From Burkholderiales bacterium (GTDB taxonomy: Bacteria > Pseudomonadota > Gammaproteobacteria > Burkholderiales > SG8-39): a stretch of 55,436 bases of DNA. The stretch covers positions 1-55,436 of the forward strand of contig DATFEJ010000018.1 in NCBI GenBank assembly GCA_035251235.1. Direction: 5' to 3'. Every line of letters starts with the position of its first letter. Positions within the stretch are counted from its first letter, which is position 1. Both the position numbers and the translations under genes were made by a program. Shown piece by piece: positions 1 to 55,436 of this stretch. The notes under the pieces were generated by a model. It saw only the letters and a program-made list of their open reading frames with translations. It was not told the DNA's origin and ran no database searches.

Positions 1-540
1 GGCCGTGCCAAGCGCGCGCTTGAGCGGCACATTGCAGCGCACCAGGAACGGGATCGAGAGAAAAGCGCCACCGGCCGCAAGCACGCTGGAGATGCCGCCG
101 AACACCGCGCCGGTGGCGAACAGCCCGGCGCGACCGGGCAATTCGCGCTCAGGCTTGGGCGTCGACTCGATGAACATCTGCAGCGAGGCATAGAACATGA
201 ACGCGGTGAACAGGATCGCCAGCGGCCGCGTCGGTATCAGGCCCGCGATCTGCGTGGCGGCAAGCGCGCCTACGACGATGCCGGGCGCCATCGCGCGCGC
301 AACCGGCCAGTCCACCGCACCGTGCTTGTGGTGCGCACGCACGCTGGAGAGCGACGTGAACACGATGGTTGCCATCGCCGTCGCGAGCGCGAGGTGCATC
401 ATGTGCTCGGCCGGAAAGCCCTTCGCCGTGAACACGAACACCAGCATCGGCACCATGATCATGCCGCCGCCGATGCCGAGCAGCCCCGCGAGAAAGCCGA
501 CCACGACCCCGATCGCCAGGTACGCCCACCACCATTCCAC
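1..540 (-). CDS. TauE/SafE (TSUP) family anion-exporter-like permease, 3' end outside window
   Basis: The minus-strand frame runs off the window edge, so it is absent from the ORF track. It reads VEWWWAYLAIGVVVGFLAGLLGIGGGMIMVPMLVFVFTAKGF...ATGAVFGGISSVLAAGGAFLSIPFL. It has several hydrophobic helices and Gly-rich motifs typical of TauE/SafE permeases. The GTG start at 540-538 shares one base with the stop of the upstream HAD gene (TAGTG). Confidence 0.7.
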   Translation of the reverse strand, partial: MEWWWAYLAIGVVVGFLAGLLGIGGGMIMVPMLVFVFTAKGFPAEHMMHLALATAMATIVFTSLSSVRAHHKHGAVDWPVARAMAPGIVVGALAATQIAGLIPTRPLAILFTAFMFYASLQMFIESTPKPERELPGRAGLFATGAVFGGISSVLAAGGAFLSIPFLVRCNVPLKRALGTA

Positions 541-1322
541 TAAGGCTCCCCGAGCAGATGGCCGACCAGCTCGGCAAATCCTGCGCCCGCTTCGTGCGCG
601 GCGACGAACTTCGGCTCGGCGGCAAGGTGGCCGGCGAAGCGGCGAACGTTCGCCATGCCCACCGAGTTGGCGAAGTAGGCGAACATGGGCGCATCGTTGG
701 GCGAGTCGCCGGCGAACGCGTACTCGACGTTCGCGCGGTCCAGGTCCGCGCCAAAGCGCTCGGCGAACAGCGTCTTGGTCATCGCCAGCTTGTCGTAGTC
801 GCCGAACCAGCCGTTCACGTGGATCGAGCTGATCTTCGCGGTGAGCCCCGCCCGGCGCATGAGCGCGGCGATGCGTTCGGCGTCCGCGAGCGGCAGGCGC
901 GGCACGTCCTCGCAGTAGTCGACCGCCAGGTCGGCTTCCCGGTACGGCTGGTCGGAGGCGAGCGCGGTACCCGGGACCTCGGCCAGGATGCGCTCGGCGA
1001 TGGCACCGAGCCGCGCGCGCTTCGCCGCGCGCACGTCGTCGGCATCGTGATAGCGCCGGTGCAGCCTGCCGTTCGCGTAATGGAAATAGAAGGCGCCGTT
1101 CTCCCCGACCACCGCGTCCACCGGCCACATGCGCGCAATGTGATCGCACCAACCGGCCGGCCGGCCGGTCACGGCGACGGACCGGCGTCCCGCGGCGTGC
1201 AGGCGCTCGAGCGCCCCGTAGGCCTCGGCAGTCAGCCGGCCGTCGGTCGTCAGCGTGTCATCGATATCGAACAGGAGCCCGCGCAGCCGGGAAGCGTCGC
1301 GCAGCTCCGACAAGGGCTTCAT
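540..1322 (-). CDS. HAD-superfamily (IIB-like) hydrolase
   Basis: Last 260 aa of track ORF 540..2519(-): MKPLSELRDASRLRGLLFDIDDTLTTDG... with DxDxT motif I, a VTGRP motif and a C-terminal GDSPND motif. ATG at 1322-1320. The upstream part of the track ORF is Arg/Ala-rich off-frame sequence. Confidence 0.8.
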   Translation of the reverse strand: MKPLSELRDASRLRGLLFDIDDTLTTDGRLTAEAYGALERLHAAGRRSVAVTGRPAGWCDHIARMWPVDAVVGENGAFYFHYANGRLHRRYHDADDVRAAKRARLGAIAERILAEVPGTALASDQPYREADLAVDYCEDVPRLPLADAERIAALMRRAGLTAKISSIHVNGWFGDYDKLAMTKTLFAERFGADLDRANVEYAFAGDSPNDAPMFAYFANSVGMANVRRFAGHLAAEPKFVAAHEAGAGFAELVGHLLGEP

Positions 1323-1351
1323 CGGCCGGTGCTCCTGAGGGAGCCGGAATT

Positions 1352-3007
1352 CTAGCGCGCCACCGGCAGGTGCACGCGCACGATGACGCCGTCGCGCGCG
1401 GCCGTATCGGCGGCTTCGATCGCGCCGCCGTGAAACTCGGCGATCAGCCGCGCGACGTACAAGCCGAGTCCCAGGTGCGGCGCGGCACCGGAGGCCGGCT
1501 CGCGCACCGAGACCATAGACTCGAACAGGCGGCCGCGCATCTCGGCGGGCAGCACGGGCCCCTTGTTCTGCACCGAGAGCTGCGCATAGCGCCCCTGGCC
1601 TTCCAGCGCGACGCGCACCGGCGCGCCGGCACTGGAGAAATCGACCGCGTTCTCCACGAGCTTGTCCAGCATCTGCGCAGCGAGGTCCGGGGAGCCGGAG
1701 ACCTCCAGTGGCTCCGATGGTGCTTCGAGCTGGAACGGCGTGGCGGCGTACGCCAGCCGGTAGCCCTCGACGCAACCGCGCACCAGCGCGGCGAGGTCGT
1801 AGCGCTCCCGCTCCGCGGTGCGCAGCGCCTGCTCCAGGCGCGTGGCCTCGCTCATCCTTTGCAGGATGGTATTGAGGCGCGCGAGCCCCTCTTCCGCGCG
1901 CGCCACGTAGGTGCGCAACTCCTCGGGCGTGCTGGCGAGCTTGAGGTTCTCGAGCGAAGAACGCACCACCGCGATGGGCGTGCGCAGCTCGTGCGACAGG
2001 CGGCCCGCCATGCTCTCCAGGTAGGCATGGTGCTGCGCCAGGCGCGCGAGCATGGCCGAGAAGCTGCGCGACAGGTCGCCGATCTCGTCGCCGGCATCCG
2101 AGCCGGCAGAGAGGCGCGCGAGCCGCCCGCGTGCGTCGAATGCGCTTTCCGCCTCGTCGCGCAGGCGGCGGATGCGCGTGGAGATCCGGGTCGCGTAGCC
2201 GATCAGCAGCGCGGCCGTGCCGACGAAGGCGGTCAACGTCAGCAGCAACAGGCGCTCCAGCGCATCGCTGCGCAGGCTGGCGACCGGATTGGTCGATTCC
2301 TCGACGACGACCGCGCCTGCGACCTCGTTGCCGTTCCACACCGGGTGCGCGGCCGACATGACCACGGCGCGGCCGTCCGGCGTCCGGCGCGTGCGCGTGC
2401 CCGGCGTGCCCTGCAGGGCCGCGCTGATGTCGCGCCCCGTGGCGAGCACGTCGTCGGGAACGGCTTCGGCGAAGTCTTCGCTCGGCCGCTCGATCAACCA
2501 GCCGGCGGCGCGGCGCCATGCCGCCTGCAGCCAGGGCTCCTCGGCAGCCTGCACCGGCGCGCGGCGCAGGCTGCCTTCGAGCGCGAGCACCTGGTAGCGC
2601 CGGTTCACCACCCAGAGCCGCGACTCGGTGCGCTGCACGCCCCGCAGGATGGCGGCGAGCTCCTCCTTCGCCTTGCGCGCGGCGAGCTCCGCCTCGCGAC
2701 CCAGGGTGCGCGGCGCGGCCGACTCCTCCGGCGGAGGTCCTTCACCCTGCGCGATGCGCTGCAGCTCGAGCTCGGCTTCGCGCCGCACGGCATCGTCCCG
2801 CTCTGGCACCGCGACCAGCAGCTGCGGACGGTCGTGCAGCGCGGTCGCTACGGCGCGCGCCGTGGCCAGCAGTGCATGCTCCTGCCCGGCGAGCAGCACG
2901 CGCTCGAGCTCGTTCACGTAGCTCAAGCCCGCCCAGGGCAGCCCGAGCAGCACCAGCGCGACCAGCCCCAGCTTGACGCGCAGGCTGAGGGCGAAGCGGC
3001 GCCTCAC
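1352..3007 (-). CDS. Sensor histidine kinase of the proteobacterial dedicated sortase system
   Basis: In frame with track ORF 1352..3700(-). N-terminal TM (LGLVALVLLGLPWAGL), a periplasmic-type region, a second TM (LLLLTLTAFVGTAALLIGY), H-box SHELRTPIAVV, and ATPase N/G boxes (LVENAVDF, GLGLGLYVARLI). The GTG start at 3007-3005 overlaps the regulator stop (GTGA). Confidence 0.8.
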   Translation of the reverse strand: MRRRFALSLRVKLGLVALVLLGLPWAGLSYVNELERVLLAGQEHALLATARAVATALHDRPQLLVAVPERDDAVRREAELELQRIAQGEGPPPEESAAPRTLGREAELAARKAKEELAAILRGVQRTESRLWVVNRRYQVLALEGSLRRAPVQAAEEPWLQAAWRRAAGWLIERPSEDFAEAVPDDVLATGRDISAALQGTPGTRTRRTPDGRAVVMSAAHPVWNGNEVAGAVVVEESTNPVASLRSDALERLLLLTLTAFVGTAALLIGYATRISTRIRRLRDEAESAFDARGRLARLSAGSDAGDEIGDLSRSFSAMLARLAQHHAYLESMAGRLSHELRTPIAVVRSSLENLKLASTPEELRTYVARAEEGLARLNTILQRMSEATRLEQALRTAERERYDLAALVRGCVEGYRLAYAATPFQLEAPSEPLEVSGSPDLAAQMLDKLVENAVDFSSAGAPVRVALEGQGRYAQLSVQNKGPVLPAEMRGRLFESMVSVREPASGAAPHLGLGLYVARLIAEFHGGAIEAADTAARDGVIVRVHLPVAR

Positions 3008-3693
3008 TCCTGCCAACGGTAGCCCATGCCGTAGGCGGTCTCGATGTGCTCGAAGGCGGGGTCGATGGCCTGGAACTTGCGGCGGATGCGCTTCACGTGC
3101 GAGGTGATCGTGCCATCGTCGACCACGAGGTTCGCCTCGCGCATCAGCTGCTCGCGGCTCTTCACGTGGCCCGGATGGCGCGCGAGCGCGTACACCATCC
3201 AGAACTCGGTCAGCGTGAGCGGCACGGGCTGGCCGCGCCAGGCGACGCTGAAGCGCTTCAGGTCGAGCGTCAGCTCGCCGCGCGCCAGCGTCTCTTCCTG
3301 CGCATCGGGCTCGCGCGACAGATCGGCGCGCCGGAAGAGCGCCGCGATGCGCGCCAAGAGGTGCGGCAGGCTCACGTCCTTGGTGAGATAGTCGTCGGCC
3401 CCCAGGCGCAGGCCCGACACGACGTCGAAGTCGCTGTCGCGCGCCGTGAGGAAGATGATCGGCAGCGAGGAGGAGAGGCCGCGCAGCTCGCGGCACAGGA
3501 CGAACCCCGCGTCCGCGTCCCCCGCCAGGCCGATGTCGATCACCGCCAGGTCGGGCAGGCGGGCGCGCATCGCCGCCAGCGCTTCGGCGCGCGCGCCGTA
3601 GGCGCTGACCTCGAAGCCATGCTTGCGCAGCGCGTCGGCGTAATTGGCGCGGATGGCCGGATCGTCTTCGACGATGGCGATGCGGCGGGGCAT
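3004..3693 (-). CDS. OmpR-family response regulator (receiver + winged-helix), sortase-system associated
   Basis: C-terminal 229 aa of track ORF 3004..5847(-): MPRRIAIVEDDPAIRANYADAL...LAVIDIGL (receiver Asp)...LTLTEFWMVYALARHPGHVKSREQLM...YGMGYRWQE (Trans_reg_C). ATG at 3693-3691. An alternative ATG lies at 3714. Confidence 0.85.
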   Translation of the reverse strand: MPRRIAIVEDDPAIRANYADALRKHGFEVSAYGARAEALAAMRARLPDLAVIDIGLAGDADAGFVLCRELRGLSSSLPIIFLTARDSDFDVVSGLRLGADDYLTKDVSLPHLLARIAALFRRADLSREPDAQEETLARGELTLDLKRFSVAWRGQPVPLTLTEFWMVYALARHPGHVKSREQLMREANLVVDDGTITSHVKRIRRKFQAIDPAFEHIETAYGMGYRWQE

Positions 3694-3849
3694 GGCGCAA
3701 CGACTATAGCCCATCGCCGCGGTGTCCTCGGCGCCTGCCCGCGGTTTGCCAGAATTCTTCCGCGGCCTGCCCGCTTTCGCGCCGCGCGCCGCCCCGCGGG
3801 AAGCATGCAATGCACCCTCAGCCAACGACACGCCGAGGAAGACGCCGCC

Positions 3850-5934
3850 ATGCAGCCCGATTCCCCCGTCCGCCACAGCCGCGTCGTCGCCCTGGACATG
3901 CTGGCCTTCGTCGGGCTCGCCGCCGCGGTGGCGCTCGCGGCGGCGCTGGTGCTCGTCGCCGCGGTCCTGCTGCTCGCCGGCCGCGCCGAGGCTGCCCAGT
4001 CGGAGCCGGGGGCGCTGCTTCTGCGCACGGTGGACGGGCGGGAGCTGCCCAAGGCGCCTTTGCTCTCGACCGACGTGTCGTTCCGCGTTTCGGGCATGGT
4101 GGCCCGCGCCCGCGTCGTCCAGGTCTTTCAGAACGCCTCCGCGGACTGGGTGGAGGGGGTGTATGTCTTCCCGCTGCCGGAGAGCGCGGCGGTCGACCGC
4201 CTGCGCATGCAGGTCGGCGAGCGCGAGATCGAGGGCGAGATGCACGAGCGCGAGGCCGCGCGGCGCACCTATCAGGCGGCACGCGACGGCGGCCGGCGGG
4301 CGGCGCTCATGGACCAGGAGCGGCCCAATATCTTCACCACGCGCGTCGCCAATATCGGACCGCAGGAAAGCATCGCGGTCGAGCTCGAGTACCAGCAGAC
4401 CTTGCGCTACGACGGCGGGCGCTACTCCCTGCGCTTTCCGATGGTGGTCGGTCCGCGATACATCCCGGGCTTCGTGCGCACTTCCACGCCGGAGCCGCTC
4501 GGCTGGAGCCCGAACACCGACCAGGTGCCGGATGCCGCGCGCATCACGCCGCCCGTGCTGCGCCCGGAGGCGGGCCCCGTCAATCCGGTCAGCATTCGCG
4601 TGGCGCTCGATGCCGGCGTGCAGATCGAAGAGGTATCGAGCACCTACCACCCGGTGACGGTCGCTGCGCCGTCGGCGAACCGCCGCGAGATCGCGCTGGC
4701 CGCCGGATCCACGCCAGCCAATCGCGATTTCGAGCTCGCCTGGACGCTGCAGCGCGCGCAAGCCCCGCAACTCGCGTGGTTCACCGAGGAGAAAGCGGGC
4801 CGCCACTACGGGGTGCTCATGCTCCTGCCGCCCGCACCCGCGCCCGGCGTCCGCCTGGCGCGCGAAGTGGTGTTCGTCCTCGACACTTCGGGCTCGATGG
4901 CCGGCGCCTCGATCCGGCAGGCGAAGGATGCATTGCAGCTGGCGCTGGCGCGCCTCGCGCCGGGCGATGCGTTCAACGTCATCGAGTTCAACTCGGCGGC
5001 GCAGGCCCTGCACCCACGCGCCGTGCCCGTCAATCCCGGCAACGTCCGCCGCGCAATCGATTGGGTGCAAGCGCTGCAGGCGCGCGGCGGCACCGAGATG
5101 GCCTCCGCTCTGGCGCTCGCGCTGGACGGGTCGGACGAGGCCGGCCGCGTGCGCCAGGTGGTCTTCCTCACCGACGGCGCGGTCGGCAACGAGGATGCGC
5201 TGTTCCGGCTCGTGCGCGCGCGGCTCGGCGGCACGCGGCTGTTCACGATCGGCATCGGCTCCGCGCCGAACAGCCACTTCATGACGAAAGCGGCGGAACT
5301 CGGGCGCGGCACGTTCACGTACATCGGCCGGATCGACGAAGTGCAGGAGAAGATGGCGGCGCTGTTCGCCAAGCTCGAATCGCCCGTCCTCAAGGGTCTG
5401 GAAGTGCTCTGGCCCGAGGGCGTGCACGCGGAGTCCTGGCCGGCACGCCTGCCGGACCTGTACGCCGGGGAGCCCGTGGTGGTCGCGGCGGCGCTGCAGC
5501 GGCTCGAGGGCTCGGTGCGCGTGCGCGGCACGCGCGAAGGCCGCCTCTGGGAAGCGCAGGTGCCGCTCGCGCATAGCGTCGGCAATGCCGGCATGGGGTC
5601 GCTCTGGGCGCGCGGCAAGGTCGAAGGGCTCATGGACTCGATCCGCGAGGGCGCTGCCGAGGACAAGGTGCGCGCCGAGGTGATCGATCTCGCACTGGCG
5701 CACCGCTTGGTCACCAAGTACACGAGCTTCGTCGCCGTGGACAAGACGCCGGCGCGCGTGAGCGATGCGCAGCTCAAGCTCGCCGCGGTGCCGACCAACC
5801 TGCCCGAGGGCTGGGAATACGACAAGGTGTTCGGCGAGTTGCCGCAAGGTGCGACCGACAGCCGCTTTGCCATGCTGAGCGGTGCGCTCCTCCTGCTGCT
5901 CGCGCTGGCGATGCTGCGCTGGAGGACGGCGTGA
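3850..5934 (+). CDS. VIT + von Willebrand factor A domain protein with C-terminal sortase sorting signal (sortase target)
   Basis: In frame with track ORF 3046..5934(+). N-terminal signal/anchor (LAFVGLAAAVALAAALVLVAAVLLLAGRAEA). VIT-like region (VSFRVSGMVARARVVQVFQN...VYVFPLPE). vWA MIDAS motif VFVLDTSGSM. C-terminus LPQGATDSRF + hydrophobic helix + RWRTA. The ATG at 3850 is preceded by GAGGAAG. An alternative ATG at 3805 lacks an SD. Confidence 0.85.
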   Translation: MQPDSPVRHSRVVALDMLAFVGLAAAVALAAALVLVAAVLLLAGRAEAAQSEPGALLLRTVDGRELPKAPLLSTDVSFRVSGMVARARVVQVFQNASADWVEGVYVFPLPESAAVDRLRMQVGEREIEGEMHEREAARRTYQAARDGGRRAALMDQERPNIFTTRVANIGPQESIAVELEYQQTLRYDGGRYSLRFPMVVGPRYIPGFVRTSTPEPLGWSPNTDQVPDAARITPPVLRPEAGPVNPVSIRVALDAGVQIEEVSSTYHPVTVAAPSANRREIALAAGSTPANRDFELAWTLQRAQAPQLAWFTEEKAGRHYGVLMLLPPAPAPGVRLAREVVFVLDTSGSMAGASIRQAKDALQLALARLAPGDAFNVIEFNSAAQALHPRAVPVNPGNVRRAIDWVQALQARGGTEMASALALALDGSDEAGRVRQVVFLTDGAVGNEDALFRLVRARLGGTRLFTIGIGSAPNSHFMTKAAELGRGTFTYIGRIDEVQEKMAALFAKLESPVLKGLEVLWPEGVHAESWPARLPDLYAGEPVVVAAALQRLEGSVRVRGTREGRLWEAQVPLAHSVGNAGMGSLWARGKVEGLMDSIREGAAEDKVRAEVIDLALAHRLVTKYTSFVAVDKTPARVSDAQLKLAAVPTNLPEGWEYDKVFGELPQGATDSRFAMLSGALLLLLALAMLRWRTA

Positions 5935-6587
5935 AGCCCGAGCTTGCCTGGGGTGCGGAGTGCGCCTGGCCGGTGACCCGGCGAGCCCGGTGTCTGCCCT
6001 GGCGTTCGCTCGCGCTCGCCCTGGCGCTCATCGGCGCCCTGCAATTCGGACACGGTGCATGGATCCAGGCGAAGGCCTGGCTCGCGCAGGCGCTGATCGC
6101 GCGCGCTTGGGATCGTACGTTGCAGGGCGAGCGTCAGGTACGGCCCTGGCCGTGGGCGGATACCTGGCCGGTCGCGCGCCTGACGTTGCCGGCGATGGGA
6201 GTCGAGCGCTATGTGCTCGCCGGGGCGGACGGCAGTGCGCTCGCTTTCGGCCCCGGCCACCTTCATGGCACGCCCACCCCGGGCAACGCCGGCAACAGCG
6301 TCGTCGGCGGGCACCGGGATACCCATCTCGCATTCCTGCGCGACGTGCGGCCCGGCCAGCGCATCGAAATTGAGCGCGCGGACGGCCAGCGCGTCGTCTA
6401 CCGGGTGATCGAGGCCGCCGTGCTGGACAAGCGCGATGTGTGGGTGGCGAAGCAGGAGGGCCCCACGCGACTCACGCTGGTGACCTGCTTTCCATTCGAC
6501 GCCCTGCGCGCCGGGGGGCCGCAGCGCTACGTAGTCTTTGCCTTCGAACTCGAGAACCGCGGCGGCGAGCGCGGGATGCGGGGCTAG
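5931..6587 (+). CDS. Sortase, Gram-negative (class GN / marine proteobacterial) type
   Basis: Track ORF 5931..6587(+). TM anchor LALALALIGALQF, catalytic-type motifs VVGGHRDTHLAF (His), LTLVTCFPFD (TLxTC Cys) and RYVVFA (Arg). The GTG start overlaps the target gene stop (GTGA). Confidence 0.85.
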   Translation: MKPELAWGAECAWPVTRRARCLPWRSLALALALIGALQFGHGAWIQAKAWLAQALIARAWDRTLQGERQVRPWPWADTWPVARLTLPAMGVERYVLAGADGSALAFGPGHLHGTPTPGNAGNSVVGGHRDTHLAFLRDVRPGQRIEIERADGQRVVYRVIEAAVLDKRDVWVAKQEGPTRLTLVTCFPFDALRAGGPQRYVVFAFELENRGGERGMRG

Positions 6588-6612
6588 CTTCCTCCCCTGG
6601 CTGCCCTTCCCC

Positions 6613-6632
6613 GCTCGCCTGCTTCGGCGAGC
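6613..6632 (+). terminator. Hairpin downstream of sortase gene (GCTCGCC-tgcttc-GGCGAGC), no U-tract
   Basis: Perfect 7-bp inverted repeat with a 6-nt loop, 26 nt after the sortase stop. It lacks a T-run, so intrinsic-terminator function is uncertain. Confidence 0.3.
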
Positions 6633-6724
6633 ATCTGCACCGCCCGCACGGCGTGATGAAATTGACGGCAGGACGCCGCCCGGACGCCTATAGTGGCCGG
6701 ACCGATCCGGATCGAGGGATGCCG

Positions 6725-6928
6725 ATGAAGCGACTTCTCGCTTTGACCACCGTCGCGGTGCTCGCCGGCTGCGGCGTGGAAACCGCCAGCACCGCCGCGA
6801 CCGCCGCCGCGCTGAAGAAACAGGAAGTGGAACAGGGCCAGAAGACCACGCAGCGCGCGCAGCAGAAGATCGACAGCGCGCTGCAGCAGTCGCAGCAGCG
6901 CGCCGACAGCGCCGCCGACGAGCACTAA
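6725..6928 (+). CDS. Small Gln/Ala-rich lipoprotein (hypothetical)
   Basis: MKRLLALTTVAVLAGCGVETAS... with lipobox LAGC. Third codon positions are G/C-rich. GAGGG lies 6 nt upstream of the ATG at 6725 (an in-frame ATG at 6719 has no spacing for an SD). This is the 3' part of track ORF 6440..6928. Confidence 0.6.
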   Translation: MKRLLALTTVAVLAGCGVETASTAATAAALKKQEVEQGQKTTQRAQQKIDSALQQSQQRADSAADEH

Positions 6929-6947
6929 GGCCGGTCCGCCCGGCTCG

Positions 6948-7370
6948 CTACTTCTTGCGCAGCTTGCGGATGGCCGCGAGCTGCGCCGCCAGCGACGCCA
7001 CTTCGCTTTCCACCGCCGCGATCTCCTGCTTGTCGCGCGCCTTGGCGCGTGCCTCTTCGGCTTTCTTCAGCGCCTCTTCCGCCTTCGCGGCATCGAGGTC
7101 GGCGCCGCGAATCGCGGTGTCGGCGAGCACCGTGATCAGCTTGGGCTGGACTTCGAGTATGCCGCCGGCGACGAAGATCAGCTCCTCCGCGCCGCCGCCC
7201 GCGGGCATGATGCGCACGGCGCCCGGCTTGATGCGCGTGATGAGCGGGGTGTGGCGCGGATAGATGCCGAGCTCGCCCGCCTCGCCGGGCAGCACGACGA
7301 ACTCGGCCTCGCCCGAGTAGATCGAGGCCTCGTTGCTGACGACGTCGACGTGGATGGTGGCGGCGGCCAT
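6948..7370 (-). CDS. atpC: F0F1 ATP synthase subunit epsilon
   Basis: Track ORF 6948..7370(-): [45 protein letters not shown]... Last gene of the atp operon. Confidence 0.95.
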
Positions 7371-9688
<2,318 letters not shown>

Positions 9689-9697
9689 GGCGCTCGC

Positions 9698-11245
<1,548 letters not shown>

Positions 11246-11269
11246 GCCAGCTCCTTAAGCGTGCTGCTT

Positions 11270-11806
11270 CTATGCCTTGAGTGCGTTCTCGAGCGCGCCC
11301 AGCTGGGCGCGCGCGGAACCGTCGATGACCTTGTCGCCGATCACCACCTTGACGCCGCCGATGAGGGCCTTGTCCACGCTGACGCGGGCCTTCACCTTGC
11401 GGCCGGAGCTCTTCTCCAGCCGCGCGACCAGGTCGGCAACCTGGGCCTGGTCCATCTCGAACGCCGAATAGATCTCCGCCTCCAGCGTGCCTTCGCGCTC
11501 GTTCTTCAGCGCCTCGAAATGCGCGCGGATCTCCGACACCACGTCCAGGCGCCCGTTGTCCGCGAGCACGCGCACGAAGTTCTCCGCATCGCCGGACAGC
11601 TTGCCGGCGAGGATCGAGAGGATCAGTCCGGCGGCCTTTGCTGCAGGCAGGTTCGGATCGGCGACCGCCATGCGTACCCGCTCGTCCGCCGCCACCGCGG
11701 CGAGGTTGGCGAGCGCGGCCGACCATTCGGCGAGCTTGCCCTGCGCGTCGGCCAGCTTGAAGGCGGCGTCGGCGTAAGGGCGCGCGATGGTGGTGGGTTC
11801 GGCCAT
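11270..11806 (-). CDS. atpH: F0F1 ATP synthase subunit delta
   Basis: Track ORF 11270..11806(-), 178 aa. The position between atpF and atpA and the OSCP-like sequence support the call. Confidence 0.93.
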   Translation of the reverse strand: MAEPTTIARPYADAAFKLADAQGKLAEWSAALANLAAVAADERVRMAVADPNLPAAKAAGLILSILAGKLSGDAENFVRVLADNGRLDVVSEIRAHFEALKNEREGTLEAEIYSAFEMDQAQVADLVARLEKSSGRKVKARVSVDKALIGGVKVVIGDKVIDGSARAQLGALENALKA

Positions 11807-11814
11807 CTCTGGTT

Positions 11815-12285
11815 CTAAAGCTGCTTCTTGATGCCGTCGAGCAGGTCGGAGTGCGCCTTGGCGTCGACCTCGCGTCGCAGGATCTTCTCAGCACCGGCCA
11901 CCGCCAGCGCGGCGACGTCGTCACGCAGCTTTTCGCGCGCGCGCGAGACCTCCTGCTGGATCTCGGCCTTGGCCGCGGCCTTCTCCCGCTCGCCTTCCGC
12001 GCGCGCCGCCTGCTTGGCCTCGTCGAGCATCTGCAGCGCGCGCTTTTCCGCCTGCGCCAGGATCTCGCTCGCCCGCCCGCGCGCCTGCTCGATCGCATCG
12101 CTCGCCTGCCGCTTGGAGCTCTCGAGCGACTTGTGGCCCTGCTCTGCCGCCGCGAGGCCGTCGGCGATGGTCTTCTGGCGCGCCTCGATGGCGCGCAGCA
12201 TGAATGGCCAGACCACCTTCGCCGTGAACCAGATGAACAGCGCGAAGGTCAGCGCTTGGGCGATCAGCGTCAGATTGAAGCTCAT
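11815..12285 (-). CDS. atpF: F0F1 ATP synthase subunit b
   Basis: Track ORF 11815..12285(-). One N-terminal TM ([22 protein letters not shown]) followed by a long charged helix. Confidence 0.93.
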
Positions 12286-12310
12286 GGCGACTCCCTGCGC
12301 GTCGGTGCGC

Positions 12311-12625
<315 letters not shown>

Positions 12626-13435
12626 CTAGTGATGCTCGTGCGCCATGGCGATGTACACCACGGTGAGCATCATGAAAATGTAGGCCTGCAGCGCGACGAT
12701 CAGGATATGGAAGATCGCCCAGCCCAGCCCGAGCAGCGTCGCGACGATGGTGCCGAACAGGCCCGTGGCGGCGAGCAGCCACAGCAGCAGGAAGATGATT
12801 TCGCCGGCGTACATGTTGCCGAACAGCCGCAGCGCGTGGGACAGGGGCTTGGACACGTACTCGATGAAGTTGAACAGCAAGTTGGCGGGCCAGAGCAGCG
12901 GGTTGCTGCCGAAAGGCGCGCAGAACAGCTCGTGGATCCAGCCCCACAGCCCCTTGGCGGCGATCGAGAACCAGATCATCAGCAGCCAGACCGAGAGCGC
13001 GAGCGCGAAGGTCGTATTGACGTCCGCAGTGGGCACGGGACGCCAGGCGTGCAGGCCCATCCACTCCAGCGGCGTGACGACGATGTCGATGGGCAGGAAG
13101 TCCATCGCGTTCATCACCAGCACCCAGACGAACACGGTAAGCGCGACAGGCGCGACGAAGCGGTTGCGATCGCCGTGGTGGAAGATGCCCTTGACCTGCT
13201 CGTCGATGAATTCGATGAGCAGCTCGACCAGTGCCTGTCGCCGGTTCGGCACGCCGGCGGTCGCGCCGCGCACCACCCACCAGATGGCACCCATCGCCAG
13301 GATACCGACCAGCGCGGCGGTGATCACCGAATCGACGTTCAGCGACCAGAACCCGCCGTCTCCCACGGGCTTCGTGAGAAAGGTCAGGTGGTGCTGGATG
13401 TAGTCCGTGGCGTTGAAGTCTTTGCCGGCAGCCAT
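12626..13435 (-). CDS. atpB: F0F1 ATP synthase subunit a
   Basis: Track ORF 12626..13459(-) begins at a TTG. The first ATG (13435-13433, [17 protein letters not shown]...) lies 4 nt after the atpI stop. Conserved [15 protein letters not shown] motif. Confidence 0.92.
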
Positions 13436-13439
13436 TGGT

Positions 13440-13820
13440 TCAGTCGTATTCGCGTACAAAGAACGCCATGCCGAAGATCAGGACCGTCGCGATGAACGAT
13501 CCGAAAAACGCGGGCGCGACGACGCTCTTGTACGTCGCCAGCACCAGCCACAGCAGGAGCACGATGAGGCCGATCTTCACGCCTTCGGCCGCCAACGCGC
13601 TGATCAGGACGTCTCCTGCGGTCCGCGCCTTGCCCTTCGATGCCACCACCGCGGATACCCAGCCGGCGCAGACGCTGATCGCCCCACCCAGGGCGGCGGA
13701 CAGCGCGCCGTCGACTCCGGCCAGAATCCCCCCGGCGAGCGTCAAGGCAGCGGTGGCGATCAGTTGCCACCGCAGAACGGTGCGGATCGGCTTGCGCAGG
13801 GCGCCCAGACTGGCGTTCAT
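13440..13820 (-). CDS. atpI: ATP synthase protein I
   Basis: Track ORF 13440..13838(-) begins at a TTG. The first ATG (13820-13818) gives [28 protein letters not shown]... A small polytopic membrane protein at the head of the atp operon. Confidence 0.75.
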
Positions 13821-13847
13821 GCTCTTGGCGGCCTGCAAAGCCGCGCG

Positions 13848-13876
13848 ATTTTACGGGTTGCCCCAACAACGGTCAA
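13848..13876 (-). promoter_or_regulatory. Sigma-70-type promoter of the atp operon (TTGACC-17 nt-TAAAAT)
   Basis: The minus strand reads TTGACC (13876-13871), a 17-nt spacer, then TAAAAT (13853-13848). This is about 28 nt upstream of the atpI ATG, in the parB-atpI spacer. Confidence 0.6.
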
Positions 13877-13910
13877 CGCATTGCGCTGCAACATACTGCT
13901 CGTTTCGCCC

Positions 13911-14750
13911 TCAGCGCAGTTTCTTCAGTAGTTGGTCGAGGTGATCGAGGCCCGAGTAGTGCAGGATGATCTTTCCTCGGCCTTTGCGCCCGGCGCGAAT
14001 CTCCACCGTCGTTCCGAGCCGTCCCGAGACCTCCTCCTCGAGGCGTGCGAGGTCCCGGTCGACCTTCGGCCGGCGCTGCGCACCCTGGCCGCGCTGGGCG
14101 CGCGCCGCAAGCGCTTCGGCCTCGCGCACGGACAACCCGCGCGCCACGATCCGGTTCGCCGCTTCGATCTGGCGCGCGCCCTCGAGCGCCAGCAGGGCGC
14201 GCGCGTGGCCCATCTCCAGGACCCCCTCCATGACCATGGCCTGCACCGGTTTGGCCAGTCGCAACAGCCGCAGCAGGTTGGTGGTCGCGCTGCGCGAGCG
14301 GCCGACGGCGTCCGCCACCTGCTCGTGGGTCATGCGGAACTCGTCCGCCAGCCGCTGCAGTCCGGCGGCTTCCTCCATCGGATTGAGGTTCTCGCGCTGG
14401 ATATTCTCGATGAGCGACATGGCGAGCGCGGATTCGTCGGCCACCTCGCGTACGAGTGCGGGAATCTCCTGCAGGCCGGCCATTTGCGCCGCGCGCCAGC
14501 GGCGCTCGCCGGCGATCAGCTCATAGCGGTCGCGATCCACCGGCCGGACCAGCACCGGCTGCATCAGCCCCTGCGACTTGATGGATGCCGCAAGCTCGGC
14601 GAGCGCTTCCTGTCCCATCCGCGTGCGCGGCTGGTATCGGCCCGGGCGAATGCGCGTGACCGGCAGCGTGGTGAGCGCATCGCGCGGCGGCTCATCGCCG
14701 CCCAGCAACGCTTCCAGGCCGCGCCCAAGTCCTTTTCGCCGGATGTTCAT
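13911..14750 (-). CDS. parB: Chromosome partitioning protein ParB (parS-binding)
   Basis: C-terminal 279 aa of track ORF 13911..15176(-): MNIRRKGLGRGLEALLGG...PVLVRP...YELIAGERRWRAAQMAGL...HTH THEQVADAVGRSRSATTNLLRLL. ATG at 14750-14748. Confidence 0.95.
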   Translation of the reverse strand: MNIRRKGLGRGLEALLGGDEPPRDALTTLPVTRIRPGRYQPRTRMGQEALAELAASIKSQGLMQPVLVRPVDRDRYELIAGERRWRAAQMAGLQEIPALVREVADESALAMSLIENIQRENLNPMEEAAGLQRLADEFRMTHEQVADAVGRSRSATTNLLRLLRLAKPVQAMVMEGVLEMGHARALLALEGARQIEAANRIVARGLSVREAEALAARAQRGQGAQRRPKVDRDLARLEEEVSGRLGTTVEIRAGRKGRGKIILHYSGLDHLDQLLKKLR

Positions 14751-14770
14751 GAGATTCGCTTTCGTCGGAT

Positions 14771-15556
14771 TCAGGCGGCCGTCGCGGCGGTCGCGCGCTC
14801 GAGCATTTCCTGCGCCAGCGCGGTGTATGCCTGCGCGCCCTTGGATTCCGCGTCCCAGACGACCGCCGGCGTGCCGTAGCTCGGCGCCTCGGCCAGGCGG
14901 ACGTTGCGCGGCACGATGGTGCGATAGACCTTGTCGCCGAAGTGCTCCTCGAGCTGGGCCGAGACCTGCTGGGCCAGCGTATTGCGCGCGTCGTACATCG
15001 TGCGCACCAGCCCGGCGATGTCGAGCCCGGGATTGAGGTGCGTACGTACGCGCTTGATCGTACCCACCAGATCGGACAGGCCTTCGAGCGCGTAGTACTC
15101 GCACTGCATCGGGATGAGCACCGACTGCGCGGCGACCAGGCCGTTCAGCGTCAGCAGGGACAGCGACGGCGGGCAATCGATGAACACGAAGTCGTACTCG
15201 GCGAGCACGCCGGCGAGCGCCGACTTCAGCCGGCTTTCCCGGCGCTCGAGCTCGACCAGCTCGACTTCGGCGCCGGCGAGCTCGCGGTTCGCCGGCAGCA
15301 GGTCGAAGCCGCCGCGCTCGACCCGCACGCGGATGTTCGCGATGTCGCCCAGCCCCAGGAGGACGTGATAGACGGTACGCGCCGCCGCGCGCTTGTCCAC
15401 GCCGCAGCCCATCGTGGCGTTGCCCTGCGGATCGAGATCGATGAGCAGCGTGCGTTGCCCCGTGAGAGCGAGGGCGGCGGCCAGGTTGACGCTCGTCGTG
15501 GTCTTGCCGACGCCGCCCTTCTGATTGACCACCGCGTAGACGTGCGCAGCGCTCAT
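14771..15556 (-). CDS. parA: Chromosome partitioning ATPase ParA/Soj
   Basis: C-terminal 261 aa of track ORF 14771..16075(-): [30 protein letters not shown] (deviant Walker A). The ATG at 15556-15554 overlaps the rsmG stop (ATGA). Confidence 0.95.
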   Translation of the reverse strand: MSAAHVYAVVNQKGGVGKTTTSVNLAAALALTGQRTLLIDLDPQGNATMGCGVDKRAAARTVYHVLLGLGDIANIRVRVERGGFDLLPANRELAGAEVELVELERRESRLKSALAGVLAEYDFVFIDCPPSLSLLTLNGLVAAQSVLIPMQCEYYALEGLSDLVGTIKRVRTHLNPGLDIAGLVRTMYDARNTLAQQVSAQLEEHFGDKVYRTIVPRNVRLAEAPSYGTPAVVWDAESKGAQAYTALAQEMLERATAATAA

Positions 15557-16179
15557 GTTGCGCAATGGCAAAAGACCAGGTGACGTTCGGCCTCCAGCTG
15601 AGGCACGTGCAGGCGGCGCACGTCCGAGCAATCGGCGCCGTCGGGCACGCGGCGCAGCTCGTCCACGGGGAACGATCCTTTCATCGCCACCAGCACCCCG
15701 CCCGGCGCGAGAAGGTGACGGCAGGCGGCGATGAAGCGCCCCAACTCGGCGAAGCCGCGCGAGATCACGCAGTCGAACTTTTGCTGGGGCTGCCACGCCT
15801 CCACCCGCCCGGCGTGAAGGTCCGCGTTCGGGATGCCGATCTCGATCAATGCCTGCCGCAGGAAAGCGGCCTTCTTCTGGCTGGCGTCGTTCAGCGTGAC
15901 GCGCCTTTCCGGTTCCACGATGGCGACCGGGATTCCCGGAAGACCCGCGCCGGCGCCGACGTCGGCGAGCGTGCCGGCGCGCAGGTGCGGCACGACGGCG
16001 AGCGAGTCCAGGAGGTGGTGACTGATCATGCGTAGCGGATCTCGAATGGCGGTCAGGTTGTAGGTCTTGTTCCACTTGGCGAGCAGCTCGAGGTACGCCA
16101 GCAGCTTTTCCTGGTCGCCGGCCGATACAGAGATGCCAAGCGACTGGATGCCCTGTGCAAGGGCCGCTCGCGGTGTCAT
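15553..16179 (-). CDS. rsmG: 16S rRNA (guanine527-N7)-methyltransferase RsmG (GidB)
   Basis: Track ORF 15553..16179(-). SAM motif [17 protein letters not shown]. The start overlaps the mnmG stop (ATGA). Confidence 0.93.
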
Positions 16180-18068
16180 GCGCGCTTTTTCTGCGGCGCC
16201 GTCCCTCGCTTCAAGTGCACGAGCAGCAGGGAAATCGCGGCTGGCGTCACGCCCGAGAGACGCGCCGCTTGACCGATGGTTTCCGGGCGATGCGAGGCGA
16301 GCTTCTGCTGCACCTCCTTCGACAGACCCCTTACGGAGGCGTAGTCCAGATCGGAAGGCAGGGGTTGCCCTTCTTCCCCAGACCTGCGTTCTACCTCGGC
16401 GCGCTGCCGCTCGACGTATCCGTGGTACTTGGCCTGGATCTCGATCTGCTCGATCACCGCTTCATCCTGCACAAGCGCGCCGGAGTTAGGGAATTCTGAA
16501 AGTGAACGATAACTTACATTAGGACGGCGCAGCAGCGAGGCGAGCGTGTACTCGCGCTCCAGGCCTTGGCCTAGGACACGCTCCGCGATCTCTCGGGTCG
16601 TACTCCGCGGACCCACCCACACGCTATTGAGGCGCTCCTGCTCGACACCAATCGCGTCCCGCTTGCGGCAGAAAGCGTCCCAGCGCTCATCGCCGACGAT
16701 GCCGAGGCGGCGACCGTGCTCCGTAAGCCGCAGGTCCGCATTGTCCTCGCGGAGCATCAGCCGGAACTCCGCCCTGCTGGTGAACATCCGGTAGGGCTCC
16801 GAAACACCCCGGGTCACCAGATCATCCACGAGGACACCCAGGTACGCCTCGTCTCGCCGGGGAGTCCAAGGCTCCTCGTCGCGCGCCTGACGTCCAGCGT
16901 TGATTCCTGCCAGGAGCCCTTGTGCGGCGGCCTCTTCGTACCCGGTCGTTCCGTTGATCTGCCCGGCGAAGAACAACCCGCGCACCGACTTGGTTTCGAG
17001 AGAAGCCCTGAGCTGGCGGGGATCGAAGTAGTCGTACTCGATCGCATAACCCGGGCGCAGGATATGCGCCTGCTCCAGGCCGCGGATGGAGCGCACCAGC
17101 TCCCACTGTACGTCGAATGGCAGGCTGGTCGAGATGCCGTTCGGGTAGATCTCGTGCGTCTCCAACCCCTCCGGCTCTAGAAAGACCTGGTGGCTCGCCT
17201 TGTCGGCGAACCGGTGGATCTTGTCTTCGATCGAGGGGCAGTAACGCGGCCCCACGCCCTGGATCACGCCCGTGTACATGGGCGAGCGATCGAGGCCTCG
17301 CCGGATCGCGTCGTGCGTCCGCTCATTGGTGTGCGCGATCCAGCAGGGTCGCTGCTCCGGGTGCATCGCGCGGCTTCCGAGATACGAGAACACCGGCTCC
17401 GGTGAATCGCCCGGCTGCAACTCCAGGACCGAAAGGTCGATCGTCCTGCCATCGAGCCTCGGCGGGGTGCCGGTTTTCAGTCGCCCTGCGGGCAGCTGCA
17501 TTTCCCTCAGCCGGGCGGCAAGCGTGACGGACGCGGGATCGCCAGCCCGGCCCGCCTCATAGCTCTCCAGGCCCACATGTACGCGGCCGGAAAGGAAAGT
17601 CCCAGCCGTCAGCACGACCGTACGCCCCATGAAACGAATGCCGAGTTGGGTCAGGACGCCGGCGACGCGATCTCCGACCAGGAGAATGTCGTCCACGGCT
17701 TGCTGAAACAGGGTCAGATTCTCCTGGCCCTCGAGCCGCCGGCGAATTGCGCGCCGGTAGAGCACGCGGTCTGCTTGCGCACGCGTCGCCCGCACCGCGG
17801 GCCCCTTGGACGAGTTCAGAGTGCGGAATTGGATGCCCGCCTCATCGGCAGCCAGCGCCATCGCCCCGCCCAGGGCGTCGACTTCCTTGACCAAGTGTCC
17901 CTTGCCGATGCCGCCGATCGAGGGGTTGCAGGACATCTGCCCCAGCGTTTCGAGGCTGTGCGTCAGAAGCAGGGTTTGGCACCCCATCCGGGCGGCCGCG
18001 AGTGCGGCCTCGGTGCCCGCATGGCCACCACCGATCACGATCACGTCAAACTCTCTGGGAAACTGCAT
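16176..18068 (-). CDS. mnmG: tRNA uridine-5-carboxymethylaminomethyl synthesis enzyme MnmG (GidA)
   Basis: Track ORF 16176..18161(-). The conserved N-terminus [29 protein letters not shown] starts at the ATG at 18068-18066. The 31 upstream codons (MFHVEQ...) are a read-through of the parS sites. Confidence 0.95.
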
Positions 18069-18104
18069 GCGGGCCGGCTCGGGAGAGGGCGCATGATACG
18101 TGAA

Positions 18105-18120
18105 TGTTCCACGTGAAACT
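18105..18120. promoter_or_regulatory. parS centromere-like site (TGTTCCACGTGAAACT)
   Basis: 15/16 match to the canonical parS TGTTCCACGTGAAACA (TGTTNCACGTGAAACA). It lies in the mnmG upstream spacer, about 3.3 kb from parB. Confidence 0.8.
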
Positions 18121-18144
18121 AGCGAGGGCCTTTCAATCCTTGGC

Positions 18145-18160
18145 TGTTCCACGTGGAACA
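18145..18160. promoter_or_regulatory. parS centromere-like site (TGTTCCACGTGGAACA, perfect palindrome)
   Basis: Perfect 16-bp palindrome, one position different from the canonical parS. It is offset 40 bp start-to-start from the first site. Confidence 0.8.
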
Positions 18161-18240
18161 AGAGAGACTTAGGACATTGCTGCGCCGCAGCATCCCCCCT
18201 CTGCGTGCGACAATCGCGGCCCCTTGGCGCCGCCTTCCCC

Positions 18241-19422
18241 GTGATCTCACTTACCCGTTACGCCACGCTGCTCGAGCGTCCCGAGCTTCGCCGAACGATC
18301 GTGGCATCGGTCATCGGCCGGCTGCCGATCGGCATCCTCGGACTTGCGATCCTGCTCGCCTCGCAAGCATCGAGCGGCTCCTTTGGCGTGGCGGGCGCCG
18401 TCGCGGCGAGCTACCTGGCCGGCCTCGCGGCGATGGCGCCCGTGCTTGGCCGCCTGATCGACCGCGCGGGCCCGCGCAGGGTGCTGACCGTATGCGCCGG
18501 CGCCTTTCCAGCCACCTTGATCACGCTTGTCGCGGCTTTGCGGCTGGACGCGCCCCAGTGGACGGCTTTCGTGCTGGCGGCGGCCGCGGGCGCGACCTTT
18601 CCGCCGATCACCGTCAGCTTGCGCACGTTCCTGCGACAACGCCTGGCGGACGAAGCGCAGCTTTCCACGGCCTATTCGCTCGAGTCGGTGCTCATCGAAA
18701 CGATCTTCATCATCGGTCCGATGCTCGTCGCGCTCTTCGTCGCCTACTTGTCGGCCGCGGCGGCCGTGATCTTCGCTGCCGGCTGCGGCCTCATCGGTAC
18801 CCTGCTGTTCCTTCGCTCACCCGTGCTCGCGCACTGGCGCATCGAGAAGCGCACTGGTTCCAGCATGCTCGGGCCGCTATCGGTGCCCGGTTTTGTGCCG
18901 CTCCTCGCCGTCATCCTCGCCTATTCCGGCGCGTTCGGACTGCTCGAAATCGGTGTCACCGCCTTCGCGACCGAATCCGGCAAGCCGGCGCTCGCGGGAA
19001 TCATCCTCGGCTTGATGAGCGTTGGCAGCGCAGCGGGCGGACTCGCCTATGGCAGCCGCAGCTGGCGGCCGCCACTGACGCACCAGTTCGCCCTGATGCT
19101 TTTCCTGATGGGCGCAGGGCTCGCTGCACTGGCCTATGTGGCGAACGCTGCCGCATTCACGATCCTCGGCATTCTCGCGGGGATCGTGATGGCGCCCGCG
19201 CTCATCATCCAGTCCATGCTGGTCGCGAAGACGGCGCCGGCGCAGTACGCGACCGAGGCGTTTACCTGGTCGACGTCCTGCCTCCTGACCGGCGTCGGCC
19301 TCGGCCTCGCCCTGGGCGGGCTGATCCTCGAGCGCGCAACCTCGAGCGCAGTATTCGCCACCGCCGGCCTGGTCTCCGTCGGCGCCGCCGTACTGGCCGG
19401 CGTTTCCCTGCGCACGCGCTAG
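18241..19422 (+). CDS. MFS transporter
   Basis: In frame with track ORF 18100..19422(+). Roughly 12 hydrophobic segments (e.g. [52 protein letters not shown]). The start is set at GTG 18241 ([18 protein letters not shown]); the upstream part of the ORF covers the parS region, so the start is uncertain. Confidence 0.75.
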
Positions 19423-21998
19423 CCGCGCCGTCGCCGCCGGCCCCTGCTCCGCTGCAGAAAGTAGACGAAAGCGAGCAGTGCGAGCGCGGGAAGGTAGACC
19501 CAATGCTCCGAAGGCCGATCGGTCGGCACCTTGACCGCCGCAACCTCGAATCCCTGCTCGAACCCCGATTTCTTCGCGCGGCTGCCGAATCGCACCGCCG
19601 CGACGCGCACGTTCTCCCCGAGCGCCGTGATCGTCAGGCCCGAGGCAGCGAGCCTCTTGCGCCCCTCTCCGGGTTCCACGAGCTGCACGGCCACCGTCTT
19701 GCGTACGTCCTCGCCCTCGATGTTGGTGCCCTTGATGACGAGCACCAGCCGTTCCTTCTCGCCCAGCTCACCAGCGACGCGGAAGACCTCTTTTGCCGGC
19801 ACTTCCGTGTAGGGGGGATAGAGCTTGTCCATGAAGAAGTCCGGGCGGAACAGCGCGAACGTGCCGGCCAGCAGCAGCGCGATCTCCCACCAGCGGCAGC
19901 GCGAGTGAAACCAGCCAAGGGTGGCCGCCGAGAACGCGAGAGATGCCACCGTCGCCGCGAACGCCACTAGCAGCACTTCCCACCAGCTGCGCACGTCGAT
20001 CAACAGCAGCATGGGGTTGAAAACGAAGACGAAGGGCAGCACCACCGTGCGCAGGGCGTAGACCGACCCCTGGATGCCGGTCTTGATCGCGTCTTCTCCC
20101 GAGATCGCCGCCGCGGCGAACGTTGCCAGACCGACCGGAGGCGTGATGTCGCCCATGATGCCGTAGTAGAAAACGAACAGGTGCACGGCGATGAGTGGAA
20201 TCACCAGCCCCGATTGCGCGCCCAGCTCGACGATCACCGGCGCCATGAGGGTCGCCACGAGGATGTAATTGGCGGTCGTCGGCACGCCGAGCCCGAGCAC
20301 CAGGCAGACGAATGCCGTGAATAACAGCATCAAGACCACGTTGCCCTGGGAGACGACCTCGACGAAATCGGTCATGCGGAATCCGAGCCCGGTCAGCGTG
20401 ATGCCGCCGACGATGATCCCCGCGGTGGCGGTGGCGATGGCGATGGAAATCATGTTGCGGGCGCCGTCGTTCAGGCCATCCACAACTTCCTTCAAGCCGC
20501 GCTTGACCATCCCCGCCATCCTGCGGCGACCGCGGAAGTATGCGGTCAACGGATGCTGCGTCGCCATCAGCGCGATGAGCGTCGCTGTGGCCCAGAACGC
20601 CGACAGCGCCGGCGAAAGTTCCTCGATCATCAGGCACCAGATGAGCACGCCGATCGGGATCAGAAAGTGCACGCCCGCCTTTACCGTCGGCCAGGTGTCG
20701 GGCAGCACTGGATTGTCGACGTCGATGTCCTGCGGCAGGTCCGGACAGCGCGCGGCCACCCTGACCGTGAAGACGTAGAGCGCCGCCAGCAGTGCGCCAA
20801 GCACCCATGGCGCCACGGCCGGGCCCAGCGCATTTTTCGCGCCTTCCGCGGCCCAGTAGATGACGCTGCACACGACGATCGATCCCGAGACGCCCAGGCC
20901 CCAGCCCGTCAGCTTTTGCTGGAACGGGCGCGCGCGAGCGCGCGCCGTCGGCTCGAGGCCGAGCTTCAGTGCTTCCAGATGGACGATATAGAAAAGCGCA
21001 ATGTAGGAGATGAGCGCGGGCAGGAAGGCATGCTTGATGACGTCGGTATAGGGAATGCCCACGTACTCCACCATCAGGAATGCCGCCGCTCCCATGACCG
21101 GCGGCATGATCTGCCCGTTCACCGAAGATGCAGTCTCGATCGCCCCCGCCTTCACGCCGCCGTAGCCCGCCTTGGTCATCAGCGGAATGGTGAAGATGCC
21201 GCCGGATACGACGTTCGACACCGAAGAACCCGAGATCAAGCCGTTCAGGCCGGAGGAGACGACCGCGACCTTGGCCGGCCCGCCACGCAAGTGCCCGAGC
21301 ATGGCGAACGACACCTGCATCATGTAGTTGCCGGCGCCAGCCTTGTCGAGCAGCGAACCGAACAACACGAAAATGAAGATGTAGCCCACCGACACGCCGA
21401 GCGCCACGCCGAACACGCCTTCGGTGGTCAGCCACTGATGCACCAGCATGCGTTCCCACGACGCGCCCTTGTGCGCGATGACCTCGGGCAGGAACTTGCC
21501 GAGCATGATGTAGGCGAGGAAGACCAGCGCAAGGATCGTCATCGGCATGCCCACTGCCCGGCGCGTGGCTTCCAGCAGGAGCACGATGCCGACCGAAGCG
21601 ACGATGATGTCCTGGAGATTCGGCTGGCCGGGGCGATTTGCCAGCTGCGCGTAGAAGAACAGGAAGTACGCGCCCGCGGCCCCCGCAGCGAGACCGAGGA
21701 TCCAGTCGAACCACGGGATGCGATGGCGCTGCGACGCCGTGCGCATGGCCGGATAGCAGAGGAAGGCGAGCAACAGCCCGACTCCCAGGTGCAAAGAGCG
21801 CGCTTCGGTGTCGTTGAGGATGGCCCAGCCGAACGTAAAGGGCAAAGGCGAGGCGTACCAGAGCTGGAACAGCGACCAGCCGATCGCCAGCACGAAGATC
21901 AGCTTGCCGAGGATGCCCTTCGCGGCGCGTCCGCCCGTGTCCGCGTCGGCGACGAACTGCTGAAGATCGGGACTCGGTCCGTGGCCCTTCTTGGACAT
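19419..21998 (-). CDS. TRAP transporter fused permease (TAXI-type, DctQM-like) with C-terminal extra domain
   Basis: Track ORF 19419..21998(-), 859 aa. Highly hydrophobic polytopic protein (MSKKGHGPSPDLQQFVADADTGGRAAKGILGKLIFVLAIGWSLFQLWYASPLPF...) downstream of a TAXI binding-protein gene. The last ~139 aa form a soluble segment plus one terminal TM. Confidence 0.9.
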   Translation of the reverse strand: MSKKGHGPSPDLQQFVADADTGGRAAKGILGKLIFVLAIGWSLFQLWYASPLPFTFGWAILNDTEARSLHLGVGLLLAFLCYPAMRTASQRHRIPWFDWILGLAAGAAGAYFLFFYAQLANRPGQPNLQDIIVASVGIVLLLEATRRAVGMPMTILALVFLAYIMLGKFLPEVIAHKGASWERMLVHQWLTTEGVFGVALGVSVGYIFIFVLFGSLLDKAGAGNYMMQVSFAMLGHLRGGPAKVAVVSSGLNGLISGSSVSNVVSGGIFTIPLMTKAGYGGVKAGAIETASSVNGQIMPPVMGAAAFLMVEYVGIPYTDVIKHAFLPALISYIALFYIVHLEALKLGLEPTARARARPFQQKLTGWGLGVSGSIVVCSVIYWAAEGAKNALGPAVAPWVLGALLAALYVFTVRVAARCPDLPQDIDVDNPVLPDTWPTVKAGVHFLIPIGVLIWCLMIEELSPALSAFWATATLIALMATQHPLTAYFRGRRRMAGMVKRGLKEVVDGLNDGARNMISIAIATATAGIIVGGITLTGLGFRMTDFVEVVSQGNVVLMLLFTAFVCLVLGLGVPTTANYILVATLMAPVIVELGAQSGLVIPLIAVHLFVFYYGIMGDITPPVGLATFAAAAISGEDAIKTGIQGSVYALRTVVLPFVFVFNPMLLLIDVRSWWEVLLVAFAATVASLAFSAATLGWFHSRCRWWEIALLLAGTFALFRPDFFMDKLYPPYTEVPAKEVFRVAGELGEKERLVLVIKGTNIEGEDVRKTVAVQLVEPGEGRKRLAASGLTITALGENVRVAAVRFGSRAKKSGFEQGFEVAAVKVPTDRPSEHWVYLPALALLAFVYFLQRSRGRRRRRG

Positions 21999-22013
21999 GG
22001 CCTTGCCTCCCCA

Positions 22014-22051
22014 GGAAACAAAAAGGGGCGAAACTCGCGTCCCGCCCCTTT
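22014..22051 (-). terminator. Intercistronic intrinsic-terminator-like hairpin between the TAXI binding-protein and permease genes
   Basis: Minus strand: AAAGGGGCG-12 nt loop-CGCCCCTTT followed by TTGTTTCC. A 9-bp stem plus a T-run, 25 nt after the binding-protein stop. The permease has its own GGGGAGG SD. Confidence 0.55.
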
Positions 22052-22075
22052 CTTGCGCTTACCCGGCCGGCTGGC

Positions 22076-23038
22076 CTATTTCAACCAGCCCTTTTCGCGA
22101 TAGTAACGAGCCGCACCATCGTGCAATGGCGCCGACAGCCCGTCCTTGATCATGTTCTCGGGCTTGAGGACCTGGAATGCTGGATGCAGCTTCTTGAACT
22201 CGTCGAAGTTGTCGAACACGGCCTTCACTACCTGGTACACGGTCTCGGCCGGGACCTTCGACGAGGACACGACCGAGGCGAGCACGCCATAGGTCTTGGT
22301 CTCCTGGGGGTTGTTGGGATACAGCCCGCCCGGGATCGTCGCGTGCGCGTAGTACGCGTTCGCGCTCACCAGCTTGTCCACCGCTGCTCCGGTGACCGAC
22401 ACGAGTTTCGCGCCGCAGACCGTGGTCGGATCCTGGATGTTGGCCGACGGATGGCCCACCAGATAGAAGAAGCCGTCGATCTTGCCGTCGCAAAGCGCGG
22501 GCCCGTGCTCGTCCGCCTTCAGCTCCGAGGCGAGCGCGAAAGCCGACAAGTTCCATCCCATGGCGCCGATCAGCTCATCGAGCGTGGCGCGCGTTCCCGA
22601 GCCCGGGTTGCCGACGTTGAATTTCTTGCCTTTCAGGTCTTCGAACTTGCTGACGCCGGACTCCTTGCGCACGACCACCGTCACCGGCTCCGGATGCAAC
22701 GCGAACACCGCGCGCAGCTCGGCCATGGGTTCCTTGAACTGCGCCTTGCCCTTGACGGCGTTGTATTGAACGTCGGATTGCGCGACGCCCATGTCGAGCT
22801 CGCCCGCCTTGATGGTATTGATGTTGAACACCGAGCCGCCGGTGGATTCCACCGAGCAGCGGATGCCGTGCTTTGCGCGGTCCTTGTTGACCAGGCGGCA
22901 GATCGCGCCGCCCGCCGGGTAGTAGACGCCGGTGACACCGCCGGTCCCGATGGTGATGTACTTCTGCTGGGCCTGGGCCACAGGGGCGAGGACGCCGGCC
23001 GCGAGCAGGCCGGCAGCCAGCGCTGCGAATTTACGCAT
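22076..23038 (-). CDS. TAXI-family TRAP transporter solute-binding protein
   Basis: Track ORF 22076..23038(-). Signal peptide [23 protein letters not shown] followed by [23 protein letters not shown], the characteristic TAXI N-terminal motif. Confidence 0.9.
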
Positions 23039-23084
23039 GTTGGTCTCCTTGGGATGGACGCCGCTAGCTTAGCGGAAGCCGTGC

Positions 23085-24422
23085 TCAGACGGCAACCGCC
23101 GAGCGCAGCACCGCGTCGAGCGCCTGTGCCAGCCCGGACACCAGCTCGTCCAGCTGTTGCTCCTCGAGGATGAACGGCGGCGCGAGCAACACGTGGTCGC
23201 CGCGCTCGCCGTCGATGGTTCCGCCCATCGGATAGCACAGCAGCCCCGCCTTGAGCGCCTCGACCTTGACGCGCGCATGAATGCGGGCGCGCGGGTCGAA
23301 GGGGGTCTTGCGCTCCCGGTCGGCGACCAGCTCCAGTCCCCAGAACAGCCCGCGCCCGCGAATGTCCCCGACGTGCGGATGCGCGTCGAAGGCCGAGCGC
23401 AACTTCGATTCGAGCACCGCGCCCAGAGCAGAGACGCGCGCCAGCAAACCGTCGTCGTGCAGGCGGCGCTGCACCGCCAGCGCGCCCGCGCAGGCCGCGG
23501 CGTGGCCCAGGTAGGTATGGCCATGCTGAAAGAAGCCGCTGCCGGCGACGATTGCGTCGAAAATGCGGCCGCTCACCATCACGGCGCCGATCGGCTGGTA
23601 GCCCGCGCCCAGGCCCTTGGCGATCACCGCCAGGTCGGGCACGACGCCTTCTTGCGTGAAGGTCCAGAGCGAACCGCAGCGGCCCATGCCGCACATGACC
23701 TCGTCGAGAATGAGCAGCACGCCATAGCGGTCGCAGACCTCGCGCACGCGCCTGAAGTATCCCTCGGCCGGGGGAACGGCACCCAGCGTCGCGCCGGCGA
23801 CGGTCTCGGCAATGAAGGCCATCACGCGGTCCTCGCCCAGCCGGCAGATCTCGCGTTCTAGCTCGGCTGCCAGCCGAGCGCCGTAGGCATCGTCGGACTC
23901 GCCAGCGAGCCTTTCACGATAGGCGTAACACGGAGAAACGTGCGTCGCCTCGATCAGCAGCGGCTCGAACTGGCGGCGCCGCCACTGGTTGCCGCCCACG
24001 GCGAGCGCGCCGAGGGTATTGCCGTGGTAGGACTGGCGCCGGCCGATCACGTGCCGGCGCTGGGGCTCGCCTTTCTCGACGAAGTACTGCCGCGCGAGCT
24101 TCAGCGCCGCTTCGACCGCCTCGGAGCCCCCGGAGACGAAGTACACCTTCTCGAGCGGCGCGGGCGCGCGCGCGACCAGCGCGTCGGCGAGCGCTTCCAT
24201 CGGCTCGTTGCTGAAGAAGGACGTGTGGGCGAACGGCAGGCGCGCGAGCTGCTCGCGGATGGCGCGCACCACCGCTTCGTCGGAATGCCCAAGGCACGAA
24301 ACCGCGGCGCCCCCCGAGGCATCCAGATAGCGCTTGCCTTCCCGATCGATCAGATACGCGCCTTCCCCGCGCACCGCGACCGGGTAGACCGAGCGCGGAT
24401 TACGGTGAAAGACGTGCGTCAC
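23085..24422 (-). CDS. Class-III (omega-type) PLP-dependent aminotransferase
   Basis: Track ORF 23085..24422(-), GTG start. Reads VTHVFHRNPRSVYPVAVRGEGAYLIDREGKRYLDASGGAAVSCLGH..., LILDEVMCGMGRCG, and the PLP-Lys context DLAVIAKGLGAGYQPIG. Confidence 0.9.
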   Translation of the reverse strand: MTHVFHRNPRSVYPVAVRGEGAYLIDREGKRYLDASGGAAVSCLGHSDEAVVRAIREQLARLPFAHTSFFSNEPMEALADALVARAPAPLEKVYFVSGGSEAVEAALKLARQYFVEKGEPQRRHVIGRRQSYHGNTLGALAVGGNQWRRRQFEPLLIEATHVSPCYAYRERLAGESDDAYGARLAAELEREICRLGEDRVMAFIAETVAGATLGAVPPAEGYFRRVREVCDRYGVLLILDEVMCGMGRCGSLWTFTQEGVVPDLAVIAKGLGAGYQPIGAVMVSGRIFDAIVAGSGFFQHGHTYLGHAAACAGALAVQRRLHDDGLLARVSALGAVLESKLRSAFDAHPHVGDIRGRGLFWGLELVADRERKTPFDPRARIHARVKVEALKAGLLCYPMGGTIDGERGDHVLLAPPFILEEQQLDELVSGLAQALDAVLRSAVAV

Positions 24423-24423
24423 G

Positions 24424-26262
24424 TCAGGCCGCGAGCTTGCCGTGCAGCTGTGAGCGGCACAGCGCCAGCGCGGGCGGCAGCCGCGTGCCGAGCTGCTCGA
24501 GCAACTGGTCGTGCGCCACGACCTCCTCGCGCCACGCGGCGGCGTCCACGCGCGAGATCTCCTCGTACTGCTCGGGCAGGAACGTCTGCAGGCCGCTCCA
24601 GTTCAGGTCCTCGTGGCGCGGGATGATGCCCAGCGTGGTGTTCACGCCGTGCGCGATGCCGTGGCAGCGCCCCACGATCCACTCGAGCACGCGCATGTTC
24701 TCGCCGAAGCCGGGCCAGATGAACTTGCCGCGCGCGTCCTTGCGGAACCAGTTGACGCGGAAGATGCGCGGCGGATGGCGCACCGCCTTGCCCATCTTCA
24801 GCCAGTGCGCGAAGTAATCGCCCATGTGGTAGCCGCAGAACGCGATCATCGCCATCGGGTCGCGGCGCACGACCCCGACCTTGCCGGTGATCGCCGCGGT
24901 GGTTTCCGAACCGAGCGTGGCGCCCATGTACACGCCGTCTTCCCACGTCGGCGCCTCCACCACGAGCGGCACGGTGCTCGAGCGCCGGCCGCCGAAGAGG
25001 AACGCGGAGATCGGCACGCCGCCTGCGTCTTCCCACTTCGGGTCCATGGACGGGCACTGTGCGGCGGCCACCGTGAAGCGCGAGTTGGGATGCGCGGCCA
25101 CCCGCCCGCAGCCGGGCGTCCATTCCTTGCCTTGCCAGTCGATCAGGCGCGCCGGCGGCTGCTCGGTCATGCCTTCCCACCAGACGTCGCCCTCGGGCGT
25201 GAGCGCGACGTTGGTGAAGATCACGTTCGAGCGGAGCGAGCGCATCGCGTTGGGATTGGTGGCCTCCGAGGTACCCGGCGCGACGCCGAAGAAGCCGGCC
25301 TCCGGGTTGATGGCGTAGAAACGCCCGTCGTGTCCCGGCTTGATCCAGGCGATGTCTTCGCCGATCGTCGTCACCTTCCAGCCCCGGTACGCGGCGGGCG
25401 GAATGAGCATGGCGAAGTTGGTCTTGCCGCAAGCGCTCGGAAACGCCGCCGCCACGTAGTGCTTGTGGCCTTGCGGCGACTCCACGCCGAGGATCAGCAT
25501 GTGCTCGGCAAGCCAGCCCTCGTCGCGCGCCATCACCGAGGCGATGCGCAGCGCGAGGCACTTCTTGCCCAGCAGCGCGTTCCCCCCGTAGCCGGAGCCG
25601 TAGGACCAGATCTCGCGCGTCTCGGGGAAGTGGACGATCCACTTCTCCTGGTCGTTGCACGGCCAGGGCACGTCCCTCTGCCCGGCGGCGAGCGGTGCGC
25701 CTACCGAATGCACGCCGGGAACGAAGTCGCCGTCCTCATCGAGCCACTCCGCGACGGCGCGGCCCATGCGCGTCATGATGCGCATGTTGATCGCCACGTA
25801 CGCCGAGTCGGAGATCTCGACGCCGATCTGCGCGATGTGCGAGCCGATCGGCCCCATCGAATAGGGCATCACGTACATCGTGCGCCCGCGCATGCAGCCA
25901 TCGAATAGCCGCCGCAGCGTGGTGCGCATCTCGCGCGGCTCCATCCAGTTGTTGGTCGGCCCGGCCTGCTCCTTTTTCTCGCTGCAGATGAATGTCCGGT
26001 CTTCCATGCGCGCCACGTCGCTCGGATTGGAGCGCGCGAGATAGCTGTCGGGCCGCAGCTTCTCGTTCAGCTTGATCATCGTGCCCGCCGCGACGAGCTC
26101 GGCGCACAAGCGGTCGTACTCGGCCTGCGAGCCATCGCACCAGACGATGCGCTCGGGCTTCGCGAGCTGCGCGATTTCCGACACCCACTGCCGCAATCCC
26201 GCGTGCCGCACCCAGTCGGGTGCGTGAGACTGGTCCTTGTGCGCGGCGCCCGGTGCGTTCAT
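24424..26262 (-). CDS. pckG: Phosphoenolpyruvate carboxykinase (GTP)
   Basis: Track ORF 24424..26307(-) starts at a TTG. The ATG at 26262-26260 ([11 protein letters not shown]...) is preceded by AGGAG with a 9-nt spacing. Kinase-1a motif [14 protein letters not shown]. About 612 aa. Confidence 0.93.
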
Positions 26263-26276
26263 CTCGGTGAACTCCT

Positions 26277-26303
26277 GAAAGCAAAACGGCCCGGAAGGGG
26301 CCG
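26277..26303 (-). terminator. Intrinsic terminator-like hairpin (CGGCCC-loop-GGGCCG + TTTTGCTTTC) downstream of mnmE and immediately upstream of the pckG RBS
   Basis: The minus strand reads CGGCCCCTTCCGGGCCG followed by TTTTGCTTTC, and then directly AGGAGTTCACCGAGATG of pckG. Confidence 0.55.
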
Positions 26304-26434
26304 CCAAGGTGCTTGAGATGGACGCATTCTACCGCGTGCCGTTGCCCGATGCCATGCGCGAAAAGCTTGATGGATCAATAAGTTCGTCGCTGCTTTGCGC
26401 GCCACGGACCGCAGCACGCCTGCGCGTGCCACGA

Positions 26435-27766
26435 CTACTTGCCGATGCAAAAGCGGCCGAAGATCTCCCCCAGCAGGTCATCCGCCGTGAACTCGCCCGT
26501 GATGCGGGACAGGGCTTCCTGCGCGAGTCTGAGTTCCTCCGCAAAAATCTCCCAGCGGCGGCCTTCGTCCGCCGCTGCGGCGAGGTGCGAGGCCGCTTGC
26601 TGCAGCGCATGCAGGTGCCTTTCGCGCGCGATGAACACCGATTCCCCTGCAGCGCGCCAGCCCGCCGCCGCGAGCAGGGCCGCGCGCAGCGCGTCCAGGC
26701 CTGCGCCGGTCTTGGCGGACACCGCGACGGCGCCGTGCGGAGCGACAAAGCCCGGGGCCAGATCCACCTTGTTGTAGACCTCGAGCCGCGCCACGCCTGC
26801 GGGCAGGTCTTCCAGCGGCGCGTGCGCCGTGCCGGCCTCGAACACCAGCATGACGAGGTCAGCCTCCTGCAGCTCGCGCTGCGTGCGCTCGATGCCAAGG
26901 CGCTCGAGCGGGTCGGCCGAAGGCCGCAGTCCCGCGGTGTCGATGACCACGAGCGGCACGCCGTCGATCAGGATCGACTCGCGCAGCGCATCGCGCGTCG
27001 TGCCGGCGATCGGCGTCACGATGGCGCGTTCCTCGCCGGCCAGCCGGTTGAGTAGGCTCGACTTGCCGACGTTCGGCCGGCCCGCGATCACCACGCGGAT
27101 GCCCGAGCGCAGCAGGCTGCCCTGGCGGCTCTTGCGCAGCACATCCTCCAGTGCCGCGCGCACGCCCGCCAGCCGCTTGGCCGCGTCCGCACGATGCAGG
27201 ACGTCCACGTCCTCCTCCGGAAAATCGAGCATCGCTTCGGTCAGGGCGCGCAATTCGACCAGTTGCGCCACCAACGCGTGGATGGCGGACGAAAACTCGC
27301 CACGCAGCGAGCGCAGCGCCGATGTGGCGGCTTCGCGGCTCGCGGCCTCGATCAGGTCGGCGACCGCCTCGGCCTGCGCGAGGTCCATGCGCCCGTTGAG
27401 GAAGGCGCGGCGCGTGAATTCCCCGGGCTGTGCGAGCCGCGCGCCCGCCGCCACGCAAGCGCTCAGCAGGGATTGCATGACCACCGGTCCGCCATGGCCC
27501 TGGAACTCGAAGACGGGCTCTCCCGTGTACGAGTGCGGCGCGGCAAAGAAGAGCGCAATGCCCTGGTCGATCAGCGCGCCGCGTGCGTCGCGCGCGGTCG
27601 CCAGGGTCGCCTGGCGCGCCGGCGGCACACGCCCCAGCAGGCGCTCGGCGATGCGCGACGCCTGCGCGCCGGAGACGCGCACCACGCCGATGCCCCCGAT
27701 TCCCGGGGGCGTCGCTACCGCGGCGATCGTATCCGGGAGGGGGTCTGCAGGCTTAGTGCTTCCCAC
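26435..27766 (-). CDS. mnmE: tRNA modification GTPase MnmE (TrmE)
   Basis: Track ORF 26435..27766(-). Reads DTIAAVATPPGIGGIGVVRVSG, G1 motif GRPNVGKSSLLN, and the C-terminal CIGK motif. The GTG start overlaps the yidC 3' end by 14 nt. Confidence 0.93.
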   Translation of the reverse strand: MGSTKPADPLPDTIAAVATPPGIGGIGVVRVSGAQASRIAERLLGRVPPARQATLATARDARGALIDQGIALFFAAPHSYTGEPVFEFQGHGGPVVMQSLLSACVAAGARLAQPGEFTRRAFLNGRMDLAQAEAVADLIEAASREAATSALRSLRGEFSSAIHALVAQLVELRALTEAMLDFPEEDVDVLHRADAAKRLAGVRAALEDVLRKSRQGSLLRSGIRVVIAGRPNVGKSSLLNRLAGEERAIVTPIAGTTRDALRESILIDGVPLVVIDTAGLRPSADPLERLGIERTQRELQEADLVMLVFEAGTAHAPLEDLPAGVARLEVYNKVDLAPGFVAPHGAVAVSAKTGAGLDALRAALLAAAGWRAAGESVFIARERHLHALQQAASHLAAAADEGRRWEIFAEELRLAQEALSRITGEFTADDLLGEIFGRFCIGK

Positions 27767-29408
27767 GCGCAGACTTGTCGCGATTGAACATGCGCTGGAT
27801 CTGCCATTGCTGAGCGATGGAAAGGATGTTGTTGACCAGCCAGTACAGCACCAGCCCGGCCGGGAAGAAGAAGAAGAACACGCTGAATACGTACGGCATG
27901 AACTGCATGACCTTCGCCTGCACCGGGTCGGGCGGCACGGGGTTCATGCGCGTCTGCAGGACCATGCTCGCCGCCATCAGGATGGGAAGCACGAAGTACG
28001 GATCCTGCGCCGAGAGGTCCTTGATCCACAGGATGAAGGGCGCATGGCGCAGCTCGATCGCTGCCAGCAGGGTCCAATACAACGCGATGAACACCGGGAT
28101 CTGCACGAGGATCGGGAAGCAGCCGCCGAGCGGGTTGATCTTCTCGGTCTTGTACAGCTCCATCATCGCCTGGTTCATGCGCGCGCGATCGTTGCCGTAC
28201 ATCTCGCGGATCTTGGTCAGGCGCGGCGTGACCAGCTTCATCTTCGCCATGGACTTGTAGCTCGCCGCCGACAGCGGGAAGAACACGAGCTTGATCAGGA
28301 TCGTGAGCAGGATGATGGCCACGCCCCAGTTCTGCGTCCAGCGGTGGAAGAACTCCAGCACCGCGAACAGCGGCCAGGCGAGGATCGCCAGCCAGCCGTA
28401 GTCGACCACCAGATCCAGTCCGGGCGCCGCCTGCTTCAGGCGCTGCTGCTCCTCCGGCCCGGCGAACAGGCGCACCGAGACGCGAGACGCGCCGCCCGCC
28501 TCCGCCGGCGGCGCGGCGACGATGACACCAGAGGCAAACAGCCCGTCCGGCAGCTTGCGTGCGAAGTACTCGCGCGGCGCCTGCTCTGGCGGCAGCCAGG
28601 CCGAGACGAAATAGTGCTGCATGATGCCGATCCAGCCGTCGGTCGCCTCTTTCGGCAGGTCGATCTTGCCTTTCTCGACGTCCGAGTACTCCAGCTTGTG
28701 AAACGCGCGCTCCTTCGTGTAGTACACGGGCCCCGTGTACACGTACATCATCGCGTTCTGTCCGGCCGGCGCCTTGTCGTCGCGCACGACCTGGTAGTAG
28801 GCGTACGCGGAAACGGGTGCGCCGCCGGCGTTCTTCAGCTCGAAGCCCACGTCGATCAGGTAGCTGTCCCGGCGGAACGTGTAGATTTTCTCGACCACCA
28901 CGCCCGCCGGCCCGTCCGCGGCAAACCGCACCTGCAGCTGGTCTGCGCCTGCGCCCAGCGTGCGTTCGCCAGGCAGCGCTCGCCAGACGGACCGGTGGTT
29001 GGGCATGCCCTCGCCGATCAGACCGCTCTGCGCGCCGTACGAGTGCTGCGGGCCGAAGAGCACGAAGTTCTTCTTCGGGTCTTCGGCGTCCTTGTGCTTG
29101 AGGAGCTCCAGGCGCGACAGGGTTGCGCCCAGGGTGTCGATCTCCGCGACCAGGAGGTCGGTGCTGACCTGCACCTTCTCGGACGTGGACACCGGCGCGG
29201 CAGGCGCTACCCCAGGCACGGCGGTTGCCGCCGGTTTGGCAGGCGCGGGCGCGCTCAAGGGTGCGGCCGGCGTCGGCACCCCTTGCTGCGCCTGCGGCAC
29301 GCTCGTCTGCGCGGGCGGCTTGGGCTGCTGTTCCTTCTGCCACGCATCCCAAAGCAGGAGCAGCGAAAAGCTGAAGATGAAAAAGAGGATCAGTCTCTGG
29401 GTATCCAT
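27753..29408 (-). CDS. yidC: Membrane protein insertase YidC
   Basis: Track ORF 27753..29408(-), 551 aa. N-terminal TM MDTQRLILFFIFSFSLLLLW, a large periplasmic domain, and a conserved C-terminal 5-TM core (GGCFPILVQIPVFIALYW). Confidence 0.96.
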   Translation of the reverse strand: MDTQRLILFFIFSFSLLLLWDAWQKEQQPKPPAQTSVPQAQQGVPTPAAPLSAPAPAKPAATAVPGVAPAAPVSTSEKVQVSTDLLVAEIDTLGATLSRLELLKHKDAEDPKKNFVLFGPQHSYGAQSGLIGEGMPNHRSVWRALPGERTLGAGADQLQVRFAADGPAGVVVEKIYTFRRDSYLIDVGFELKNAGGAPVSAYAYYQVVRDDKAPAGQNAMMYVYTGPVYYTKERAFHKLEYSDVEKGKIDLPKEATDGWIGIMQHYFVSAWLPPEQAPREYFARKLPDGLFASGVIVAAPPAEAGGASRVSVRLFAGPEEQQRLKQAAPGLDLVVDYGWLAILAWPLFAVLEFFHRWTQNWGVAIILLTILIKLVFFPLSAASYKSMAKMKLVTPRLTKIREMYGNDRARMNQAMMELYKTEKINPLGGCFPILVQIPVFIALYWTLLAAIELRHAPFILWIKDLSAQDPYFVLPILMAASMVLQTRMNPVPPDPVQAKVMQFMPYVFSVFFFFFPAGLVLYWLVNNILSIAQQWQIQRMFNRDKSARGKH

Positions 29409-29426
29409 GTCGCTTCGCCTCTCGCC

Positions 29427-29651
29427 CTACCGCTCATCGCGCCGCGGGACCGGATCGAACCCGCCCGGATGCCAGGGACCGCAACGGCAAAGCCGCCGTG
29501 TCGCCAGCCAGCCCCCGCGCAGCAGCCCGTGCTGCTCGAGCGCCTCCTCGGCATACTGGGAGCAGCTCGGATGGAACCGGCAGGAAGGCCCGAGCCAGGG
29601 ACTCAGGAAATATCGGTAGCCGCGCAGGGCAAGGCGCACAAAGCCCGTCAC
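29427..29651 (-). CDS. yidD: Membrane protein insertion efficiency factor YidD
   Basis: In frame with track ORF 29427..29786(-). Reads [42 protein letters not shown]...[13 protein letters not shown]. The GTG at 29651-29649 overlaps the rnpA stop (GTGA). Confidence 0.88.
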
Positions 29652-30004
29652 GACGCGATCCTGCCCAGCAGCTCCCGTACGCGGGCCAGCATGGCGCCCG
29701 ATGCGCGCGCCGCCAGGGGCGGGCGAATCAGCACGTCCAAGCCCTCGAGCCGGGATTGCTCGAGCCTGAACGCTTCGCGTATGCACCGCTTGATGCCATT
29801 GCGTTCCGTCGCCTTTGCCGAGTGCCGTTTCGACACCAGAATGCCCAGCCGGGGCGCGCCCGCGCCGCGGCGTTCGAGGTAGAACGTATAGCCGGAGAAG
29901 CTGCGGCGCGTACCGTGCGTCAGCAGCCGCTCGAAGTCGCCGCGTCGCGAGAGTCTGCGATCCGGACCGAATCCGAAGCGTGCATGCCGGGCGCGATTCG
30001 GCAC
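29648..30004 (-). CDS. rnpA: Ribonuclease P protein component
   Basis: In frame with track ORF 29648..30106(-). Conserved [11 protein letters not shown] and [27 protein letters not shown]. The start is placed at GTG 30004-30002, the first start downstream of the rpmH stop, and is uncertain. Confidence 0.85.
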
Positions 30005-30017
30005 GCCCCTCTCGGGA

Positions 30018-30152
30018 CTAGACCGAAAGCCGCTTGCGGCCGCGTGCGCGTCGCGCGCGCAGCACTGCCCGGCCCGAGGCGGACCGGCTGCGGACGAGGA
30101 ATCCATGGCGCCGTGCGCGGCGCGTCTTGGAGGGTTGGTAGGTACGCTTCAT
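30018..30152 (-). CDS. rpmH: 50S ribosomal protein L34
   Basis: [44 protein letters not shown] (44 aa), the 3' part of track ORF 30018..30227(-). ATG at 30152-30150. Confidence 0.97.
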
Positions 30153-30244
30153 CGAGCTGCTCTCGGGAAAAAGGGCGGTATTAGAGCCTGTGGCCGTCGG
30201 CGTTGTCAATGACGCGTGCGTCGGCACATGAAGTGGCGCTGTCC

Positions 30245-30253
30245 TGTGGATAA
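30245..30253. promoter_or_regulatory. Perfect DnaA box (TGTGGATAA = TTATCCACA)
   Basis: Exact 9-mer consensus in the rpmH-dnaA spacer. It overlaps the -35 element of the candidate dnaA promoter. Confidence 0.75.
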
Positions 30254-30275
30254 CACTGCGCGGAAGGGGTAAAAT
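30247..30275 (+). promoter_or_regulatory. Candidate dnaA promoter (TGGATA-17 nt-TAAAAT)
   Basis: -10 TAAAAT at 30270-30275 inside the only AT-rich patch of the spacer (GTAAAATTTTATTCT). -35 TGGATA at 30247-30252 (4/6), embedded in the DnaA box. About 78 nt upstream of the dnaA ATG. Confidence 0.4.
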
Positions 30276-30352
30276 TTTATTCTCGCCGGCGCATCGAGCG
30301 CGGCCCTGGCGGGATCCCTCTGAGAAACGCTACGCGAGACTGCTGAGAGCAC

Positions 30353-31681
30353 ATGCAAACCCTATGGGAGGCCTGCCTGCGACGTCTTGAGCAGGAGCTT
30401 CCCGCGCAGCAGTTCAATACCTGGATCCGCCCGCTGGCGATGGAGAGCGTGCCCGGTGAGCCCGACACCCTGGTGCTCGCCGCACCCAACCGTTTCGTGC
30501 TTGAGCTGGTGCGCGAGCGCTTCGCCGCCAGGATCGAGCGCCTGGCAGCGGAAGCCGCCGGCCGCGAATATGCGCTGCGCCTGGTGCTCGCGCGCCTGGA
30601 GGCGGTGGCCCCCCGGCCGGAGGAGCCGCGAGCGGGCAGCGTGCCGCCGCCAGCCCTGGACAGGGCACGGCTGAACCGGCTGTTCACCTTCGACAGCTTC
30701 GTCACCGGCAAGGCGAATCAACTCGCTCGCGCGGCCGCGATCCAGGTCGCCGAGAATCCGGGTATCTCGTACAACCCGCTGTTCATCTATGGCGGGGTCG
30801 GTTTGGGCAAGACGCACCTGCTGCAGGCGATCGGCAACCACCTCGCCGAGCGTCGTCCGGGCGCAAAGCTGCGCTACACGCATGCCGAGCAGTACGTCAC
30901 GGATGTCGTGCGCGCCTACCAGCAGAAGTCCTTCGACGAGTTCAAGCGCTATTACCACTCGCTCGATCTGCTGCTGATCGACGACATCCAGTTCTTCTCC
31001 AACAAGGGGCGCACGCAGGAGGAATTCTTCTACGCCTTCAATGCGCTGGTCGAGGCGCATAAGCAGATCGTCATCTCCTGCGACACCTATCCGAAGGAAA
31101 TCGCGGGCATGGAGGAACGGCTGATCTCGCGCTTCGGCTGGGGCCTCACCGTGGCGATCGAGCCGCCCGAGCTGGAAATGCGCGTCGCCATCGTGCTGAA
31201 GAAGGCCGAGGCCGAAGGCGCGCAGATTTCCGAGGAGATCGCCTTCTTCATCGCCAAGAACATCCGCTCCAACGTGCGCGAGCTGGAAGGGGCGCTGAAG
31301 AAGGTTCTCGCCTTCGCGCGCTTCACCGGGCGCGAGATCACGCTGGAGATGGCGCGTGAAGCGCTGCGCGACATCCTGCACGTCGCCAGCCGGCAGATCA
31401 GCGTCGACGGCATCCAGAAGACCGTGGCCGAGTACTTCAAGATCAAGATCTCGGACATGCACTCCAAGAAGCGCAGCCGCAACGTCGCCCGGCCGCGCCA
31501 GGTGGCCATGTCGCTCGCCAAGGACCTGACGCCCATGAGCCTGCCGGAAATCGGCGAGGCGTTCGGCAATCGCGACCACACGACCGTCCTGCATGCGTGC
31601 CGCACCATTTCCACCCTGCGCAAGAAGGACTCGGTGCTCAACCGGGACTACCTGGTGCTCGAGCAGGTACTGAAAGGCTGA
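30353..31681 (+). CDS. dnaA: Chromosomal replication initiator protein DnaA
   Basis: Track ORF 30353..31681(+). Walker [14 protein letters not shown]. Domain [36 protein letters not shown]. Confidence 0.98.
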
Positions 31682-31687
31682 ATTGCC

Positions 31688-31696
31688 TGTGGATAT
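31688..31696. promoter_or_regulatory. DnaA-box-like 9-mer (TGTGGATAT, 8/9)
   Basis: One mismatch to TGTGGATAA. It lies 7 nt after the dnaA stop, in the dnaA-dnaN spacer. Confidence 0.4.
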
Positions 31697-31745
31697 CCGA
31701 TGTACGGAATGTGCGCATCTCGCCCTGGCGAGGAACGATGGAAAA

Positions 31746-31754
31746 CGATCCACA
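31746..31754. promoter_or_regulatory. DnaA-box-like 9-mer (CGATCCACA, 7/9)
   Basis: Two mismatches to TTATCCACA, in the opposite orientation to the box at 31688. Lies in the dnaA-dnaN spacer. Confidence 0.3.
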
Positions 31755-31879
31755 GCCATGCACATTCGATGCACAGCTTTTGCGCGTCCGCGCGCGGCGC
31801 CAAGCCATTGTTCGGCCTGCAGGAATCGCTTTCCCTGAACAATGCCACCTCCCCTATTAACGATTATTAGGAATAAATA

Positions 31880-37950
<6,071 letters not shown>

Positions 37951-38012
37951 GCGGAGCGAAAGGCCGCAGAGGATACCCGCAAAGAACGCGGCCTTTCAAC
38001 CGAACGTGCGAA

Positions 38013-38038
38013 CGTTCCCGGCGCGCGCGCCGGGAACG
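38013..38038 (-). terminator. Perfect 26-nt GC-rich palindrome directly after the smg stop
   Basis: CGTTCCCGGCGCGCGCGCCGGGAACG is its own reverse complement. It starts 1 nt after the smg TGA and is followed on the minus strand by TTCGCACGTTCGGTTG, an interrupted T-run. Confidence 0.4.
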
Positions 38039-38039
38039 C

Positions 38040-38498
38040 TCAGTGCGGCAGGCGACTCGCGCTCGAGGCGCGCAGCTCCTCGGCGACCAGCTCGCTCGCC
38101 GGCGCACGCAGATTCCACAGCACCATCACCACGATCAGCTTGAGCTGCTCCACGGTCAAAACTTCGTCGGCGGTGGCCAGCGCGCGCTCCAGAACGAGCT
38201 CGCGGGTCTGCGGTGACAGAATCCCCGATTGCTCGAGCGACAGGAGAAAGCCGCGCGCGCCCACGTCCAGCTTGGCGACTTCCCTGGGCGCGTAGGCGCG
38301 AAACGCCTTGGCGTCCTCGGGAAGCGGTGCGGCGCCCCGCCGCGGCGCCTGCACGATGCCGGCCAGCCACGCCAGCGCGGCCGAAATGTCGGCATCCTCG
38401 AACCCGGCCGCCGACAGGCGTTTGGCGACCCGCTCGGGATCCCCGGAAACGTCGGCCTGCCGGCAATGCTCGTACACGTAGACCAGTATGTCGAACAT
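38040..38498 (-). CDS. smg: DUF494 family protein Smg
   Basis: C-terminal 152 aa of track ORF 38040..38633(-): MFDILVYVYEHCRQADVSGDPERVAKRLSAAGFEDADISAALAWL... The conserved dprA-smg-topoisomerase synteny supports the call. Confidence 0.9.
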   Translation of the reverse strand: MFDILVYVYEHCRQADVSGDPERVAKRLSAAGFEDADISAALAWLAGIVQAPRRGAAPLPEDAKAFRAYAPREVAKLDVGARGFLLSLEQSGILSPQTRELVLERALATADEVLTVEQLKLIVVMVLWNLRAPASELVAEELRASSASRLPH

Positions 38499-38521
38499 GT
38501 TCTTGTTCTCCTGGAGGAAGG

Positions 38522-39607
38522 TCATTTGACGCGCTGATAGGTGCCGCCCGGAAGCGCCGCAACGCGTCCGTCGAGCTCGAGTTGCAGCAGGTCGGCGCTC
38601 ACGCGCTCGGGCGCGAGGCCGGTCAGGCTGCACAGGGAATCGACGTCCACGGGATCGAAGCCCATGAGTGCCAGTAGTCCATCGGCCGGTGGCTCCGTGC
38701 TACTTGCCTGCGTGCTGGCGAAGGCGGTGCGGCGGAACGCGGCGAGTTCGCCGAGAACATCCTCGGCCGACTCGACCAGCTTCGCGCCCTGCTTGATGAG
38801 CGCATGGCAGCCCTTGGACAGGGGCGAATGGATGGAACCCGGGATGGCGAACACCTCCCGTCCTTGCTCGGCTGCGGCGCGCGCCGTAATGAGGGATCCG
38901 GAGGCCATTGCCGCCTCGACCACCAGGCATCCCTGGGCCAATCCGCTGATCAGGCGGTTACGGCGCGGAAAATGATGTGCGGCGGCGGGCGTGCCGAGCC
39001 CGAATTCCGAAAGCAGGAGTCCGTCCCGCGCGATGCGCGCCGCGAGTTCCGCGTTCTGGCGCGGGTAGACCACGTCCGCCCCGGTGCCCAGTACCGCGAC
39101 CGTGGAGCCTTCCGCCTGCAGGGCGCCGCGGTGCGCGGCGGCATCGACGCCGAGCGCAAGCCCGGAAACGATCGTCAGCCCTGCGCTGCTGAACGCATGC
39201 GCAAACTGTTCCGCATTGCGCATTCCCTGTGCGGTCGCGTTTCGGCTGCCCACCACGGCGAGCGACGGCCTGCCGAGCAGCTCGAGCCGGCCGGCGGCAT
39301 ACAGCAGCACCGGCGGATCCGGAATCTCCAGCAGGAGCCTTGGATACTCGGCGTCGGCCAGGGTGACGATGGCATGACCCGGCTGTTCGACCCAGCGCAG
39401 CGCCCGCTCGACCGCGGGTGCCGTCGCCTCGGTACGCAAGAGCGCCGATGCCGAGGGGCCGACGAATCGCTCGAGCTGCGCCCGGGACGCGGACAGGATG
39501 CTGTCGGGCATGCCGAACTGCCCGAGCAGTGATCGAATTGCAGCGGTGCCGAGGCCCGGCGTGTGAGTCAGGTGAAGCCAGCTGGCCAGCCCCCGGTCGT
39601 CTGTCAT
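38522..39607 (-). CDS. dprA: DNA-processing protein DprA (Smf)
   Basis: Track ORF 38522..39607(-). Reads LAVVGSRNATAQG, IVSGLALGVDAAAHRGAL, and FPRRNRLISGLAQGCLVVEAAMASGSLITA. Confidence 0.93.
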   Translation of the reverse strand: MTDDRGLASWLHLTHTPGLGTAAIRSLLGQFGMPDSILSASRAQLERFVGPSASALLRTEATAPAVERALRWVEQPGHAIVTLADAEYPRLLLEIPDPPVLLYAAGRLELLGRPSLAVVGSRNATAQGMRNAEQFAHAFSSAGLTIVSGLALGVDAAAHRGALQAEGSTVAVLGTGADVVYPRQNAELAARIARDGLLLSEFGLGTPAAAHHFPRRNRLISGLAQGCLVVEAAMASGSLITARAAAEQGREVFAIPGSIHSPLSKGCHALIKQGAKLVESAEDVLGELAAFRRTAFASTQASSTEPPADGLLALMGFDPVDVDSLCSLTGLAPERVSADLLQLELDGRVAALPGGTYQRVK

Positions 39608-39655
39608 CCCGGCGGCAGTGTAACGGGAAGTCCCCGGCCATCGCCGGGCCGCCGG

Positions 39656-40822
39656 TCAGGGCGTCTGGATGACATCCAGCGGATTGACCGGCTTGGAGAT
39701 CCGCATGACCAGCGCGTACGAAACCCTGTCGTAGATCCGGAACACGAAGGCCAGGCCGTAGCGCTCGTCGGGAACCTTGAACATCGCCGGTTTCCCGCCC
39801 ACGCTCTGCGAAGCATCGGCAATCAGCGGGCCGGGACGATACAGCGCAAACACGTGGCCGACCTCCACCCCGTCGGCACGCCCGCGATTGAGCGTGATGA
39901 TCTGCTGCGGACCGGCTTCGCCGACCTTGCCGAGGCCACCGTAGATGCCGATCACGCGACCCTGCATGAAGACGGCTGGCGCGTGCGGCGCGTACTTGGG
40001 AACCTCCGGAACGCCGGCCGGCAGCAGCTTGTCGCCCCTGCCGACCTCTTGCGTGACGGTGGTGAGCCTCACGGTCGCGGGTTCGCCGCCGCGCGTCACG
40101 CGCGCGGTGCCGAGATAGATGGCCTCGTAGCCGAGCGTGACGTTCGTATCCGGGTCGACGAGCGCTTTACCGCGACGGTAGATGTACCAATTCTCCGCCT
40201 TGGATTCCCCGATGCCGCGGACGTAGGCCTGGTTGCCGGCCTCGATGATGACGCGGTTGTCTTCGGTGGCGATGATGGTGGGCGCGTTGTCCAGACCGTC
40301 GGGTTCGATGACCAGCGGACGCGACAGGAAGGGCTCAATCGCCCCGGGCGGGATGCTCGGAATGGCATCGCGCGCCGTAGACTCCGCGCGCACCCGCGGA
40401 GAGAGCCTGACGGTGCCGACGACGCCGCCGTCGCCGAGCCCGGGGCGCGTGCCTGGCGCGGCAGCGCCCGAGTCCGCTGGCGCTGCCCCGGTCCCGTCGG
40501 CCGGCGGCTTGCGGTCCGCGCCGGCAATGAACAGCCGACCGCTCGCTCGGTCAAGCACGATGACGTCCCCGGGGAAGATCCAGTGGGGATTGCGAATCTG
40601 CTCGCGGTTGAAGTTCCAGATCTCGGGCCAGCGCCACGGAGAGTCCGTGAAGCGCTCGGAGATGCCCCACAACGTGTCGCCACGCACGACGACATGGCGG
40701 TCCGGAGCGTCCGCCTTGAACGCGATCGGCGTCTGGGGAATCTGCGCAAGCGCCGCGGCAAAGACCAGGCCAGACAGGGCAAAAGCGAGCGCTGTGATAG
40801 ACTTACGCAATTGGTCGTGCAT
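39656..40822 (-). CDS. LysM peptidoglycan-binding domain protein (secreted)
   Basis: In frame with track ORF 39656..40891(-). The ATG at 40822-40820 gives MHDQLRKSITALAFALSGLVFAAALAQ (signal peptide), followed by LysM HVVVRGDTLWGISERFTDSPWRWPEIWNFNREQIRNPHWIFPGDVIVL. Confidence 0.85.
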   Translation of the reverse strand: MHDQLRKSITALAFALSGLVFAAALAQIPQTPIAFKADAPDRHVVVRGDTLWGISERFTDSPWRWPEIWNFNREQIRNPHWIFPGDVIVLDRASGRLFIAGADRKPPADGTGAAPADSGAAAPGTRPGLGDGGVVGTVRLSPRVRAESTARDAIPSIPPGAIEPFLSRPLVIEPDGLDNAPTIIATEDNRVIIEAGNQAYVRGIGESKAENWYIYRRGKALVDPDTNVTLGYEAIYLGTARVTRGGEPATVRLTTVTQEVGRGDKLLPAGVPEVPKYAPHAPAVFMQGRVIGIYGGLGKVGEAGPQQIITLNRGRADGVEVGHVFALYRPGPLIADASQSVGGKPAMFKVPDERYGLAFVFRIYDRVSYALVMRISKPVNPLDVIQTP

Positions 40823-40967
40823 GGTGCCCCCGAACCTTATCCGTGTTCCCGGGCTGGCTTGAAAAGCCCCTTTGCCATCCAAATGTAGCACAAACAGTCA
40901 ACTGTTTAACCGGCGCATGAGATTTTGCATCTAATTTGTTCAATTTGCAACACTATTTGCCCTCAAG

Positions 40968-41471
40968 ATGGCCCTTCTGAGCATTCTGCGCTACCCCGAC
41001 GCGAGACTCCATAAGGTCGCGGCACCCGTCACCGTCTTCGACGAGAATCTGAAGAAGCTGGTGCGCGACATGGCCGAAACGATGTACGCGGCGCCCGGGG
41101 TCGGCCTCGCCGCCACGCAGGTGGACGTCGCCAAGCAGGTCATCGTCATCGACGTCTCGGATCGCCAGGATTCGCTCGTCGTGCTGGTCAACCCGGAGAT
41201 CGTCGAAGCCTCCGGCGTCTCGGACATCGAAGAGGGCTGCCTGTCCGTGCCGGGCGTTTACGACGTCGTCGAGCGCGCCGAGCGTGTCAAGGTGCGCGCC
41301 TACGATCAGCACGGCCATCCGTTCACGCTCGAAGCCCAGGGCCTGCTCTCGGTGTGCATCCAGCACGAAATGGATCACCTCAAGGGCAAGGTGTTCGTCG
41401 AATACCTCTCGCAGCTCAAGCAGCAGCGCGTGCGCGCCAAGCTCGCCAAGCAGCTGCGCCGGACCGCCTAG
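40968..41471 (+). CDS. def: Peptide deformylase
   Basis: Track ORF 40968..41471(+). Motifs [16 protein letters not shown] and HEMDHL. Confidence 0.97.
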
Positions 41472-41500
41472 GCGTCCCTGCCCGGGCGCGCGCTCAATTC

Positions 41501-42424
41501 CTGCGCCTCGTCTTCGCCGGCACGCCTGAGTTCGCCGAGCGCGCGCTCGCGGCGCTGCTCGACGCGGGCCACGAAGTCGCCCTCGTCCTGACGCAACCCG
41601 ACCGGCCCGCCGGGCGCGGATTGCGCCCGGCGCCAAGCGCCGTCAAACGTCTGGCCGTGGCGCGCGGCCTGCCAGTCTTGCAGCCGGCATCGCTCAAGGA
41701 AGAGGCGGCGCGCGTGCGAATCGCCGCAGCCCAGGCGGACCTGCTCGTGGTCGCGGCCTACGGACTGATCCTGCCGCAGGCGCTGCTCGATGCGGCGCGC
41801 CATGGCGCGCTCAACATTCATGCGTCGCTGCTGCCGCGCTGGCGCGGCGCGGCGCCGATCCAGCGCGCCCTGCTCGCCGGCGACGCGCAAACCGGGGTGA
41901 CGATCATGCGCATGGACGCCGGGCTCGATACCGGACCGATGCTCGCGCAGCAAAGGCTCGCCATCGAGGACGAGGACGACGCCGGAACGCTGCACGACAA
42001 GCTGGCGGCGCTCGGCGCGCGCATGATCGTGGACGCGATTGTCGAGATCGGAGCGGGCCGGGCGCACGAGTTACCCCAGCCGCCAGACGGGATCAGTTAT
42101 GCCCGCAAGCTCGATCGGCACGACGCGCTGATCGACTGGCGCCATTCCGCGACAGACATCGCACGCCAGGTGCGCGCCTTGCGTCCGAGTCCGGGTGCGG
42201 CGACGCAGTGGCGCGGGCAGGTGCTCAAGGTCTGGCGGGCGTCGCCCGCGGCCGGCGCGGGCGTTCCCGGGAAGATCCTCGAGGCCGGCGACGGTGGCGT
42301 CGTGGTCGCCTGCGGCAGCGGCGCCCTGCGCGTCTCGGAGTTGCAGCGCGCCGGCGGCAAGCGATTGCCCGCGGGAGAATTTCTGCGTGGCTGTGCGCTC
42401 GTGGCGGGCGAGCCGCTGGAATGA
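41501..42424 (+). CDS. fmt: Methionyl-tRNA formyltransferase (apparent CTG start)
   Basis: In frame with track ORF 41354..42424(+). The conserved N-terminus (L)[15 protein letters not shown] begins at CTG 41501. The only canonical in-frame start, ATG 41354, would add 49 codons with A/T-rich third positions lying inside def. Contains the [17 protein letters not shown] motif. Confidence 0.85.
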
Positions 42425-43680
42425 AAGCCTCGGCCAATCTCGCGCTGGCGCTCGCGGGGGCCGCGCGCGCGGTCGCGGGGGTCGCCGAGGGGCGCAGCCT
42501 GAACGAAACCGGCTTCGCGGGTCCGGGTCGCGAGGCGCAGACCGATCTTTGCTTTGGCACGCTGCGGCGCTACGGTCGCGTGCAAACCATCACGGACGCG
42601 CTGTCGCACAGAGGCCGCGCCGCGCCGCGCGTGCAGGCGCTGCTGTGGTGCGCCCTCTACGCGCTCGAGAGCGGCCGCTATGCGGACTACACGGTGGTGG
42701 ACCAGGCGGTGCGCGCCTGCGGCTTGCTGGAGCAGCCCGCCGCCCGGGGATTCGTGAACGGCATCCTGCGTGGTTACCTGCGCGAGCGCCAGGCGCTCGA
42801 GCGACGGGTGGCCGCCGATCAGGAAGCGCGCCTTCAGCACCCGCGCTGGTGGATCGACGCCGTGCGTCGCGATCATCCGCTGCGCTGGGAGGCGGTGCTG
42901 GCGGCCGGCAACCAGCGGCCGCCACTGTGCCTGCGCGTCAATCCCCGCCGCGCGCAGCCTGATGACTACCTGGACCGTCTGGCGGCGGCCGGCCTGCGAG
43001 GCCGCCGCATCGGCGCCAGCGGGATTCTTCTGGACGCGCCCGTTCCCGCTGCGAGGCTTCCCGGCTTTGGCGAGGGACTCGTGTCGATCCAGGACTTCGG
43101 CGCGCAGCAATGCGCCCCGCTGCTCGACCTTGCGGCCGGGCAGCGGGTGCTGGACGCGTGCGCGGCGCCAGGCGGAAAGAGCGCGCACATCCTGGAGCTC
43201 GCCGATGTGCACCTCACGGCGCTGGACATCGACCCGCGACGGGCGGCGCGCATTGCGCCGGGGCTCGAGCGGCTCGGGCTGTCCGCGACCGTGCGAGCGG
43301 CCGATTGCAGCGCGCTCGACACCTGGTGGGACGGAAAACCGTACGATCGCGTGCTTGCCGATGTGCCTTGCTCCGGTTCCGGCGTGGTGCGGCGACATCC
43401 CGATATCAAGTGGCTGCGCCGGGCGGCCGACGTGCCCGCCTTCGCGCTGCGCCAGACCGCGATCCTGGATGGCCTGTGGCGGGTCCTCGCGCCGGGTGGT
43501 AAGTTGCTGTACGTGACCTGCTCGGTCTTTCGCGAAGAGAATGCGGCCGTCCTGGAGGCGTTTTGCGACCGCACCACGCAGGCCCGGCGCTGCGAGCTGC
43601 CGGAGGGCGCCGCGCCCAGCTGGCTGCCGTGCGCGGAGCACGATGGGTTCTATTTCGCCCTGTTGACGAAGGGCGCCTGA
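42421..43680 (+). CDS. rsmB: 16S rRNA (cytosine967-C5)-methyltransferase RsmB
   Basis: In frame with track ORF 42208..43680(+). The ATG at 42421 overlaps the fmt stop (ATGA). Motifs [28 protein letters not shown] and LLYVTCSV. Confidence 0.92.
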
Positions 43681-43691
43681 CGCGGCGCGCG

Positions 43692-44315
43692 ATGCAAGTT
43701 CGCCTGGCCTGCACGATGCTGTTGATCGTCCTGGCGTGCGCCTCCCCCGCGCGCGCGGACGAGATCGACATCGTCGACGTGAGGCTGGCGTCGACCGAGG
43801 AGGGCCTGATCCTCAGCGCGGATTTCGCCTTCGACTTCAGCCCGCCGCTGCAGGAAGCGGTGGCGAACGGCGTGCCCCTGCACTTTCTGGTCGAGTTCGA
43901 GCTGACGCGTCCGCGCTGGTACTGGTTCGACGAGGTCACGACGTCGCGACGTACGCAATGGCGGCTGTCCTACCACGCGCTCAGCCGGCAGTATCGGCTG
44001 AGCACCGGCGCGTTGCACCAGAACTTCGCGCATCTGGAGGACGCGCTGGACGTCATGCGGCGCCTGCGCAACTGGCAGGTGCTCGAGCGCTCCGTGCGGC
44101 TGTCGGGATCGAGCTACGAGGCGGCCGTGCGCATGCGGCTGGACACGGCGCAGTTGCCGCGGCCGCTGCAGGTGAGCGCGCTCACCAATCGCGAGCTGCG
44201 GCTCGAATCCGCATGGAAGACCATCATCTTCCAGCCATCGGCCGCGGCTTTGCCTGCGAATGCGGCCGCGCCGTCGGCAGGAATCCGTGACGCACAAGAG
44301 AGCGCCGCGCGATGA
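43692..44315 (+). CDS. DUF4390-like secreted protein
   Basis: In frame with track ORF 43563..44315(+). ATG 43692 gives MQVRLACTMLLIVLACASPARA (signal peptide), then DEIDIVDVRLASTEEGLILSADFAFDFSPPLQEAV...RPRWYWFDE. The position between rsmB and an NtrY-like kinase is a recurrent beta-proteobacterial synteny. Confidence 0.7.
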   Translation: MQVRLACTMLLIVLACASPARADEIDIVDVRLASTEEGLILSADFAFDFSPPLQEAVANGVPLHFLVEFELTRPRWYWFDEVTTSRRTQWRLSYHALSRQYRLSTGALHQNFAHLEDALDVMRRLRNWQVLERSVRLSGSSYEAAVRMRLDTAQLPRPLQVSALTNRELRLESAWKTIIFQPSAAALPANAAAPSAGIRDAQESAAR

Positions 44316-46438
44316 GAGTGCTCCTCATCGTCGGCGCCGCGCTTGCAGGCGTGCTGCTGTTCCTGCTGGCGACGGCGAGCGCGGCCGATACCACGCTGCT
44401 GGCGCGGCACTTTCCGCTGCTTCTCGGCCTGAACGCCGCCCTCGCGGGCGCGCTCGCGGCCCTGCTCGGCTATCAGGTGGCGGGAATCCTGCGGCGCTAC
44501 CGGGCGCGCGCCTTCGGCTCGCGGCTGACGCTGCGCTTCCTGCTGCTGTTCGCGCTCCTGGCCGTGGCGCCGGGCGTGCTGGTCTACACGGTATCGGTGC
44601 AGTTCCTCACGCGCAGCATCGAGTCCTGGTTCGACGTCAAGGTGGACGCGGCGCTCGAAGGCGGCATCAATCTCGGACAATCGGTGATCGATCGCATGAT
44701 GGTCGAGATGCAGACCAAGGCGCGCGCCCTCGCGCTCGAGCTGGCCGACCGTTCGCCGACGCAACAGGTGTCGATGCTCAACCGGTTGCGCGAGCAGGCT
44801 GGCGTGCAGGAAGTCGTGCTGCTGGGCGCGGGCGGGGCGATCCTGGCGAGCGCCACCGAGGACGTGACCCGCTTCGTCCCGGAGCTGCCGACCGCGAGCA
44901 TGCTGCGGCAGGCGCGCTCGGCGCAGGGCTACAGCTCGATCGACGCGCTGGACGGCAGGCCGCTCGCCTTGCGCGTGGTCGTGCCGGTGACCGGCCTGGC
45001 GATCGCCGACGAGGCGCGCTTTCTGCAGTTGCGCCAATCGGTGCCGTCGGGTCTGGCGCGCAGCGCGCAGGCGGTGGAAGAAGCGTACCGGGACTACCGG
45101 GAGCTCGCCGTGTCGCGCCAGGGCCTGCGGCGCATCTACATCGTGACGCTGACCCTGGCGCTGCTGATGGCGCTGTTCGTCGCCGTATCGCTTGCGGCGA
45201 TCCTGTCCGCGCGCCTGTCCGCGCCGCTCGCCAATCTAGCGCAGGCCACGCAGGCGGTGGCGCGCGGCGATTTCTCGCAGCGTCCCCCCGTGACCAGCCG
45301 GGACGAGCTGGGCGTGCTGACCGAGTCCTTCAATTCCATGACGCGTCAGCTGGACGAAGCGCGCAAGGTGGTGGAGTCCAACCGTGTCGCGCTGGAGACG
45401 GCCAAGTCGTCGCTGGAGAACATCCTCGCCAACCTGTCGGCGGGCGTGCTGGTGTTCGATCGCGAGTTGCGGCTGACCATTTCCAACCGTGGCGCGGCGC
45501 AGATCCTGACCGGCGAGCTGGGCGCGCTCCTGGGACGGCCGCTGGACGCCTGGGGCGGGCCGCTCGATTCCTTCGCCGCTTCCGTGCGCGAGCAGTTCCT
45601 GCAGCACCGCGAGCGCACCTGGCAACTGGAGCTCACGCTGAAAGGCACGGGCAAGACGCTGCTGGCGCGCGGCGCGGCGCTGCCCGGCGCGACGGGCGGC
45701 GGCCACGTGCTGGTGTTCGACGACATCACCCAGCTCATCCAGGCGCAGCGCGCCACGGCGTGGGCCGAGGTCGCGCGGCGCCTGGCGCACGAGATCAAGA
45801 ATCCCCTCACGCCGATCCAGCTCTCGGCCGAGAGGCTGGAGATGAAGCTCGGCGACCGGCTCGCGGCCGAGGACGCCGACATCCTCAGGCGCGCCACGCA
45901 GACCATCGTCAACCAGGTGACGGCGCTCAAATCCATGGTCGATGACTTCAGCGACTATGCGCGCCTGCCCGCGCCGGTGCTGACGGGCCTCGACCTGAAT
46001 GCGCTGATCGCCGACGTGCTGACCCTGTATGAAACGTCGCGGGTGCCGATTACCCGGCGCCTCGCGCCATCGCTGCCGCCGGTATGGGCCGATGGCGCGC
46101 AGATACGCCAGGTGATCCATAACCTGGTGCAAAACGCCCAGGATGCGCTCGATCACCGCAAGGAAGCGGGCCGCCAGCCCACCGTCGAGGTGTGCACGGA
46201 GCTGGTCGGCGACAAGGTGCGGCTGTCGGTCTCGGACAACGGCGACGGTTTCCCAGAGGAGCTGATGGCGCGCATCTTCGAGCCTTACGTGACCACCAAG
46301 CCGCGCGGCACGGGCCTGGGGCTGGCGATCGTCAAGAAGATCGTCGACGAGCACCATGGCTCGATCGCCATCGAGAACCTGCCGCAGCGCGGCGCCTCCG
46401 TGAGCGTGCTGCTGCCGCAGACCGCGCAGGCAGCCTGA
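44312..46438 (+). CDS. NtrY-like sensor histidine kinase (TM-HAMP-PAS-HisKA-HATPase)
   Basis: Track ORF 44312..46438(+). The ATG overlaps the DUF4390 stop (ATGA). N-terminal TM helices, HAMP (LANLAQATQAVARGDFSQRPPVTSRDELGVLTESFNSM), H-box AHEIKNPLTPIQLSAERL, and G-boxes DNGDGF and GTGLGLAIVKKIV. Confidence 0.9.
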   Translation: MRVLLIVGAALAGVLLFLLATASAADTTLLARHFPLLLGLNAALAGALAALLGYQVAGILRRYRARAFGSRLTLRFLLLFALLAVAPGVLVYTVSVQFLTRSIESWFDVKVDAALEGGINLGQSVIDRMMVEMQTKARALALELADRSPTQQVSMLNRLREQAGVQEVVLLGAGGAILASATEDVTRFVPELPTASMLRQARSAQGYSSIDALDGRPLALRVVVPVTGLAIADEARFLQLRQSVPSGLARSAQAVEEAYRDYRELAVSRQGLRRIYIVTLTLALLMALFVAVSLAAILSARLSAPLANLAQATQAVARGDFSQRPPVTSRDELGVLTESFNSMTRQLDEARKVVESNRVALETAKSSLENILANLSAGVLVFDRELRLTISNRGAAQILTGELGALLGRPLDAWGGPLDSFAASVREQFLQHRERTWQLELTLKGTGKTLLARGAALPGATGGGHVLVFDDITQLIQAQRATAWAEVARRLAHEIKNPLTPIQLSAERLEMKLGDRLAAEDADILRRATQTIVNQVTALKSMVDDFSDYARLPAPVLTGLDLNALIADVLTLYETSRVPITRRLAPSLPPVWADGAQIRQVIHNLVQNAQDALDHRKEAGRQPTVEVCTELVGDKVRLSVSDNGDGFPEELMARIFEPYVTTKPRGTGLGLAIVKKIVDEHHGSIAIENLPQRGASVSVLLPQTAQAA

Positions 46439-46445
46439 GCGGGCC

Positions 46446-47693
46446 ATGGCGCAGATTCTGGTTGTCGACGACGAGATCGGCATTCGCGAGCTGCTGTCGG
46501 AGATCCTTGCCGACGAGGGTCACGACGTGCTGCTCGCCGACAGCGCCGGCGCGGCGCGCCGGCAGCGCGAGGCCAAGCGGCCCGATCTGGTGCTGCTCGA
46601 CATCTGGATGCCGGACGCCGACGGCATTACGCTGCTCAAGGAGTGGGCGAGCAACGGCCAGCTGACCATGCCGGTGGTCATGATGTCCGGGCACGGCACG
46701 ATCGAGACGGCCGTCGAGGCAACGCGCATCGGGGCGCTCGACTATCTGGAAAAGCCGATCGCGCTGCAGCGGTTGCTGAGCACCGTCAAGCGTGCACTGC
46801 GCCTGTACGACCTGGCCGCCCCCCGCCAGCTGTCGCTGGCGGCGCTCGGACGCTCGCCTTCGCTGGTCGAGCTGCGCAAGCGCCTGCAGCAGCTCGCGCA
46901 GGCGTCGGCGCCGCTGATGATGCGCGGAGAGCAGGGCATGCTGCCGGAGATCTTTGCGCGCCAGCTGGCGGCGCCCGGGGCGCCTTTTCTCGCCGACGCG
47001 GAGTTCCTGGTGGACGCTCCGAGCGAGGTCCTGCTGCGTGCCGGCGGCGGGATACTGTTCGTGGCCGATCTTGCGCGACTGCAGCGCGCGGAGCAGAAGA
47101 ACCTGGAATTCCTGCAGTCGCGTGCCGATCGCCACCGCGTGCGCATCGTCTCCTTTTCGCCCGTGGACGCGAAAACGCTCGTCGAGCGCCACCAGTACGA
47201 CGGCGCGCTGCTGGCAAGGCTCGGCGAGCTGACGCTGCGCCTTCCGGCGCTGCGCGAGTTCGCCGAGGACATTCCGGACCTCGCTTCGCAGATGCTGGCG
47301 CAGCTCGTGGAGGCGCGCGCCTGCCCGCCGAGACGCTTCTCGGTGGGCGCGCTGAACGCCCTGCGGCACCACCGCTGGCCGGGCAACCTCGCCGAGCTCG
47401 AGCACGCGGTGAAGAATCTGGCGCTGAGCGCGCTCGACGAAGAAGTGACCCTGGAGGACGTCGAGCGCGTGCTGGCCGCGCAGGGGCAGGAGGCGAGCGC
47501 GCCCGCGTTGCCCCTGGACCGGCCCTATCGCGAGGCGCGCGAGGCCTTCGAGCGCGTGTACTTCGAGAATCTGCTCTCCGCGGAGAGCGGCAGCATGTCG
47601 CGCGTCGCGGAGCGCAGCGGGCTGGAGCGCACGCATCTGTACCGCAAGCTCAAGGCGCTGGGCCTGCCGGTCGGGCGGCGGGACGAGGGCTGA
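46446..47693 (+). CDS. NtrX-like response regulator (receiver + degenerate AAA+ + Fis-type HTH)
   Basis: Track ORF 46446..47693(+). Receiver ILVVDDE...LVLLDIWMPDADG. Central domain alignable to sigma-54 activators, but with GEQGMLPE in place of Walker A and LFVADL in place of Walker B. WPGNLAELEH motif. C-terminal HTH SMSRVAERSGLERTHLYRKLKALG. Confidence 0.88.
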   Translation: MAQILVVDDEIGIRELLSEILADEGHDVLLADSAGAARRQREAKRPDLVLLDIWMPDADGITLLKEWASNGQLTMPVVMMSGHGTIETAVEATRIGALDYLEKPIALQRLLSTVKRALRLYDLAAPRQLSLAALGRSPSLVELRKRLQQLAQASAPLMMRGEQGMLPEIFARQLAAPGAPFLADAEFLVDAPSEVLLRAGGGILFVADLARLQRAEQKNLEFLQSRADRHRVRIVSFSPVDAKTLVERHQYDGALLARLGELTLRLPALREFAEDIPDLASQMLAQLVEARACPPRRFSVGALNALRHHRWPGNLAELEHAVKNLALSALDEEVTLEDVERVLAAQGQEASAPALPLDRPYREAREAFERVYFENLLSAESGSMSRVAERSGLERTHLYRKLKALGLPVGRRDEG

Positions 47694-47758
47694 GCGCGGC
47701 CTGGCTGCGCGGCAAAACGGTCTACAATGCCGCGCTTCCCACGAAGGCGGCTCGATCG

Positions 47759-49132
47759 ATGAAAGTCATCATTCTGGGCGCCGGCCAGGTCGGCGCCACC
47801 GTAGCCGAGAGCCTGGTCTCCGAGCAGAACGACATCACGGTGGTCGACGTGGATTCCGCGCGGCTGCGCGCGCTGCAGGACCGCTTCGACCTGAGGACCG
47901 TGACGGGCAGCGCCTCCCACCCCGCGGTGCTGGAGGAAGCGGGGATCGGCGATGCCGACCTGCTGATCGCGGTCACGCAGTCGGACGAGACGAACCTAGT
48001 GGCCTGCAGGCTCGCCGCGCGCATGTTCAACGTGCCCAGGCGCGTGGCGCGCATCCGCGCCAATGCCTTTCTCGACAACAAGCTGGTGCTGGGGCCGGAC
48101 GGATTCGACGTGGATCTGTCCATCTGCCCGGAGCAGGTGCTCACGGAATACATCGTCAAGCTGGTCGAGTTCCCGGAAGCGCTCCAGGTGCTGGATTTCG
48201 CCGACGGCAAAGTGAGCCTGGTCGCCGTGCGCGCCTACCAGGGCGGGCCCATGGTGGGCCGGCCGGTCAAGGAGATCCGCGCGCACATCCCGAACATCGA
48301 CACGCGCATCGTCGCCATCTTCCGTCGCGACGGCGCGGTCCTGCCGGACGGCGATACGATCATCGAGGCCGGCGACGAGGTGTTCTGCCTGGCGGCGGCG
48401 GACAATATCCGGCAGGTGATGCACGAGCTGCGCCGCATGGACCAGCCGGTCAAGCGCGTCATGATCGCCGGCGGCGGCAACATCGGCCTGCGCCTGGCGC
48501 GCGCGCTCGAAGGACAGTACGCCGTGCGCCTCATCGAGCACAACAAGCGCCGCTGCGAGTTCCTCGCGGCGCGCCTCAATCAGGCGCTGGTGCTGAACGG
48601 CGACGCCACCGACGAGGAGCTGCTGGAGCAGGAGAACATCGGCGAGATGGACCTGTTCGTCGCGGTGACCAACGACGACGAGAACAACATCATGAGCTCG
48701 CTGCTCGCCAAGCGCATGGGCGCGCGGCGCGTGGTGGCGCTCATCAACCGCCGCAGCTACGTCGACCTGCTGCAAAGCGGGCAGATCGACATCGCCATCT
48801 CGCCCGCGCAGGCGACGATCGGCAAGCTGCTCGCCCACGTGCGCCGCGGCGACGTCGTCGCGGTGCACAGCCTGCGGCGCGGCGCCGCCGAGGCGCTGGA
48901 GGCGGTGGTGCACGGCGACCGGGAGTCCTGCCGGGTCACCGGCCGCAGCGTCGAGGAGATCGAGCTGCCGGCCGGGGCCACCATCGGCGCCGTGGTGCGC
49001 AACGGCAAGGTGCTGATGGCGCATCACGACACGCGCATCGAGGCCGAGGATCACGTCATCGTGTTCGTGACGGACAAGAAGACCATGCCGCGGGTCGAGA
49101 AGCTGTTCCAGGTCGCCGCCCGCTTCCTCTAG
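47759..49132 (+). CDS. trkA: Trk potassium uptake system NAD-binding protein TrkA
   Basis: In frame with track ORF 46643..49132(+). ATG 47759 gives MKVIILGAGQVGATVAESL. A second Rossmann repeat reads VMIAGGGNIGLRLARAL. Confidence 0.95.
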   Translation: MKVIILGAGQVGATVAESLVSEQNDITVVDVDSARLRALQDRFDLRTVTGSASHPAVLEEAGIGDADLLIAVTQSDETNLVACRLAARMFNVPRRVARIRANAFLDNKLVLGPDGFDVDLSICPEQVLTEYIVKLVEFPEALQVLDFADGKVSLVAVRAYQGGPMVGRPVKEIRAHIPNIDTRIVAIFRRDGAVLPDGDTIIEAGDEVFCLAAADNIRQVMHELRRMDQPVKRVMIAGGGNIGLRLARALEGQYAVRLIEHNKRRCEFLAARLNQALVLNGDATDEELLEQENIGEMDLFVAVTNDDENNIMSSLLAKRMGARRVVALINRRSYVDLLQSGQIDIAISPAQATIGKLLAHVRRGDVVAVHSLRRGAAEALEAVVHGDRESCRVTGRSVEEIELPAGATIGAVVRNGKVLMAHHDTRIEAEDHVIVFVTDKKTMPRVEKLFQVAARFL

Positions 49133-49147
49133 TCCCCCGCGCCCGCC

Positions 49148-50602
49148 GTGCGACTGCTCGCCGTCCTGCACCTGCTGTCGCTGGTCCTCATCCTGTTCGC
49201 CGCCTGCATGCTGGTGCCGCTCGGCTTTTCGCTGGCCCTGGCCGACGGCGCGCATTGGGCGCACGCCAAGGCGCTCGCCGCGACGGCCGCGGCGGGCATC
49301 GGGCTCTGGTCGGCATCGCGTCGCGCCGGGCGCGAATTGCAGGTGCGCGATGGCTTCCTGCTGGTCGCGCTGGTGTGGACGGTGCTCCCGGGATTCGCCA
49401 CGCTGCCGCTGCTCCTGCAATTGCCGGACCTGTCGTTCACCGACGCGTACTTCGAGGCGGCGTCGGGGCTGACCGCGAGCGGCGCCACGGTGCTCTCGGG
49501 TCTCGACCGCCTGCCGCCTTCGATCAACATCTGGCGCGGTTTCATGATCTGGCTGGGCGGCATGGGCGTGATCGTGCTCGCCGTGGCGATCATGCCGCTC
49601 CTGGGCGTGGGCGGCTCGCAGCTGTTCAAGGCGGAGACGCCAACGCCGATGAAGGACACCAAGCTCACGCCGCGCATCGCCGAGACCGCCAAGGGCCTGT
49701 GGCTGGTGTACTTCGGCCTGACCGTGGCCTGCGGCCTGGCGTACCACTGGGCCGGCATGACGTGGCTGGATGCGCTGATGCACGCCTTCACCACCCTGGG
49801 CCTGGGAGGGTTCTCGACGCACGACGAGAGCTACGCCTACTGGAGCTCGCCGCGCATCGAAGCGGTCGCCATCGTCTTCATGCTGATCGCGGCGATCAAC
49901 TTCGCCACGCATTTCCTCGCCTGGCACCGGCGCAGCCTGCGCCCCTATCGCGTCGACCCGGAAGCCAAGCTCTTCCTCGGCGTCGTCGCGGCCTCGGTGC
50001 TGGGGGTCGCCGCCTATCTCCTGTGGACGAACGTGTACCCGGATTTCGGCGTCGCGCTGCGCTACGCCGCCTTCAACGTCGTGTCGATCGCGACGACCAC
50101 CGGCTACGCCAACACCGACTTCAACCAGTGGCCCATCTTCGCGCCGCTGTGGATGCTGTTCCTGTGCAGCTTCGCCAGCTGCTCGGGCTCCACGGGCAGC
50201 GGCATGAAGATGATCCGCGCGCAGATCCTCTTCAAGCAGATCTTCCGCGAGCTGCTGCGCATCATCCACCCGAGCGTCTACAACCCGGTAAAGCTCGGCG
50301 GCCGGCTGGTGGAGAACAACGTGGTGTTCGCGGTCCTCGCCTACGTGTTCGTCTACGTCTCCTGCATCATCGTCTTCACGCTGCTGCTGACGGTGAGCGG
50401 GGCGGACGTGGTGACGGCGTTCTCGGCCGCCGTGGTGTCCATGAACAATACCGGTCCGGGCCTCGGCCAGGTCGGACCGGCGGGCACCTACGCCGTGTTG
50501 AACGACTTCCAGACCTGGGTGTGCTCCTTCGCCATGCTGCTCGGCAGGCTGGAGCTGTTCACGCTGCTGGTGGTGCTGACACCGGCGTTCTGGCGCAAGT
50601 GA
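49148..50602 (+). CDS. trkH: Trk potassium uptake system membrane protein TrkH
   Basis: Track ORF 49148..50602(+), GTG start, 484 aa. Polytopic, with repeated pore-loop motifs (TASGATV, LGLGGFSTH, TTTGYAN, NNTGPGLG). Confidence 0.94.
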   Translation: MRLLAVLHLLSLVLILFAACMLVPLGFSLALADGAHWAHAKALAATAAAGIGLWSASRRAGRELQVRDGFLLVALVWTVLPGFATLPLLLQLPDLSFTDAYFEAASGLTASGATVLSGLDRLPPSINIWRGFMIWLGGMGVIVLAVAIMPLLGVGGSQLFKAETPTPMKDTKLTPRIAETAKGLWLVYFGLTVACGLAYHWAGMTWLDALMHAFTTLGLGGFSTHDESYAYWSSPRIEAVAIVFMLIAAINFATHFLAWHRRSLRPYRVDPEAKLFLGVVAASVLGVAAYLLWTNVYPDFGVALRYAAFNVVSIATTTGYANTDFNQWPIFAPLWMLFLCSFASCSGSTGSGMKMIRAQILFKQIFRELLRIIHPSVYNPVKLGGRLVENNVVFAVLAYVFVYVSCIIVFTLLLTVSGADVVTAFSAAVVSMNNTGPGLGQVGPAGTYAVLNDFQTWVCSFAMLLGRLELFTLLVVLTPAFWRK

Positions 50603-50841
50603 GCAAGACTCCGGTCAGGCTGGTTACGGCGACCGTCGAGGCCCCTCGCGGCTGGGCGGTGCTGCGGCCGCCAGCGTGCCCGTGCTGCGTCGGGCGGGTG
50701 CAGTTGCAGGTCGAGCTGGCGCGCTTGATTCGCGAGCAGCAACCCAGCGGCGTGCAGATCGAGATGCGCGACCCGGAACATCTGCCGGCGATGCGCCGGG
50801 TGCTCGCACAGCGCCCGCTCTCGGATTACCTCGAGGTCTAG
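50599..50841 (+). CDS. Hypothetical 80-aa protein with a CPCC motif, translationally coupled to trkH
   Basis: The GTG at 50599 overlaps the trkH stop (GTGA). In frame with the tail of track ORF 49255..50841(+). Reads VSKTPVRLVTATVEAPRGWAVLRPPACPCCVGRVQLQVELARLIREQQPSGVQIEMRDPEHLPAMRRVLAQRPLSDYLEV. Roughly 85-90 percent G/C at third codon positions, as in the neighbouring genes. No family recognised. Confidence 0.5.
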   Translation: MSKTPVRLVTATVEAPRGWAVLRPPACPCCVGRVQLQVELARLIREQQPSGVQIEMRDPEHLPAMRRVLAQRPLSDYLEV

Positions 50842-51161
50842 GCGCGCAGCGCGGCGAGCGCAAGCGCCAGCCAGCCGAGCAGGAAGGCGACACCGCCGAG
50901 CGGCGTGACCGCGCCCAGCCACTTCGGCGCGCCGAGCGCGAGCGCATAGAGGCTGCCGGAGAACAGGACGATTCCCGCCAGCAGCAGCGCGCCGGCGGCG
51001 CGCGACCAGGCGCTCTGCCCGATGCCGGCCGCGCTCAAGCCCACGAGAATCATGCCGAGCGCATGCCACAGGTGATACTGGACGCCGGTATTCCAGACCG
51101 CCAGCATGTCGGCGGACAGCCGGGTCTTCAGGGCGTGCGCTCCGAACGCGCCCAGGGCCAC
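50838..51161 (-). CDS. DUF423 (YgdD-like) membrane protein; true start probably CTG at 51212
   Basis: Track ORF 50838..51161(-), GTG start: (V)ALGAFGAHALK...HLWHALG...LFSGSLY. Family members normally carry one more N-terminal helix. That helix is encoded in frame upstream (LSPKALLALGALLAAAG) starting at CTG 51212-51210, which overlaps the THX gene stop (CTGA). Confidence 0.8.
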   Translation of the reverse strand: MALGAFGAHALKTRLSADMLAVWNTGVQYHLWHALGMILVGLSAAGIGQSAWSRAAGALLLAGIVLFSGSLYALALGAPKWLGAVTPLGGVAFLLGWLALALAALRA

Positions 51162-51208
51162 GCCCGCCGCCGCGAGCAGCGCGCCCAGGGCGAGGAGCGC
51201 TTTGGGGC

Positions 51209-51313
51209 TCAGGCAGCCTTCTTCGTCTTCTTCTTCGCCCGGTGCGGGCGCGTCTTGCCGTAGCTTGCCTTGTAGATCTTGCCGCGCCGCGTGCGCTTGT
51301 CGCCCTTGCCCAT
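51209..51313 (-). CDS. 30S ribosomal protein THX
   Basis: Not in the ORF track (34 codons). The minus strand ATG at 51313-51311 gives MGKGDKRTRRGKIYKASYGKTRPHRAKKKTKKAA, then TGA at 51211-51209. This is close to the Thermus THX peptide ([25 protein letters not shown], recalled from memory). GGAG lies 8 nt upstream. Confidence 0.8.
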   Translation of the reverse strand: MGKGDKRTRRGKIYKASYGKTRPHRAKKKTKKAA

Positions 51314-51343
51314 GTCAGATCTCCGTTTGCAAAGTGGGCCGCA

Positions 51344-55072
<3,729 letters not shown>

Positions 55073-55082
55073 GGTCTGGCGG

Positions 55083-55122
55083 AAAAACAAAACGCCCGTT
55101 CGGCTTGCGCGGAAACGGGCGT
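55083..55122 (-). terminator. Terminator-like hairpin plus U-tract in the metH 5' leader (candidate attenuator / riboswitch expression platform)
   Basis: Minus strand: ACGCCCGTT-13 nt loop (contains GCGCAAGC, a GNRA-type tetraloop hairpin)-AACGGGCGT followed by TTTTGTTTTT, ending 10 nt before the metH ATG. There is no co-directional gene upstream for it to terminate. Confidence 0.5.
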
Positions 55123-55248
55123 CTGGGCACGTCTCTTTAGCGGTATTTGTAACGCGCCCGCAAGCTGAACTTCAAATCGGCGCGGACCCGCAGTGTGCCT
55201 ACATATCCCTGCTCTGTCAAACGCTTACCGCTATAATGGACTTCCGCC

Positions 55249-55436
55249 ATGGACCACCTCGAGCCCAAGCGCGCCTTCCAGTTCGTGCACCAGCACCCGG
55301 ATGCGCTGTTCATCGACTGCCGCAGCGAAATGGAATTCCTGTTCGTCGGCCATCCGGTGGGCGCGCTGCACGTGGCCTGGAACGACGGCCCGGACTGGGC
55401 GGTGAATCCGCACTTCGTCGGGCAGGTGAAGAAGCT
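55249..55436 (+). CDS. Rhodanese-like domain protein, 3' end outside window
   Basis: Open frame not in the track because there is no stop inside the window: MDHLEPKRAFQFVHQHPDALFIDCRSEMEFLFVGHPVGALHVAWNDGPDWAVNPHFVGQVKKL. The FIDCRS...GH..GA.H context is typical of single-domain rhodaneses. A perfect TATAAT sits at 55232-55237. Confidence 0.7.
   Translation, partial: MDHLEPKRAFQFVHQHPDALFIDCRSEMEFLFVGHPVGALHVAWNDGPDWAVNPHFVGQVKK

Follow-up and report, generated by a model that had tools for sequence, protein, structure and literature searches.

Sortases are textbook Gram-positive enzymes. To what do the widespread class GN sortases join their single VIT/vWA substrate in bacteria with an outer membrane, and why does wall damage switch the operon on? 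A preprint on Shewanella describes the role of Gram-negative sortases as unknown (10.1101/2023.05.05.539549). We analyzed a four-gene locus in a 55,436-nt stretch of DNA (the whole of which is referred to here as the window) from a public Burkholderiales MAG contig. The system is already catalogued, the genes are already so named, and the locus is no new kind of system. The present analysis adds a conserved tandem 11-bp box in the control region, a predicted PDC fold, similar to that of WalK, for what remains of the sensor, and a signal core of P-x-(T/G)-A-T.

The four-gene locus

The calls for all four genes agreed exactly with the GenBank calls on the same contig (Table 1). The initial annotation had described a coupled regulator and kinase pair, divergent from a sortase gene that is itself coupled to its target gene, and both couplings were borne out. 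The GTG start of the kinase gene and the TGA stop of the regulator gene share a GTGA, as do the GTG start of the sortase gene (at 5931) and the TGA stop of the target gene.

Table 1. Features of the dedicated sortase locus (positions in the window)
Feature	Position	Strand	Details
Sensor histidine kinase	1352..3007	-	551 aa, GTG start; short-sensor PdsS/PghK type
~45-residue insertion in kinase, predicted helical hairpin	2654..2788	-	Kinase residues about 74-118; exact site of the CBM9-like subdomain of long-form kinases
OmpR-family response regulator	3004..3693	-	229 aa, PdsR/PghR type
Divergent control region (regulator-target gap)	3694..3849	.	156 bp; direct read and alignment to four related loci
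-10-like hexamer TATAGT, regulator-kinase operon	3705..3710	-	~11 nt upstream of regulator ATG
Candidate regulator-binding box	3743..3778	+	Tandem repeats, ~11-bp period: GGTTTGCCAGAATT / CTTCCGCGGCC / TGCCCGCTTTC
VIT/vWA sortase target	3850..5934	+	694 aa
Tripartite sorting signal	5839..5931	+	LPQGAT, nt 5839-5856; helix AMLSGALLLLLALAML, nt 5869-5916; RWRTA, nt 5917-5931
Class GN sortase	5931..6587	+	218 aa, GTG start
Sortase catalytic residues	6312-6314; 6486-6488; 6525-6527	+	His128 (GHRDTH); Cys186 (TLVTC); Arg199; alignment to 2LN7

Regarding the claimed match to four TIGRFAMs families, three of the products exceeded the cut-offs of the corresponding NCBIfam models, i.e., the sortase (TIGR03784, class GN; 220.1 bits, cut-off 158.25; profile positions 2 to 174 of 174 matched), the target (TIGR03788; 772 bits, cut-off 551.65), and the regulator (TIGR03787; 373.7 bits, cut-off 335.7). 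Their GenBank names are "class GN sortase," "marine proteobacterial sortase target protein," and "proteobacterial dedicated sortase system response regulator" (HJS36632.1, same start), respectively. The match did not extend to the kinase, which scored 520.4 bits against TIGR03785 (trusted cut-off, 612.2) and matched profile positions 259 to 703 only; a check on the family cut-offs that had been set beforehand thus told in part against the assignment. TIGR03785 was by far the top model for this protein (520 bits versus 166 for the next), and the shortfall arises because profile positions about 70 to 258, corresponding to a CBM9-like sensor subdomain, are missing. The short-form relatives tested scored 469 to 524 bits, all below the cut-off, while the Shewanella kinase scored 1135.6. 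In keeping with this, the GenBank name of the kinase is only "ATP-binding protein."

We compared the locus with 80 related species-level loci. The target and sortase genes were adjacent in nearly all of them, and a divergent two-component system adjoined the pair in about 25. The kinase, regulator, and sortase-pair arrangement of the window was also present in loci L064, L004, L005, and L007, among others.

The module had been called complete. All four genes are present, but the fifth gene of the Shewanella prototype, pdsO, is absent from the window: tblastn with Shewanella PdsO as the query gave no match in the window at E <= 1e-3, and an HMM of seven PdsO-like proteins detected none in the six-frame ORFs of the window at E <= 10. 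This gene (TIGR03789) is an optional member of the system. An OmpA-like neighbor was found in only about 12 of the 80 related loci, and true PdsO genes were confined to L075 (270 bits) and L009 (200 bits). We consider it virtually certain that the locus is an intact chromosomal Pds (proteobacterial dedicated sortase) system of the four-gene kind that uses a short-sensor kinase.

Signal sensing and transcriptional control

The kinase contains two transmembrane segments by hydropathy (residues about 10 to 28 and 253 to 273) flanking a periplasmic region (29 to 252), followed by phospho-His339 and a HATPase_c domain (440 to 550); Pfam detected HisKA and HATPase_c. In a MAFFT alignment, the CBM9-like subdomain of about 200 residues (Shewanella kinase residues about 70 to 270, including R177 and Y178) was absent from the window kinase, and position 289 of Shewanella PghK corresponded to Leu131, a conservative change. 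R177, Y178, and I289 of PghK are required for signaling (10.1101/2023.05.05.539549). The consensus of 87 short-form homologs runs "...RDDEV-AILLGVQR" without the hairpin of the window kinase (Table 1), and the MAFFT alignment agreed on the insertion site. In AF2 models of the whole kinase (pLDDT, 82.9) and of the sensor domain (pLDDT, 82; pTM, 0.75), the hairpin region was helical with lower pLDDT. The sensor-domain model was compared with the PDB by Foldseek, and the top folds were the WalK extracellular domain and other PDC sensors. The kinase would sense an envelope cue through this single periplasmic PDC/sCache-like domain.

The signal had been regarded as an open question in the initial annotation, which is no longer fully the case. 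In Shewanella oneidensis, the orthologous PghKR system turns on the sortase operon in response to peptidoglycan damage (10.1101/2023.05.05.539549; PMC11580497). Its activators are wall-targeting antibiotics and the loss of PBP1a, with pdsO, the target gene, and the sortase gene all upregulated more than 17-fold (10.1101/2023.05.05.539549). In Shewanella algae, the kinase substitution G547W increased sortase, target, and pdsO transcripts by 126- to 799-fold (PMC11580497). By orthology with PghK/PdsS, the cue sensed in the window is probably related to peptidoglycan damage. Given that the window kinase lacks the CBM9-like subdomain along with R177 and Y178, the cue may differ in the short-sensor branch; that most beta-proteobacterial PghK homologs lack CBM9 was already stated in the Shewanella work (10.1101/2023.05.05.539549). 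In a more far-reaching version, which we regard as tentative and somewhat unlikely, this branch would have lost the peptidoglycan-damage module, would respond to another envelope cue through the WalK-like PDC domain, and would have a sortase that links the target covalently to a component of the diderm envelope (peptidoglycan or a lipid amine). If true, Gram-negative bacteria would possess a type of covalent envelope protein, induced by stress, that has yet to be described.

Phosphotransfer would proceed from His339 of the kinase to Asp53, the phospho-acceptor of the regulator (Pfam Response_reg and Trans_reg_C); these residues are the counterparts of PghK H508 and PghR D52. The phosphorylated regulator would then bind the tandem box (Table 1) and turn on transcription of the target-sortase pair and, probably, of the regulator-kinase operon. 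The family consensus of the box is TTGCCACAATT-CATCATAATTG. It was recognized by eye in 22 of 26 control regions located next to two-component systems in genomes of beta-, gamma-, and delta-proteobacteria and of Acidobacteriota, and a relaxed pattern (GCCACAATT type) matched 21 of the 26. Box density was 4.1 per kb within control regions versus 0.17 per kb outside, i.e., an approximately 25-fold enrichment. In short-form relatives, the box (GGATTGCCACAATTGCC) lies 53 to 55 nt from the regulator start, the same distance as in the window, and boxes of the same type occur in control regions L069 and L075 of Shewanella. The window control region contains a direct repeat with 21-nt spacing, and only the first repeat of the window box matches the consensus well. 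A position weight matrix (PWM) built without the window placed its best site in the window at the orthologous position, with a score of 14.0 bits that shuffled sequence equaled in 7 of 20 trials. From these sequence comparisons, we infer that the regulator binds at the box. The conserved TTGCCACAATT-like box is a concrete, testable candidate operator for PdsR/PghR regulators, and mapping with it could define the genes that these regulators control; the Shewanella regulon, for instance, contains beta-lactamase and stringent-response genes.

On the regulator side, the -10-like hexamer lies so close to the regulator ATG that the leader would be very short. A GAnTATA block was invariant in five beta-proteobacterial loci, and ACTATA was also present in Shewanella and Thiotrichales loci; a 2-nt indel adjacent to the block among the aligned loci marks the stretch as noncoding. 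Since scans of the locus for consensus sigma-70 promoters and terminators found none, the designation of TATAGT as -10-like is based on its conservation.

The two-component system may not be dedicated to the sortase operon but may be a general regulator of envelope or peptidoglycan stress with a wider regulon, of which the sortase operon is just a neighboring member. Control by PghKR in S. oneidensis extends to blaA and relV, and PghKR acts in beta-lactam resistance independently of the sortase genes (10.1101/2023.05.05.539549). Furthermore, no two-component system adjoins the target-sortase pair in roughly two-thirds of the 80 loci. The window itself offers a counterargument: in its 55 kb beyond the shared promoter region, the PWM scan revealed no other site that rivals the box. 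Nor did the window show a blaA or relV gene accompanied by a box. We give the general-regulator role an even chance, and it is compatible with our main explanation rather than exclusive of it.

Target, sortase, and acceptor

The target had been described as a VIT/vWA protein of about 695 aa with a DTSGSM MIDAS motif, ending in an LPXTG-like signal, a hydrophobic helix, and a basic tail. Each of these elements was recovered in the 694-aa product. Pfam located VIT at residues 72 to 181 and vWA (VWA_3) at residues 339 to 489, and the MIDAS residues (D345-T-S347-G-S349, T415, and D442) were invariant in 18 aligned homologs. A hydrophobic export signal is present at about residues 10 to 50, and the C terminus consists of LPQGAT (664 to 669), a 16-residue hydrophobic helix (674 to 689), and the basic RWRTA. 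The 120 closest target homologs mostly read FGELP[QR]G[AS]T[DG]SR, with Gly in place of the canonical Thr in most; the core common to the 80 species-level loci was P-x-(T/G)-A-T. Across the six reading frames of the 55-kb window, this tail was the only tripartite LPXTG-like signal. The one other C-terminal helix with a basic tail occurs at 19419-22058 on the minus strand, in a TRAP permease.

The sortase contains a Pfam sortase domain and an N-terminal transmembrane anchor at about residues 27 to 45. The His (HRDTH), Cys (TLVTC), and Arg motifs noted earlier were corroborated: His128, Cys186, and Arg199 were in register with the solved class D sortase 2LN7, and the triad was invariant in all 72 complete sortase homologs.

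We propose that, once exported, the target stays anchored in the inner membrane through its C-terminal helix and basic tail. The membrane-anchored sortase would cut within LPQG/AT, with a thioacyl intermediate on Cys186, and would pass the target to an amine acceptor. By analogy with class D and class E sortases, the likeliest acceptor would be a meso-diaminopimelate side chain, in either peptidoglycan or lipid II. The product would be a wall-linked periplasmic protein with a metal-dependent (MIDAS) binding site. We assign a probability of about 0.55 to the whole chain, from sensing to the wall-linked target. Among the points that speak against it, deletion of the sortase operon in Shewanella left ampicillin resistance unchanged (10.1101/2023.05.05.539549).

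Class D sortases, which are the nearest characterized enzymes by sequence (NF058671, NF033746, and 2LN7), use diaminopimelate-type wall acceptors. This affinity and the induction of the Shewanella operon by wall damage (10.1101/2023.05.05.539549) make an acceptor other than peptidoglycan unlikely, e.g., the amine of phosphatidylethanolamine or another envelope molecule, which would make the target a lipid-anchored protein that might be relocated to the outer membrane or cell surface. VIT/vWA cargo is nevertheless compatible with nonwall sorting, because homologs elsewhere end in GlyGly-CTERM (rhombosortase) or PEP-CTERM (exosortase) signals and not in LPXTG-type signals (PMC3237569).

It is less probable still that the sortase is only a processing protease that frees the target from its membrane anchor by hydrolysis, leaving it soluble in the periplasm or secreted. 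Hydrolysis is a recognized side reaction of sortases, and no acceptor gene is kept beside the pair, with a pdsO-type neighbor in just about 12 of the 80 loci; on the other hand, the full transpeptidase triad, including Arg199, is strictly conserved, and the tripartite retention signal is kept across phyla. Head-to-tail polymerization of the target into a pilus-like fiber, as by class C sortases with Gram-positive vWA tip pilins, is barely credible: the sortase has a weak class C likeness (8T28, E = 9e-9) and vWA domains are also present in Gram-positive pilus tip adhesins, but at 38 bits the class C score falls well short of those for class GN and class D, only one substrate gene is present, Pfam finds no pilin-type domains, and the periplasmic location provides no obvious fiber route.

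Relation to known systems

The PDB sequence relatives of the target were PARP4 and ITIH4/ITIH1. The VIT-vWA-C-terminal architecture of PARP4 (vaults) and of the inter-alpha-trypsin inhibitor (ITI) heavy chains aligned over target residues 69 to 634 (PARP4, E = 8.5e-33; ITIH4, E = 5.5e-26). ITI heavy chains undergo cleavage near the C terminus and covalent transfer to a glycan polymer. The parallel with the sortase target is an analogy only, and the eukaryotic VIT-vWA proteins use other chemistry and enzymes and lack a sortase signal.

Among enzymes of solved structure, the closest relative of the window sortase was a class D sortase (Bacillus anthracis SrtC, PDB 2LN7), a class found in Bacillus and Clostridium. 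The class D models were the next-best NCBIfam matches after class GN (NF058671, "LPxTATN-specific," 75 bits; NF033746, 74 bits), and the class D signal LPxTA(T) resembles the P-x-(T/G)-A-T core found here. Because about 75 bits is below the class D cut-off of 140 to 165, the window sortase falls outside that class. Unlike class D sortases, the window system has a diderm host and a single adjacent substrate.

The modeled sensor domain resembled the PDC/sCache sensor of WalK (YycG) from Firmicutes (9A5D, 7DUD, and 4YWZ; E = 8e-6 to 1.5e-4; target-length-normalized TM-score up to 0.68), and both kinases belong to wall-homeostasis circuits. Sequence identity was just 10 to 14%, and CqsR, DctB, DcuS, and CitA scored nearly as high; the predicted likeness is at the level of the fold and gives no evidence for a common ligand.

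A close counterpart is the short-sensor beta-proteobacterial form of the system, represented by, e.g., L064 (a Burkholderiales MAG locus) and GenBank MDH4093718/721, with the same four genes, a kinase of 551 to 552 aa, and LPQGAT. Most short-form kinases are about 500 to 524 aa; the window kinase and its nearest relatives have the extra helical hairpin, about 45 residues long, in the place once taken by CBM9.

The characterized Shewanella Pds/PghKR systems (S. oneidensis SO2192-SO2196; S. algae pdsS-pdsR-pdsO-target-sortase) share the divergent layout, in which the regulator and kinase genes are transcribed away from the orthologous target and sortase genes, and the window regulator is an ortholog with 62 to 64% identity to the Shewanella regulators. 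The systems differ in kinase size (551 aa in the window versus 719 aa in Shewanella) and in the signal (LPQGAT versus LPQTAT/MPQTAT), and Shewanella has a CBM9-like subdomain II in the kinase and pdsO, both of which the window lacks. The beta-proteobacterial form, with its minimal sensor and without PdsO, therefore narrows the essentials of the system to a regulator paired with a PDC-type kinase and a target paired with its sortase.

Gene content, distribution, and neighborhood of the module

We identified a dedicated sortase system in the window with a probability above 0.95. The system is already known, curated, and annotated; the contig, from a Burkholderiales MAG in GenBank, carries the name "class GN sortase" for the sortase, "marine proteobacterial sortase target protein" for the target, and "proteobacterial dedicated sortase system response regulator" for the regulator. 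The initial annotation had described a kinase-regulator pair divergent from a VIT/vWA substrate and its sortase, and this reading was correct, with the coordinates, GTGA couplings, and divergence all matching the ORF table and the GenBank and ENA calls. All four genes are intact, and their calls are the same as those of GenBank on the same contig (HJS36631.1, HJS36632.1, and HJS36634.1) and of an independent ENA assembly. Each gene pair is translationally coupled by a GTGA overlap (i.e., an upstream TGA stop and a downstream GTG start). An upstream start for the regulator (236 aa; ENA gene call) was rejected in favor of the GenBank start (229 aa) because a 2-nt indel separates the window from L064, a related locus, in this stretch, which is thus regarded as non-coding.

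Features of the sortase region. Gene coordinates are from the ORF table, with junctions read directly; scores are from NCBIfam models.
Feature	Position	Strand	Length	Model and score (cut-off), bits	Remarks
Kinase	3007..1352	-	551 aa	TIGR03785, 520.4 (612.2)	Below cut-off
Regulator	3693..3004	-	229 aa	TIGR03787, 373.7 (335.7)	
Target	3850..5934	+	694 aa	TIGR03788, 772 (551.65)	
Sortase	5931..6587	+	218 aa	TIGR03784, 220.1 (158.25)	Model now named "class GN sortase"
Divergent control region	3694-3849		156 bp		Origin of both operons
TATAGT	3705-3710	-			-10-like; ~11 nt upstream of regulator ATG; conserved in beta-proteobacterial loci
Candidate box	3743-3778				TTGCCACAATT-type, then weaker copies, period ~11 bp; 21-nt repeat found
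Glu/Ala/Arg-rich insertion	2654-2788	-	~45 residues		Kinase residues ~74-118; helical hairpin in AlphaFold model
Predicted lipoprotein, MKRLLALTTVAVLAGC...	6725-6928	+	67 aa		Between sortase and atpC; GenBank "hypothetical protein"

The assignment of all four proteins to TIGRFAMs families held for the sortase, target, and regulator, which scored above their cut-offs; the kinase fell below, with its main match confined to profile positions 259 to 703. The VIT, vWA, Sortase, HisKA/HATPase_c, and Response_reg/Trans_reg_C domains were all confirmed with Pfam, and the phosphotransfer residues are present. The His, Cys, and Arg motifs attributed to the sortase were borne out, as His128, Cys186, and Arg199 aligned in register with the catalytic residues of the Bacillus anthracis class D sortase 2LN7 and were invariant in 72 of 72 complete sortase homologs (from 80 genomes). 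The MIDAS residues of the target were invariant in 18 aligned homologs, and its nearest solved relatives by sequence were PARP4 and the inter-alpha-trypsin inhibitor heavy chains.

One genome per species was scanned with the target alignment, and the best 80 loci, representing many phyla, were kept (designated by L numbers here). The target and sortase genes were neighbors in essentially all loci in which the contig allowed it. A divergent two-component system was present in ~25 of the 80 loci, with a short kinase (520 to 600 aa) in 7 and a long kinase (670 to 740 aa) in 17, and an OmpA-like gene lay beside the target-sortase pair in ~12. The system's core thus consists of the target and the sortase, to which the window adds the two-component system without PdsO; no PdsO-like ORF was detected in the window by tblastn or HMM searches. 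Accordingly, the term "complete," as initially used for the module, can be defended for the most common form with regulation, but not with respect to the five-gene Shewanella prototype.

Two tested OmpA-like candidates passed TIGR03789 (L075, 270 bits; L009, 200 bits). The tested Nitrospira gene (L038) was Pal-like and scored below the cut-off of the PdsO model (56 bits). Seven Nitrospirota loci (L012, L014, L022, L028, L029, L034, and L038) had no adjoining two-component system and carried an OmpA-like gene immediately upstream, which suggests a separately recruited wall-binding partner. At L004, from a Zoogloeaceae MAG, a cytochrome c-like gene (CKACH; 115 aa; 9400-9747, plus strand) lay between the regulator and the target, at the position of pdsO in Shewanella fodinae. 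Target homologs annotated as "marine proteobacterial sortase target protein" were also found in a plasmid collection (matches H2, H4, and H8), on large plasmids or chromids of Rhizobium, Phyllobacterium, and Brucella anthropi; thus, the module is not confined to chromosomes or to marine bacteria.

Neighboring genes were considered as further members. The 67-aa lipoprotein had no Pfam match and was rejected, as it had no homolog in the 80 related loci and stood alone in its 90% identity cluster. The HAD-type hydrolase beside the kinase (540-1322) was likewise rejected, being found in one related locus only (L064) and not adjacent there. An anti-phage defense role was dismissed after no PADLOC match for six proteins. 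A mobile origin was rejected on the basis of even GC content across the region and of the plasmid-collection matches, which were weak, to large rhizobial replicons, and included no close relative. The ATP synthase operon adjoins the module (6948-13850, minus strand), and apparent mnmE, yidC, dnaA, dnaN, and gyrB genes lie ~25 kb away (~26435-29426, minus strand; 30347-35420, plus strand), all names being read from ORF translations. Such surroundings would put the module close to the chromosomal origin of replication, among housekeeping genes.

Short-sensor kinase

The window kinase is a short-sensor form rather than a decayed gene. Three short-form relatives scored 469 to 524 bits on TIGR03785, as did the window kinase, and the 719-aa Shewanella kinase (L069) scored 1135.6 bits and had R177, Y178, and H508 where PghK is reported to have them. 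In alignments, the segment matching PghK residues ~70 to 270 (CBM9-like subdomain II) was missing from the short forms, and its flanks were directly joined in most of them. The ~45-residue insertion of the window kinase and its closest relatives is exactly at this site, which seems prone to insertion and deletion. In Shewanella oneidensis, PghK signaling depends on residues of the CBM9 region, and CBM9 is missing from most beta-proteobacterial PghK homologs (10.1101/2023.05.05.539549).

The periplasmic domain modeled alone (pLDDT, 82; pTM, 0.75) showed a five-stranded sheet along with a long helix at the N terminus. The best-matching PDB structures were WalK extracellular domains (9A5D, 7DUD, and 4YWZ; E = 8e-6 to 1.5e-4), followed by CqsR, DctB, DcuS, and CitA, and on this basis a PDC/sCache fold is predicted. 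In the long kinases, the CBM9 module is thus inserted into a PDC sensor, after the N-terminal helices and before the first strand, and the short-sensor branch has the PDC sensor only. The likeness to WalK is at the fold level only (10 to 14% sequence identity); it is suggestive in that both kinases belong to wall-related circuits.

Control region and candidate operator

Alignment of the window with four related loci revealed two conserved blocks in the control region. One is the TATAGT hexamer, beside which a 2-nt indel marks the stretch as non-coding, and the other is the candidate box. The hexamer is likely a -10 element giving a very short leader, suggesting a nearly leaderless regulator-kinase transcript in the beta-proteobacterial clade. 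A similar hexamer lies ~40 nt upstream of the regulator ATG in Shewanella loci. No consensus sigma-70 promoters or intrinsic terminators were found across 400-7400.

Of the 26 control regions read, 22 showed the candidate box (repeat unit in the window, GCCAGAATT) by eye, and 21 yielded it with a relaxed pattern on the target's strand. Box-bearing loci belonged to beta-, gamma-, and delta-proteobacteria and to Acidobacteriota, and box density was 4.1 per kb in control regions versus 0.17 per kb in the rest of these loci. A PWM from which the window was left out placed the window's top site exactly at the box, with a score (14.0 bits) that is not significant alone, as 7 of 20 shuffles reached it; outside the control region, no site in the window exceeded the shuffle background. 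OmpR/PhoB-family regulators usually bind direct repeats of 11 bp arranged in tandem. Because the conserved repeats match this architecture, we propose the box as a putative PdsR/PghR operator serving both divergent promoters. No operator was defined in the Shewanella preprint (10.1101/2023.05.05.539549). In Shewanella algae, Huang and Liu (PMC11580497) associated pdsS G547W with sortase operon induction of 126- to 799-fold, and pdsS and pdsR themselves were up-regulated in the mutant, which fits an operator serving both promoters.

Sorting signal, acceptor, and proposed mechanism

According to Haft and co-workers, the sortase is a dedicated enzyme found strictly in Gram-negative bacteria, and the same VIT/vWA cargo family occurs elsewhere with GlyGly-CTERM or PEP-CTERM signals (PMC3237569). 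The window contains a single sorting signal, that of the target (FGELPQGATDSR), the presumed sortase substrate. A second candidate, an 879-aa ORF (19419-22058, minus strand) with a hydrophobic C-terminal helix and an RRRRRG tail, was rejected as a TRAP transporter fused permease (TIGR02123, 740 bits; DUF3394 C-terminal domain). The 120 closest targets mostly carried FGELP[QR]G[AS]T[DG]SR, with a minority of LPQTGT, LPQTAT, or LPQSAT; a Gly in place of the canonical Thr is thus normal for the clade. Across the 80 loci, the signal core was P-x-(T/G)-A-T rather than LPXTG, so generic LPXTG detectors could miss such signals. The leading Leu was sometimes Tyr, Trp, Phe, Ile, or Met; replacements by Tyr, Trp, or others were observed in L012, L021, L022, L026, L029, L037, L048, L050, L052, L072, and L079 (e.g., YPRGAT, YPQGAT, YPNTAT, and WPQTAT).

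In the mechanism that we envisage, the PDC domain of the kinase would sense an envelope cue, phosphate would pass from kinase His339 to regulator Asp53, and the regulator would switch on transcription from the box. The target would be exported and retained in the inner membrane, where the sortase would cut LPQG|AT via Cys186 and pass the target to an amine acceptor. We consider this chain as a whole slightly more probable than its failure at some step.

Yin et al. reported that PghKR (SO2192/3) of S. oneidensis is activated by wall-targeting antibiotics and PBP1a loss, that blaA and relV induction requires PghKR, that the pdsO-target-sortase operon is up-regulated >17-fold in all three of its genes under the same PghKR-activating conditions, and that deletion of the sortase operon leaves ampicillin resistance unaffected (10.1101/2023.05.05.539549). 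The initial annotation regarded the kinase signal, the acceptor, and the vWA ligand as unresolved; for the long form, these data on wall damage answer the first of these in part, and the statement stands for the acceptor and the ligand. In the literature retrieved on class GN sortase biochemistry (the Shewanella papers, a TIGRFAMs-era comparative paper, and a classifier paper), no acceptor is identified. A lipid may serve as the acceptor, or the sortase may simply release the target. Attachment to diaminopimelate of peptidoglycan or lipid II is favored, because the characterized enzymes closest to this sortase belong to class D and because wall damage induces the operon in Shewanella.

The class D signal "LPxTATN" resembles the class GN signal, paralleling the sequence similarity of the enzymes.
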